Positions 1 to 64,000 of a stretch of 64,000 nt of DNA are shown here, piece by piece. A program made the translations under genes and the position numbers. The DNA is taken from NCBI RefSeq assembly GCF_964204645.1, contig NC_134036.1, positions 11,201,859 through 11,265,858 of the forward strand, written 5' to 3'. The notes under the pieces were generated by a model. That model was not told where the DNA came from, did no database searches, and saw only the letters and a list, made by a program, of their open reading frames with translations. The stretch is from Tubulanus polymorphus. Its lineage: Eukaryota; Animalia; Nemertea. Each line of letters opens with the position of its first letter. Within the stretch, counting starts at the first letter, position 1.

Positions 1-26
1 AACGCTCATCCCTAGAAGAACAGATT

Positions 27-239
27 TTGAATGAAACATCTGTTCAGATGAGTTGGGCCTCGTTATTTGCCAATATAGAGAGTGATTCAATAAAAGATTC
101 ATTATTTTGTAAGGTGATAGATTGCTGGATCAAGGTTCGACTCCATTCTTTTAGTCGAGCATACATTTTCCTTTTACAAAAAGATGGAAAAACTGCAAGG
201 AAGGGTGATAAAAGTCTCAGGAAAAAGCTAAAAGCTTGA
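27..239 (+). pseudogene. C-terminal fragment of a transposon-associated ORF convergent with the P-like transposase
   Basis: Ends ...WIKVRLHSFSRAY...KSLRKKLKA and overlaps the transposase 3' end; truncated by the window edge. Confidence 0.35.
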
Positions 240-2835
240 AAGGAAAGAATTCCATTATATACCTTTCAGTGGGAAGACTTTCTTCTTTGCAAGACAGTCT
301 CGTCCAAAACAAATTCTCCATCGTCAGTGGCAAGCGAAAATTTCCTCCAACCACACCCTTGATAGTTTTTGAACAGGCTACGATTAATTTCCTGGCGTTT
401 CTCTGATATTCTTCAATTGAGGGGTTGTCGTTGGAGCCGCTACATCTTCGCTGCTTGCTGTAGTGGATTTCCAACGGATCCTGGTTGAATTTAGCAGTCA
501 GGACATACTGAACCCCATCCTCATTCAACAACTCTCTGATCAGGTTAACTGTAGATTTCACTGAAAGATTTATGTATGTTTTATATCAATTTCTTGTAAT
601 TTTTATTGTTTTAAAGTCATTGACATGAAAATAATTCTCATTCTTACCGGTTATACGTAATCCTGCTAGAGTTTCACGACTCAGACACATTCGTCTGCGA
701 TGACCAATCGGCAATTCTATTCTTCTAAGACACTGTGTCTCCCATGAATCGAAGAACGGTATGAAATCCTTCTCCAGCCACTGAAAAGGGAGTTGATATA
801 TCCTGTCATTCATCCTTTTATTGTTAATTTTCATATTCACTACCAATACTTACATCTAATCTTTCAAGGTTATCTTTGGTATATGGCGCGAAATACTTAT
901 TTCTTTGCCGAATGTGGTTATACGAATTGCTGACATTAAGACAGTAAAAAAAACGGTTCATACACTCAATGAATTTTCTCAAGGATTCTAGACTAGGATC
1001 TCCTTTTTGTTGGATTGCGGCTGCGACAGAACCACTGAGGACCTAGAAATGAGAATAGATAGATTTAGTTTAGGTTAGGCAATAACACATGGAATTCTGA
1101 TGTCGAAGAACGTACCTGTACAGCAAGTTTAACATTAATTCGTGATCCTGGTGTTAATTGTAAGTGCTCATTTGTTATTCGATGAAGATAATGAACAGTT
1201 CCAACATTCGATCTGTCCTGACACACATTGTTATCTTCATCTCTGAAAACTTGGATGGAACTAAATTCATTAACTGCGTCCATTTAATTGGCAGGCCATT
1301 CAACTGTAAGAGAAATCAAGTTCAACATAAGTAAGAATTTTTTATGAGATAAACGAAATAGTATCTACTATGAAAAATACCAACGTTACCTCGAGGTTTC
1401 TTGTCTTGTTGTGCCAATTAGAATTTTCGATATTGTTTCTCGTCGTTTTCATGAGATGTGGTACATCGCAGAAAAAGTAAACTTTTGATCCAATACGATA
1501 TCGATTGTTGGTGGAATAAACAATATCATTTTCTTCAATGTCAGTCTGGTGCATTCTGTAAAATTTTCTCTTCGGAGCTGCTCCGTCCGAAACGACTCCT
1601 CTAACATGAAAACCATTAAGTTCTAGAATTTTGCTCCCCATACAGCAACATACAACTGGTGACTCGTGAAGCCCACACATGGGAAATATGCAAAAACAGT
1701 GTTTAAATGGGTAAATATACCACGGACCATGAAAGACATAACATGTGTCGCTTGAACTTTGGTTGCATTTTCAGAATCTAAATTTTCAATCTCATTTAGA
1801 AAGTTGCCAAAATTTACGAATCCAATGAGTTCGCCAGTTTCAGTCGAATACGCGAGTCCTTGTTTGATTTTAATTTCATCGAATGCAATTATAACGTTTT
1901 TTTCAAATGGTCGAAGCTGGTCAAATTTAATGTCTTTCTTGATAAATTCGATGACATCAGCCGAAAATCCTGGTGTTGTGTTAAGGTGATGGGTGTAATC
2001 CCTTAATGTTGACTGATGCGGCAAATTCAATATCTTCGAGTCGCGCACATGGTCATAGGCTTTTCCCGATGTAGCCTGTAAGGCAATGCACCACTTTACT
2101 AGAAGAGGGTGCCAACGCATCTGACGCTTATCTACTTTACTTTGATATTGAACTTGCTGTTGCCATAGCAAATCTGCGATTGATTCGGGTTTTGGTGGTT
2201 GATTGTGTATCACCTGTTGAGCTGCGAGCTATTTAGTTTTAACTTCAAATCGATACCATCATTTGCAATTTTTTTCACTGATTTTTTCTTGCAACGTTTT
2301 CACACGCTTTTTCAAAACTTTTCGATCGGATTGAGCTGTTTTAATTTTCTCTACTAGTGCATCAAGTGACATTAAGTCGTTCCGACAATGAGATGAGCAT
2401 AATGGCTGATCTGTTTCCATTTGTTTACCAGCTGATTTCGACTTCAAACTACGAAGAGTAATCTTGTAATATTCAGAAGAGTCGCATATACCATTTTTTG
2501 TTAAACGTTTACAGTCATTATGGCGAATACATTGAATCTGGCTCGCTTCTTCACGCGCAATGATTACTCCGCTGCGATTATTGAAAACAGCTAATGTTTG
2601 TGGAGCACGCGAACGACACAGTTCATCGAATCCGGTAACGCCAATGCACACATTCCACGCGGTTAGAATGCAAAAAAACTGATTCCAATTGCTCATAACT
2701 AACTTCCGACGTAATTCCATATTCAATGGGGTTGACTTTATCGCCATAAACATATAGAGAAGACTGCAATTTCTCACTATCTATTTCCAAAAGCTTGCAA
2801 ACTCCATGTGCAGGGCTCAAATCATTTGCAGCCAA
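217..2835 (-). pseudogene. Degraded, intron-containing P-element/THAP9-like transposase
   Basis: Successive minus-strand ORFs with MRWHP..KWCIAL, LPHQSTLRDY, IAFDEIKIK, VVSDGAA, FFCDVPHLMKTTRN, RINVKLAVQV and TAKFNQDPLE motifs; frameshifts between pieces. Confidence 0.85.
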
Positions 2836-3289
2836 AATATCATCGCTAAAAAATCATAGATTTGTAAAGATCAAAACATCGACTTTAAGATGGTATATTC
2901 GTTGTTGGCCGCAACGACCGGCTTTTTTACTTATGCTTTTATAATAAACTTACCGATGTAGAGCACTGATATGAATGATAAGTTCGTCATTCGTCGGTAA
3001 ATCTGGTAATTTTTGGTGGATTTCCACAAAATTTGTATCAAAACGCGAAGAAATTTGCGCTAATCACGAATCAGCCCACTGTGTATGTCTAAACTAGATA
3101 AACGATGAGACAACGGTGCGCATGTTGGATTGCTCCGAGCAAAACGCTTCCGCCAGAATGACGCTATCTACGAAGCGAAGGCGTTGCTAACCGAATCGCA
3201 CTCAATGATCGACACAGCGCGTTTAGTGCATTTGAATAGCGCGAGCGACCTCCATTCAATGATTACTCCAAGCATAGATGAATATATCC

Positions 3290-4110
3290 AATACCAAAAG
3301 AAACGACTGTATCAAAGTATAATTGGACGTAACACCAAGCTATAAATATTGAAAAGCTTAGGTCCTAAAACTGAACCTTGAGGAACACCAAAAACAACTT
3401 TGATCTCGCAGATTGCTTACCATCAATTACTACAGATTGGTATCGATCACTTAAATAAGACTGAAACCACTTAAATGCTGTGCCAGAAATGTTATACATA
3501 TTATACAATCTAATAAAATGCCATGATCAATCGTGTCCAAGGCAGCTGACAAATCTAATAAAACTAAAACACCAACATTGCCAGAATCAAGTGCATCCAA
3601 TATATCAGATTGAACTCTAAGTAGAGCAGTTTCAGTCGAATGGAATTTAGAATATGCACTTTGAAAACAAGGTTTAAGAACAGAAATATTTGGATGGTCA
3701 TCAATTCTACTGGTAACAACTTTTTCTAAAATCTTTAAAATAAAGCAAAGATTTGAAACTTGTCTGTAGTTCTTTAGCACTTCAGGATTAAGTCCAGTTT
3801 TCTTTAGGAGTGGCCGTATGTGAGCCATCTTAAAGTCTAGTGGGACATTGCCCTCAATAAGTGACTGGTTAACTATCTCTGTGATAATTGGTACAAGATC
3901 GACTAAACACTCTTTTAAAAGCCATGTTGGCAAAGGATCCAATTCACAGGATTTACTAGCTGAACTAGTTATTATTTTCCTTATCTCATCCTGCGTTGCT
4001 AAAGAAAAAGTTGATAGACTATTAAACTCCGGTAGTGAGTGGTCACTGCCTAAATTCTCAGAACGTGGTTAGGGCATATCAGCACGGATATCACTTATCT
4101 GATCCAAAAA
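3290..4110 (-). pseudogene. LINE (CR1/L2-clade-like) reverse transcriptase fragment
   Basis: DPLPTWLLK, NYRQVSNL, FQSAY..HSTETALL, LLDLSAALDTIDH, plus frameshifted GVPQGSVLGP at ~3360-3390. Confidence 0.9.
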
Positions 4111-4829
4111 GAAAGCTACGGCTTGTTTGAACTTCGCTGAAAAAGCTGAATCACTGAAACGCTGAAATAAAAACGCTGAAATTTCAGGGAATTTCCGAAA
4201 AACGCTGAAATAGGTACCGACAATACACGTTTTGAAATATTTTCCGGGCCGGTGTCCGCTGCCGAGTCCTGAACCGTGTTTTAGTCTCTACCTTCGGTTA
4301 AAGAGACATGCATGGACAGTATGTGTGGAGTATACTTCTAGAGGGCCACTTGTTGGACAAATTAATTCGCTTGAAATCCGGATTTTTAATGCATACAGGC
4401 AGCATAATGAGGAAAACCCATTCACAAACCGTGCAAGCCAACTTAAACACTATGCTCAATATTCCCTGCAAGACGCAAAATATCTTATTTGAACGTTCAC
4501 GTGTAATACATGGAGCAACTTTTCTTTTGTCAACACGTTGATGGGCGACGGACTATGGTATTCTCTGAAGGAGATAAATTAAATTTGACAGCTAGTTATA
4601 TAACTGGTATATAAATAATTGGTATTCTCTGATACAGTTACCGTTGTCAACTCTGTAAGCGTTTCTCATTAACATGTCGTGTGTCTTTGCTTTAGGTTGT
4701 TGACGAATTTCATTGATGTTGTTTGTGTTATTGCCATCGTCACTAATAAATGGTCCTACTCCGCGGTTTATGTGGTCATGTGGTAAATATCTAGAACAAT
4801 ATTCAGTATCAGTAATTATGATGTTTGTC

Positions 4830-5108
4830 TTTTTAGCCCACTTGGGACGTCCGTCTGTCCGTCCGTAGACGGAATCCAGTTATTTTGGGAAGTTTTTAAG
4901 ACGCTTCAATGTAATGTCTTGATATTTGGTTAACACATGTATCTACCCTAGACACATCTTCAGCCCAAAAACTGGTCCTGTCAAAATCAAGATGGCCGAC
5001 TGGCAGCCATTGTTGTTCGCCAAAATCAACACTTTTTACATATTGATAGATTGTTGAGCATTTGGAACCACTTCCCAAGTGGGCATGGTGTCCCTGGGAC
5101 CCTAGTTT
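4830..5108 (+). mobile_element. Non-autonomous Helentron/HINE (DINE-1-like) element
   Basis: Starts TTTTTAGC; sub-terminal inverted repeat CCCACTTGGGA/TCCCAAGTGGG; GTCC microsatellite; 3' hairpin then CTAGTTT; the same 3' end recurs at 46970-47028. Confidence 0.7.
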
Positions 5109-6559
5109 ATATAGGTCTATGTATCGTAAAAAATTGCCTTGCCTTCGATTTTGATTGTATATTATTCGATTCAATGGCACAGGATGGATTCCAGGGTTCA
5201 TACATTTAATGCAGCCGTTGAATCCACTGGCAGGCTGGTGCATCAGCGCTAAGCAATGCGATTCATAATCTCCGCGAACCATGATTAACTTGGCCTAGAT
5301 TATGAAGTATTTCAATTAAAAGGTCACATAGGAGAATTTTTCATACCGAACTATACCATTGTTTTGATGGGTTCACAATGCATTGTTTTACCTTCAATAC
5401 AAATTGTTCGTTATTTGTGCCATGGAATGTGTCGATTCCATTATACAAGATGTTAAGTTCTTTAATCAACGGTTCCAAGAAACCATTTATACTCTTTCTT
5501 CTTTCTAAATCCATTATACCATAGATAAATGTGTTTTCACATTTTTTTCCTTCAGAGGGTCTAGAAAATCAAACTTTATTTGCATTAACAATAGATTAGC
5601 TAGCATTATATTTCAATACCTGGGCAAACTTTGTTTTATTTTTTCATATACATTAATCATTACAGTACGCAATTGCACTGACCCCTCCCCCTCCCTTAAT
5701 GCGTACGTAATAATTGAATGACCCCTTTAGAGTGTCAGAATTACAAAGATATCCAAACAAATCGTTCACCTCAGATTCCAAAAATTGATCATAATTGGCC
5801 AGATTGAATATTTTTTCTTTTTGAAAGCATTTGTTCCATCCATTGTCAGGGATAATGCCAGGCATCTCCTATCGCCATTGCACATTCCATCTTCAGAGTA
5901 TAAAGCCTGCCATGAATCCGTTTGATGTGTGCTGTATATTCTATGAAAAGGATCAATAGTGTTTTCATGAATTCGAAATTGGTAAAACATGTTTCTCAAA
6001 ATTTAATTAAACATATTAGCTACAGAGATAGTTAATAAATATTTATTTACCTGTCGCCATCATTTTGTCTTTTGTCTTATGTTTTCCGTTAGATGGCATT
6101 TTTTATAAAATTCTTGTCTTATGAATAAGATTCAACAATTTCGCGTAAAGTTCATTTACTATAAAATGATAATCACATTTAATCTGTAAAGTTACCTTTT
6201 AAATATGGGATCAGCGGCATCCATGAAAAGTCAACTTTTTCATCTGATCCACATTTGTTGCAGTGTATCAAGCCACGGTTTTCCAGCCAAAACATTATGC
6301 AACCATTCTTGCAAACTTTCTCTACACGTATTTCTCCTGTGATGTACTTCTGTAAAGTCTCTAATCGTTTAACCGATTTTGGTGTTAAGTTTGGTTGTGG
6401 CAGAATACAGTGTATAAAATATAACATTCGAGAAAATTCTGTTTTTGACATGGTACTTTTAACATAAAATGATGAGGTCATGCCTAAGTACTGAATCACA
6501 TTGACGTTACTCCCTTCATAGATTGGTAGATTAAATATATCGTGTTCACCATAATTTAT

Positions 6560-6840
6560 ACCACCAGCATCCCCGTCATCTCCATCATCGCCATCATCAT
6601 CTCCACCATGGAAGTCTCCATCATCATTCCCATCATCATCATCATCGTCTCCATCATCATCCACGTCATCATCATCATGGTCTCCATCATCGTCCCCGTC
6701 ATCATCATCATCGTTTCCACCACTGAGTCATCGTTTCCGCCATTGAAGTCATCGTTTCCGCCATTGAAGTCATCGTTTCCGCCATTGAAGTCATCGTTTC
6801 CGCCATTGAAGTCATCGTTTCCGCCATTGAAGTCATTATC
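6560..6840. repeat. (CAT)n-rich tract plus five 21-bp tandem repeats (Asp-rich, DDFNGGN on the minus strand)
   Basis: GTCATCGTTTCCGCCATTGAA x5 at ~6727-6832. Confidence 0.9.
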
Positions 6841-8359
6841 ATCAGTATTTTCATTTGATTGATCCTCCTCTATTGACACCTGAAATGCAAGCCCAGGATG
6901 TTGTATTGTAGTGATATGTTTTGGTCTGGATTCTAAATTTATAATATTTTTTTTTCTAACTGATAAGTCACAATTTATTATACCTCCATTTCTCTGACTG
7001 GTGATTTCAAATCTCTTTCAGGTGTGCCTATGTCTGAAAAAATCCAGTGACGGTTTCTTGTTTTGTTATTCGCGAGGAGCCCATCACACTTAGGGCAGTA
7101 ACATGGCACTTGACGACCCATTTCCTGCAAGGTGAGCTAAATTTCAATTCAACTGAAATACGATTTTTTATGATCATATACGTTTTTGATATTTTAGGTC
7201 AGTATCTTCGTTTTCCTTCATGCCTTGATAATTTATATTTTTCATTTAGATGTTGTTTTATTTGATAATGAATAGTGTAACAAATAAAGATGATTAAATA
7301 ACGGAATTATGTTCAGTGTGTTTTGTCGGAAGCCTTTGTCCTGGGTTTGACACTTGTTGACCCATTTCCTGCAAGTTTTTAAAATTAGCTCTTAGTTAAC
7401 GTGTGGAAGATGTCTTACAGTCGATTTCTTAGTATTGTATCACAGTGGCAGATGGCGAAGCTGTGCTCACAGAAACCGGCGACATAGACCACCATGATCG
7501 ATATCTACAACTTAGCCCCGGGACCTTATTCGCTAACGTTACGCAAGTTTGCGTGGATGAATCGTGTTGCGAGACCATTTGCGATGAAAATCAGTATGCA
7601 TTGCGTGTGGTATTCACGATAATGATTCGCAATTTTTACGCAACGGGAACCAGTCCAATAGTAAAACCTCATTGCAGATTGATATATTGCGTCAATATTT
7701 CACTTAAACGCCTCTATAGCTGGATTCTTCCTCCTCTTATTTGCGTGGATTTTAGTATATACGGAGATTTTTGCAAATTTGGTGGTAATCGAGGATTTGC
7801 GATGAAAATAGCGTTGCGTGGCGTTCGTGAAAAACCCTAGTACCCGAACCCTAGGTAGCATCACATATTTTCATCCCTACTCATTTCGTTTCAGAAGATT
7901 ATTGGCAATAAGGTTTTTACATTTAGTGCCCAGGGTTCACAACCCAAAAATGCCCACAGTCGAGACTAAAAATCAGGAAAAGACTTGAATAATTTTTACT
8001 TTGAAAATCTTTATTAAATCATCACACATAGAATTCCCATTATTAGGCTAGGCCTATGTCACTACTAAGGTTGCTCTTTGTACTGCCATACTATATAATT
8101 TTCTTAAGGTCCCAGTTGATTTATCTCATTTAATATGCTTCCAAAGCTCGTCGGGATTGAATTGTGGTGGCCAGGTCCTCTTACTGCGTGCGCATTTGGC
8201 AGATGTTGACCATGACAGGCTCCTGAAATCAAATCAAATTATAGAGCATTACCATACCTAATGAATCATGAGGCTCTCCTATGTAAAATTCCTCTTTCAA
8301 GCAGAATTTCACCAAAACACAAGTGTACAATGTCATCGTTGAATGTCATCGTTGAATGT

Positions 8360-9100
8360 CATCAATTTTTGAATTCGATGTGGGGTAAACTCGGCCAGAA
8401 TGAAAATAAAACGACGGCTAAATATATTTCGGACCCCGGGGAATTATATAAAATGCTTTTAGATCAAACCTATAAGATAAGCGATTTGTTTTTGTGTAAT
8501 GACGAGGTGCTAAGAGTGCATTACAAAAAACGCGAAGAATTTGTCGAATCGACAAACAAAACCAGCGTCGCTTTAGCAGCTTTCACGACGGCTCATGCGC
8601 GGCTTTTATTCTCTATGGTTATATAGAAATTAGGGGAACGAACCCTATACACGGATACCGACTCCATTATTTATAGCGTGAAACCTGGTGAATGGGATCC
8701 ACCGACCGGGAATTTTTTGGGTGATATGACCGATGAATTGGTTGATAAATACGGGGAGGGGTCGTTTATTTCAGAATTTGTTTCGGCTGGACCCAAAAAT
8801 TATGCATATCGGGTATTTAGTCCTAGAGATAATACATTTTCGACTGAATGTAAAGTTAAAGGGATCAATTTGAATTTTCGAAACAAACAAATTGTAAACT
8901 TTGGTTTTGATATAATTGTCGAAGAATAGTACGACCATCTTTACATATTAAACCCCGACAAAATTAATAGAAAGATCAAGGTTTGCTCTATATACAATAG
9001 AGACGAACGTAAAATATATCGCGCCGTTTATACAAAACGAGCTTTCGACCCCGCAGATCGGTATAACACGCTTCCGTACGGATATTTATGTAGCAAATAA
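8360..9100 (+). pseudogene. C-terminal fragment of a protein-primed PolB from a second, different Polinton family
   Basis: NSMWGKLGQ, FTTAHARL, YTDTDS (8648-8665), GNFLGDMTDEL, SAGPKNYAY, KVKGI, YTKR..TLPYGY; frameshifted. Confidence 0.9.
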
Positions 9101-9239
9101 CGCCTTATATATGATTATTTATTTATTTATTTATTCTATTTATTGCGCATTTCATTTTAATAACTTATTTATTCTATTTATTCTTAATAAAATGTTTTTA
9201 TTTGTTTTACATTATTTTTTTTTTAATTTGTGGTTTCTT

Positions 9240-9810
<571 letters not shown>

Positions 9811-10389
9811 TGACAGATCCTAAATGCTTCCCTCCAATAATTAGTATGTTGTAAATAGTGTATGTATATATTGTTAATTACTTTGTTATATTTTATCAAA
9901 ACAAGTTCAAACTTTCTGTTGATTTTTAATATTGTATACTTTGTATAAGTCTCCCTCCGTGTACCATAGAAATGGTTGGAGTGTAAATAAAATCCTAATC
10001 ATAATCTTTATCATCTACTGCAGCAATAGAGGATCCACCAGGTGGCACTAGTGTGCAGTAAGAACCCATGAACTACTGTGACAAAATTTGATTCCACTAG
10101 TGGCGAGTGAGGATTGTAAAGAGAGAATCAGTCTTACATTCGTTCGTGAATCATAAAAACCCAAAATACATGATCAATATACTGAAAATATTTAATTCTT
10201 CGTCGACGTCAAGTAAAATAGAATTCAGTCAAAAATAATCGATAACTGCTTCCGTAATTATATTTATGACGTCACTATTAACTATGTTAAACACATTAGA
10301 AATAAGTTATTCGAATGTATATATCGATTTGATGATGTCATAAGGGGATTCACGCAGGAGGTGACAGTGTCTAAAGTGTTATTCGATTT

Positions 10390-11342
10390 TGCTCCGCGTT
10401 TGACGTCATTTATAAAACAGCGACTGCACAAGAATATATTAGCGTTAACCATATGATTTGCCTGATATAAAATGGTACCAATTCAATTACCAATAATCAT
10501 GAACGATCCATAAGTTAAATTCTCGCAATGATTCAAGTAGCATAAGTAAGTTTCCGAGCCGTGTTCATATTCTAATACAATCGTAAGAGCCGCCAGAAAT
10601 GAGAGAACTAAAAATGCCGGTGATGTTGAAATAACTAAAACTGTTATTCGCTTAGCTGTAGCTTGTCTTTTTGTAACATCAGTGACTTGTTGAGTTGCGT
10701 CCATGTTTGCAGATCTTTCACGCCAACTATGATGACACCATTCCCTACAGCAACAACAAGAAATGGTAAAAACAATGATAGAATGTTGTTTAGATTTGAA
10801 TAAATCGCTGAACCGGTTAGGTTTACTATCATACAAGTTGTCCATCGACCATAGCTTCATGAAAAGCTGCTCCAATAATATTGATGATGGCCAAAACAGC
10901 GCTTACAATCGCTACAGCTTCCTTAGCCCTAGCGACAGTGCACAGAGTGGCAGATTAGAGAGGTTTAGGGACAGCTACAGCGCGATCAACCGTCATCAGA
11001 ACCAGGATCCAGATCGAAATCTGTTTCGGGCAATTCGCGTGGAAAATTTTTTACAATACACATGAATCTGCTGAATTGGACGAAGGATAAACCCATCAGA
11101 TAGGGAACCTCGGTACCCAATATCGCGTACAAATCAGCCATTCCTAAATACATCATGTAAAAATGGCCGCAACTCGTCGACGATTTCTTGTAAGTTCCCA
11201 AAACGATAATTATCAAACCGATAAAACTCATTACAGGAAACACGTATGCCGACGTCCTGTTCAGGTTGAAAGTTATCGGAACCACCCATCCATAGATCCT
11301 AGTCCAACACATATCTTCAAATGATATATTTGTGAAAACCAT
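10390..11342 (-). pseudogene. Frameshifted class A GPCR, paralog of 12335-13315
   Basis: Segments align with the intact gene (WVVPITFNLNRTSAYVFPVMS, MADLYAI, KRITVLVISTS, YGSFMIIGN) but lie in different frames. Confidence 0.9.
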
Positions 11343-11832
11343 CTTGTTTTACCAACGTAGAAAATATTTAATGAAAACTTGAATTCATAAAACAATAGGA
11401 AGTCCCTAATGATAAACATGTAGATCTTGTTCTATTGTACTAAAGAATAAACGGCTTACAGGTATAGCAGGGCGTGGTGAAGATCATCAAAGAATTGGAC
11501 ATCACTAAAACTTCTTTCTAAACCTTTCATATCCTTTTGATTTCTCTAACATATGTAAAGAAAGATACTAAAATGAATGGTAACCATAAACACGGAACTG
11601 GTAATCTGGATATCGATAGATCAATCAGATCCAGAATTTCATCACTATTTCCGCTGACTGTGTTCAGCTCGTGTCCATTTCCTGGCTGATTTTGGAAAAA
11701 GGACTTCAACCTAGAAGGTAAAGTATTTCCGAATTAATCACATGTAATTCGAGTTAAGAATTGTTATTTGATGTGCTCAATATTTGCGAGAAAATTAGAA
11801 GATCGGTTATTGCTTGTGCCTTGTGCTGGGTC

Positions 11833-11929
11833 GAATGCGAACCACTGGGTGAACGCCTGCATATTTCTGTTCAGCGCAAATTTTCGAAATGAAGTCAAAA
11901 CTAGTCGAAAAACTACGAAAATGGGATAA
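11833..11929 (+). pseudogene. Isolated TM7/helix-8 fragment of the same GPCR family
   Basis: Reads NANHWVNACIFLFSANFRNEVK versus NANHVTNAYIFICSKNFRIEVK in the intact gene. Confidence 0.7.
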
Positions 11930-12334
11930 AATAAAAAGCAAGGTGGCAAAAATTATATCTAAATTTTCTGTAGTTGCTTTCTCAAGCGTTCTGTTATCCA
12001 TTTACATTTAATGGGAATCACTCTGAAATTCGAGCATAATTTTCAAAGCGTGCTATGAATGCTAAGAACCAATAAACGGCTATCTTTTATGATCGCATGT
12101 CAAGCCCCCATGGTGATTGGTTAATGTTGTTGATAAAGTACCACACATTCATCGGTCGATGGCTGATCGATACCGTCACTTGAAAAACCTGTTTTCGTTG
12201 TTGCCGATGCGTTTGGAAAATACAGTAGAAACTTACGTAGGTAAATATGGCTTGATTTCAGGGGAATTTTGATGGGCATTACTGCGGTGAATTTGTTTAT
12301 TATACTTTGAAAACATGCTTTCAGAGAATTCAGA

Positions 12335-13315
12335 ATGGCTGCAGGAAATGACTCATCTAAAGGCTGTTGGCTTGATAAGTATGACTGGACAACTCCTATC
12401 ACAGTGAACTTAAATAAGGTATCTGCCTATGTATTTCCGATTATGAGTTCTGTTGGTTTGGTGATCACCGTTTTGGGAACTTACAGAAAAGCATCTCACA
12501 GTTCGTGTCATTTGTACATGCTCGCTTTAGCATTAGCAGACGTGTATGCGATAATAGCGATCGAAGTGCCCTATCTGATGGATACGTTTTATGTTCAGTT
12601 TAGCAGGGTTATGTGTATCGTGAAAGCTTTCCATTTCGATGGCCCAAAACAGATTGCTATCTGGATCCTGGTTCTGATGACGGTTGATCGCGCTGTAGCT
12701 GTTTCCAAACCTCTCCGAGCTGCCACCATGTGCACTGTAGGTAGATCTAAGAAAGCTGTAGCGATTTTATGCGCCGTATTGTTTCTGAATCAAGCAGTAT
12801 GGGGTGCATTACACGAAGGTCGTAGCAACCAGAAGTGGACAAATTGTTTGATTGTGAATACATACCTCTATAGCATCCATTATCATCTGAATAATGTTAT
12901 GGCATTGTATTTACCTATCCTTGTGATTGCTGTGGCGAATACATTAATAATTAGTGGGGTGAGAAGTTCTGCTAATATGGATACTCAGCAAACTATCGAC
13001 AAGAAAAAGGGTACTGCTAAGAAGATAACAATTTTAGTGATTTCAACATCAATTTCGTTTTTAATCTTGTCATTTTTTATGGCCCTTACCAACATTTTAC
13101 TGTTAGAATACGGAACTGCGGTAAATACGTTTCAGCATTACTATTTCAATTGCGAGCATGAAGTTTATGGTACATTTCTACTGATTGGTAACTCTATGGG
13201 GACCATATTCCTAAATGCTAATCATGTTACCAATGCTTACATATTCATTTGCAGTAAAAATTTCCGGATAGAAGTAAAACTTGGAGCTGCAGCAATGTGT
13301 AAACGGTTATTATAA
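12335..13315 (+). CDS. Intronless rhodopsin-like (class A) GPCR, peptide-receptor-like/chemoreceptor type, 326 aa
   Basis: Seven hydrophobic segments, LALAD in TM2, DRAVAV..PL after TM3, NH..N..I...S.NFR at TM7. Confidence 0.9.
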   Translation: MAAGNDSSKGCWLDKYDWTTPITVNLNKVSAYVFPIMSSVGLVITVLGTYRKASHSSCHLYMLALALADVYAIIAIEVPYLMDTFYVQFSRVMCIVKAFHFDGPKQIAIWILVLMTVDRAVAVSKPLRAATMCTVGRSKKAVAILCAVLFLNQAVWGALHEGRSNQKWTNCLIVNTYLYSIHYHLNNVMALYLPILVIAVANTLIISGVRSSANMDTQQTIDKKKGTAKKITILVISTSISFLILSFFMALTNILLLEYGTAVNTFQHYYFNCEHEVYGTFLLIGNSMGTIFLNANHVTNAYIFICSKNFRIEVKLGAAAMCKRLL

Positions 13316-13529
13316 ATCACATTGGAAAACAATTTATTTTCATTATATCTGGTGCTTTATTGATATGATACAAACTGTTTCAGACACAACTGTTTCATTC
13401 ACGTTGGGTACGATGAATCTCGTCTCCGAGTCTTGCGTAGTAAGATACTTTCTTCATTTTATTTAGTTTACCCAACGGCCACAAGTTTGTGGGTTCGGGC
13501 ATGCTGGTTCCAAGGTTCCCGGAGGGGAT

Positions 13530-13680
13530 CCTCCGTTTCCTCCTCCATTGCCTCCTCCCTTTCCCCCTCCATTGCACCCTCCGTTTCCTCCGCCATTTCC
13601 CCCTCCATTGCCTCCTCCATTTCTTCCTCCATTCCCTCCTCCATTTCCCCCTCCTTTGCCTCCTGCATTTCCATTTTTTT
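13530..13680. repeat. Pyrimidine-rich ~12-bp minisatellite (CCTCCATTNCCT-like)
   Basis: Imperfect tandem repeats that generate low-complexity ORFs in several frames. Confidence 0.8.
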
Positions 13681-16542
13681 GGATGAACTTATTTCAATTT
13701 AATGGACATTTTAGAGAATTTTACACGGACATATACGTACAAGACAAGCATAGGTTTTCTACATCTCGGCATTACAGAGAGGGATATTCATATTTTCATA
13801 TACACCATCATCAGAGAGGGAGTCAAGAGAATGACACTATTATTCAGACACTTACCTTGATAAAGGAGTTTCTTGTTGTTTGTAATGAAATGTTTCAATT
13901 CAATACGGTTTCACTGGTGCATATATACACTTAACACTCGTCTGACTTATCAACGATTCGAATTAATGGTTCCATGAATTACTATCATCTTTAAATCTTA
14001 TGAATATGTTTGCAGCATAATTCTCACTCGTATTTGGCCACATTTTACAGTATTTCGGATGTTCCTGGGTGGGATTCACTTTCTTATTTTAAGTAGCCAT
14101 AAATAATCAGATAATAATGTTTCACAATGATCTGCACGTGTTTAAACCTGGTGATAGCTCCATCTCATCAGTGGTCAATATTGCAGAATCACGTTCCTTC
14201 GATAAACTCTGGTGGTCGGGATTTTTTATCTAGCTTCATGCAATTCGTTCATATATTATGGTTGGTATAAAACGAAATGAAAATATTCGTGTTTTATTAT
14301 CTACACATCATTTCATTGATTTAATGTTTTTCAAATGAATTTATATCGTAACTTGAGAAGGGCCTATCACATTTTGGGCCAAGTTTGTTGGCCCACATTG
14401 CAAGCACTGTTAAAACTCTGCTAGATCCTGAGAAAGAACGAAGCCTCGCTCTTTTGAACAATAAGTATTCAGCAACCATCCACAAAGTAAAAACGTTATT
14501 GTAGAATTATTCATTTTTATTCTATCAGGAATATTTTATATTTCACACAACAGCGATTGTTACAGTTCGGAATTCAACTGCGTGTTGAAAACCGATCACG
14601 ATATTTACGAATAATACGTTTAAAATAAGAGTTTCATAGAACCACGCCCAATATTCGGTTCATTATTTAGCCCGTAAACTTTAGAGCATTTCGAGGTGTT
14701 GAGAAATAATCAAAACGAAATCCATGTATGAAATCAATGGGGGAGTGCGTATTCACACAGGGATGAAGTTGGTCGAGTCAATCTTTATGTATTTCATCAT
14801 GGACTAACCCTTCGCACTTCCCTAATCTTTGTCTCGAGCTCAAATATGAACCGATTGAAGTATGATTTGAAGCGATGGTCCGCCTTTAAACTGCTTCGGC
14901 TATTTAGCATACGCGTGATAGGGCAATTAATCCTCGGTCGTGTCGACAGCGATTATGCACACATTGTTATTCCTCAGAACCTATGTATCGGTTTGCTGTC
15001 ACCGATACAATTCAACGGTCAAGGTCATTAATAGTTAGCAATAGCTCTACAGTCAAAATTAAATTCAAGATATAGTAAGAATGATCGTGGATCTTGAAAT
15101 GTCGTCATTTGAAATGCGCTTCGGGGCGTCGCTTTCGAATCCGTCTGAAAGCGATGGTTCCGATAACGAAAGAGCTAATTAAAGAATCATCGATTTAATC
15201 TTGAAATATACGGTAAAATAACATATTTTTCGCTTGGACACGAAGGTACAGAGCCGCGGTGTTTAGCGACCTTGAACCTGAAATCGCGCACTTGCATCAG
15301 CGGCACTCATGCGTATGACGTCATAATACTCTAGAAAACAACAACGTTTGAACTCGCGGCTAGCGCGTGAATTTGTTTAAAAATCTATTTCGCGATGATT
15401 TTCAAATGACCGTCATCATTTATTAAAATGGTTTGCAAAATAAGAGATAGTAGTTTAAGTAACAATTGAATTAGATGCTTAACAAAATATATAATTATAA
15501 ACTTGATTGGTTGCGTCAATCATTCCCTTGTTTTTTATCAAAATGGCTGAATGCGTTGTGCGTGTTCGTCTTCTTTGCGCATAAAATGGAGTAAATCGCG
15601 TCATAAATGGCATTTTATATGTCGAAGAGTACAAAACCCATCTTCAGACAGCATATTCTGTTCTAACCTTTGGAAACTAGTACCTAAATGGGTTCGATTT
15701 GCAAGCTATTATGCCTAAATCAGCCGACAGTGGAACCAATTCAATTCAAGATTTATTAGTCTGACTTGCCGTCGTCAGTCAGAGAGGAGAAAAATATTAA
15801 GGTAAGTCTTAAAAGGTACGCCATATTGTTAAACGAACATCCAATTAATCTATCTTCGCGAAAGCGACGATAGTTGGCAAGTAATAGGCTAAAGAACCCA
15901 TGATTTGATTTGATTTGGTGATCAGCAGCGAGCGGTAGGCCTACCGACCATCATGATCAGATTGCATGTCCCTACCTAACCACACATCTTGTCTTTTCCT
16001 TAGATTAGTAAAGCTGTCAGGGAATGAACCTTGGGCTATTCTAGCAGCGGTGGTCACATGATAAGCTTCATATAGGCCTAGGCCTGTAGGCTGCCGGGAC
16101 ATAAAGCTGATGCATTGGGCACTGAAGCAGTTTCATTGGTTCAACCATCCTTGGAGTGGACTTGAATTTTTCAACAACGCTGAAGGGTCTTCCTGAACAG
16201 CTCACTATTTGGCTAATCTATAGACGGGAATCCAATTTATTAGGCCTATCTAGTCTTGACTCAATATGTTCAGAACTTATGTTTCGTATTAGAAATTTTC
16301 ATGAAGTGTTGAGACATTATAAATCCAAGTCCTATCCTATGCAGTATCACCAGAACAAATACGTAAATCAATGAAGAGAACATTTTATATTCATGGATTT
16401 TAAACTTTATTTCATTCGTCTAAGTTTGAAAACTAAATGATCTTGTCTCATTTTCATTTAGGCCTACAGTGAATAAATGATGGACCACAGGAATTTCGAT
16501 GCACTGTCGACTAGAGGAACCCAGTAAGTAAATTTACATATA

Positions 16543-16673
16543 CAGTCAAACTCGTTTTTAATTCGTCATCACTATAAATGATTCCAATTTCATATCTAAT
16601 TTAGAAGCAGTTCCTGGAAGTCTGATATCACAATCGGTACCCCGACTCTGGCGATTTAAGCGAGTTTGACTAT
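16543..16673. mobile_element. Tc1/mariner-type MITE
   Basis: TA-CAGTCAAACTCG ... CGAGTTTGACTA-TA; related copy at 42993-43137. Confidence 0.65.
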
Positions 16674-16809
16674 ATAGGCCTAACTGGACTGAATGTAGAG
16701 TGAATGTCATTGCCACAGACAGATAGTTTACACATATACAGTAGATTCCTCCTTATTTAATACAGCTAGTATTGGTGAATTTGAAAAATCATTCGGAAAA
16801 ATCTTCTCT

Positions 16810-17669
16810 ATTTCCCGATCGTAAACTTGGTGAAATATAAAAGGTCAAAATACTACCGAGTTCCCTGATTGTCAACTCGATGAAATTTAAAAAGTCAAAA
16901 CACTACCGAGTTCCCTGATTGTCAACTCGGTGAAATATTTACAGTAATCGAAATGCTACCGAGTTAACTGATTCTCATCTTAGTGAAATATTCACAACAG
17001 TCTCAACGCTACTGAGTTCCCTGACTGTCAACTCGGTGAAATAATTACAGCAATCAAAATGCTAGCGAGTTCCCGGAGACCAGTTACATAGTCATGGCTT
17101 AGACTTAAGACCAGTCTAAGACCAACTTAGTTCTATAGCCAATCTAACAACTTAAGACCAGTCTTAAGATTTAAGACCACTTTTTGACTTAAGTCACGAC
17201 TGTGCAACTGACCCCTGATTGTCAACTCGGTGAAATATTTACAGCAGTCTCAACGCTACCGAGTTCCCTGATTATCAACTCGGTGAAATATTTACAGCAC
17301 TCTCAACACGTTACCGATTTCCCTGATTCTCAAACTCGGTGAAATATTTACAAGTCTCAACACTACCGACTTCATTGATCCTCAACTCAGTGAAATATTA
17401 ACAGTTTTCTATTGACATGCTACTGAGTTCCCTGGCTGTCAAATCAGTGAAATATTTACAACAGTCTCAACACTACGAGTATATTGATTCTCAACTCAGT
17501 GAAATATTGACAGTTTTCTATTGACATGCTACCGAGTTCCCTGGCTGTCAAATCAGTGAAATATTTACAACAAGTCTCAACCCTCCCGAGTATATTGATT
17601 CTCAACTCAGTGAAATATTGACAGTTCAAATGACACCGAGTTCCCTGGCTGTCAAATCAATGAAATATT
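16810..17669. repeat. ~60-bp satellite array, left part
   Basis: Repeated CTACCGAGTTCCCTGATTGTCAACTCGGTGAAATATTTACAG-like units. Confidence 0.9.
17076..17214. mobile_element. Small MITE inserted in the satellite
   Basis: ~27-bp imperfect TIRs GAGACCAGTTACATAGTCATGGCTTA / TAAGTCACGACTGTGCAACTGACCCC; internal TTAAGACCA repeats; related sequences at ~58105-58204 and ~60008-60050. Confidence 0.7.
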
Positions 17670-18174
17670 AGTAATAGGGATAATGGGCTTTCAAGCCAAA
17701 GGTCGAACGGTCGAGCTCGTAAAAAATGAAAAACATAAAAATAATAACAATTTCTACTTGAATTACTCGCGAAACTCAAAAATAATAACAATTTCTACTT
17801 GAATTAGGAGTGAAACTCATAAAATGAAAAATAAATTCGAGCGTGTGAGAATTTATTTTTCATTTTTATGAGTTTCGCGAGTAATTCAAGTAGAAATTGT
17901 TATTATTTTTATGTTTTTCATTTTTACTCACCCGCCCGTTCAACCTTTAGCTTGAAAGCCCATTATCCCTATTACTCTTAAAATATTCATATATATATAT
18001 GAATAACATTTAAATCATTGAACTTCTAAAATCAATTTTAATAAAAAATATAGTATTAAAATGGAAGCAAATAAGTACTACTGCCCAACATGTAATATCA
18101 ATATAGATAAATCCCAAAAAGCAAGACACAATAAAACTATAACACATTTAGAGAATAAATTGAAACTAGAATAT
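17670..18174 (+). repeat. Left TIR (505 bp) with terminal hairpin 17670-17976
   Basis: Reverse complement of 35143-35606 except for the hairpin core, a 41-nt duplication (17761-17801) and a few small differences. Confidence 0.95.
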
Positions 18175-18312
18175 TTACAGTTATATTCAGAACAGTTAAC
18201 AAAGGGAAAGAAATTTATTGAATTATGGAATAATGATCCAAATAATGAACAATACGTTGAGGAATTTATTATCAAGGAATCGAAAGAACTTATCAAAAGC
18301 AGCGAGGAATGA
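18061..18312 (+). CDS. Chimeric 83-aa ORF: first 38 aa of PolB (zinc finger) fused to an HNH-paralog C-terminal tail
   Basis: MEANK...LKLEY is identical to the PolB N-terminus; LQLYSEQLTKGKKFIELWN resembles the end of the HNH gene. Confidence 0.6.
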   Translation: MEANKYYCPTCNINIDKSQKARHNKTITHLENKLKLEYLQLYSEQLTKGKKFIELWNNDPNNEQYVEEFIIKESKELIKSSEE

Positions 18313-18391
18313 AAAAGGATGACGTTGGTCGAAGAAATGGAAGAGGATTCTAAAATTATTAACCAATTTAGTAAAAAAATACGTATAATAA

Positions 18392-18997
18392 ATGGAACCA
18401 GAACAACCACAAATTATCAATATTACAAATAACACTGGCGTTATAAACATATACTACAAGAAGTGTTCTAAATGTGAATTAGATAAATTAGCTTTAACAG
18501 AATTTAGTAAGCGTAAGATTAGCAAAGATGGTTTTCAATATTGCTGTAAAACTTGCATTAAACTATATACTAAACAATATCGAGAAGATAATAGAGAATC
18601 TTATAATGATTATATGACAGAATATATGAGAGAAAGATATCAAACAGATCTTAATTTTAGATTGAAACAATGCTTAAGGACTAGATTAACACAATTATTC
18701 AACAAAGAAACACATTCAGAAACACTATCTAATTTATTGGGTTGTTCAGATGAATTTCTCAAATCATGGATAATATATCAATTCGACGATAAAATGAATA
18801 TAGATAATTATGGTGAATACTTTCATATTGATCATGTGTTGCCGATTTCTAAATTTGACATGAATGATGAATACAATAAAAAACTTATTTGGAATTGGAA
18901 GAATCTAAGACCTTTAGAAAAGAAGGAAAACATTATTAAATCCAATAAACTAGATTTACAGTTATATTTAGATCAACTGGATAAAGACATTTGTTGA
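18392..18997 (+). CDS. HNH endonuclease of the type common in large DNA viruses; C-terminus probably frameshifted
   Basis: KCSKC..F..KDG...CKTC zinc finger; YGEYFHIDHVLPIS..WNWKNLRPLEKKENIIKSNK. Confidence 0.8.
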   Translation: MEPEQPQIINITNNTGVINIYYKKCSKCELDKLALTEFSKRKISKDGFQYCCKTCIKLYTKQYREDNRESYNDYMTEYMRERYQTDLNFRLKQCLRTRLTQLFNKETHSETLSNLLGCSDEFLKSWIIYQFDDKMNIDNYGEYFHIDHVLPISKFDMNDEYNKKLIWNWKNLRPLEKKENIIKSNKLDLQLYLDQLDKDIC

Positions 18998-19403
18998 ATT
19001 ATGGAATAGTATTTCACAGAATCAACCGCATTCTGAGGTTTTGATCAGTGGTTAGAAAGCTGGCAATTCTATTTGAGCTTTGTATGTATATAATACATAG
19101 CTTTTGCTTACTACTAAAACATATGTTGTCAAATATATCTTGTTTTCAATTCTAAAGAATTAATTAACTTCATCATAAAGAACATCTGTGCAGAAGTAAT
19201 TAGTTTGGTCGAACGTGCGCCACGTCGGCAGTTAGAAATCAACTTTCACATACATAGTACGTATTGGATATTCTCTCTCAAAACACAGTTTACAGTTCTA
19301 AATCTAAATGTAAGTACCGTTTTTTGTAGTTATTATGAAGTAGGGAAACCTTTAAACATATTTAAGTACAGTAATTCATTTTCACGATATCTTTTAGATT
19401 AAA

Positions 19404-19871
19404 ATGGAACACAAAGATCAACCAGAAATTCTAAACCAACCAACGGATGAGGAACGATTGATACTGGATAGTGAAACTCAGGAATCAATAGAAATGGAGG
19501 ATGAAACTCTCGTAATTGACGAACAAACTTCACAAACATTACAAGAACATTTGGACTATCATCAAGAAATGGTGAAAATTCTGAGTGATGTAATACATAA
19601 TAAACAATTACCGCGCGAACTACAATTACCAAAATTACCAGCAACGCGACTTAAATTGCTGTTGGGACTCAAAGAATCGAAAACTAAGAAAAAGAACATA
19701 GATATCAGTGCCGGTTTTGAAAGAAAACTGAGAAGAGTAGGTAGATTAATAAAATATGAAAAATTCAAAATATTAGGATTAGCATTTAGTGAAGTAGTCA
19801 GATATTTACCAGAAATTGAAGAAATGATTGGAAACAATCCAGTAATTAAAGAATTCTGGACAAAATTATAA
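19404..19871 (+). CDS. Polinton hypothetical protein (acidic N-terminus, basic C-terminus)
   Basis: 155-aa ORF with TAAAATG start; no motif recognised. Confidence 0.6.
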   Translation: MEHKDQPEILNQPTDEERLILDSETQESIEMEDETLVIDEQTSQTLQEHLDYHQEMVKILSDVIHNKQLPRELQLPKLPATRLKLLLGLKESKTKKKNIDISAGFERKLRRVGRLIKYEKFKILGLAFSEVVRYLPEIEEMIGNNPVIKEFWTKL

Positions 19872-19959
19872 ATTATAATACTGAAGGTCTTTGTAATATA
19901 GATATCAAAAATGTAATCTCGATTGTATATATCTGTTTTAATATTGTATTGATTACTGT

Positions 19960-20302
19960 TAACTGTGTATTGCGCAATAACCGGTCCGATTGGACCGCAT
20001 TTCTATTGTTCTCCATTGTTCTACTATTGATCGTTGTTAATGGCGGCGGTTGTTCTGTATTGATTGTTTACTGTTAACTAAGTGTTGCGCAATAACCGGT
20101 CCGATTGGACCGCATTTCTATTGTTCTCCATTGTTCTACTATTGATCGTTGTTGACTGAAACAGCTGCTCAATATTGATTGGTTACAGTTCTATGTTTGA
20201 ATGTTGTAGTTTACAGAATAAAAATATAACTGTGTATTGCGCAATAACCGGTCCGATTGGACCGCTTTTCTATTGTTCTCCATTGTTCTATTATCGATCG
20301 TT
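19960..20302. repeat. Three ~75-bp direct repeats with a palindromic core
   Basis: TTGCGCAATAACCGGTCCGATTGGACCGC...TTCTATTGTTCTCCATTGTTCTA x3. Confidence 0.9.
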
Positions 20303-20713
20303 AAAATTTACATAATAAATATATGTGTTTATGAAATAAGATTTCCACCAGTCGTTTCTTTGAATTTATTTTCAGTTTTCGGATTTATTATCGAGAATCC
20401 GAAATGACTTATCTGGACAGTTATAGTTACTGCTCCTAATAGATAGACAATAGTAGTGAGATAATCTAAATCCTAATTTAAATAAAATATAATAAAAAAA
20501 CAATAACTTCAACTAGCTAGTCAATTCTATTATATTTTCAATATTTTCTTTTCAAAAAGAGAATACTTTATATTTTGAATAGATCCGAATAGAAATTCTT
20601 TAAATTCAAATAGCTAGTATCAGTAGTCAATACTAGAGTTCTTTAACTTTAACTATCTAGTATCATTTGAAGAATACTTATAATACTATTCTTATTAAAT
20701 TTCTCTAATATAA

Positions 20714-21316
20714 ATGTCAAAGAAATCTAATAAGAATAGTATTGATATTGAAAAAACATTAGATGATTTGGGTATAAGTGATAATAAAGATACAGTTGTT
20801 TCTAATTCTATTCAAGTTAATAACAATATAGATTATGAATACTACTTATATTGTAAGCACCATATAGAACTATTGATTGCCGGTGGAAAAACTAATGAGT
20901 TTTTAAATAGAATCATTACTTTTCAAGAATTAGATGCTATGAAACCCGATAAAGTAATAAAATATTTTAAGATTTATGAAGAAGCTCGATTAGCTAGAAT
21001 AAATGATTCTATTTCAGATGGTATTGTCAAATGTTATTCTAAGTTATGTAACCAGTTAATACCAATTGATGATGAAAATAAATTATATAATGATTTGAAA
21101 AATGACTATTTAGTTATGACTGAATTACAAAAATGGGTTGGATATGCTTCATTTCAATTAGGATCGGTTATGACATTAATTTCTACTGGTGTCATAACAT
21201 TTTCGAACATCAAGCCTATGGAATATAAATCAGGTAAGAACGAAACAGATGTACTACAACAAAACATCGAAACAGAAAATGAATCAGAACAAAAATTAAC
21301 TAAAATAAATGAGTGA
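20714..21316 (+). CDS. Polinton hypothetical protein with a hydrophobic segment near the C-terminus
   Basis: 200-aa ORF, TAAATG start. Confidence 0.75.
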   Translation: MSKKSNKNSIDIEKTLDDLGISDNKDTVVSNSIQVNNNIDYEYYLYCKHHIELLIAGGKTNEFLNRIITFQELDAMKPDKVIKYFKIYEEARLARINDSISDGIVKCYSKLCNQLIPIDDENKLYNDLKNDYLVMTELQKWVGYASFQLGSVMTLISTGVITFSNIKPMEYKSGKNETDVLQQNIETENESEQKLTKINE

Positions 21317-21704
21317 TGGAGTTAAGAAAAAGGCTAGATCCGAGAAACAAATTAAATGGGCAAGAGAATTAGGTAAAAGATCTTCAGAATTAAAAAAAGC
21401 TAAGAAAAAGAAATTAACTGATATAAATGAATCACAGAAATTATCTGATGGTGCCGTACAGCACCCACACGGTGGTATTGATTCAAATAATAATCCATCT
21501 AATTCTTCTAATAGTGGAAGAAATAATTACTTATATATTACAATTGGGTTAATCACAATTATTATATTCTCCGGTGTAATATATAAATCAAAATTCAAAT
21601 CTGACGATAAAGATGATCGGAAACTTAGTTATCCGTGTACAGACAATAAACCACCAGAAAATAAATCAAATGAAACTAAATCTAAAATATTATTAATGGA
21701 TTAA
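21309..21704 (+). CDS. Basic single-pass membrane protein
   Basis: Lys/Arg-rich N-terminus; TM segment YLYITIGLITIIIFSGVIY. Confidence 0.75.
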   Translation: MSDGVKKKARSEKQIKWARELGKRSSELKKAKKKKLTDINESQKLSDGAVQHPHGGIDSNNNPSNSSNSGRNNYLYITIGLITIIIFSGVIYKSKFKSDDKDDRKLSYPCTDNKPPENKSNETKSKILLMD

Positions 21705-21707
21705 AAT

Positions 21708-22796
21708 ATGATGAAAAAAGAACAATATTTAAGAGATTTATATTATAACCCAGAAAGTGAAGTATCATTTTCTAACGTTTCAGAATTATGGAATAAAATT
21801 AAATCTGATAATAGCAATATAAAATATAGTGAATTAAAATCATGGTTACAAAATCAACCAACATATCAAATTCATAAAAAGATGGATAAAAAATATTTAA
21901 CAAGAAAAGTAATGGTTTCATATATCGATCAACAATGGCAAGCTGATTTAATTGACATGAAAAACTTAGAAGAATATAACAAAGGATATTTTTGGATACT
22001 AAATGTTATAGATATATTCAGTAGATACGCATGGAGTATCCCGATTAAAAATAAAACTGGTATAGAAGTTACAAATTCTTTTAAATCTATATTTAAAGAA
22101 GCTATTCCATATAAGATACAATTTGATGAAGGTAAGGAATTTTATAACAAACATTTTAAAAAACTATTAACTGATAACGATGTAGAATATTTTTCAACAC
22201 ATTCAGATAAAAAAGCATCTGTTATAGAAAGATTTAATAAAACATTGAAAACTAGAATGTGGAAATATTTTACTGCTAATGAAACATATAAATATATCGA
22301 TGTGTTAGATGATTTAGTTAAAGGTTATAATAATTCTAAACATAGTTCTATAAATATGAAACCTATACAAGCTAGAAAAGAAGAAAATTCAGAAATAGTT
22401 TGGAATAATTTATATGGAGCATTTGTTACACATGATTTTGGAGAACCTAAATTTAAAATAGGACAACATGTTAGAATTTCTAAATATCGAAAAACATTTT
22501 ATAAAGGTTATACCCCTAATTTTACAGAAGAAATATTTAAAATTAAAAAGATAATATTAACTAAACCATTTGTTTATATATTGTTTGATTTAAAAGATGA
22601 AGAAATATTAGGTTATTTTTATGAACAAGAATTATCATTAGTACCAAATCCAGATGAAATAGAATACAAAATAGAAAAAGTATTGAAAACAAAAACTCTT
22701 AAAGGAAAAAAGTATTCTTTGGTGAAATATAAAGGATACGATGATAAATTTAATGAATGGATTTTATCTAGTAAAATTAAAAGAATAAATGAATAA
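21708..22796 (+). CDS. Retroviral-type (rve) integrase with C-terminal chromodomain
   Basis: QWQADLID, IDIFSRYAW, QFDEGKEF, VIERFNKTLK (DDE); YKIEKVL..LVKYKGY..FNEW chromodomain. Confidence 0.96.
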   Translation: MMKKEQYLRDLYYNPESEVSFSNVSELWNKIKSDNSNIKYSELKSWLQNQPTYQIHKKMDKKYLTRKVMVSYIDQQWQADLIDMKNLEEYNKGYFWILNVIDIFSRYAWSIPIKNKTGIEVTNSFKSIFKEAIPYKIQFDEGKEFYNKHFKKLLTDNDVEYFSTHSDKKASVIERFNKTLKTRMWKYFTANETYKYIDVLDDLVKGYNNSKHSSINMKPIQARKEENSEIVWNNLYGAFVTHDFGEPKFKIGQHVRISKYRKTFYKGYTPNFTEEIFKIKKIILTKPFVYILFDLKDEEILGYFYEQELSLVPNPDEIEYKIEKVLKTKTLKGKKYSLVKYKGYDDKFNEWILSSKIKRINE

Positions 22797-23400
22797 AGAT
22801 TTATTTATATTTGAACCACATAATATGTTAGTTACTGGAGTTACAAATTGTGGTAAAACACATTTCATATTAGACTTGTTAGAAACTATTTATAAAAATC
22901 ATTTTGATAATATAATATTATTCTGTCCTACATATGAAATGAATAAAACATATAATAGAGATATAGTTAAGATAAAAAAGTTTATTATATTAGACCCTAA
23001 AACAGTAAAAGAAAATTTAGATAATTGTATAAAAATTGCATTAGATATTTATAAAGGATCAAATACATTATTTATTATAGATGATTGCGCAAATTTACAT
23101 GATTCTAAAATTAGAGAAAGTGAGTTATGTTATTTAGCTTTCTCTGGTAGACATTTTGGGATAACAACATGGGTTTTAAATCAGAAATATAATTCAATTG
23201 TGAAAGATTTTAGAGAGAATATAAGATTTCTAGTTTTATTCTACAACAAAGATAGAAAATCTATGCAACAATCATTGGAAGAAAATCAAATTATACCTAC
23301 TGAATTACATGATGAATATATGAATAAATTAAAAAATAATAAAGGTTCCAAATTACTTATGAGATTACAATTTCCATATGAATATAAATTTATAAAATAA
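22789..23400 (+). CDS. A32/FtsK-like genome-packaging ATPase
   Basis: Walker A GVTNCGKT, Walker B LFIIDD, SGRH arginine-finger motif. Confidence 0.92.
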   Translation: MNKDLFIFEPHNMLVTGVTNCGKTHFILDLLETIYKNHFDNIILFCPTYEMNKTYNRDIVKIKKFIILDPKTVKENLDNCIKIALDIYKGSNTLFIIDDCANLHDSKIRESELCYLAFSGRHFGITTWVLNQKYNSIVKDFRENIRFLVLFYNKDRKSMQQSLEENQIIPTELHDEYMNKLKNNKGSKLLMRLQFPYEYKFIK

Positions 23401-23534
23401 CTATTTGTATACCTATGTATTAGATACCCTAATACCCCATTAGATACCCTAATACCTGATACCCTATTAGATACCTTAAATACTTAAAACCCCCTTTTTT
23501 ATTTACTACTATTTTATACAATTTTCAACCTTTA

Positions 23535-24440
23535 TTATTCGAGTAATATATAATTACTTTCTGAATCACTTTCACTATCAGACCTTAACAACATATTTAA
23601 ATGCTCTACCGAATTTACATCAACATCTTTATAATTTTGTTTCACCTTTTTCGCCTTTTTTACCACACCACCAATAGTTGTTTCGTTATTACGCTTATTC
23701 ATCCTTTCTATTATATCATCAATAGTTTCTTCTTTATGTTTCATAGAATCTTTAATATCAATATCTGTAACTATATCACCATGTGGGCGTATGGCACCAT
23801 TTTCATTATCATCTTTATTAGTGTTTGCTCCTAATATTTCATTTACAGTGTTTGATCCTAATATTTCATTAGCATCGGTTAAATCTAATTCATCGTTATT
23901 AGGTGTTGCTAATAATAAATCTTTATATAATTCTTTACCATTTACTTTTTTATTTGAAACAAATTTTGTAACATATCTAAATGGGTGTTCTATAAATTCT
24001 TTTTTACCAACACGTTCTATAACATTAGTAATATGTGAATTTGTATTCATATGTTTATTCCAATTTGATGGAGCGTTTGAAAATTCACCATTACAATAAC
24101 CACAATAATTTCTATTTTCACTAACATCTAATATTATTGAATTAATATATGTAGAAGGTATTACGTTATTAGATGTAGTAGGTATTACAGATGTAGTAGT
24201 AGGTATTACAGATGTAGTAGTAGGTATTATAGATGTAGTAGGTATTACATTATTATCAATTACACTATTATTAACAACACCACTTTTATTATTATCGATT
24301 TCTATCAGTTTAGTTTTATAATTTTAAAAAATAGGATCAAATATCAAAGCTATATTACAAGGTATTACATAATATAAACCATCATTATTTTCATGTGTAT
24401 CGATGTATGGAATATGTTTATATACTTTACCTCCTTCCAT
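23535..24440 (-). pseudogene. ~300-aa C2H2 zinc-finger protein with one in-frame TAA (24324-24326)
   Basis: TAAATG start at 24440 is in frame with ORF 23535-24050; includes IPTTTSV repeats and CGYC..NWNKHMNTNSH. Confidence 0.8.
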
Positions 24441-24472
24441 TTATTATATATATTTTTATTAAAGTTAAAATT

Positions 24473-25720
24473 CTAATACATAACACTATCTAATTGTGAA
24501 TTTACAATATTTAATTGCGCGTCAGATATAATATAAATGTGCATTTTAAAATTTTTGATTCCTTTTTTCTTTGTCATGAATAATTGTATTCCATCTTTTG
24601 TATTTTGTAGTTTTTTTCCAGAACCATGTAATAAGTTATCTTCAGTTGTTCTAAAATCTACCCATAATGCAAATTTATTACCGGTATAATAGTCAATTTG
24701 ATTTATGTTACAATTTTCAAATGATTTTACTTTTTCATTCATAAAATGTTTTTTAATTTCTGGCCATTGATCAATCATTCTCATTCCTTGACAAAATATT
24801 TTATTTGCTATTCCTTCGATAGTTATTTCTACTTTTGTTATTTCAGGATTATAATAATTATCAACATTTATTGCGCCATTAGTATACGTTCCAATAGTAA
24901 AAAATATTAATATACCTTTAATAGATCTTCTAGGGAAGTTAATATTCTCATTTATTATTTCATCATTTGCATTAATAGTTACAGTTTTAAATTTATCAAT
25001 ATAATCATATAATAATGAAAATCCTTGATTGTATTGAGTTTGAATTATACTTGAAATATTTTCATCAGTTACTGTATCATATTCTAAACATATATTTGAT
25101 AATTTATAACTCATATCTTTATTAACGCTAGATATTACAATTTCATTAACAGGAGCAAATGTTATCTCAAATATAATATCTTCTTGAATTGCGTATTTAT
25201 ATAAAGGTGCATTATTATTTATCAATTCAAAGTCTAATGGAATTTTATATTTGCTTCCATATATACTTTTTATCAATTTATCTACATCATTTGTTAATAT
25301 TGCGCTATTAGCTTCTGATCTTAATTTATTTTGGTTTTCTGATTGGATTCCTTGAAATATCATATTATTTCTATTTTCTTTAGTTAACCATAAATCTTTA
25401 TAATGCATAAATAAATTATAATCATCTAATGAGAAAACTGTTTCTGGACCAATCTTTATTGTTAATTTTTTAATCAAATATCTTCCAACATTATCAACAA
25501 CATAATTATTATTATTACCGATTACTTTTATATCAGCTGATAAATAAATACTGTTTGGAACATAAAAAGTATTTTGTGTTAATCTCGGAATTCTAACGTA
25601 TAAAGTTTCATCGGGATTAATATTTGAAGGGTTATGAGTAATTATATGATGTGATCTTTCTGCTTTAATAGCATTAGATATTCTATGATTCTTAGAAGGA
25701 TTGATATAACTCCCACTCAT
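24473..25720 (-). CDS. Major capsid protein (predicted double jelly-roll), 415 aa
   Basis: Size, beta-rich pattern (LYVRIPRL, LTIKIG, YKLSNICLEYD, FALWVDFR, MHIYIISDA) and Polinton context. Confidence 0.8.
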   Translation of the reverse strand: MSGSYINPSKNHRISNAIKAERSHHIITHNPSNINPDETLYVRIPRLTQNTFYVPNSIYLSADIKVIGNNNNYVVDNVGRYLIKKLTIKIGPETVFSLDDYNLFMHYKDLWLTKENRNNMIFQGIQSENQNKLRSEANSAILTNDVDKLIKSIYGSKYKIPLDFELINNNAPLYKYAIQEDIIFEITFAPVNEIVISSVNKDMSYKLSNICLEYDTVTDENISSIIQTQYNQGFSLLYDYIDKFKTVTINANDEIINENINFPRRSIKGILIFFTIGTYTNGAINVDNYYNPEITKVEITIEGIANKIFCQGMRMIDQWPEIKKHFMNEKVKSFENCNINQIDYYTGNKFALWVDFRTTEDNLLHGSGKKLQNTKDGIQLFMTKKKGIKNFKMHIYIISDAQLNIVNSQLDSVMY

Positions 25721-25761
25721 TTATTTAACAAAAAAATTAATTATTTATTTTTGATCATGGT

Positions 25762-27336
25762 TTACTTGATATTTTTTGATATCATATTTACTAAACCAAA
25801 AATAATAGCACTTACAACTGTAATTAAAAATAAAATAATATGTTCAGCAGCAAAGTTAATAATGTTTCCTGCAGATTTCAATATAAAACCAACAATTGAT
25901 GCAATAACTCCTGGCAATGCTGCAGCAGATTTCTTTGATAGTTCCCATAAATATTTTGCTAATTTCTTTAAACCATCTTTAACTTTATCTTGTATAGAAT
26001 TATTACCTGGGGGTTTATCTGGTTTATTAGGAGTGGGAGTAGGAGTAGATTTTAAAGCATTTGATATTGATAAACCAATTGTTGTAAATACCATAGTTAC
26101 AGATGTTAGAATTGAAAGAATTGTTATTCCTTCTAATTTAAATAATAATCTTATTCTGTCTTTTAATGATATTTCAGAATTTGGTTTTATTAGATATCTT
26201 TTAAAAACATCTTTTAATCTTTTAAAATTATTACCAAATTCTTTTAATAATATATCTCTTTCACCTTTTTGTACTTCTAAATTATCTTTTAAATTATCAA
26301 TTTCTTTTTCTAAACCTAATTCTTTTTGCCTATATTCTATTTCATCAATTACTTGATGGTCTAAATCAGACTTTAATTATTCTATTTCTTTATTTTTATC
26401 AGTTAATTCTTTTTCTAAAATGTTAATTTTAATATCTCTTTTACTTTTTTCATGCGCAATTTTATCAGCTGATTCTTGCATACCTTTAATTTCTCTACGT
26501 GTTTGTTCAGGAAATGCTTCTAATTCATCATCAGTTAAATCAAGTAATCCTTTTTCTAGTAAAGATTGTATTCGATTTATTCCAATACTATTCATCTCTT
26601 CGTCAAATGAATCTCTTAATCTATCAATTTGTTTTTCTAATACTAATTGTAATTGACTTGAATCATTATCAATTTGTTGAGTGTCTCTTCTCGATGTTTC
26701 AGGTGTTGAAGATCTTATTCGATCTCTATGATCTTCCATTTCTGTTTCTAAATTATTATCGATTATTTTAAATAAGTTATCAATTCTTTCACTAAATACT
26801 CTTATATTATTATTTCTTTCTTCTTGTGTAACATCAGTTATTTCATTACTATTACTTATTCTCTTAATTCTATCTGGTTCTAACTTAAGCAAAGTTGATT
26901 CTGCTAATATTTTACTTAGTTTTGTACTTTGATTAGTGATATTAATATAATAATCATCTTTCAAATGATAATAATATTCACCATCTAAAAACTTTAAATC
27001 TTGTACTAAAAGTCTGGCGCCTCTGTAATTTATATTATATCCAGATCTTTCAAATACATCTTGAAACTTATATATAAATCCAATATTTTCTAAATCTTCC
27101 TTTTTTAAACCTTGATTTTCATTTTCAGTATTTATTCTCGATCTAGTTCTTCTATCAAATTCATCTGTTGATGGGGCTTTAGAACCACTATCTGCTAAAT
27201 TAGTATTATATCCTGATTCATCATCATTATCAATATTAGTTTCATTAAAATCGGGTTGTGGTTCATCATCAATATATCCTTCATTATTATTTCCCATTTC
27301 TCCCATTTCATAATCTTTTCCACCTTCTACATCCAT
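25762..27336 (-). pseudogene. ~524-aa acidic/coiled-coil protein with C-terminal membrane segments, one in-frame TAA (26377-26379)
   Basis: ORFs 26377-27336 and 25762-26094 are in the same frame and the 94 intervening codons are open (LKDRIRLLFKLEGITILSILTSV). Confidence 0.85.
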
Positions 27337-27352
27337 TTACATAATAAAAAAA

Positions 27353-28657
27353 TTAAAATTTAAAATATAATATTCCTCCGATTACAATTCCTATACAAGT
27401 TATAGCTAATTTAGTATTTTCATGGGATTTATTATCATCATTTAGTTTAATTATATCATGTTGAATATTATCAGTTTTTATATCTTCTGATGTATTGTAA
27501 TCTTTTATTTTAGAATCATTATTTAATTTAATATTATTAGTTTTAGTTTCAGTTGATTGAATATGTTTTTTATTTTTTTCACCTTCCATTAATTTTGGAG
27601 CAGTAATAATCTTTTTATTTATATCATTTAACCCAAATGAATTATTTATTGTTGCAGTTTTAATTAAATTATTATAACCAATTATATTTCCCATCTTTAA
27701 TACTAAATCATTAGAAATAATTAATAGATTAGGGCCTATACAATAATTTAGTCTTACATGAGATTTATCTAAATAATTTTGATATCTTATAATGTTTTCT
27801 GGAATCGATCTATTTTTATCATTATGAATTGAATCTTCAAATAAAACTTTAAACTGTTTCTGCGCATCGAATGAAGTGTTATCATTTCCAATTATTGGGG
27901 ATCTTGTTTCAACTTGAGCGCCTAAAATACATATCAAATAAATTCTAATAGATTGATTTATTCTTTGTATACCTGATTTTGTAAAACCTTCACCATTTTC
28001 TAAAATGAAATTAACCCAACCATTATTATTATCAATTTTATAATTATGATAAGCTGAAATTCTATGCATATAATCAATTCTTTTTATTTCATACTCTTCA
28101 ACACCTTGCAATTTACCATGCGCTCTAAAATCGGAATTAATATTTATATTAAATTCATTACATATTTTATAAAACTTGGATATATTAATATTATTATCCA
28201 ATTCTTTAAAATATTTAGACCCGGGTAAAGGACATTCTAATTCATTTAATATTATTCTGATTTGAAAATATGTGTGAAATCTAAATATTGTGTGAATTAA
28301 TTTTAAATCAGAATACTTCAAATTTTTATCTAAGTTATTTAAATGATCATTCCAACTAATTCCACATCCTGTTGTTGCACAATAAACAGCAAAATTTAAT
28401 TGATTCTGCCAATATTTCATATTAGATTTTACTTTATATATATGATATTCATCTCGAGTAAAAGTAACTTCATATGTATTAGATATATTTTCCATTTTAG
28501 AAATAAAAAACTGTGATTCATTAACATAAATTTCTAAATTAGTTAATGAATTTAAAACTATATTTTTTTATGTAATATTTTTCTTAAAATCTATTGCTGG
28601 AATATTATATTTAATTGATTTATTATATCGGAAAGCTTTTGGAAAACTATCTACCAT
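27353..28657 (-). pseudogene. ~434-aa probable virion protein with C-terminal TM anchor, one in-frame TAA (28568-28570)
   Basis: TAAATG start at 28657 (MVDSFPKAFRYN) is in frame with ORF 27353-28495; WQNQLNFAVYCATTGCGIS motif; C-terminal TM. Confidence 0.8.
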
Positions 28658-28673
28658 TTATATAATTAAAAAA

Positions 28674-29017
28674 TTAATAATTTATTAATTCTTTTAATAA
28701 TTTATCTTGTTCTTCAACTGTTATATGACCATTTAAACTTATTATATAATCTAAACACTTGAACTTAATCCTAATACGCCAATTGATATAGCTAAAGGTG
28801 TTAATGGACTGAATATTGCTAGAAATGTTATTACAGAACTAATTGTAACCGAACCACTTATAATCAAATAATATATAATTTTACTTTTTAAATATTTTTT
28901 CTTTTTTATCTTTAAGTCACTTTCAAATTCTAATATTTGTTTTTCTAAATATGTTTTTAATTTAGTTTTATTTATATCATGAGGAATAATATCAATACTA
29001 TCAACTTTATCTTCCAT
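28674..29017 (-). pseudogene. Small membrane protein, frameshifted near 28755
   Basis: Coiled coil plus two hydrophobic helices; a plausible C-terminus (LDYIISLNGHITVEEQDKLLKELINY*) continues in another frame. Confidence 0.65.
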
Positions 29018-29036
29018 TTATTTAGAATAAAAATTA

Positions 29037-29459
29037 CTAATTAGTAAATTTATAAGCAACAAATATAACAATAACTGTTCCACCTAAAATCCATTATATT
29101 TCATATTTCTGTTGTTCTTTACTTGGGGTATAATAATCTGATAATTTAGGTTTGTATAGATGTAATTTTTCTTTATTGGTTACTGTGTTATATAAACTCA
29201 TTGCATCATCAACTGATTGAAAATCTCTATGTGAAATCTTCTGATCATATAATTCTTTATTGATGTAATCCATATAGTTTTGTCTCTTTTCTCTATATTC
29301 TTCTGCAGCTTTATTGTATTTCTCTAACGCTAAATTATGTCTTCTTTGTTCTCCTAATGAACTATTTTTATCAATATGTTTAAATAAATAACCACCACCA
29401 GTAAATGCTAAAGCGTTAACAATTGCCGATCCTATAATAGTTATAATTGCAGAAGCCAT
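29037..29459 (-). pseudogene. ~140-aa membrane protein with one in-frame TAA (29094-29096) before its C-terminal TM helix
   Basis: N-terminal hydrophobic helix, EQRRHNLALE; the frame continues past the stop as WILGGTVIVIFVAYKFTN*. Confidence 0.8.
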
Positions 29460-29486
29460 TTATTTAGCAAAAAAATTACACACTTC

Positions 29487-29708
29487 TTATATGGGAGGAA
29501 TATATTTTTGTTTTTCCAAGTAATCAATAGTTAAATTAGATAAAGTAACTGCTAATGTTAACTTTAAAATATCATTTATATCAAATCTATCAACATTAAC
29601 ACTTCCCATTTTGAATACTTTTTTTAATACCATTGAATAACCAACAGTTCCAACTGATAGTAATGCGCCATTATATAATCCAGTTATTATCCACTTATTA
29701 TCACTCAT
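29487..29708 (-). CDS. 73-aa small hydrophobic protein
   Basis: Two hydrophobic/amphipathic helices; TAAATG start. Confidence 0.75.
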   Translation of the reverse strand: MSDNKWIITGLYNGALLSVGTVGYSMVLKKVFKMGSVNVDRFDINDILKLTLAVTLSNLTIDYLEKQKYIPPI

Positions 29709-30065
29709 TTATTTATCAAAAAAATTACTATCATCAAAATATTTAGTTAACTTAGTGATTATTAATTCAACATTTATTTTATTACTAGTTTCATTTGTAT
29801 ATATTTCAATTAGTATTTTTTTAATATCATCGATGATAAAATCTTCATCTAATTCATAAAATCTTAAAGATTCTCTAATTAAATTAGTAATCTTTTCTAC
29901 ATTTAAAGTTTCTTTATCTATTGTTGTTTCATACTCAAATGTTGTTTCATTAGAAAATGTGATATTTTTAATATGTGTTATTACATCATTCATGTTAAAT
30001 TTCATTTCTTTCTCACGTTTAAAATCAAATCCAAAACATATACTCGGTCCAACAGTTATATTCAT
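29709..30065 (-). CDS. Polinton hypothetical protein, 118 aa
   Basis: TAAATG start; its stop abuts the next ATG. Confidence 0.7.
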   Translation of the reverse strand: MNITVGPSICFGFDFKREKEMKFNMNDVITHIKNITFSNETTFEYETTIDKETLNVEKITNLIRESLRFYELDEDFIIDDIKKILIEIYTNETSNKINVELIITKLTKYFDDSNFFDK

Positions 30066-30081
30066 TTATATAGGTGAAAAA

Positions 30082-30837
30082 TTACTCTTTACATCTTATA
30101 ACTAATTCATAAATTACAGGAAAGTTATTCAAATCAATTAAATATCCATTGTGATTTCTTATTTCTAACTTAAAATTATTAAATTTTGGAATACAAGGTT
30201 TGAAATCACATTCTGTTAAATTATAATTTATTTGAGTTCCAAATTGTTTAACATTTTTTAGCGGTAAAATATTTAGTATACTAGAACTACAAATTGTTTC
30301 TTTAGTTGCTTCGAAAGTTTTTGTAGGCTCGATTAAATTGCAATAAATATAAATGTGTGTAAAAGGTATTATATTTGAGCTGCCTTCTGCGTTTCCAGTA
30401 ACTGTAAGAGGTTTAATTTCTAACATTTTAGCCAGTGGTTTGTTTACCATAAATTTATGTTGTTCATTAGAAATCTTTATTCTTATTTTATTAGTACTAT
30501 CAATTTTATTAAATTTAATTTCAAATACAGAAGTACCCCCGATTTTCAACCGAGCTCTTCTATTAATTTCCTGCGCTAATGATTCTAAATTATATAATCC
30601 TGGTTTTAAAAATATATGAAACCATTTATCTTTATTTCTCATATAAATCATAAACCCTCTATGTTCAAAAGTTTTATCCGATATATTATAAAAAGAATTA
30701 CATAAACTTATATTTACTAATTTTAAATCTACACAATTCTTAAATTCTCTATCTAATTGTACTAATAAATTATGAGATTTATAATTTGTAAGTTTTCTAG
30801 AATCTACAAATATTCTGTATTCTTTTAATTCTACCAT
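30082..30837 (-). CDS. Minor capsid (penton-like, single jelly-roll) protein
   Basis: IFVDSR, SFYNIS, LKPGLYN, IYIYCNLI, ILNILPL, FKLEIRN..GYLIDLN..VIYEL pattern typical of Polinton minor capsids. Confidence 0.8.
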   Translation of the reverse strand: MVELKEYRIFVDSRKLTNYKSHNLLVQLDREFKNCVDLKLVNISLCNSFYNISDKTFEHRGFMIYMRNKDKWFHIFLKPGLYNLESLAQEINRRARLKIGGTSVFEIKFNKIDSTNKIRIKISNEQHKFMVNKPLAKMLEIKPLTVTGNAEGSSNIIPFTHIYIYCNLIEPTKTFEATKETICSSSILNILPLKNVKQFGTQINYNLTECDFKPCIPKFNNFKLEIRNHNGYLIDLNNFPVIYELVIRCKE

Positions 30838-30854
30838 TTATTTTACATATTTTC

Positions 30855-31196
30855 TTATTCGAAATCTATTTCATGGTGCCCTTTTTCATTCTTACCTTTG
30901 TATACAAAATAGAAATCTCCAGAACATAATTCTTCTAGATCTTCACTTGATAATCTATGAAATCTATCTGGTAAATAAGTTCTGAATTTATATTTATTTC
31001 CTTTTAATCCTTCATATTCTAAATGAATTACTAATTTATCTCCATATTTATTAGTAATTGTTTCAATGTTATTAATTAAATATTTCTTGTGAATTGTTAA
31101 CTCAGTTAGTTTTTTAAATTTATAATCTACAGATTTGACGCTTGAAGTATCTTTAATTCTATCTAAGAATTCACTGTGTACTTGTTTACTCTCCAT
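30855..31196 (-). CDS. 113-aa protein downstream of polB, possibly ssDNA-binding/OB-fold
   Basis: KKLTEL..KKY.I..TNKYG..V..TYLPDRF..FVYKG beta pattern and acidic tail; function is inference. Confidence 0.55.
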   Translation of the reverse strand: MESKQVHSEFLDRIKDTSSVKSVDYKFKKLTELTIHKKYLINNIETITNKYGDKLVIHLEYEGLKGNKYKFRTYLPDRFHRLSSEDLEELCSGDFYFVYKGKNEKGHHEIDFE

Positions 31197-31224
31197 TTAT
31201 TATACAAATTTTTATTGAAATTGA

Positions 31225-34200
31225 TTAACACGCTAGAATCCTTTTCATAATCTCATTTTCTTTTGTTTCTTCTCTTTTGAATTTTATATATTCATCTAAA
31301 TTGCAACCATAGGCGACTGTGTGGATTCCATCACCTAAAATATATCTTTTATCATCAAATGGGTTTAGACTTATCTTCTCTATCTCTTCAATATACATTT
31401 CATGATCTTCAGATCTTAAACATTTCATGTTATGTTTTCTAACTTCTTCATTAAATATACAATTGATGTAATCTTTGAAATGAATATTCTTTTCAACAAC
31501 GCTTTTGGTTATTCCTTTTAACTTTTTAGCTTCATGTTCTTTAGTTTTATATGAATACATTTTAGATCTAATACCTATGAACTCTATCATTTCTTCACCA
31601 CCTAATTCATCCTTAAACTTCCCAGGAACTTTTTTATTATCATTGGTAAACAATTCATGATTTTTTGGATAATTACTGAAATCAAAATGATGTTTTAATG
31701 TTTTTAAATCATCAGTTATGTTATCAGTTTTTATCTTTAATATGTAACTGTCAGTATCAAAATATAATATTTCTATGTGTTTTTCTCCAAAATGGGGTTG
31801 TAATATGTTATAGTAAAATTTATACATTAATAACTTTGATAATTCTAAAACTGATGCACCAACATAGATTGGTTTATTGAATTTCATACTTGTTCTTCTC
31901 ATTTTAACTGCTGCTAAATTTTCATCAAATATTCTGTTACCTATGAATTTCGGATACGATTGTAAATGTCTAATTCTTTTACCATTACTGACTAACTCAA
32001 TATCACTTCTATTTCTTATGTTTTCACATGTTTTTCCATAAAACGCATTATTCATTAACTTGAAGAAATCTTTTTCGAAATCGGTTTTAGCTTCAGTTCT
32101 CTGTGTAGTATTAAAATCTATATATTTTTCTAACCACTTAGATTGATTAAATGAAATATATCTATGTACTTTTTTTAGAATCATTCCTTGATTCAAATAA
32201 AACTTCAACATTCTATAATGCACAACGTAATTATATTTATCTTCTTGAGTTACCATTAACTTTTCAGTATGAATATGATTATCAGGTTTAATTCTTTTTT
32301 GATAATTTGATAATTCTTCATGTTTAACAGTTTTATGTTCGGGACAATATGCTAGATTTCTAGATTTGAATTTAATATTTTCAGGGTATTCTAAATCTAC
32401 AACAAAGAAGTAACCAGTATCTGAATCATCTGCAATATCTAGAATTCTTTTCTTCCAATCAAATTTATCAATTTGTAAAACTTCAGTTATTTCAAACATC
32501 CCATAAGGTTGTGGTTCCATCATTACCCAACCATAAAGATTATTTGCATCTATGTATAATGATTTATATCCAGGATTATCATTTACATTGAAATATCTAT
32601 CACCCAATACACCTGAAACACCTCCTCTTATAGATTTTTCAAATAATAGTAATTGATCTATATTTGTTAACAAATCCATTTTTATATCTGTAAATTTTAA
32701 TCCACAATCCCATGTTAATCCTGGTGATGAATAACAATGACAAGGATCAATATTGAAATATTTTAGGTTTACATCTCTAAACCTTTCGAATATATCGGTT
32801 AATAATAATACATCTGATTTTAAATATAAATCTACTAATTGCCCGTGATTTTCTATTTTGAAATGATTCCAAATATTCAATGTTCTATTATAGACTTCAT
32901 CTTTAACATATTCATTTTTTAATTCATCATAGAATTGTTCTTTCAATAATTCAGTTATTTTAAAATCATTATGATTTTTATAGAAAGAATATGGAATCGC
33001 TCCTTTAAATCTCATTAATTGAAAATCATCATTATTTGGGTAGTGTTGTTTTAATATCTTTAATTCATCATCAACTAATGATTTTGATAAGTTATCTAAT
33101 GAACTATTTAAAAATCTATATGAATCTATAAATCTTAGACACCCAAATTGGAATGATATATAATTCTCAGATGTTTTAGCTAACATTCTAAATTTATAAG
33201 TTGGTATTTTATCTTTTGATCTATTTGAATTTAATATTTCTATTTCATTATTGATTTCTTCTATTTTATAACATAGCTGTTTGATAAATAAATGTGCATC
33301 ATATCCTGATAGATTATGAAATATAACTGGTACAAAGTTAATTTTCTTAGCTTGTAAGTTACAATTCTCATGTGCAGCGCCTCTAAACTTTCTATTCAAA
33401 TGATCATGGTCTCTTACCTTTTTATCAGATGAATAGAATACTTGATTACAATAATAACATTTATCTGCAAACTCAAATTCTTCTTTATCTTCTTCTGTCA
33501 TAATTATTTCTTTATTTTCATTTAACTTTTCATTAAATTTTATTTCATATTCAATTAATAAGTCACAAAAATGATTAATAACATTTTCATTTCTATAATT
33601 ATAATATTCACTTTCAATTAGTTCTGGATAATCAGATTTAATATATAACCCGAAAGCTGCAGCTGATTGATGAATCTTTTTAATAGTATTTGTTTTTGGT
33701 GGTTCATCTGAATAATCACTTTCATTAGAATTTAATTTCTTTCTTTTATAATATATATCTTTTCTATCTTTATCTGTTAATTCTTTATTTAATGATTCAA
33801 AATCTCCATATATTACAAATGGTACTTTATTTTTGTAATGATATTTTTTGAATTCTAATATTTTATCTTTTTCATTTGGTAAAACTAATTTACAATAATC
33901 ATGATTATCACATAGTTGTTTATGATTTAATAATGTACTTTCATTACTGAATCTATGTAAACATTTTCTACATAGATATATTTTATGGTGATCATTTTCT
34001 GATTTGAAAAATAAATCGATTTGTTTAATCCACATGTAATGATTTTCATAATATAGTATATCTATAACATTATTTGAATCATAATCTTTTGATAGGTATA
34101 AAGGTTCTAATGTATAATGTTTTATGTTGTTACCTTTTGTATTTGGTAATTTGATTAAATCAAATACATTTATCTTTAAATTATTATCTCTTTCTATTTT

Positions 34201-35256
34201 TGGAATATTTTTAATTCTAACAGGATACTTATCTATCTTATAATTATTTTCAAAGTGTTTATAATGAGTTAATCTAAAACTATGTTGTTTATAATCTTCA
34301 ACTGGGTGTAAACAACTTATTATAGCCCATATAAAACATTTTTTATCAAAATTTTGTATATTTATTACTGCTTTTGTTGTAAATGGTAATTTAATATAAC
34401 TTGTTCCATTTATACTATCATCTTTATAATATGATAAATTATTTTCATCAATTGGTTTTGATTTAGTTAACTTATTATATTTTGTGTTATAAACATGTAA
34501 AGTTATAAATATTATCTCATCAAATATTAAACCAGATCCTTCAAAATATTTCTCTTCTATTTTAGTTTTTACTTCATTATAACATTTATTTAATTTATCA
34601 TCTATATGTTGTTTAGATATAATATGTTGTGAATGAGAATTTATATTATATATTGGTTTATCTTCAGATTTTATAAACTTTACTTTAACTGATATACTAA
34701 TTTTAGGATATTCAACATCTGTAATTATTTTTATTATTTCTTTCATATTTTCTAAATGTTTTTTATTTTCTTCTAATGTTTTTCCTTTATGAAATTTAAA
34801 CTCGATAGCTGCTGGACCAATATCACTTTTAAATGCTTCGGTTATTTCTATATCTTTTTTATTATCTAATGAATTAATATAATTTCTTACATCTTCCATG
34901 TATGGTCTTTTATTGTTTAATTTATTTTTTATTCTTTTAATTGTCTTCTGTTTCTTATCGTTATCATTATCAAAATAATCTTCACCTAAAATATCATTAT
35001 TCTTATTTCTAATATGACTTATAGATTTTAAATGTTCTTTATAATATCTTTTATCACTGAATGATTGATTACATGTATCACATTTGTATGTTTCTTTTTC
35101 ATTCTTTAATTCTTCTAATTTAGTTTCTAATATATTATCTTTATATTCTAGTTTCAATTTATTCTCTAAATGTGTTATAGTTTTATTGTGTCTTGCTTTT
35201 TGGGATTTATCTATATTGATATTACATGTTGGGCAGTAGTACTTATTTGCTTCCAT
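31225..35256 (-). CDS. polB: Protein-primed family B DNA polymerase, 1343 aa, intact
   Basis: Exo I YGDFES, Exo II FHNLSGYD, Exo III YLKSDV, motif A DANNLYG, motif B KLMNNAFYGK, motif C YFDTDS; N-terminal C2H2 fingers; EndoVII-like insert CYYC..VRDHDH..GAAHENCN. Confidence 0.97.
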   Translation of the reverse strand: MEANKYYCPTCNINIDKSQKARHNKTITHLENKLKLEYKDNILETKLEELKNEKETYKCDTCNQSFSDKRYYKEHLKSISHIRNKNNDILGEDYFDNDNDKKQKTIKRIKNKLNNKRPYMEDVRNYINSLDNKKDIEITEAFKSDIGPAAIEFKFHKGKTLEENKKHLENMKEIIKIITDVEYPKISISVKVKFIKSEDKPIYNINSHSQHIISKQHIDDKLNKCYNEVKTKIEEKYFEGSGLIFDEIIFITLHVYNTKYNKLTKSKPIDENNLSYYKDDSINGTSYIKLPFTTKAVINIQNFDKKCFIWAIISCLHPVEDYKQHSFRLTHYKHFENNYKIDKYPVRIKNIPKIERDNNLKINVFDLIKLPNTKGNNIKHYTLEPLYLSKDYDSNNVIDILYYENHYMWIKQIDLFFKSENDHHKIYLCRKCLHRFSNESTLLNHKQLCDNHDYCKLVLPNEKDKILEFKKYHYKNKVPFVIYGDFESLNKELTDKDRKDIYYKRKKLNSNESDYSDEPPKTNTIKKIHQSAAAFGLYIKSDYPELIESEYYNYRNENVINHFCDLLIEYEIKFNEKLNENKEIIMTEEDKEEFEFADKCYYCNQVFYSSDKKVRDHDHLNRKFRGAAHENCNLQAKKINFVPVIFHNLSGYDAHLFIKQLCYKIEEINNEIEILNSNRSKDKIPTYKFRMLAKTSENYISFQFGCLRFIDSYRFLNSSLDNLSKSLVDDELKILKQHYPNNDDFQLMRFKGAIPYSFYKNHNDFKITELLKEQFYDELKNEYVKDEVYNRTLNIWNHFKIENHGQLVDLYLKSDVLLLTDIFERFRDVNLKYFNIDPCHCYSSPGLTWDCGLKFTDIKMDLLTNIDQLLLFEKSIRGGVSGVLGDRYFNVNDNPGYKSLYIDANNLYGWVMMEPQPYGMFEITEVLQIDKFDWKKRILDIADDSDTGYFFVVDLEYPENIKFKSRNLAYCPEHKTVKHEELSNYQKRIKPDNHIHTEKLMVTQEDKYNYVVHYRMLKFYLNQGMILKKVHRYISFNQSKWLEKYIDFNTTQRTEAKTDFEKDFFKLMNNAFYGKTCENIRNRSDIELVSNGKRIRHLQSYPKFIGNRIFDENLAAVKMRRTSMKFNKPIYVGASVLELSKLLMYKFYYNILQPHFGEKHIEILYFDTDSYILKIKTDNITDDLKTLKHHFDFSNYPKNHELFTNDNKKVPGKFKDELGGEEMIEFIGIRSKMYSYKTKEHEAKKLKGITKSVVEKNIHFKDYINCIFNEEVRKHNMKCLRSEDHEMYIEEIEKISLNPFDDKRYILGDGIHTVAYGCNLDEYIKFKREETKENEIMKRILAC

Positions 35257-35606
35257 TTTAATACTATATTTTTTATTAAAAGTGATTTTAGAAGTTCAAT
35301 GATTTAAATGTTATTCATATATATATGAATATTTTAAGAGTAATAGGGATAATGGGCTTTCAAGCTAAAGGTTGAACGGGCGGGTGAGTAAAAAAATGAA
35401 AAACATAAAAATAATAACAATTTCTACTTGAATTAGGAGTGAAACTCATAAAATGAAAAATAAATTCGAGCGTGTGAGAATTTATTTTTCATTTTTATGA
35501 GTTTCGCGAGTAATTCAAGTAGAAATTGTTATTATTTTTATGTTTTTCATTTTTTACGAGCTCGACCGTTCGACCTTTGGCTTGAAAGCCCATTATCCCT
35601 ATTACT
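35143..35606 (-). repeat. Right TIR (464 bp) with terminal hairpin 35339-35606
   Basis: Inverted copy of the left end, containing the polB start; AGTAATAGGGATAATGGGC...GCCCATTATCCCTATTACT palindrome. Confidence 0.95.
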
Positions 35607-36020
35607 AATATTTACAAGTCTCAACCCTCCCGAGTATATTGATTCTCAACTCAGTGAAATATTGACAGTTCTAATGACACCGAGTTCCCTGGCTGTCAAA
35701 TCAGTGAAATATTTACAACAGTCTCAACTCTCCCGAGTATATTGATTCTCAACTGAGTGAAATATTGACAGTTCAAATGCTACCAAGTTCCCTGACTGTC
35801 AACTCCGTGAAATATTGACAGTTCTAATGACACCGAGTTCCCTGGCTGTCAAATCAGTGAAATATTTACAACAGTCTCAACTCTCCCGAGTATATTGATT
35901 CTCAACTGAGTGAAATATTGACAGTTCAAATGCTACCAAGTTCCCTGACTGTCAACTCCGTGAAATATTTACAGTCCAAATGTGCTCAAGTTCTTTAATT
36001 CTCAATGAAATATTTACAGC
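35607..36020. repeat. ~60-bp satellite array, right part
   Basis: Same units as 16810-17669, resuming in register after the TSD. Confidence 0.9.
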
Positions 36021-36074
36021 AGTCCTTATGATACTCAATAAGGCGGAGTTTACGAATATTTTGATGGATATTAC

Positions 36075-36487
36075 TGACAGTAGAGTGAGCGGGATGGATT
36101 TTTATCCTGTCATAATTCTACAGTTACCATAGAATTGCCCATTTCCCATCCACTGCTCTACTGACAGACAATACCACTTACAGACAAGACAGACAGTTTA
36201 CATATATATACACATATTACATGATGGATATAAATGACAGTAGAGTGAGCGGGAGGGATTTTTATCCTGTCATAATTCTACAGTTACCATAGAATTGCCC
36301 ATTTCCCATCCACTGCTCTACTGACAGACAATACCACTTACAGATAAGACAGACAGTTTACATATATATACACATATTACGTGATGGATATAACTGACTG
36401 TAGAGTGAGCGGGAGGGATTTTTATCCTGTCATAATTCTACAGTTACCATAGAATTGCCCATTTCCCATCCACTGCTCTACTGTCAA
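36075..36487. repeat. Tandem array of ~161-bp units (about 2.6 copies), each with an internal inverted repeat
   Basis: GACAGTAGAGTGAGCGGGA...TCCCATCCACTGCTCTACTG at ~36076, ~36236 and ~36396. Confidence 0.85.
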
Positions 36488-38212
36488 ATTATATGATTGA
36501 CGCAAGATATTTTTCTTTTTTCAGCGGTCTAAATGGATTCATCTTTAAGACATACTTGACAGCGTCTTGTTTCATTAGAAGGGGATTTACGGAAAAAGCC
36601 ACCACAACTACACTTTCGCACTGTAACTGGCAAGGACACAATGTTTCTACTGGAATACAGACCTTGATTGACAAACATGAGTTTAGTGCGTAGAACCTGA
36701 TTGCGCACAGTGCTATAGGTTCGACAATCTTCATTCATGATTGCATGTTCGCTCTCAAGGCCTTGTTCACCAAAGAGCCCGAGTGATTGCCAGGTCTTAA
36801 CAAACTCCGGAACATGATATACGAGGATATGCATTTTTGGAGTTATTGTTGACTCAGTAAACATTGTCGGAAACCAGAGATAAATCTTGAGATAAAAAGC
36901 GGCATGCTGTGTACAGTGCATATATTTCGCTAAATTTTGTGAAAAGCGTAAGTAATTTGGCTTTTTCTTGTGGAAATTGATTCAAAACACTCAATAACTT
37001 CGAGGGATTGTTACTGTGGTCATCAATTTTCAATAGCTTGTGAATATGGTTACCGATGAAACTATTAGAATGATATGCCTGTCGATCAATACCAATTTCA
37101 TGTAACTTGTTGTCGAGTGCTTTTTGTAGAGGATCCATATTTGATTGAATTTCTGAATGAATTGACTTCAAAGATGATCGAGCAGGCAATAAACGAATTT
37201 TAATGGCTTCGATATCAAATTTTAAATCATCCTGAACTTTGGTTTGAGATTTCATAACCATAGTCGGTGAAATTCGTTTGCCAGTAGTACATTGATGGCA
37301 GTGAAACGCATGACTACTGCCCTGATGAATAAGAATACATTGTTCATGATGTGGCGCATCACACTTCGTGCAGTACACATATTGACTCGCTTTTGGATCA
37401 TCTATGACTCTGATCAAACATATAGCGGCTGAACAGTTTAAGGGACTAGAACCTTTTTTCATTGCAGTAGATAGCATTTTTGTGAGTTTTACCGAAGAAG
37501 TTAATTTCGAATTAAGATCAGCTAGCTGGTCTTCAAGTTGAGACACTTTTTCTGAGATGTTTGCCCATTGTTCATACAAGAGTGGGTCTCTCTCATTTAA
37601 GGTTGTTTTGTCTAGTTCTTGGCAACGCTGTTCAACTAATTGAAAAATCTGTAATCCAATTCCTAGGGAAATATGAAGGGGTGGGGGTACTAAATGAGCA
37701 ATGTCCAATGGTCGGAAAAGCATGGGTCGATTTATGCTGTGACTCCGTGGTCCAGCTGATCCATTGGAATTCATCACGTTTAGGTCATGTAGGTATGTGT
37801 TTATGTCACGGAGTGGATAAATGACATTTTTTGGACTATGAGGCAGTCCTTTCTTGTTACGCAGGTCATCGAGTGTTATGTAACACCAGAGACATGGGAA
37901 TGAGGCTGAACAGCCTTGATGCCCCATCATGCTACATAAGTAGTGGATGTCTCCGATGAAAAAGATGCGTACAGGGTGTTGCTTAAATTCTATGGATACA
38001 TAGGAGATAGTATCAAATTCATCACGGAATTTTCCGAAGACTATCTCAAGATTTTCAGGGCTGTCTATTGCCTCAAAATAACCTAACAAATCGGTTGAAT
38101 CTGGGCTATTTGGAGAATGACCATTAATGATGGAAAATAACATCTTTGTACTTTTTCCACCTTTGTCTACGCCGATTTTCACCCAGATTTCATTCTTGAA
38201 TTTATCATTATC

Positions 38213-41200
38213 CAGGGATGATAATTTTCCGCCGATCGGCGGATTTCCGCCTTTTCAATCAATTTTTATCATTTCTCAGATCAATGCATATCCGTTGAAA
38301 AAATGGGGTGGGGGTTAGGACGATGACTGTGGTTTTCCAGCATTGTAAGGATAGATTGGCATGACCATAAAATCGTTTCCCGATCTATTTTTAAATGCGA
38401 TCATTTAGCGGCATTTGTATACTAACAAAGTTTTCTCTGTCGGTTGGCGAGCGCGTGTCTGGATATATGTATATACATGTATCTACATTATTGATTTTTC
38501 ACCGAGCGGTGGTCGTTTTTAATAGTACATGCTTGTGTTTTAAACACGTGTGCGTAGTGTGAAATTGCGATATAGAATCATGTGGAAAATTGTTGAGAGA
38601 GATGGGACGATTGACCCCAGGACAATCGACCAAAAAGAATTTAAAAAAACCTATGGAAGTGGGATTGGCTGGAGAAAATGGTTGATGGGATTCCTCTCGC
38701 TGACTTCGTGAGGAAGATAGACATACCGGGGAAAGCTTATTGTCTCTGGTGCCAAACAGAAATAAAATACGGAAGTAAGGGTCGAATTGCGCTTGAAAAC
38801 CACGCTAAAACTCAGAAACACGTTGACATCGTCAAAGAACGGAGATCTAATTACGTACTTCCAGGTAAGTAGGCCTACGTTCACATGCCACACAGGTTAA
38901 TATTTGTAAATAAAATTAGACGATTTTCAAGTTTTTCTTAAATTGTAAAATCAAACCGAATAAAGAACTAGAATTTGCATTCACTTTCAGGTAGTTCGGG
39001 AGCCGATGTTGGTCGATCTTACGGGATCTGCCCAATATTCCAAAATCCAAATAATGAACAACAGGCCGTTACGACGACCGCTAAACCTAAAGTCCCAACA
39101 TCGGACCGGGTCGTAAGCCAGGAGGCTTTAGTTCTTTCATATATTGCTGAAAACTCATTGCCGTTTTCTCAGTCTCCAAAATTGATTGAGTTGGCAAAAG
39201 CACTTGCCATGGATCGGGCAGCATTAAGCAAATTGTCTATGGGTCGTTTAGCGGCTTCATATAAGATGCGACTGGGTCTGGCGCAAACCACCGAAGAACA
39301 GTTAGCGGATGAACTCAGAAATACGTTCTATTCACTAAACATCGATGAGGCTACAAGCCAATCCACAAAAAAAGTTCTGTCGATCCTTGTCAGTTACTTT
39401 AGTGAGAAGGAGAGACAAGTTGTTGTCAGACATTTGGCCTCATGTAATCTTATTTCTACCACTAGCGCATCTGTTTATAGTGCTTTGGTTGAGGTTTTCC
39501 AGCAGCGTGATTTAGATTATAACCGATTAATGTCTGTCCTCCTCGACAGCTGTAACGTCATGAGAGGTAGTAAAACTGGCTTGGAGAAGTTAATAAAGGA
39601 TAATTTGGCCCAGCATTTGCTTGACATCGACGGTGATTCGATACATCACACTCACAACGCCGCGAAACATTTCACAAAAGAATTTGATGGATTCATAGAG
39701 AAATTGATAACCGATATTGCAAGTGATTTGCATTTTTCTAAGGACGTAGAAAACTGGCTCCAAATTATCCTTGATCTCTTAGGCATTGGGTTTTCGATGC
39801 CCGAGCGGTACGTCGGAACCCGATGGCTATCGGTCCATGATGCGGCGTCAGACCTTATTCGCAAAATCGATGGATATACTCTGCTGTACTATGGATTTAT
39901 ACAGAAAGACAAAATCGTGTATTTGGCTCTATGTGTTGACATATATCGCAAATTTAACTTGTCTGAACCCACGAAAGATGAGATCAAAAAAATCTATGTT
40001 GCTGCTGCCGCCAAATGGAAAAATCTGACAGCGGAAGGAAAAGAAAGAAAGCTACGAATTATCGATAAACTCATCATTCAGCGTAAAAAGCTTAAGCTTT
40101 ATGTGCATTTTTACACGGCGGTATTGCCAGTTCTAAAAAGATATGTACTCTTATTCCAAACTGTTGAAGAGCCATGTGTCCACAAGCTCAATGATGAGCA
40201 ATGTCAATTATTCAGGGATTTCATTTCCCTTTGTGTTAAACCATCTGCAATTCCTGAATCGGATCGAAAGTTGTCTTCTCTGATAATCTCAGAAAACCTC
40301 CTGCCAACCACTGAGATGTTCATAGGCGAATCTGCATCCCAAATAATTGCGGGGGAAAATAAATCATCCCAGTTTGTCAAAGACTTTCATGATCGTGTCG
40401 AGAGGGCCTATCTCAATACCGCCCAGTACCTCGCTAAAAAAATGCCTATCGACAATAAACTTCTCCGGTATATCTCGGCAATAGACCCAAAATGCCAGCG
40501 ACATGAAACGGCACTGAAATATATGAAAAAACTCCCACAATTAGTCGTCAATGTTCTGGCTAATGAAACGGAGATCAACTGTTATAAATTAGAAGTGCAT
40601 AAATTCCACTCGGATTCCAGTCTGCCAGCAGCAGTTGATAAAGATGGAAAGCAAGTTAGAATCGATTCCTGGTGGGCTGCTGTACATGATTTGGGCAAAT
40701 ATCCATACCTCTGTCGCATGGTATTTGCTTTACTTAGCTGTTTCAGTTGCCCAGTTGTCGAGAGCTCGTTTAGCATTATGGGCGAAATTCTGAACAGCAC
40801 AACCAATAGACTTCATGTCAAATCTTTCAGCGCAATCCAGAGTGTGAAATACGGATTAGGCAAAACGTCAGCTGTAGACTTTTTCAAAAGAGAAGATATT
40901 CTTCATGACCCTGTGTGTCCAAATCTCGTTAAAAATATGAACACTGCAGCTAAACGATACAAGGATGAATTGCAGGGTGAAAAAGATAAGAAAGCGGCTC
41001 GTATGGAGGAACTTCAGGCTAAAGAGGTTAAGAAAGTTTCAAAACGCAAAGCCCGCGAACAGTGCATCTCAGCTGCAAAGAAAGCCCGAGAGGCACATGT
41101 ATCTGCTATGCGTGCAAAACAACGACAAGCTAAAAGACATAAGCAGATGGAACTTGTAAGACTATTAAAAAAGAAGTAATCTCTGGCTTGTCCACTATTG

Positions 41201-41787
41201 GAAAAACATTTATGTGTTTTGTTAAATAAAATGATGCCGACTGACTGTACTGACTATGTACATGTAGTATGTTTAGATTGGTAATGATGTGTACATGTGT
41301 TTTATAGAATATTTTTCCAAACCTTACTTCGTTAGAAAATTCATAAGATAACCCACTGTTCTATTTAAGTTTTTTTTATGGAAATCTAGCTTGTTGTGAT
41401 ATCAGTTTATTAAAAATTAGTGCTTTAATGATGCATGCTGGAAAATAAAGTCTAATTCAATTATCTATTGCGTGGGCAAGTGATCGTCGCTTTCAAGAAG
41501 ATTGATCAATGTGGGATTCGAACCTACTAGTTACATTATAGTTGTCTCTGCATCAATTATGTCCCTGCCGTCTTGGAACTAGCAGTGTGTTGTGTAAAAC
41601 ATGGACGATGTTGTTTGATTTTTTGGCTTTGCTGAGTGAAATTTCAATCGGAAAACTGCTGAAAAACGATCTGAGATGATGTGAAAATCAAAAATTTTCT
41701 GGGGGAGGGCCCCCAGACCGCCCGTAATTACTTCGCGCCTACGGCGCTCGTTTCCGCCTTTTCAATAATGGTCTGTTATCATCCCTG
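38213..41787 (+). mobile_element. hAT transposon with 5-bp TSD (hAT5-like), 3575 bp
   Basis: TIR CAGGGATGATAA / TTATCATCCCTG; TSD TTATC at 38208-38212 and 41788-41792; subterminal TTTCCGCC motifs. Confidence 0.92.
38580..41179 (+). CDS. hAT transposase, two exons (38580-38864, 38991-41179), apparent frameshift in an A7 run near 38645
   Basis: BED-like finger CLWC..HAKTQKH; GT-AG phase-1 intron; SLNIDEAT, LLDSCNVM, TRWL, WW, VESSFS. Confidence 0.88.
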
Positions 41788-42992
41788 TTATCATGCAGCC
41801 GATTGTTTTCAGACAAGTGAATACAAGCTCTTTCAATTTGCTTCTTTGGTTCATTCAGAACAACAAAGGGTGCTAATTTCTTCTCATGCGTTCGGCTATT
41901 TACCTCTAAAATAGTTTCTCCTGCTTCAATATAGGGCACAAGTTCCTTACTGCGGTTATTCAGTTCTTGACGGATATGGGCAACAGGCGCGAGAATAGGG
42001 AACCCCATGGAATCAAGAATACTTTTCATCCGTAAAAGTCGTTTTGTTGGAAGACGGAGATGTAGTTTTAAATCGACACATTGACTAGGGGTTTATATCT
42101 TAGACATGAAATTCGACTTAAGCAGGGCTGCTTTTGCTAAATCAGGATATTGCAATAAAAACTGACAAACAGATGAGGAACTATCATTTATACAAGGACC
42201 TTCTTTTGAAGAAATAAAGTCTACGATATATTTCATTTTAGATGCCCGCTCTTCGAGAGTCCGAAGACTAGCAACCGATGAATTGACAACAGGATATTCT
42301 AATCTAGTGTATGTAGTCAACCTTGCAGGCACTGTCGCACATGATACGGCTGTAAAAGTAGATTTCGTTGACCCATCGACTACTCTAAGTAGATTTGAAT
42401 TTTTACAATATGAAACCTTTTCATTTGCCTTTTCTAGATTTGATGTTAACAACTCATTTTCTGTAACCTTTTGTTCTATGATTTTATCTCTCTCTTTTAA
42501 CAACTCTTGACATTTAATAAATTCTTGTTCCATATGTGAAAACTTCACTTTTAGTTCTTCAATCAAAATGTCTTTTTCCTGAATAATTTTGTGAAGGATT
42601 TCTACTTTAGTATCTGTAGACGTGGGTGACTCCAAGGAAATAGGTGCAAGACTCTCAAGTGATGCAACTGGAATTGTATTAGTAGTATCCTCGTTTAAAA
42701 TATCAGTTTCAGGTTCGACCGATGTTTTTCCTAACAATGAAAAGTGCTACATATGAAGAAAAGCAATTAGAAATAACATGAATCACATACATTCCTTCTT
42801 ATCTCATTTAAATCAATGATTGTTATATATCAAAAATACTTGATGTTTACAGATTGGCACTTTAGTTGTGGCAGAATGGACAGAACTTGTGTTGTTTTCA
42901 ATGAAATTAAAATTAACGTCTGTGTAGTATACAGAACTAACTTACCAATTTAGGCCTGTACCTTCATTTTGCCATATTTGATTAATAATGTA

Positions 42993-43137
42993 CAGTCAAA
43001 CTCGTTGTCATCGGATATAAGTCGTCACCTTACTAATGTCGTCACTATTTTTTTTGTCAATATTTGTATTTTTAATTCTAGTACGTGCATAGTCATTGAC
43101 AATTTAGTGATAGTCCCAGCTTAAGCGAATTTGACTG
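42993..43137. mobile_element. Tc1/mariner-type MITE
   Basis: TA-CAGTCAAACTCG...CGAATTTGACTG-TA. Confidence 0.7.
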
Positions 43138-43639
43138 TATAACGACGATGAAGTAAGAATTCGTAAATAAAATAACAACTGACAGCATCATATTCGAAGA
43201 GCTGTTCCATCAGAAAATTAACAATTCAAAACAATAACTGTAACAGAACATTATGTTTATTTTCAACAGACTTAACAATATAAATTGATAAGAGACTTAC
43301 GTGCAGATAACATTTTAGCCACTTTAACTTTGCACTTTGCTGACTTAGATCGAGAACCGAAATACAATTTCCTTTTTCCTGATTTTCCCTTGGAGCCTAT
43401 AGTTGGTGTGCTAGCCATCTACACAATGAAAACATGACAATGATTAGAAAGCAGTTGCATAAGTGATTCTTGATACATGTATCGCACTAAATAATTGCCG
43501 AAGCTACTTACTTTTGGTTGTCTGATAGATATAGATATCTGAAGATCTTAAGGAGACATCTACATGACAAAAACTGGTCCTGAAAAGATATAAAAAACTG
43601 GTTTTCGGTGCATTGCAGGCAAATTTTTTAGGGGGGAGG

Positions 43640-44925
43640 AGCAATGTTTATCTTACCGCGACCACCACAGGTGCCAAATAAACTACGGGATCCACGAGCA
43701 GCGACCAAATCAGCTACAACACGACCCTAAAATATGAAGATATTGTCTCATTATACTGGCCGGTCTAATACTTATCAGGCATGGATCCACATATTTAGGG
43801 GGGGAGCAATGTGTAACTTACCGCGAGCACCACAGGTGCAAAATAAACTGCGGGATCCACGAGCAGCGACTAATCAGCTACAACACGACCCTAAAATATA
43901 AAGATATTGTCTCATTATACTGGCCGGTCTAATACTTTCAGGCATGGATCCACATATTTAGGGGGGGAGCAATGTGTAACTTACCGCGAGCACCACAGGT
44001 GCAAATTAAACGGCGGGATCCACGAGCAGCGACTAATCAGCTACAACACGACCCTAAAATATGAAGATATTGTCTCATTATACTGGCCGGTCTAATACTT
44101 TCAGGCATGGATCCACATATTTAGGGGGAGCAATGTGTAACTTACCGCGAGCACCACAGGTGCAAATTAAACGGCGGGATCCGCGGAGCTAACAGCAAAG
44201 CCTATGAATTGACTCTAAAAAGAAAAGACTGTCATGTTATAAGGGTAAAAATGAGAAATAATCGACTGAATACGAAAAGGATCCAAGAGATCAGCGACTG
44301 AACAGGCGAAGTGACCCTAAAAAACAAATAACAGTCTTGTTAGAGGTGTTTTTATTCCTATAATATCAGGCATGTAAGCGCTTAATCCACATATTAAGGG
44401 TGGGGGCAATGTGTAAACTTACCGCGAGCACCACAGTGCTACATAAACAGCGGGACCCTCAGGAAAAGCAACTGAACAGACGATTTGACCCTAAAAAAAA
44501 GATCTTATTAGAGGTGTTTTTGTTTATAATATACGGAGAGGAGCACTGTAAAACTTACAGCGAGCACCACAGGTGCGAGAAAAATGGCTGGATCCACGGA
44601 CAGAGACCAATCGACTATGACACGACCCTAAAATATGAAGATATTGTCTCATTATACTGGCCGGTCTAATACTTTCAGGCATGGATCCACATATTTAGGG
44701 GGGAGCAATGTGTAACTTACCGCGAGCACCGCAGGTGCAAATTAAACGGCGGGATCCACGAGCAGCGACTAATCAGATACAACACGACCCTAAAATATGA
44801 AGATATTGTCTCATTATACTGGCCGGTCTAATACTTTCAGGCAGGGACGGAGCCATTAGATTGGGGGGGGGGGGGGGAGTGGCAATGTGTAACTTAGGCT
44901 ACGCGAGCACCACAGGTGCAAAACA
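43640..44925. repeat. ~168-bp satellite array with a divergent middle segment
   Basis: Repeated CTTACCGCGAGCACCACAGGTGC...GACCCTAAAATATGAAGATATTGTCTCATTATACTGGCCGG. Confidence 0.9.
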
Positions 44926-46049
44926 ACAATTTACAGTTGAATTGAATTACCAATTGAACCTGCCCCTTGAAAAAAAGAACTGAGTGCCTTTAAAACTAGG
45001 CTCCATGGTCTGGGTCTAGGCCTATACGGCTCAGGCAACCTAGCCTTAGTACTAGGCCTGCGTGCTTGATAACCACATCTAGGCCTAATTCACTTCCCAA
45101 AGACAAGTTCAATGAATATAGGCCTATTCGTTGACTTAAAATCAGTATTTTAAGCGTTCATATTTTTTAGGTTAGGCTCAAGTATTTTGTGAGTAGCCAC
45201 TAACTGTTATATATTAGGCCTTCATCACACCATCGTACGACGGTCAGCGCCACGGATGACACGATTTCAATTGTATACTCTTGAGGTGAATAGATGAATT
45301 ATACATCAAAATTTAAAGCAGAAAAAATGCTAGTTATGTATGTTTTCATATTTAACATAAAATTTGTCGTATTTGAGTAGCTAGTGTGTGAAATCTAACA
45401 CAATTCAAACAAAATCCAAATCAGCGATAAATGTCGTGGGTGTTACCAACAACGAAGATCGATGATTACTCATTTCAATCCCGAAGGAATATAGGTATAT
45501 GACACATCGTTTCAATCGTTATCGAGTGCTTCATCAGCCAACTATGTTTTCATTTAATGATAGCTTGTGATCTACCTTGGATTCCTTCGAAGAATGTTGC
45601 AACATAGCTAAACGCTAAAAGAAGTTTATTTTCGTTCTATTTAGGTTTCGGTTCGAATCCCATTTATTCTGTACCTAAAAACGTGACATTAGTCCGGGTT
45701 CCGTGCCGTATTCAGTCAGCATGCAGCAAGTCGCGCTGTGCAGGTGCGCGGTTATTTTTAGCGCAACAATTGAATGAACCAATAGGCGCGCACTACGTCA
45801 TATTGTTCGACTTGGTCGCATTTGCCTTTAGACGTACCTTCGTGACTTTTTAAACATTTTCGAAGTTTTCGTGGGAAATTTTGAAGACGCTTTGATCAAT
45901 TACCTCGATCTTTCGTTTATATTTGAATCTACCAAAGGCCCATCAGCATAAGAAAATTGGGTCGATCTGACTCAAGATGGCCGTCCTATGACCTTTTTAG
46001 TGCCCAAAAATGTCAATTTTGGCCAGAATTCTTGGTCCTGTAGCGTCCT

Positions 46050-47028
46050 ACTTGTTTGCCAATTCACATTGCAATTGCTGATGGGTATTCTTTAGAGAGG
46101 GATGTTTTATAGCTGGGACAGGTATTTTGATCAGCCAATTATGACGCAATTGGCGGCCATCTTGGTGTCATCAGTACACATTCGTAGGTGGGAAAAAGTT
46201 TTTCCACATTAAATTGATACCTAAGCATATTGTGTTACTATATTCAATTGGAAAGTTGTAGCCCATAACGTGCTCTATGATTTTGGTGAGTTTCAAGGTC
46301 ATTGGTTTTTGTATGTGGTTATCAGGGGGCGTTGAATAATACAATAACTTAGTATCGCTATATTATATTTGTACCAAGGCATATTTTGTTACCATGATCA
46401 ATTGCAAACTTGTAGTTCATGACATCTTCTATGATTGTGGTGAGTTTTTAAGGACATTAGTTATTCCATATAGATACCAGGGTGCGTTGAATAGTAGAAA
46501 AGCTTAGTTTGTCCTTATTAGATTGGTACCTAGGCATAGTTTGTTACCATTATCCATTGCAAAGTTGTAGTTCATGACATCGTCTATGATTGTGGTGAGC
46601 TTTTAAGGACATTAGTTATTCCATATAGTCACCAGGGGGCGCTGAATAGTGGAATGGCTTAGTATTTCCTTATTAGATTGGTACCTAGGCATATTTTGTT
46701 ACTATGATCAATTGCAAAGTTGTATTTCATGACATGTACTACGATTGTGGTGAGTTTTAAGGTCATTGGGTTTTGCATATGGTCACCAGGGGGCGTTGAA
46801 TAGTAGAATAACTTAGTATTTCCATATTAAATTGGTAACGAGGCATATTTTGTTATCACAATCAATTACAAAATCAAAGCTGCTCACATGTTCTATGATT
46901 GTGGTGGGTTTCAAGGTCATTGGTTTTTGTATATGGTCACTAGAGGGCGTTATGTATTGAAATCGTTAGATTGTTGAGCATTTGAAACCACTTCCCAAGT
47001 GAGCATGGTGTCCCTGGACCCCTAGTTT
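46050..47028 (+). mobile_element. Helentron/HINE-like element with internal ~150-bp tandem repeats; 5' boundary uncertain
   Basis: About five units (CAAAGTTGTAG..ATGATTGTGGTGAG..CAGGGGGCGTTGAATA); 3' end nearly identical to 5048-5108. Confidence 0.7.
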
Positions 47029-47335
47029 GGTTTTGTCGCCCGCGACAATTCATTATTTTGGTTTTGTCGCACGCAACAATTCAATATTTTGTTTTTTCCG
47101 TCCGCGACAATTCATTATTTTGGTTTTATCGCCCACGACAATTCAATATTTTGGTTTTAACGCCCGCGACAATTCATTATTATGGTTTTATCTCCCGCGA
47201 AAATTCATTATTTTGGTTTTATCGCCCGCGACAATTCATTATTTTTGTTTTGTCGCCCGTGACAATTCAATATTTTGGTTTTGTCACCCGCGACAATTCA
47301 TAATTTTGGTTTTGTCGCCCGTGGTTTTGTCGGAA
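47029..47335. repeat. ~32-bp minisatellite
   Basis: TTTTGGTTTTGTCGCCCGCGACAATTCATTAT, about 9 copies. Confidence 0.9.
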
Positions 47336-48363
47336 CATTAAGTTTTTTGGTCGAACAGTGTGTTAAGGTCCTTTTGGAAATTTACTCGGTCTGGTATATT
47401 TTGGATTACTGTGTATGTCATTTGTCAGGACATTAAACAGAACACGACTTAGGATACTACCTTGCGTTACTCCACTAGTTAGACCGTCTCATTCCAAGAT
47501 GAGGCGTTCCGTTGATTTCGGTTACAAGTTTCCGTTCAGAGATAACTGCTGAGCCATTTGGGCGACCTATCATTGATACTGTTTCCTAATAGCCTGTTTA
47601 GTAATGGCTGATGTTGAGCCTTATCAAATGCTTTGTTGAAATCCACCGTTGAACAGGATTCAGAAAACCCGTTATCGCTGCTTTGCAGCTATATTTCTGA
47701 TTTTGAATTTTCATTCCATTGTAGTCAGTGCTTTTCTTAAATCGATGAAACGGTAGATCCTAATTCCAAGGGCATTAGCCTCATGAAAGTGTTCTAGTTT
47801 GCTGTAAGACGATTGGCATCGTATGAAACGACACGCCAATCAAATAAAATATTTGGCCTGTAACCCAAAAAATTGAGCTGCTAATCCAGGTTACTGGATA
47901 CGGATTCCAACACGTTCGTTATACAGTCAAATTTTCATTAAGTTGATAGAATATCCCTAATCATTCTGACTGAATCAGGTTTACACATGATTTGGCCTAA
48001 TACTACAGTTAACTTCCGGGAGTTGACTTATCCGGTTTGATCAATCTGTGACAACTTAAATGATTATATACTCCAATTTATTTAAAAAAAAGAAACATCG
48101 TTATACCCCAATTTATTTCAAAAAGAATCATCTTCATGCAAATTATGGTCTCGAACAATGAAACGGCATTTCTGTATTGTTTTCGATATTAACAATGAAC
48201 AGATCGAACAAAAGCTTATCATCAGGAATCACGTGGACCTAAAACCGTTTCATAAACATCTGCAATTGCATGACACACCTCCAAAATGAAATGAAATGAG
48301 GTCCTCGACGATGTTGCTGTAGGATTGCCGTAGGCCTAATGGCTGTGACTGAAGATTTGGGCC

Positions 48364-48840
48364 TTCTAAAGTACGAAACTACGAAATTACGAAATATGAA
48401 ACGAAATAACGAAATGCTAAAGTACGAAACGAAATACGTCACGAAATGCTAAACTACGAAACGAAATGGCCATTCTTTCACGGGTCCTGCTTAATTATGA
48501 AATGAAATACGAAACTAAATTGAATTTTTTTGCTACAGTAGCGCGAAGAGCTGGCTCGTGGAGCTGGCTTAAACATACGCAATGATGTAGTGTGACGGGG
48601 TTCCACACCGTGGACCGTTTCAAAAGGCCAATACGCTAAAAACCATCCAGTTGAAGAATGTAAATTCTTGAATAATTTCAAAAGATCATTTACATGTACC
48701 GCAAAACTTTGACATCCCGTGGCGTTATGAGCATTTGTCAATAGTATGGTCGTATTTCATGACCATTTCTTTGTATTTCATTTCGTAATTAAGCACTTCT
48801 CGCAAAATTTCGTATTTCGTAGTTCGTATTTCGTAGAGAA
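48364..48840. mobile_element. Foldback/MITE-like element with (ACGAAAT)n inverted arms
   Basis: TACGAAA repeats at 48370-48470 and the complementary TTTCGTA repeats at 48780-48836. Confidence 0.55.
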
Positions 48841-49026
48841 TTAGGGTTAAGGTTATAGAGAGTGATAAATGATAGTGATTACAGATGGTGTTAATAGATC
48901 TTCACGTTTTTGGATTCTTTTCAGCAAAAGGAATGAGTTGGCTATCACTATATATGTAACCAGAATTTAGGATTTCCAAAAATATCAAAATGCTTACATA
49001 TTTATGTCAAATTCTAGGTCAGGATC

Positions 49027-49456
49027 ATGCTTACTTATCTCATGACTCGAATGTGTGTTATTGTTATGCTTGTGGGCAGTGGCGCGTCGTGGTCCTCAGG
49101 TGAGTACCGACTGGCGAAATGATTTACAATTCACAATTTCTTAGAATTATATGAATAATATAAAAATGAAAGTCGCCTCCATCAGTAATATGTGTTAGTT
49201 GTTTATCGATATAACGAATTAATTTGTTAAATAGCATTTTCAGTGATTTTACTAAAATAGATTTGTTGTTAACGAGGGACATCTATTATCCCAACCAATT
49301 ATTTCTTTTAATTCAAGTAAAATAGTGTGTCACTTAAAAAAGGCCCCTGCCAATATCATGCTTTTTGGATGTATAGGTTGCACAGTAAAATCCGGGATAT
49401 GTTTCTGGAGTGCCGAGTGTTGCAGTAACAAATGTAAAAACGGATTTTGTTCCTAA
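49027..49456 (+). CDS. Secreted knottin/ICK-framework peptide, 50 aa, exons 49027-49099 and 49377-49456
   Basis: MLTYLMTRMCVIVMLVGSGASWSS|GCTVKSGICFWSAECCSNKCKNGFCS; GTGAGT..TAG phase-1 intron; AATAAA at 49622. Confidence 0.88.
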
Positions 49457-52400
49457 TCGGCATAGATAAGGGTTTTAATCGGATTTACTTGTGGTGGTAT
49501 GGAAACTATCCGATAATGAACCCGAAACACTGTCAGATTATCGACTGACAAAGTTGAAAAAGCCGGAATTTATTTACTCATATTTGTAACTCAATTGTCA
49601 AATGTTTTTCTGAAATGATTCAATAAAACTGCGGGTAAATAAAATAGTTTAATGATCCGATTTTGAACTGTTGGGTTAGATCGAGTGGGCTTTTATGGTT
49701 GTTGAATGAACCACAGTGTCGTTACTGTGTTTAACCGTCGTATATGAACTTTTCTATAGATTTACAGTTTCCTATTTATCATAATCAAATGACGTGATTG
49801 TCAATGAACAAAGAATCAGCAGAGAAACAGTAATATACATATATAGAGTAACAAAAATTGTGTATTTTATTTACAGAAAACATACCGTACAATGCATATA
49901 TATTTTCAAACATCAAATCAAATACAATATTCAAAACTCGATTTAACAAACTTCCCCAAATTCATCACGTGAGATTCACTACTCACATAATTGAAAATTC
50001 TACTTATATTACATGCATCAATATTTACCAATTTTATATTCGTCTTGAGATCGCTGAATTTAGTGCTCGTTAGGATTAAAATGCAGCTCATCTTCCACAC
50101 AGTTAAACGTATTACAAATCCTGTCATCTCTACTCAATCCCAGATGTTCGTGTTTTTGCTATCATCAAACTGCGTTATTCTGATAGGATAACTATTCATT
50201 CTAAATGGGCCTCGATATGGTGTAATACACTCTTAGGTAGGGTTCTACCTGCACTTGCCTCTCCAAGGGAGAACACATAAAGGTTCGTCAAAGAAAGTTT
50301 TTTTGTAGGGGTCTTTAAAAACCCCAGGTGAAGGTTCTTTGAAGAACCATTTCGTATAAAGGGTTATTGGAAGAACCCCTTTCAAAATCATTAAATTTTT
50401 CTTGACAGGGTTCTTTGGGGAACAGGTATTTATTTTTAGGGTTCCTAATTCAATTTTTTGACTGCTCTAGCCGTTCGTGATTTGTTCATCCACTGTTAAT
50501 TATTATTAACACGTTAGGTAGTTTCAAAACAAATAAATATTACCGGCATTTCAATAAACTAAGCGCTTCTTGCAAGCTGGCCTCAAATAATCAATAACGA
50601 AGAGAGAACTGCATGCTAAAAGTGAACATCGGATGAACTATTTTTAAAAGTATAGTATTGAAATTAGTAACAATTATAGGTTTATTTTAAGAATTTTAGC
50701 CAAATATTTTTTTTCGGATAATTCGTGTAGTCATTCATCTAGATAATGAGATGAATAGGTCAAAATTCAATCAATGAAAATATAATTTTATCTATATGTT
50801 CCTCCCTTATATAGTTCCTCCCTTATATAGGCTATGTAGACCAGCCTCGAATTTCATTTTGACTTTTATTTCAACAAATAAAAGATTTATCTCATAGATT
50901 AAGAGTGTTTATAATTGCGTATCACAGCAAATATACTTTGGAGGATTCTTCAACTCAAATACTTCAATCGTCTACGTATTCACAAAAAAAATGTTGTATA
51001 CGTAGGATGTAAAGTGGTCAACAGTACCTTTGAACGTCACGTATCACTGCAAATCATCAACAGTTGTGGCTATTTTAAGAGCCACAATTACCATGGGATC
51101 TTTTCTGCAGTATGCTACATGTATCACATAATCACAGCATACAAATGGGTGGGCTACTATCGGAAACAGATATTTAAAAAAAAACTGGAATGAAAAGAAA
51201 ATTTACTTCAGAATGCTTTTAAATGTACTACTGTTACTACAAGTTAGCCAATATCGTTAATTGCTTATTGTTCTTAAGACAGATGTGGCTGTAAAGATTA
51301 TGGAAAGGCATCGAGGCAACGTAGTTAATTGCGTTGGCCTATTGCAGGTATAAGTAGCAATCAGCTCCCGAGAAATGGCTGATCCGAAAACAGTAATATC
51401 AAACTTTACAATTTCTAATTCAGACTGCAAGAAGTTATGTGTACATAAAAGTTAGATGGTTGAGTTATATGCTCGAAACAGGTAAAACTCGTTAATAATC
51501 GTAATTGCTAAACACTTAAACATTGATGGACATAGTATTTGTTCTTGGTCACCAATTCTGTTTCAAAATCCAGCTCATCGATTTTCTACAACAACTTGAG
51601 TTCAAGGAAAACTAGGTTATGAATATTAATGAGCTTACATTAAATGTTCGGCCAGTTAGAATCTAGAAATGATTAATATATATCATCATACTAGATGGCA
51701 TTATTTAGAACATCTCGTTTAATAATTCACTGTCGAATGAATATCAGCAGAAGGATATTTACACACCTGTGACTTCGAAGTTTCTGGTTGTCGATATTTC
51801 TGCTCGATGATTAATTATCGTGAATTGACGATCAAATACATTTCTACCAGTCACCTGTTGCTCTTAGGGATCTGGTTTCAAAAATGTCTGTTTTATGAAC
51901 ACTCATCTTGAATCGATGATCAAACACAGCATAAGTTGCCCTTAAGCTTCCGAAATATCTGCTCGAAGAACACTCATCGTTGATCGATATGCAAATACAT
52001 GTACCGGGTATATCAGTTTTATAGGCAGGACTCGTATGTAATGATGTTTCACAGTCAGTACAACTGATGGAACCTTCATGAAATGTTAATAAATCACCTG
52101 AAGCAGGTCCTTTATCCTTGAACGACGTTGTTCCAACCCATAACAATTTTACCAAACAGGATTAGTTTTCTATTGAGGTATTTCGCGTGACGTCACTACG
52201 TGAATACATATTGAATGATTAGTATCATTCCAAGATTTGACAGACCTGTATTTCTGAGTATAAGTAAAGTCAGTTTAATTAATGACCAGTTGATGTTAGT
52301 TATGCGATGCGTTTGACGAATGTGCATGATAGCCACATATCATTCATCTTTAAATCAATTCCAACCATAACACGGGACTGAATTGGTCACATTTAGTTAT

Positions 52401-54618
52401 TCGAAGAAATTTCTCTTCGATTATACTTATTATGGAAAGTCATCTATGTAAAATTGAACTGCTACAGAGTCTGAGTTGTTAGACCGCAAAATCTTCAAAT
52501 ACTAGATTGGTTTTTGGCGTAGGCCTACTATGAAAACAAGAGATATAAAAAGTTAAATTTCTATGTGCATATGAAATCGGTATTACTGTTTTTAAACCAC
52601 AAAACCAACTGTATATAATTCGATTCATAATACTATTGATTAAAACTGGACTCGTCTCTCCCTATAAAGTATTTGCTCGAATCAAGTGCCGAAAAGTGAC
52701 CATATGCTGAATTAACTGCACAGTTCGGAACATGGAAATTCTACCGAAGCAACAGTGGTTTCCAATTATCGTCAAAAATACGTTCTAGATTCTACATAGA
52801 ATTAAGATGGTGGGTGTCTTGTTGAATTGTTCAGATAATTTAAAGAAAAAATTAAAGTAAATGCTTTAGTATCGCTATGTCTTTGATCTATCGTCCGTAC
52901 CTGTCAAGGATCTCATTTTGACGGAATGAAATTTCTTAAATTTGAAAGACCAGTATTTCAGGGTAAAATCATATTAACTGCCATCGACAACCAGATTACG
53001 GTCAATTTTACCCGAAACGTGAGGCGAATGTGCAGGATATCTAAACACACTGAATGACTGCGGTCTGCGATATCTATTCGGCAGTCTAGATTGCATCTTT
53101 TGGCCGGAAGAATTACGCGCAGCTCAATTCGACAATTCGAAAAAAATGATCCTGTCGTCGCTTTACAATCATAGACGTAAGGCAGGTGCGTTACTAGTCA
53201 GAATGGTGTGTTCTATACACGCGCAGTACATCAGCGAAAATGATAAAATAGTATATGAAAACTAATATCAGTGACAGCTCAATAAATATAATGATTTCCT
53301 ATGAAACCAATGAAAAACAATGTACTTATGATCGACTCTCTACGAGTACATGGTGATGCGCGTGCATCGATTATGTGTACTGGGTGCGTATTGAGACAGC
53401 TTAACAAAACATCGATATGAGTTCCAATCAATATCGCTGGAGTGACGGGTGGGTGCGTATTGATTCAGCTGAAAATAGAACTGCAGTGGCAAAACTGTAA
53501 ATTTGCGATTCATTTCTACTCATAATTGTAGATAAAATTTCCAATTCTTCATAATTATCTCATATTCAACAATTTTAATACTGTAAATTGTATAATCTAT
53601 TGAAGATGAAAGCCATCTTGGATAAAATCAATAGCGAGCCATGTAAACATTGGAGACGTTGTCTGCCGCTCAGAGACGGGAATCATCTAAATCACGATTG
53701 AAACCCCGATTATACTCCCGTCAGTGTGGTATCTACGTTTATATAACAACCAACTGTGTGAAACAAAGCCAAACAATTGTGGGTGCAGCATTATGCTGCA
53801 TATTAGAAGTGGTGGACATCAACTGATGAAAAACAAAGAATAACAGCAGGAGCATGTAGTGCAGAATCCCGAAGGAACGTCTCCTGCGACGACAACATAG
53901 TTGCGTACAAAACCCATTTTTGAAAAGAATTTGAAATCTGCCCGCTTTCACGATAACACATGTACATAAAAAAGTTAACTGCAGGTTCCCTTTGACAAAA
54001 TATCAAGTTTCAATCAATATCAAGCTGTGCAATTATTAGTATACTTTCAATTTGTATTTGAAACACATAAAATATTGCGCGCAGTATATTTTATTCATTC
54101 GTCGACTCCCCGAGAGAACGGTTTCATTTGGAAAAGAAAATACATTGGAAGAAGTTACTGAGGTAAGCCATGTTATGAAGAATTTACCTCTCATGATTCA
54201 TTATCAAAAGTAAATTACGTAACTTTTGTTTTAAAACGCTAACGATGTTGTCACCCGCACTTTGAGAAATAATCTATCGCTGAAAGTCAGATGACTACGA
54301 AACGATAAGTGTATGCGAATTCATGGATTTTAAGTCAAATATTATTATTCCTGCTCTAGTTACTCTATCATTTATAAAAACGGATGTTCATTTTTTTACC
54401 GGAACTGTGCGCAAGGCAGGAAACCAGTAATCCCTTCGTTGCACTATGTCTATTATCAGTTTTTGTTCTCTCAAGCAGCAAAATTTTAAACCCGGTAGAG
54501 TTCCTGACAAAAGAATTATTTTCCGAGAGCCTATTCAAAACTGTAATAATCCTTTGAAATTGAAACCCTAAAATTCCAAATTGCTAATTCATTTTGATCC
54601 AAATTCTAGGCGCCGAAG

Positions 54619-54984
54619 ATGTTTGCTGATTTGAGATATCGCGTATATGCTATTGCTGCCATTGTGGTCAGTGTCGCAACATTTGCACAATCATATGGTG
54701 AGTAACGACTGGGAAATAACACACAATTTCAAAGGATTTCATAGAATTACATCTATTTAATCAGTAATCATTTAATAGTTATTCATCGATCGAATGAATC
54801 TATTTGATGGAATGTATTTCAGAGATAATTTGCGTACAATTTCTAAGTAAAATAAGTGTTTCACTTACGTTCCGATTTTAATTTCATGCTGTTAGGATAT
54901 AACGAGTGCACAGAAAAGTTCACATTGTGTAACGGTGATAGTGATTGTTGCGACAACAACTGTAACGGTGGGATATGTTCCTAA
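54619..54984 (+). CDS. Secreted knottin/ICK-framework peptide paralog, 55 aa, exons 54619-54697 and 54896-54984
   Basis: MFADLRYRVYAIAAIVVSVATFAQSY|GYNECTEKFTLCNGDSDCCDNNCNGGICS; same intron phase; homologous 3' UTR; AATAAA at 55172. Confidence 0.88.
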
Positions 54985-55539
54985 TCGTTGGTGAATAGAG
55001 ATAAGGGCTGATAATGGGATATACCTGCGGTGGTTTGGGAAATATCCGATTATGAAACTGACCCACAGTCAGGTTACTGCCTCACTAGGTCGAGCCCGTA
55101 AAGAAACAACTCGAATTTAACAATCGAATTTACAACTGTAACTCGTTAAATCGCGTGTTATAATTAGATTCAATAAAACTGCGAGTAAAAAAATCAATTA
55201 TCGGTTTGTTCATGGTTCGTCGGCAGTACAAAAACTCCAAATGAATTTTTCCAATTCAATGTTAAACGCATTTCAAATGTTTTAATACGTTTTCTGTTAG
55301 TATCAAAACGGTCCCCAGTCCCGAAGAAATGAATGATTAACAGCATATAACCGTACAAACGCGCCAAATAAACGACTTAACGCTTTATTTGCGGATAGGC
55401 GTGAGCTGGTACTGTGGATTTTGTGGAATACTTCCGGCTTCGAGCAGCATTCTGGGAATCCTGAAAGGTCCGATTGTTTCACAAGGGAAAATAAAATCGT
55501 ATGTTTTTTGAATGTTAGTTGCAAGTTGTAACCTTTCAC

Positions 55540-57773
55540 AATGACGAGTCCCGGTCACTAAATGTATTAACTATACATCTCAGCCTTATGGAAGCAAAGC
55601 CAGTCACAAGGGCGGAAGAGCAGAAAACTTTTTAATAAGCAATTACACGTCGTAGTAAAAAAATTATGCCAGTTCACTGTACATATGGAAATACCCGGTA
55701 CTAAATTAACAGCAGAGCGACTTGAGCAGCCAAGTTATATCCGGGATAATTAAAGAAAACTAATACTGGTGACAAAGGAGACATTTGGGAAAAAGAGGAA
55801 AGGATCCAATACTTATACCCGATGATCAGGCAACAGTAATGTATCAAAGAACACTAGAAAGCTTTACGTCGGATTGAAACGTAAGCAAGGAATCACATTC
55901 CAAATTGTTACAGCTGGCAGCGGTGGTGGGACTTCCAATCTGGAATTTCCCAAGGATTTCACTTTAGATCAATTGAAGCGAGCTATCGAGACGCATTATT
56001 TTCCAGATGGAAAATCAGAAGCAATGTCACTAGATTTATGCGATGTTTTAAGCTTTTTGGGCAACTTTACTGGACAAAAGATGAAGGATTTTTTGCCGTC
56101 TGGAAAACCATTTAATTAGATGAATACATAAAGGAGCAAATAGTTCACCCTGTTCGTATTTATTGAACACAAAGAATATAGAAGAAGATGAACATTTGTC
56201 GGATACAGATCTGGATACAATGTGTCCTTAGGACAGTACCAGTGGTGAAAGAGATGGAGACCTCTGCCGTGGTTCCGAGTCATTTGTGTCAACATTTGCG
56301 ATAGAAACGAATACATTTGAAAATTCTGCGACAGTTTTTTACGACTATTACTCCTACACGAAATAGACCGCTATTCCTGCTGCCGACAGTAATAACGAAT
56401 GAACTAGAAAATTCCGCGACACCGATTCTTACTACAACTTCCGATTCCTACACAATATGCACCGCCATTTTCAGCCTTCCTGCCAACAAAAAATCAACTT
56501 GAAAATCTCACAATGCCAATGAGTGATGAAGATACTGTAGCAGATGAGAGTACAATTACAAATACTGGTACCAGTTTAAAAAGGTAAAATTAAAAAAGTT
56601 TTCAGATTCCATAAAGAATAATTTAACAATGATAAAAAAAAATAGTTTTTTAGCTAGTATCCGTACAAAGGCTGGCCTGGGGCAACCGCCTCTACTGTAT
56701 TATACAAATTCAACCGAAAGTACAAATTCACGGATGAGAAATTGGATGCAAAATCGTGAGTATGGACTCTGTGCATTCATCCAGTCAATGAAAAAATGAT
56801 AGTCAGCGAAAGAGAAGAGCTTTATCGGGCATATGCTGATACTTCTGAGAGATTTTCTGTGAGAGTTTTGAATTCCATATTTTGTGTAAAGACCTATTTA
56901 AATTGACTCATCCTAAACGCATTGAGCATTTATCTATGATTCGAACTCAGACAATGCATGCTCTATTTAACCTTAATGATACACCCCTCATAAATGTTCC
57001 CACTCCTAATTTGAGTATTTCGGCTAATGATGCAAAACAAAAGTTTGGAATTCATATTTCTGAGAGCCTGTTATCGTCCTTGTGGCACAAAGCCGATAAT
57101 TTAATGACTTCAAATGATTCAATTGCCATTGCTCCATCAAATTCCCATATTGTTTTGAAATATAGTATAATTAGCGAGAGTTCTGTTTTCAATAACTATG
57201 TTAACCTATGCACATTAAGCGGGAAATGTTTGTGTACTTGTAGATCTTATTCCTACCATTCTATATGTTCACATACCATTGCAGCTGCCGAAAAGGCTAA
57301 ACGATTAGAAAATTACTTAAGATGGCATAAATCTTTAAAAAAAATAACAATTTTAGAATAGCTACAACCGATATAAATATTCAGTCATGTGGCACGAAAG
57401 GAAATATTCCGAGAAGATTCAGTGAAAACTAAGTACAGCCTCCATCAGCATCCCTTAAATCAAATGTAAATGAATTTGCGTTGACATTTTGCAAGGTCTA
57501 ATCCGTAAATGCTATGGATGTGGAATAGGATTTCCACATAAAAGTGATGATTTAATTGTTAGAAAGTGGGACTTCCGAACTTTTACGCACCCCAATACCG
57601 GTGTCCTCACTACAAGCTCAAAACCACAGAAAACCTTTTATCACTTAGATACAGCTTGTATTAGAAGAAAATATCGACCTTTTTCTCCTACTTCTCTTAC
57701 AGTTAGCATGGACGTGCAACACAATATGACTTCAAATCATGAAGACAAGTTAAACACATTTTTGGATTCATAG
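55540..57773 (+). pseudogene. Degraded MULE-like/SWIM zinc-finger transposon coding region
   Basis: AGLGQPP..YTNSTES.N at ~56670, SWIM finger CTCRSY..ICSH, C-terminal KCYGC..FYHL..CI; stops and frameshifts throughout. Confidence 0.6.
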
Positions 57774-59151
57774 ATTGGCACGCACTTAGGCTACTCAAAA
57801 GTTTCTAACAATTAAATCATCACTTTCATGTGATCGCACTCGCTTATAAAAGTGCAGTTCGCGCATTATGTTCGTTTGTGCATTTATGATAAAATGAATT
57901 TGTTGAACAATATTAATAAAAAAATGAGTTGTTTTTGAGAAGTTACGATAAAATAAACAAATTTTCATACAAAAAAATTGAGTTGGTTACGTTTGATGGT
58001 GATTCTTATTTGGTGGTGGTTCTTGTTGAGTGATGAAAACGTTTCCCTGTGTAGACTAAAACGGCACTTTAAAATAATTAAACTTGTCCTAGGAAAAACA
58101 TTTGGTCCACAGTTCTGAGTTAAGATTTGACCCTGGGTTAAAACATTGACAATGAACTAACTTAAACTCAGAGTTAACTCTAACTCATGACTGTGGAACT
58201 GGGTCTTGATGTCTAGGTACTCCTAGGAAAAAAAATGCCAATGTACGGCCGTATCTGCACGTTGTTGAGAAACAGTGTCCGGTGTTTTAAGTTTCCAGTG
58301 TTTGAGTTTCCGCTATATTCGAATTACCCTGAAATTGCCCCCTAGAAGACTGGTTGCCTCCCCCCTATACAGAAAATAATAACTTTCATTTATAAGGCTG
58401 TTTGTTAATATATTTCGTTTAGTAGTAAAGATGGAGTGCTTCATCATGATGAGTAACAATAATCAGTTTTTGGCGGGGGGTAATTTTACCAGGAGATAAT
58501 TTGACTAGGGGATAATTGTTTAAGGGAAAATTTGACAAGGCGGCAATTGTCGGGAGACAGTAAACCGGGGGCAATTTGTACGGGGGTGAATTGTCCTAGA
58601 GCACTATACTTGATTTCATCCATGACAACTGTCAAATTTGACGTTGACTTTTGCTGGAGGCAGTCACAGAATCATCATTAACGCTAATCCGTGTACACTG
58701 ACGAATTCCCACAATTCGAATTTTTAATTCGATAAAATTTATTATTATGAAACCACTGCTGCTACACTAACAGATGGGTTTTTTGTAAAACTAGGTTTAC
58801 AAAATCAAAGGCTTTTGTACCGTTGAAGATATCAATGATATACATCATTCCACGTTTATACATTTCGTCTCTAAAACGCTTGAATTCATCCATTGTGTAA
58901 AACTAAACTTGAGTCGTCTGCACGTGTTACAGTTACACCAGGGGCGTACTCTTGCATCAGATCGGAGAATCCGTTTGCATCAAATCGTACTCTATTATTG
59001 GTCACGTGACTTTTTGGAGAGTCCAAACCTCCTTTCTGTCGAGGTGGTGTGATTCGGATTTTGTGTGAAGCCAACTGGAGACTTTTGAGGCCTTAATAGA
59101 GTACGCCCCAGTTCGATGATTTTACGCGCGTTGCGATGAAGAAAATACTCG

Positions 59152-60336
59152 CGGTGTTGTCATATCGCGGAAAGACGGAATCGCGAAATTTTCCAAAAAC
59201 GCGGAATTTCTTCATTCTACTTTAAATAGTAAACGGGTTTTCCCACGGGGATACCCACTGTCGGACAAGGCACCGGACCGATCGATGCAACGAGTTAAGT
59301 TCGAACCCCATTATTTGCAGGCAATTTTATATGGAATTATTATATTACGATACCGTTGACTGAGCCAAATTCGGTTTTCGTATCTAGTCGACTAGTAGTC
59401 GGAACTAATAACCGAATGCGCTTGATTTTCGAACTATTTCCGGAATATAGTTCCGACTATCGGACATTCGGTTTCGTTTAGTTCGACTATACTCGACTAA
59501 CTCAGATAACCGAAGGTGGCCCTAGAAGAAGTCAGAATCAAGTGGGGTGAAAGAGACCAGGCACCTAATGTCTATTTCTACTAGGCAAACTTCGGTTATC
59601 GAAGTTCATCGACTTTTTGAGAACTTCAGAAACGAATATTATCAGATAAATATTGAGCACGTTCGCGGTGTCGGACCGTAGTTGTAGATGGTTGCAAACA
59701 TGAAATCCTACGACCAAACAAGTACCGGTTCAAATTCCTTTGAAATTATTATAATTTTACGGCCGTCCTGTACCGGTACTAATAAGATTCATTTGATCCA
59801 AATAATCGGCATAGGGACATATATGTTATAGCAGTCACAAAGTAAACATTAAAAAAAAACGAAACCATTTTATAATCTTTCATATCATTTAATTCAAAAA
59901 GATAAACCACATTCGCTTATAACAACAATGTAGACACACAACACGCATGAACAATCCTAAGCCAGAATGAAATATACATATTGTCTATTTATTTTCGTCT
60001 GACATCGATCCAGTTCCACAGTTGTGAGTTAACTCTCAGTTACTTAGAATCAATTCATTTCCAATGTTTTAAATCCAGAGACCAGAGTCAAATCTTATGC
60101 AATCACGTATTGCCTAGGTTCTCCATTATTTGGAACAGTATCGTTAAGTTGTTGACTGGCGATATAATAAATTATCAAATACTAATTCCCGGTGTTGAAA
60201 ACCTGGGTCCGGTGCCCTGTCCGACAGTGGGTATCCCCGTGGGAAAAACCCCGTTTACTATCTATAGTAAAAATGAAGAAATTCCGCGTTTTTGGAAAAT
60301 TCCGCGATTCCGCCTTTCCGCGAGATGACAACACCG
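59152..60336. mobile_element. Non-autonomous TIR element with ~130-bp TIRs and 9-bp TSD
   Basis: CGGTGTTGTCAT...GCACCGGACC (59152-59279) inverted at 60207-60336; AAATACTCG at 59143-59151 and 60337-60345. Confidence 0.88.
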
Positions 60337-60649
60337 AAATACTCGGCACCACCGAATCGATAACAAATAGCGAATAACGTTTAGCGATTGACGAACAGCG
60401 TGGCGGTCCAGGAATTCCGTACGGTTGAGGTTTGCAAAAAGAGAGATCCTGAAAATATATACATACAAGCATTCATAGAATATGCATTTTACGTGACGCA
60501 TTGGTAGGTGTTCCATTTCATAGATTACAGGTTTCTCTCTCACGATGAATTTCAGTTCGCAGACGACTTCACTACTCTTTACAACTACTAGAAATCCCTG
60601 CCCACTTTACTTATTCAAAAACGTCTATCAGCGTAAGACTAGCTGGAGG

Positions 60650-61030
60650 TTTCCCTATCAGTATCGTCGGAAAAAATTTGAATAGTTTCAGCATGTGATT
60701 TTACGTCGCCAAACTTCAAATCACATAGCGCTCTATCTTCTGCGATTTCTGGCAGTGGCTGACATAATCTTTCTTACATTTCACATAATTCAAGAGCCTT
60801 TTCGTTTCATTGTCTCCGATTTGACACAGGGGTTCGTGATTCCTACGAGTATGAGTTGGGGTATTCGGCCATGGAACTATCGGGTTGCTTGGTTACCGAG
60901 AACCTCAGTGCAAGTGACAAGGTACTGGATAACTGTACTTAGAAAGGTCTTTTTCTATCGCTATTTATGCGGATTGATGACTTTCCTAGTCCTTTGTACA
61001 AAGAAATCCTGCCTGCCTTATTGCTAATAA
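60650..61030 (+). pseudogene. Degenerate class A GPCR (FMRFamide-receptor-like) fragment
   Basis: ILRR..YLLRFLAVADIIFL (TM2) and QVTRYWITVL (TM3), then disrupted. Confidence 0.65.
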
Positions 61031-62125
61031 TTTTCAACAGCCATCTGATATGGACTCTGAGAAAGATAAGTTCTTGGAGAAAAGAAATTACACACGAAGG
61101 CGATATGTTCTATATGTTCGCAATAAAATACTGATGTTCACTGGTACGACAATGAGATTATGTAGAATTCAGAGGAGACCTCAAAATAACAAGAAGCGAG
61201 TGATTCGAATCATCAATTAAAAAACCGCGTCTTCCAAAAATATACCCGAGAAATATCGACATCAAAACAAACAGCGCGCGCACAAAATCAGCTCAAATAT
61301 CAATAAAATAATTCAACCATATAAAACCAGAAATCTAGGTTACACAGGAATAGGGCCCGACCACGGCTGTACGGCGTTTCGCTTTGATTGTCAATAGCGA
61401 TTATTGATCCACGGCGCGGTCACCTGACCCTCGCGCCTATACTCCAAATGCTTAAGTACGCGATCTAACGGTTTTTCCTAGCTCCCTTAGTGTACTAACA
61501 CGAACGAAGTTGACTTGATGCAATCCCCTGTAGCAGGTTCTTGAGTATATAGACTAGTTCATAAGGGTATTAAACGCCATTTATCTTCGACTCTTTGGCC
61601 GCCGGACCACTTCAAAGTAGACAGAAAATTTAACGAGTCGGGCGATACAAGTTTTTAGTAAGATTCTTTATAAGCGCACAGCGACCGCCGAAGGCGCGAG
61701 CTGGAAGCTCCTTAAGCTAATCGCGCGTATGAGGCAAATTCAAATTTTCTATATTTCTCCATACCGTCCTTCTCAAAAAGAGTTGTTTACATCCGGGACA
61801 CATGGGCATTGGCTAAATCGCGGCAACGAAAATGACGGTCACGGACGAACTTTCGTCGAAACTTGCGGACCGCGTCGCGCGGGTAGTTTAAATACGTGAA
61901 TGAAGGATAACAAAATGATTTTGTGTAATTTTCAGAATATTTACCAAGAATATCCTCAAAATATTGTCAAAAAATGTTATTTTTAGTTCGTATAAAAAAT
62001 GTTATTTTTAGTTCGTATTTCTCCGTAGAAACCGATTGGAAGACTGGATTCGAATCCCACAAAAAGCACAGTCCCTTAGCAACGGGTCGAATTTTTTAGA
62101 ATAACAAGCGCGCCGGTTTCACTAA

Positions 62126-64000
62126 AGGCGAATTTATCGAAACGTACTTAGTTCTGAGTACCCCAACTGCGTATTTATCGACGAATGTACTCGTTTTCGA
62201 GTATGGTACTCGGCACATTTATCCAAGGTGTACTTAAATTTAAGTACTATACTTGCCTTACCATGCTCAAGAGCATGGTAACCCTGAGTATACCGGAAGA
62301 AAAAAATGGCGGCTAACAACGCAGACCATGTGAATTCGTATGAGTAAGTTCTAAAATTTCAGTGGTTTTCTGCGTGAAAAAAAATTATTAAGGCAACAGA
62401 AGAAAGTATTATCTTGTATAAACGTTGATAGATAGCAAAGTACCTGTCTTCATCATTCAGGAGCTAGGCACAATGACTTTGAGAAACTGTAATAATGAAT
62501 TAGTCTGGGTTAATTCGCTTGTGCTGTTGGGAGGCAAAACTGATTATGAACAGTGAGTTTGGCAATATTGGACCGTGAGAAGTCAAATCATATTGCCGCC
62601 ACTGCTCAAAATCATTCCATTGATGCCTGATTCCCTACATATTTTTGCACTTTTGCAGATTAAAATTGAATATAGATGGCGATATGGCTACATTTAGTTT
62701 GGACCACGAAACATACATGAAGGCTATTGCCAGTGGTAGGTATCAACATATTAAATACTTTTGGTTTGTAATGCCAAATTTAAATGAATCTAAGAAAAAA
62801 CGTATTCTACATACTATTCATCAGTAAGCATTGTCAGTATTGGCATGATTGGTCAGAGAAGTGTTTAGTTACTTTGTTTTGAAAATTGTATTTTGGAGGA
62901 AAAGTTGTAGGCCCTATTCATTTTTTAGGTATCATGTACTTGGCTTCACTTCTTGTTAATGATCTTTTTCTAGATGTGAACGTGTTGTAGTCTTTACTGA
63001 CAAGTTATAGAGAGCAATTGCCGACAGCTTCATGACGCCCTGCAGCCACAACCTCCGTGCAGCAGTCCTCGACCTCCGTGCAGCAGTCCTCGACCTCCCT
63101 ACAGCAGTCCTCGCAGTCTGGTAAGTTGTAGCCTGAATTTAATGGTGTTATGTTAAACACCCAACCTTTTTCAGAAAATTCCTTAATTATAATATTACTG
63201 CTTTTTAATATTCCAGGCGATGATAGCTTCATGCCGCGGGCTGCAGTTCTAAAACTCATCGATTTACATAAGGACTATGCTGAAAAATTCTCGGATCCGA
63301 AAATAAAAAAGCCACTATATGGAAACAAATAGCTCATGATATGTTAGATGCAGGATTTGATTTTGCGGCTGATCAGATAAAGAATAAATGGAATAACCTC
63401 ATGAAGAAGTACCGAAAAACTGTCGACCATAACAACAAGACAGGTGTAGAACCAAAAACATGTGTATTCTATGATGAGTTCGATGCGTATCTCGGTTGTA
63501 AACCCAATGTCCGTCCAAACCTTGTTATCGCAAGCACCAATTTGGAGTCATCTAGTACCTCCACGGATTCCGCCAGCAATGCCGAGATGGATGTTGACCC
63601 ATTTGAACCAATTTCTTTTCCACCTGCTAAGACACTACGTAAGTCCCGTGGTTCCGCTAGTGCAAAATCTGATAAATTTATGGAGTTGATGGAAAAGCAA
63701 GAAGAGTCTCGTAAAGAGGACTCAGTAAAATTAATGGAAACTATTCAGGCCAATCATAAAGAGGTTATGACTTTGGAGAACGAGAAGTTAGAGGTGGAAA
63801 GGAAGAAGATATCTGTTTTTGAGAAACTACTTGAAAAAATTTGATTTATATAACTAAGGCAGAGTTTTTAAAGCCACACGATTGATTTCAGGGTCCAAAG
63901 CTCTTCATCAGATGACAAACATAAAGGCGACATGTAGTAAGTTTGTCACTTGGACCGGTCCTGGTATTTCAGAATTGAATTTGACCCCCAATTACACCAT
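62126..64000 (+). mobile_element. Probable PIF/Harbinger element (left part) with a disrupted Myb/SANT-like gene
   Basis: TAA|AGGCGAATTTATCGA terminus; spliced ORF from ATG ~62307 with stops and a frameshift, ending in 63341-63844 (QIKNKWNNLMKKYRK..N.KTG..C.FYDE.D, C-terminal coiled coil). Confidence 0.7.

What the first reader, a model, noticed from the sequence alone, without database searches (positions are those of the whole stretch)
17670..35606. Endogenous Polinton-like virus with poxvirus-type late/intermediate promoters: candidate virophage of a cytoplasmic pox-like virus
Seen: 14 of 17 genes begin exactly at TAAATG; polB and 19404 use TAAAATG and the integrase uses TAAAATATG. Seven consecutive genes in the structural block (25720, 27336, 28657, 29017, 29459, 29708, 30065) share TAATTTTT-short spacer-TAAATG, e.g. 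taatttttttgttaaataaATG, taatttttttgctaaataaATG, taatttttattctaaataaATG. Genes 18392, 24440, 30837, 31196 and polB instead have an upstream A-tract, e.g. aataaaaatttgtataataaATG. Only at 29708 is the TAA the upstream stop codon, so stop-start coupling does not explain the motif. Known: TAAATG with an upstream T-run is the poxvirus late promoter, an A-rich core plus TAAA is the intermediate promoter, and T at -3 is a poor animal Kozak context unless slippage adds a 5' poly(A) leader. Virophages such as mavirus copy their helper's late promoter. Inference: the element has no RNA polymerase, no introns and many internal AATAAA, so it may be transcribed by a helper virus in the cytoplasm and could act as an inducible antiviral provirophage in an animal.
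Basis: partly seen in the sequence, partly recalled or inferred. Interest (0 to 1): 0.92.

Follow-up and report, generated by a model that had tools for sequence, protein, structure and literature searches.

The report
Polinton clade with poxvirus-style promoters
A virus-like jumping element in an animal genome, and its whole branch of relatives, start nearly every gene at a short signal resembling the poxvirus late promoter, so they likely multiply as parasites of a poxvirus-like virus that has not been found in this animal.

Summary
The 17.9-kb element (17670-35606) is an integrated Polinton with integrase, polymerase, packaging ATPase, major capsid and penton, AG..CT ends and a 6-bp target duplication. 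14 of 17 genes start at TAAATG, against 43 of 676 other ATGs. New here: the signal marks one capsid clade. 61 of 73 genes in 14 clade loci start at TAAATG, against 3 of 330 in 54 more distant loci, also at matched AT content. A fixed-register upstream core (A at -18/-17, T at -13/-12) comes with it. This resembles the vaccinia late/intermediate promoter, with spacing 1-3 nt off. Best reading: helper-virus transcription as in mavirus, the helper probably pox-like (0.6). No helper, transcript or antiviral effect was found. The late/intermediate split is unstable, internal AATAAA is at background, and five genes of this copy are broken. This scan reported the same idea before in another animal genome (e1-8580207, not checked here). 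PLVs packaged with entomopoxviruses are published, with no promoter analysis in the main text.

The parts
17670..35606 (.). Integrated Polinton-like element, 17,937 bp, 24.5% GC, 5'-AG...CT-3' ends, inserted in a host tandem repeat
17664..17669 (+). Left copy of 6-bp target-site duplication (aatatt)
35607..35612 (+). Right copy of 6-bp target-site duplication (aatatt)
17670..18174 (+). Left terminal inverted repeat; its outer 307 nt (17670-17976) are an imperfect palindrome with a 41-nt internal duplication
35143..35606 (-). Right terminal inverted repeat; its outer 268 nt (35339-35606) are an imperfect palindrome whose inner part is inverted relative to the left end
18061..18312 (+). 83-aa ORF: TIR copy of the polB start and zinc finger; TAAAATG start
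18392..18997 (+). HNH-like endonuclease gene, TAAATG start with A-tract; among fetched capsid loci the family occurs only inside the clade; best viral-contig relatives 30-34% identical, several next to a short ORF that looks by eye like a giant-virus capsid start
19404..19871 (+). 155-aa ORF of unknown function, TAAAATG start; no homologue among fetched loci
20714..21316 (+). 200-aa conserved core gene of unknown function (50 members among loci), TAAATG start
21309..21704 (+). 131-aa ORF with a hydrophobic segment, TAAATG start overlapping the upstream gene by 8 nt
21708..22796 (+). rve integrase with chromodomain, TAAAATATG start, open frame
   Evidence: Pfam rve 2e-8, Chromo 8.5e-5
22789..23400 (+). 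A32-like packaging ATPase, TAAATG start, open frame
   Evidence: Pfam Pox_A32 1.3e-11
23535..24440 (-). Clade-specific gene, TAAATG start with A-tract; broken by an in-frame stop near 24326
24473..25720 (-). Double jelly-roll major capsid protein, 415 aa, TAAATG start with T-run, open frame
   Evidence: AlphaFold pLDDT 87.9; Foldseek PBCV-1 capsid E 3e-17
25762..27336 (-). Conserved coiled-coil gene of unknown function, TAAATG start with T-run; broken by an in-frame stop near 26379
27353..28657 (-). Conserved core gene of unknown function, TAAATG start with T-run; broken by an in-frame stop near 28570
28674..29017 (-). Small hydrophobic-protein gene, TAAATG start with T-run; broken by a frameshift near 28755
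29037..29459 (-). Conserved gene of about 140 codons, TAAATG start with T-run; broken by an in-frame stop near 29096
29487..29708 (-). Conserved 73-aa gene, TAAATG start with T-run; the only start whose TAA is the upstream stop
29709..30065 (-). 118-aa ORF of unknown function, TAAATG start with T-run
30082..30837 (-). Penton (minor capsid protein), 251 aa, TAAATG start with A-rich core, open frame
   Evidence: AlphaFold pLDDT 68.8; Foldseek mavirus penton E 1e-7
30855..31196 (-). 113-aa ORF, TAAATG start with A-tract; possibly an ssDNA-binding protein (recalled likeness, untested)
31225..35256 (-). Family B DNA polymerase, 1343 aa, with N-terminal zinc fingers and an endonuclease VII/HNH-like insert; TAAAATG start with A-tract; open frame
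   Evidence: polymerase motifs read by eye; Pfam gave only Endonuclease_7 at E 0.004, below cut-off

Best explanation
The element is an integrated Polinton whose genes start at a conserved TAAATG signal with a fixed upstream A/T core, and this signal likely serves as a promoter for the cytoplasmic RNA polymerase of a poxvirus-like helper virus that would switch the element on during infection. Shown: the element anatomy, the motif, its fixed spacing, and its restriction to one capsid clade. Inferred: the motif is a transcription initiator; RNA would start within TAAA and gain a slippage-made 5' poly(A) leader, which would make up for T at -3; the element would leave the chromosome or arrive as a particle, be transcribed in the helper's factory, copy itself with its own polymerase, package with its own capsid, penton and ATPase, and reintegrate with its integrase. 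The clade probably switched once from a host-type start context (purine at -3) to the helper's promoter. Whether it protects the host is open; this copy is decaying.
For: 14 of 17 genes; 14 of 19 starts against 43 of 676 other ATGs. Orthologous capsid genes: 14 of 14 full-length clade genes start at TAAATG, 0 of 64 outside rows (some outside rows are fragments). After dropping 13 near-duplicate loci: 61 of 73 against 3 of 330. At equal upstream AT (78%): 21 of 24 clade genes against 0 of 83 outside genes. The TAAATG loci form one branch (SH-aLRT 99 in a quick IQ-TREE; 0.986 in FastTree) spanning 20-44% GC. Base -3 is T in 61 of 72 clade genes but a purine in 278 of 392 outside. Upstream core among 64 TAAATG genes: T at -12 in 92%, T at -13 in 77%, A at -18 in 75%; T-run in 36 of 64 against 9 of 125 non-start TAAATG, which points to a promoter and not only a start context. 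Vaccinia late promoters have TAAAT(G) over the start codon and a T about 10 nt upstream among other Ts (PMC11980589), core and initiator 5-7 bp apart (PMC5294985); vaccinia polymerase reads TAAA directly (PMC12917281); an entomopoxvirus gene has TAAATG too (PMC3061580). Precedent: only the Cafeteria virophage type carrying the CroV late motif is induced by CroV (PMC10945749); PLVs occur in entomopoxvirus occlusion bodies (PMC11296320). Weak support: the pox early terminator TTTTTNT is rare in clade coding strands (14 seen, 38 expected) but not in AT-rich outsiders (28 against 29); a clade relative carries a deoxynucleoside kinase under TAAATG.
Against: No helper virus or pox-type gene was found (no host genome held). 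No RNA polymerase subunit was found in this copy or in 36 clade proteins scanned. Spacing differs from vaccinia: the T peak lies 9 nt upstream of TAAAT (10 in PMC11980589) and the A-tract ends 9 nt before the initiator (11-12 in PMC12722222 and PMC12917281); no poxvirus promoter set could be scored directly. The motif arose once on the tree, so the many loci are one evolutionary event. The TTTTTNT deficit is confounded by general avoidance of long A and T runs in the clade (A7 or more: 25 against 62; T5 runs without the signal: 43 against 58). AATAAA is neutral. Short gaps between divergent genes are not special to the clade (median 28 nt, n=6, against 37 nt, n=57). A non-pox giant virus bin has TAAATG at 5 of 14 (locus picked by the motif) and 4 of 18 starts. 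Coral Polintons are transcribed with no helper reported in the passages read (PMC11131425).
Confidence: 0.6

Rival explanations
1. Same virophage-like life, but the helper is a cytoplasmic large DNA virus outside the poxviruses whose late promoter also ends in TAAATG.
For: A giant virus bin (G001; Rpb5, topoisomerase II, AEP primase, patatin) has a start with the same T-run and TAAATG layout and TAAATG at 9 of 32 ORF starts seen. Spacing differs from vaccinia by 1-3 nt. Late promoters of most giant-virus families are little studied (PMC5294985).
Against: L084 was picked by the motif, and the unselected L088 gives only 4 of 18 with no background computed. Published late motifs of ASFV-like viruses and CroV differ (TATATA, TCTA). 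TAAAT over the start codon is described for poxviruses.
Confidence: 0.17
2. The element is autonomous and nuclear: host RNA polymerase II, perhaps steered by an element-encoded factor, uses the AT core and TAAATG as a compact promoter; the likeness to poxviruses is convergent or a relic.
For: The element lives in chromosomes at about 23 times flank depth and must reach the nucleus to integrate. Several conserved genes have no known function. Relatives without the motif have equally compact gene spacing. Coral Polintons are expressed in field colonies.
Against: The clade replaced the purine at -3 seen in relatives by T. Coding strands carry 3-5 AATAAA per kb, which would be costly under polymerase II (inference), though not depleted in outsiders either. 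No polymerase II initiator fused to the start codon in this way is known to me (recalled).
Confidence: 0.17
3. TAAATG is only a translation signal (stop-restart coupling or a start context) on long shared mRNAs.
For: Genes are tightly packed; one start is a true stop-start, two overlap by 8 nt; G at +4 is enriched (44 of 64).
Against: The TAA is an upstream stop in 1 of 14 window genes; the motif also heads first genes and both sides of divergent pairs; a conserved core lies 12-18 nt upstream.
Confidence: 0.05
4. Chance product of a 24% GC sequence.
For: TAAATG occurs 57 times in the element, 43 times away from starts.
Against: All controls; absence in AT-rich relatives (0 of 83) and presence in 36-44% GC clade loci.
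Confidence: 0.01

Closest known systems
Polintons/Mavericks (Polintoviricetes; adintoviruses of PMC8502044)
   Same: Family B polymerase, rve integrase, A32 ATPase, double jelly-roll capsid, penton, TIRs, 6-bp target duplication, size within 13-25 kb (definition in PMC10748475); polymerase with an HNH-like insert as in pPolB2 of that paper.
   Different: No maturation protease found; long palindromic ends; a clade-wide TAAATG promoter-like signal. The word 'promoter' does not occur in PMC8502044, PMC10748475 or PMC11131425.
Mavirus and EMALE type 4 provirophages of Cafeteria
   Same: Integrase-plus-polymerase element with own capsid whose gene starts carry a shared motif matching a large virus's late promoter; penton fold matches mavirus.
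   Different: Animal host; different motif; capsid not shown to be of virophage type; helper, induction and protection not shown.
Entomopoxvirus-associated PLVs (AHEV_PLV1, AHEV_PLV2, CBEV_PLV1, Ca_PLV1; PMC11296320)
   Same: Small capsid-encoding elements of animals proposed to parasitise poxviruses.
   Different: Those are about 12 kb, encode a protease and lack an rve integrase, and were tied to the helper by co-packaging; the paper's main text has no occurrence of 'promoter', 'motif' or 'TAAAT'. Sequence kinship with this element was not tested.
Vaccinia late and intermediate promoters
   Same: TAAAT(G) over the start codon, upstream T-run or A-rich core, TAAA variants.
   Different: Spacing 1-3 nt off; one graded core instead of two stable classes; on a chromosomally integrated element without its own RNA polymerase.

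Membership tests
Polinton/Maverick | rve integrase | tested here: met
   Pfam rve 2e-8 plus chromodomain, 21708-22796
Polinton/Maverick | [quoted passage not shown] | tested here: inconclusive
   Polymerase motifs by eye in the 1343-aa ORF, homologues in capsid-linked loci; no Pfam or NCBIfam polymerase hit; priming mode not tested
Polinton/Maverick | terminal inverted repeats and 5-8-bp target duplication | tested here: met
   About 470-500-bp TIRs, AG..CT ends, 6-bp duplication
Polinton/Maverick | double jelly-roll major capsid, penton, packaging ATPase | tested here: met
Polinton/Maverick | adenovirus-like maturation protease (typical, not strictly defining) | tested here: not met
   No hit in 19 window ORFs or 36 clade proteins nor for three core-gene profiles against PDB sequences; a remote protease among the unknown genes is not excluded
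Virophage way of life (mavirus-type) | gene starts share the helper's late promoter motif | tested here: inconclusive
   Shared clade-wide motif shown; helper unknown, likeness to vaccinia judged from published descriptions only
Virophage way of life (mavirus-type) | silent without helper, induced and replicating with it | not testable with these tools
   No RNA holder listed
Virophage way of life (mavirus-type) | reduces helper yield or protects the host | not testable with these tools
   needs infection experiments
Virophages as a taxon (Maveriviricetes/Lavidaviridae) | virophage-type major capsid protein and protease | tested here: inconclusive
   Capsid model matches PBCV-1 and iridovirus capsids (E 1e-17) better than mavirus (E 3e-11); no protease found; no tree with reference virophages built. 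Not filed here.
Poxvirus late promoter | TAAAT(G) overlapping the start codon | tested here: met
Poxvirus late promoter | T-rich core about 10 nt upstream of TAAAT | tested here: met
   T at -13 in 49 of 64 against 39 of 125 background; peak at -12, one base nearer than described
Poxvirus late promoter | RNA start within TAAA with a non-templated 5' poly(A) leader, made by viral polymerase | not testable with these tools
   no RNA reads available
Poxvirus intermediate promoter (separate class) | A/T-rich core 11-12 nt from a TAAA initiator, stable per gene | tested here: inconclusive
   A-run in 14 of 64 against 10 of 125 (p 0.01), about 9 nt from the initiator; capsid and penton orthologues switch between A and T types

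The most novel reading that the evidence does not exclude
A widespread clade of animal Polintons (over 50 capsid variants, from marine metagenomes to probably arthropods) are integrated virophages of poxvirus-like viruses: they lie silent in chromosomes, are switched on by the helper's late RNA polymerase, and so mark invertebrates that host unknown poxvirus relatives, possibly acting as an inherited antiviral defence.
Probability: 0.4. Interest if true: 0.92.

Novelty: new variant of a known kind. Interest (0 to 1): 0.76.

Why it matters
How animal Polintons are expressed, and whether any live as virophages, is an open question. A promoter-like signal confined to one clade gives a sequence marker that sorts likely helper-dependent from other animal Polintons. 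It names the kind of helper to look for and can be tested with short promoter fragments and purified vaccinia polymerase. If right, it extends the mavirus model of an integrated virophage from protists to animals and predicts poxvirus relatives in invertebrates where none are known to me.

Tried and rejected
Host genome: none held, so no search for helper genes or for control Polintons in the same host. Expression: no RNA holder listed; one guessed RNA run gave one short contig and also nothing on host flank: uninformative. Viral contigs: no relative of the capsid or polymerase; prokaryote genomes none. Motif scan of viral contigs gave 7 loci, six phage-like by eye without TAAATG enrichment and one giant virus bin. 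HNH-like gene: 12 viral loci at 23-47% identity, 3 of 92 ORF starts with TAAATG, no pox-like context. Positive control on entomopoxvirus-associated PLVs: the supplement index lists no genome sequences (part 1 of 72 read) and the record is not in the annotated collections. Yang 2011 promoter paper not held. AATAAA and splice-donor depletion do not separate clade from outsiders. Divergent-gene spacing does not either. Atlas searches gave nothing usable. The careful capsid tree did not finish; the quick tree is quoted.
Full report
What is there. Positions 17670-35606 hold a 17.9-kb, 24.5% GC island in 36-40% GC host DNA. The flanks carry a rhodopsin-family receptor gene and P, hAT and reverse-transcriptase relics, so the host is inferred to be an animal. 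The element has AG..CT ends, a 6-bp target duplication and terminal inverted repeats of about 470-500 bp. It encodes an rve integrase with chromodomain and an A32 ATPase, a double jelly-roll capsid (pLDDT 88; PBCV-1 capsid E 3e-17), a penton (mavirus penton E 1e-7) and a 1343-aa family B polymerase recognised by eye (Pfam gave only a weak endonuclease VII hit). No protease and no RNA polymerase subunit were found. Raw DNA reads from another study of the same species cover the element at a median 405 against 17 on the host flank, about 23-fold, at 90% likeness. Polymerase, integrase, ATPase, capsid and penton frames are open. Five other genes are broken: in-frame stops near 24326, 26379, 28570 and 29096 and a frameshift near 28755.

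Checking the observation. 14 of 17 genes start at TAAATG; the other three start at TAAAATG or TAAAATATG. Against 43 of 676 other ATGs the Fisher p is 1e-12, and the excess survives shadow-ORF and local-composition controls. The TAA is the upstream stop at one start only. The seven structural genes have TAATTTTT at exactly -19, but that TAA is the upstream gene's stop in two cases, probably in a third, and a second stop in a fourth.

The signal is clade-specific. A capsid search gave 148 homologues and the best 80 of 186 metagenome stretches. TAAATG heads 14 of 14 full-length capsid genes among close relatives and 0 of 64 rows outside, some of them fragments. After dropping 13 near-duplicate loci, it heads 61 of 73 genes with homologues in 14 clade loci and 3 of 330 in 54 other loci. 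AT content does not explain this: 21 of 24 clade genes in loci of 30% GC or more, against 0 of 83 outside genes in loci of 37% GC or less, both with 78% AT upstream. I first drew the group by eye. A tree of 55 capsids then put the 14 TAAATG rows on one branch (SH-aLRT 99, quick search only); L042 and L068 have partial capsids, were not in the tree and were counted in the clade by identity. FastTree adds 52 protein-only rows to that branch, whose promoters I could not see. It is one evolutionary gain, so the loci are not independent events.

It looks like a promoter. Among 64 clade genes with TAAATG, T stands at -12 in 92% and at -13 in 77%, A at -18 in 75%, at -17 in 67% and at -4 in 84%. Non-start TAAATG sites show no such pattern (T-run 36 of 64 against 9 of 125). 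Relatives outside the clade have a purine at -3 in 278 of 392 genes; the clade has T in 61 of 72. The motif heads both genes of divergent pairs only 19-30 nt apart, although tight spacing as such is also seen outside.

Comparison with poxviruses. Vaccinia late promoters have TAAAT, mostly followed by G over the start codon, and a T 10 nt upstream among other Ts; intermediate ones have TAAA and an AT-rich core (PMC11980589, passages). Core-initiator distances are about 6 nt for late and 11-12 nt for intermediate promoters (PMC12722222, PMC12917281, PMC5294985, passages), and slippage at the initiator makes 5' poly(A) leaders. Here the T-run ends 8 nt and the A-run about 9 nt before the initiator: similar, not identical. 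The two classes are not stable, since capsid and penton orthologues appear with either core. I read it as one graded post-replicative promoter. The early terminator TTTTTNT is under-represented in clade coding strands (14 against 38) and not in AT-rich outsiders (28 against 29), but the clade avoids long A and T runs generally, so this is weak. AATAAA is at background in all groups.

How it most likely works. As with mavirus-like elements, where only the type with the CroV late motif is induced by CroV (PMC10945749, passages), the element would borrow the late transcription machinery of a cytoplasmic large DNA virus and supply its own replication, packaging and integration. A poxvirus-like helper fits best (0.6). 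A different giant virus is possible (0.17): bin G001 shows TAAATG at 5 of 14 starts in a motif-selected locus and 4 of 18 in an unselected one. Autonomous nuclear expression remains possible (0.17); coral Polintons are transcribed in field colonies (PMC11131425, passages). No helper sequence, transcript or protective effect was seen.

What is known. PLVs were found in entomopoxvirus occlusion bodies (PMC11296320; parts 1-3 of 8, term search and part 1 of 72 of the supplement read), with no promoter analysis in the main text. Nine searches listed no paper whose title or abstract start links TAAATG promoters to Polintons; one of 30 listed papers held TAAATG once (PMC4722103, listing only, not read). 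Subscription journals are largely missing from the library. PMC8502044, PMC10748475, PMC11788076, 10.1101/2025.04.19.649669 and 10.1101/2024.03.23.586382 were seen as passages only; their supplements were not read. This scan reached the same idea in another animal genome (e1-8580207), with a claimed pox RNA polymerase subunit in some copies; I found none here and could not check that claim.

Verdict. The feature is real, conserved and clade-defining. The helper-promoter reading is the best supported but rests on sequence likeness alone. New variant of a known kind; interest 0.76.

Noticed in passing
window 17670-17976 and 35339-35606: Each end is a long imperfect palindrome (folding near -115 kcal/mol as DNA). 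The inner part and loop are inverted between the two ends, and the left end has a 41-nt duplication at the switch point. This may be flip/flop hairpin replication, perhaps with the polymerase's HNH-like insert, or a one-off template switch. Some reads skip the hairpin tip. No such palindromic end was seen in 14 related contigs, two of which reach short TIRs.
   Followed up: partly
window 17723-17924 and 35393-35553: All 8 copies of AAAATGAAAAA in the window lie in the terminal palindromes (0.6 expected; copies are not independent). It resembles the 'A-rich interrupted by TG' vaccinia early promoter.
   Followed up: partly
L003:10343-10981: A clade relative carries a deoxynucleoside kinase gene (Pfam dNK 2e-31) under a T-run TAAATG start; origin unresolved.
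   Followed up: partly
P0046, P0283: Capsid proteins on short contigs labelled Bartonella sp. fall inside the TAAATG clade; probably arthropod-vector DNA in those assemblies (inference), which would extend the clade to hosts of entomopoxviruses.
   Followed up: partly
L084 and L088 (giant virus bin G001): A non-pox giant virus with TAAATG at 9 of 32 ORF starts, one with the same T-run spacing as the element's structural genes.
   Followed up: partly
window 16811-17669 and 35607-36035: The element sits inside a host tandem repeat of about 50-bp units containing GTGAAATATT; the duplicated target is part of that unit.
   Followed up: no
window 19948-20329: Three GC-richer 115-nt repeats in the non-coding gap between 19404 and 20714, inside the element.
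   Followed up: no
window 10483-13315: An intronless rhodopsin-family receptor gene (12311-13315) and a broken inverted paralogue near 10483-11348.
   Followed up: no
window 36854-38254 (-) and 38972-41179 (+): A DUF1280-domain ORF with a PHD-like finger and an hAT-type transposase ORF just right of the element.
   Followed up: no

Follow-up and report, generated by a model that had tools for sequence, protein, structure and literature searches.

Long polarised hairpin ends in an animal pPolB Polinton, with an inverted left core that likely records a template switch

Results

The element and its genes

The window, a stretch of 64,000 nucleotides from Tubulanus polymorphus contig NC_134036.1, holds a Polinton/Maverick (Table 1). 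A host tandem repeat with spacings of 50, 103 and 153 bp surrounds it (about 16800-17669 and 35607-36035), and its insertion target is a 6-bp palindrome. Joining the two flanks gives a sequence that fits the surrounding repeat at 94.8% (135 columns); this match, together with the 6-bp duplication, indicates that insertion was precise. Published criteria for Polintons give a length of 13-25 kb, TIRs of 100-1,500 bp, a TSD of 5-8 bp, pPolB, integrase, ATPase and capsid (bioRxiv 10.1101/2023.08.22.554363). The element falls within the Polinton/Maverick ranges in its TIRs (505 and 464 bp), its TSD (6 bp) and its total length (17,937 bp), and it encodes a pPolB with predicted terminal-protein and vOTU domains, an rve integrase, a packaging ATPase and a predicted double-jelly-roll capsid protein.

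Table 1. Features of the element and of its two ends (window coordinates)
Feature	Position	Strand	Remarks
Left TSD copy, AATATT, 6 bp	17664..17669	+	
Whole Polinton/Maverick	17670..35606		17,937 bp; 24% GC against 38% in flanks
Left terminal hairpin, 307 nt	17670..17976		-116 kcal/mol, z -23.7, 0 of 100 shuffles as good
Left outer arm and core start	17670..17778	+	exact reverse complement of 35498-35606 (normal TIR reading), 109/109 nt
Imperfect 41-nt tandem	17738..17819	+	units 17738-17778 and 17779-17819
Inverted core	17779..17925	+	exact direct copy of 35408-35554, 147/147 nt
Left inner arm	17926..17976	-	inner variant and inward-facing copy of terminal motif
Inner non-palindromic left TIR	17977..18174	+	pPolB upstream region and first 38 codons
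ORF with HNH-like motif (by eye)	18392..18997	+	its homologues come after pPolB in L002-L004
rve integrase with C-terminal chromodomain	21708..22796	+	PF00665, E 2e-8, above cut-off
A32-type packaging ATPase	22789..23400	+	PF04665, E 1.3e-11
Double-jelly-roll major capsid protein (predicted)	24473..25720	-	model pLDDT 90.6
pPolB, 1,343 aa	31225..35256	-	zinc fingers, predicted terminal-protein and vOTU, exonuclease, polymerase motifs
Inner non-palindromic right TIR	35143..35338	-	overlaps pPolB start
Right terminal hairpin, 268 nt	35339..35606		-114.9 kcal/mol, z -24.3, 0 of 200 shuffles as good
Right hairpin tips	35339-35365 / 35580-35606		perfect, 27 bp
Right hairpin mismatched arm zone	35378-35389 / 35556-35567		
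Right hairpin perfect stem	35391-35435 / 35511-35555		45 bp
Right hairpin second mismatched zone	35436-35440 / 35506-35510		5 nt
Right hairpin inner stem-loop	35442-35504		63 nt, with 10-nt loop at 35468-35477
Right TSD copy, AATATT, 6 bp	35607..35612	+	

The match of the integrase to the chromodomain family (PF00385, E 8.5e-5) is below its curated cut-off, and the HNH-like ORF had no Pfam match. The capsid model resembles PBCV-1 capsid chains among solved structures (E 2e-17); sequence searches of solved structures identified neither the capsid protein nor the N-terminal domains of pPolB, and folding identified both. Among the 19 ORFs of the element we found no Pfam match for a maturation protease of the adenain type or for a minor capsid protein, in a search that missed the capsid as well. 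Nor did these ORFs, several of which are unassigned, match a Rep/HUH family, a weak negative because Pfam likewise missed the polymerase core and the capsid. The search of viral contigs returned no match for the capsid protein, whether as a single sequence or as an alignment, and none for an 18-nt terminal motif. From the endonuclease VII-like insert in its polymerase, and with no match to PF03175, the element, a Polinton/Maverick (adintovirus), probably belongs to the divergent, Beta-like pPolB class. Elsewhere in the window lie an ORF resembling hAT transposases (39209-41179, PF05699, E 9.7e-7), a single-ORF rhodopsin-type GPCR (12335-13315, PF00001, E 5e-19), in keeping with an animal host, and two further inverted-repeat pairs, at 10892-12781 (159 nt, 82%) and 59152-60336 (65 nt at 95% and 45 nt at 96%), which are likely small DNA transposons.

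The polymerase and its position

Homologues of pPolB numbered 6,574 among 7,988 scored, with the motifs conserved. The model of residues 120-470 (pLDDT 83) contains a domain like the little finger of Y-family polymerases (Z 8.5, rmsd 2.8, 104 residues aligned), the predicted terminal protein at about residues 132-261, and an OTU-like domain resembling viral OTU proteases (Z 7.2, rmsd 3.7, 109 aligned), the predicted vOTU at about residues 271-415; both Z values are middling on the scale of the comparison tool. Foldseek with the same N-terminal model gave no match at E<=0.001 and only Y-family polymerases at about 5e-3. A little-finger-like plus an OTU-like domain is the signature described for the Polinton terminal protein and vOTU (PMC11071308), and the candidate catalytic Cys and His of the vOTU, labelled from that source, are present. 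Since both predicted domains are kept, protein priming has likely been kept as well.

Within the exonuclease, residues 587-635 form an endonuclease VII-like insert with a conserved DHDH and N (Endonuclease_7, E 0.004, below the cut-off). HNH-type nuclease inserts in pPolB have been described already (bioRxiv 10.1101/2023.08.22.554363). The insert was considered as a hairpin resolvase and rejected as such, its motif being found in nine of nine loci with or without hairpins, including L005 and five distant elements.

Among 99 related loci (76 from metagenomes, 23 viral), three close relatives, L002, L004 and L005, reach the end upstream of pPolB. Close relatives carry on one strand the end, a 113-aa gene, pPolB and the HNH-like gene (L002 601-5713, L004 344-5459), and continue to the integrase (L003 1-7154). 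In the window, pPolB and the 113-aa gene (30855-35256) are at the right end, on the opposite strand with respect to that order, and at the left end (region 18061-18312) only the first 38 pPolB codons remain, within the TIR. Judged from this arrangement, pPolB seems to have moved from end to end, and the inner TIR duplicates the sequence upstream of pPolB together with the 5' end of the gene. L002 has an internal 17-nt copy of the terminal motif just upstream of pPolB (about 948-964), which could seed end-to-end rearrangements.

Both ends are long imperfect hairpins

The first-pass annotation of the window had proposed that both termini are long palindromic hairpins, and folding of each end bears this out, with z of about -24. 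Its observation that the terminal sequence occurs four times is likewise correct: a 19-nt motif is present on the plus strand at 17670 and 35339 and on the minus strand at 17958 and 35588. As it also claimed, the variants that distinguish the arms are inverted between the ends, the outer variant being outermost at both, and the asymmetric core has the same orientation at both ends (17772-17925 and 35401-35554, direct, 99%). Folding of both ends predicts that the terminal palindrome is able to fold in a way that presents its 3' end.

In the window element (17700-17716 and 35369-35385), L002, L004 and L005 alike, a tandem pair of GG(T/G)(C/T)GA-like motifs is found 30-45 nt in from the tip and is a candidate protein-binding site. 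The variant GGTTGA is found in three of three inner arms and in none of three outer arms in the window and its relatives. The long hairpin also looks nested (35436-35510), with a 63-nt inner stem-loop that resembles the core of a short class placed mid-loop in the other, as if one hairpin class had been copied into another.

The left end differs from the right in a way that can be read letter by letter. Its outer 109 nt follow the normal TIR reading and the next 147 nt are a direct copy of the right end (Table 1). The 41-nt duplication that had been reported at 17761-17801 is real, although it is best read as 17738-17778 followed by 17779-17819, with the expected isomer ending the first unit and the other isomer the second. 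The core is thus inverted between switch points in the arms, with flanks and arm variants unchanged, the pattern of spacer inversion by template switching. The first, out-of-register switch point would be the junction 17778/17779, where a register offset of 41 nt gives the duplication, and the return switch would fall inside the perfect stem, at the right end of 17779-17925. The exchange point within this 45-bp stem leaves both outer and inner arm variants in their places. Elsewhere the TIRs differ by one substitution, a 2-nt difference in an AT run and the lengths of A runs.

Hairpin ends in other copies and in relatives

Other copies of the family were sampled in X4, one raw Illumina run from another sample with the same species label, of which about 12% was used. 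It gave 14,853 reads on 34700-35670, with a depth of about 670-1,140 inside the element, 1,720-1,890 in the inner TIR and 4,290 in the outer arm. At the tip there were 1,715 loose ends with an agreement of only 0.33, which indicates many insertion sites.

The multicopy family in X4 contains at least three length classes of hairpin, with mirrored indels. Among the 15 of 106 joints listed, the 63-nt inner stem-loop is replaced by two letters in 183 reads, 58-nt skips occur in the inner arm (42 reads) and in the outer arm (97 and 30 reads) at mirror positions, and a 73-nt skip occurs in 117 reads. Variants recur on both arms (35349/35596 at 54%/53% and 35354/35591 at 44%/48%, in unphased reads where cross-mapping is possible), and the mismatched zones keep a fixed polarity in the same unphased reads, with neighbouring variants on both arms. 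Well-agreeing loose ends at 35302, 35531 and 35550, of about 590-680 reads each, mark other subfamilies in which the tip or the hairpin is shared but the interior differs; these may be non-autonomous elements or copies lacking a hairpin. A free 268-bp hairpin MITE was considered as a separate element; among the six loose ends listed in X4 (with 557 more) none was at 35339, and the tips are symmetric.

In L002, whose pPolB is 76% identical, the end is a 257-nt hairpin (z -18.5, 25 base shuffles) whose layout is the same although its middle sequence differs: a near-perfect tip, a mismatched zone with two GG(T/G)(C/T)GA-like motifs, a perfect AT-rich stem, a second mismatched zone and a GC-rich loop. 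The contig of L004 (also 76% identical) starts inside a hairpin; in L005 (62% identical) the tip is homologous but folds into no long hairpin (z -0.6). The terminal motif was used to place the ends of these relatives, with a GC step as a further guide in L002 and L005, independently of any TSD. Hairpin ends are a lineage trait and not a quirk of one copy, being found in two of the three close relatives that reach an end and in the reads; the hairpinless tip of L005 indicates that they are not needed throughout the group. In five distant loci with long inverted repeats, eight ends gave fold z of -3.8 to +1.5 on contigs that may stop short of the true tips. A palindrome in L003 (5677-5765) was rejected as a hairpin end; it is internal, not terminal.

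Orientation of the core in reads

Is the inversion at the left end a trace of how the element regularly replicates? The first-pass annotation had likened it to flip/flop of the parvovirus or poxvirus kind and concluded that hairpin strand-switching or hairpin-assisted priming operates in the element, a view that would fail if other copies had one orientation. Since integrated copies descend from replicated molecules, an obligatory flip/flop should leave both isomers in the genome. X4 reads were compared with the right hairpin as reference, to which right-isomer reads fit cleanly while left-isomer reads mismatch at the marker zones; the left isomer was expected to give A>C at five sites in four such zones, each with at least one. 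In a tiling simulation (custom aligner, error-free reads, inner half only), reads tiled from the left inner sequence as it naturally occurs carried A>C at 35438 in 23 of 54 or 12 of 43 covering reads, depending on scoring, and at 35559 and 35565 in 48 of 48 or 25 of 25, and 262 tiled right-end reads gave no A>C. The Logan contigs X1-X3 were set aside for this question, because the markers cannot be phased across the 45-bp perfect stem.

The 5,006 X4 reads at 90% likeness or more held 54 variant sites at 3% or more, one of them A>C, which lies outside the 40 of the 54 that were listed (lowest listed share 7%). Against the five such sites expected, and within what is a rough bound, this does not resemble the AAV pattern, in which each end takes either orientation at random and independently of the other. 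Loose ends left of the loop are inner-type and those right of it outer-type, the phase of the right end, in the best 6 of 118 listed. Opposite-strand joints had 7, 7 and 33 reads, as against 149, 75+26 and 90 in the main same-strand joints (15 of 30 joints listed); their assignment is uncertain and library chimeras could contribute. The left isomer would also produce two further changes seen in the reads, G>T at 35508 (97 of 1,106) and G>C at 35510 (481 of 1,097); the latter is read as a subfamily letter because it is found in unflipped read pieces.

One full marker cluster at 3-7% could sit among the variant sites beyond the 40 of 54 listed, and diverged left-isomer reads could fall below the 90% likeness limit of these unphased read tables. 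We would place the left isomer below about 15-30% of ends, a rough bound from unphased short reads, and equal isomers are unlikely. The right-end isomer dominates in X4 and the arm variants are not swapped, so flip/flop as the regular mode of replication is not supported, and the single orientation that would speak against it is largely what the other copies have. With one orientation apparently dominant among copies, the flip at the left end was likely a single copying error.

Discussion

The reading that we favour, with modest confidence, is that this is a Polinton with long imperfect hairpin ends that carry the terminal motif head to head, and that a single template switch, not regular flip/flop, likely produced the flipped core and the 41-nt duplication at the left end. 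Of the earlier proposal that strands switch at the hairpins, what survives is strand switching as the best account of the left end. In this element pPolB would protein-prime replication from the outer tips with strand displacement, and the displaced strand would fold back its last 150-270 nt. Such a fold-back could rebuild a local double-stranded origin with no pairing of ends 18 kb apart, and the folded arm could serve as a backup template for a damaged tip. The same arms would invite template switching, by which arms are homogenised, indels are copied from arm to arm and the core is occasionally inverted. At the left end, synthesis of the new strand would have run normally for 109 nt before switching to the opposite arm, 41 nt out of register; the core would then have been copied in reverse until a return switch within the perfect stem. 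This could have taken place either during replication of the element or later in the host chromosome, the sequence being compatible with both. Switching between arms explains the left end together with the mirrored indels and with the nested appearance of the long hairpin. In published work on template switching, an intermolecular switch with both switch points in the arms inverts the core, and the same process homogenises arms (PMC8604942).

The hairpins may be real and the left-end inversion and duplication an artefact of sequencing (strand switch on a hairpin), assembly or polishing, which we regard as unlikely, if far from negligible. Both left segments reproduce right-end sequence without a single difference, high-copy hairpins are hard to assemble, as the break of the L004 contig inside one illustrates, and X4 holds the left isomer in a minority of reads at best. 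On the other hand, the TIRs differ elsewhere, which shows that neither end is a simple copy of the other, the element is cleanly inserted, and strand-switch and length variants occur in the family reads, though library preparation can also create such joints. Somewhat doubtful, too, is the idea that the hairpins have no function and arose by fold-back repair of an end, kept only because template switching keeps the arms alike. The plain tip of L005, the weak folding of the eight distant ends (z -3.8 to +1.5) and the free variation of length among copies all agree with it, whereas L002 has kept the layout despite a different middle, and in the unphased reads the mismatched zones have retained one polarity even though variants next to them occur on both arms.

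Two further readings give the hairpin a part in replication. In one, which we think improbable, synthesis on the displaced strand starts from its own folded 3' end, and the resulting junction is resolved so that one orientation is kept, for example if only the outer arm variant is a protein-primed origin. The predicted fold puts the 3' end flush at the base of the perfect 27-bp stem with template beyond it, and the full terminal motif is on both arms. The left end of minute virus of mice is a parvovirus end that keeps a single orientation. Hairpin priming has been proposed for virophages and a PLV with terminal palindromes, although the palindromes of that preprint go mainly with non-pPolB elements (bioRxiv 10.64898/2026.07.28.741278). 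Against it, the element keeps its predicted terminal-protein and vOTU domains, the 19 ORFs gave no Rep/HUH match (the weak negative noted above), and the sequence data bear no sign of a closed-end intermediate. A bolder version, also doubtful, envisages an animal Polinton clade with a hybrid origin, in which a terminal-protein origin would occur twice per end, head to head, the displaced strand would snap back and self-prime, and polarised mismatches would choose the origin or integrase copy and keep one orientation. By far the least probable is regular flip/flop as in AAV or vaccinia, both isomers arising at random each round, possibly through cutting by the endonuclease VII-like domain of pPolB. 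The opposite core isomers at the two ends of the window copy, the weak Endonuclease_7 match with its conserved residues, and the cutting of poxvirus ends from cruciforms by a resolvase (PMC8956199) speak for it. AAV ITR orientations are random and independent (PMC11575299) and vaccinia stocks contain all four end arrangements (PMC8956199), but the 5,006 reads bear no sign of equal isomers. Moreover, transfer of a whole hairpin would swap the outer and inner arm variants and none are swapped, which argues against flip/flop, and the same nuclease motif occurs in L005 and five of five distant elements that have no long hairpins.

How does the element compare with known systems? It shares gene set, TIR, TSD, length and the terminal-protein and vOTU domains with Polintons/Mavericks, and differs in that the outer half of its TIR is a 150-270-nt hairpin with a second, inward-facing terminal motif. 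The closest precedent is a 2026 preprint on endogenous virophages and PLV subtype 4 of Halocafeteria seosinensis, which describes palindromes in the TIRs, of 52 nt in the example figured, mostly alongside replication genes other than pPolB (bioRxiv 10.64898/2026.07.28.741278). Like the window element, these have palindromes adjoining the TSD and an rve integrase, and hairpin priming is proposed for them; the palindromes of the window element are 3-5 times longer, polarised, accompanied by a complete pPolB and in an animal genome. The word "flip" is absent from the text of that preprint, which is the one direct precedent we found, and we found no description of flip/flop or long hairpin ends in pPolB Polintons in the openly available papers and preprints searched. 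Protein-primed replication of Polintons is "suggested" in one source (PMC4061559) and is also the model in a figure legend of the Halocafeteria preprint. The former also has it that bidnavirus ends form no hairpins, and some casposon TIRs contain palindromes (PMC4046053); general background is to be found in PMC8502044, PMC11296320 and PMC8232201.

Ripley-type quasi-palindrome mutation (PMC8604942) shares arm homogenisation with our element, and spacer inversion if the first switch is intermolecular and in the first arm; in yeast the spacers are 2-5 bp, as against a core of ~75 bp inverted in the window with the first switch 41 nt out of register. The rolling-hairpin ITRs of AAV and other parvoviruses (PMC11575299) share an imperfect terminal palindrome inside an inverted repeat and two core orientations in one genome, whereas our element has no recognised Rep, orientations that are non-random among copies, dsDNA, TSD integration and a protein-priming polymerase. 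Poxvirus telomeres (PMC8956199) share AT-rich, incompletely paired hairpins whose mismatches persist while the sequences change between lineages; in poxviruses the ends are closed covalently and both forms are released from concatemers by cutting, whereas the window palindrome is a full duplex at each integrated end with one form dominant.

We conclude that the inversion most likely has an ordinary mechanism and that long polarised hairpin ends in a pPolB Polinton are what is new. Finding opposite core isomers at the left and right ends of a single assembled copy is no demonstration of flip/flop replication, and similar cases call for caution. These ends extend terminal palindromes from mostly non-pPolB protist elements to an animal pPolB element, and a Polinton lineage with 150-270-nt hairpin ends of conserved layout, set beside its plain-tip relative L005, offers a natural contrast for testing end function. 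A hybrid origin, if true, would unite protein priming of the adenovirus type and hairpin priming of the parvovirus type in one replicon.
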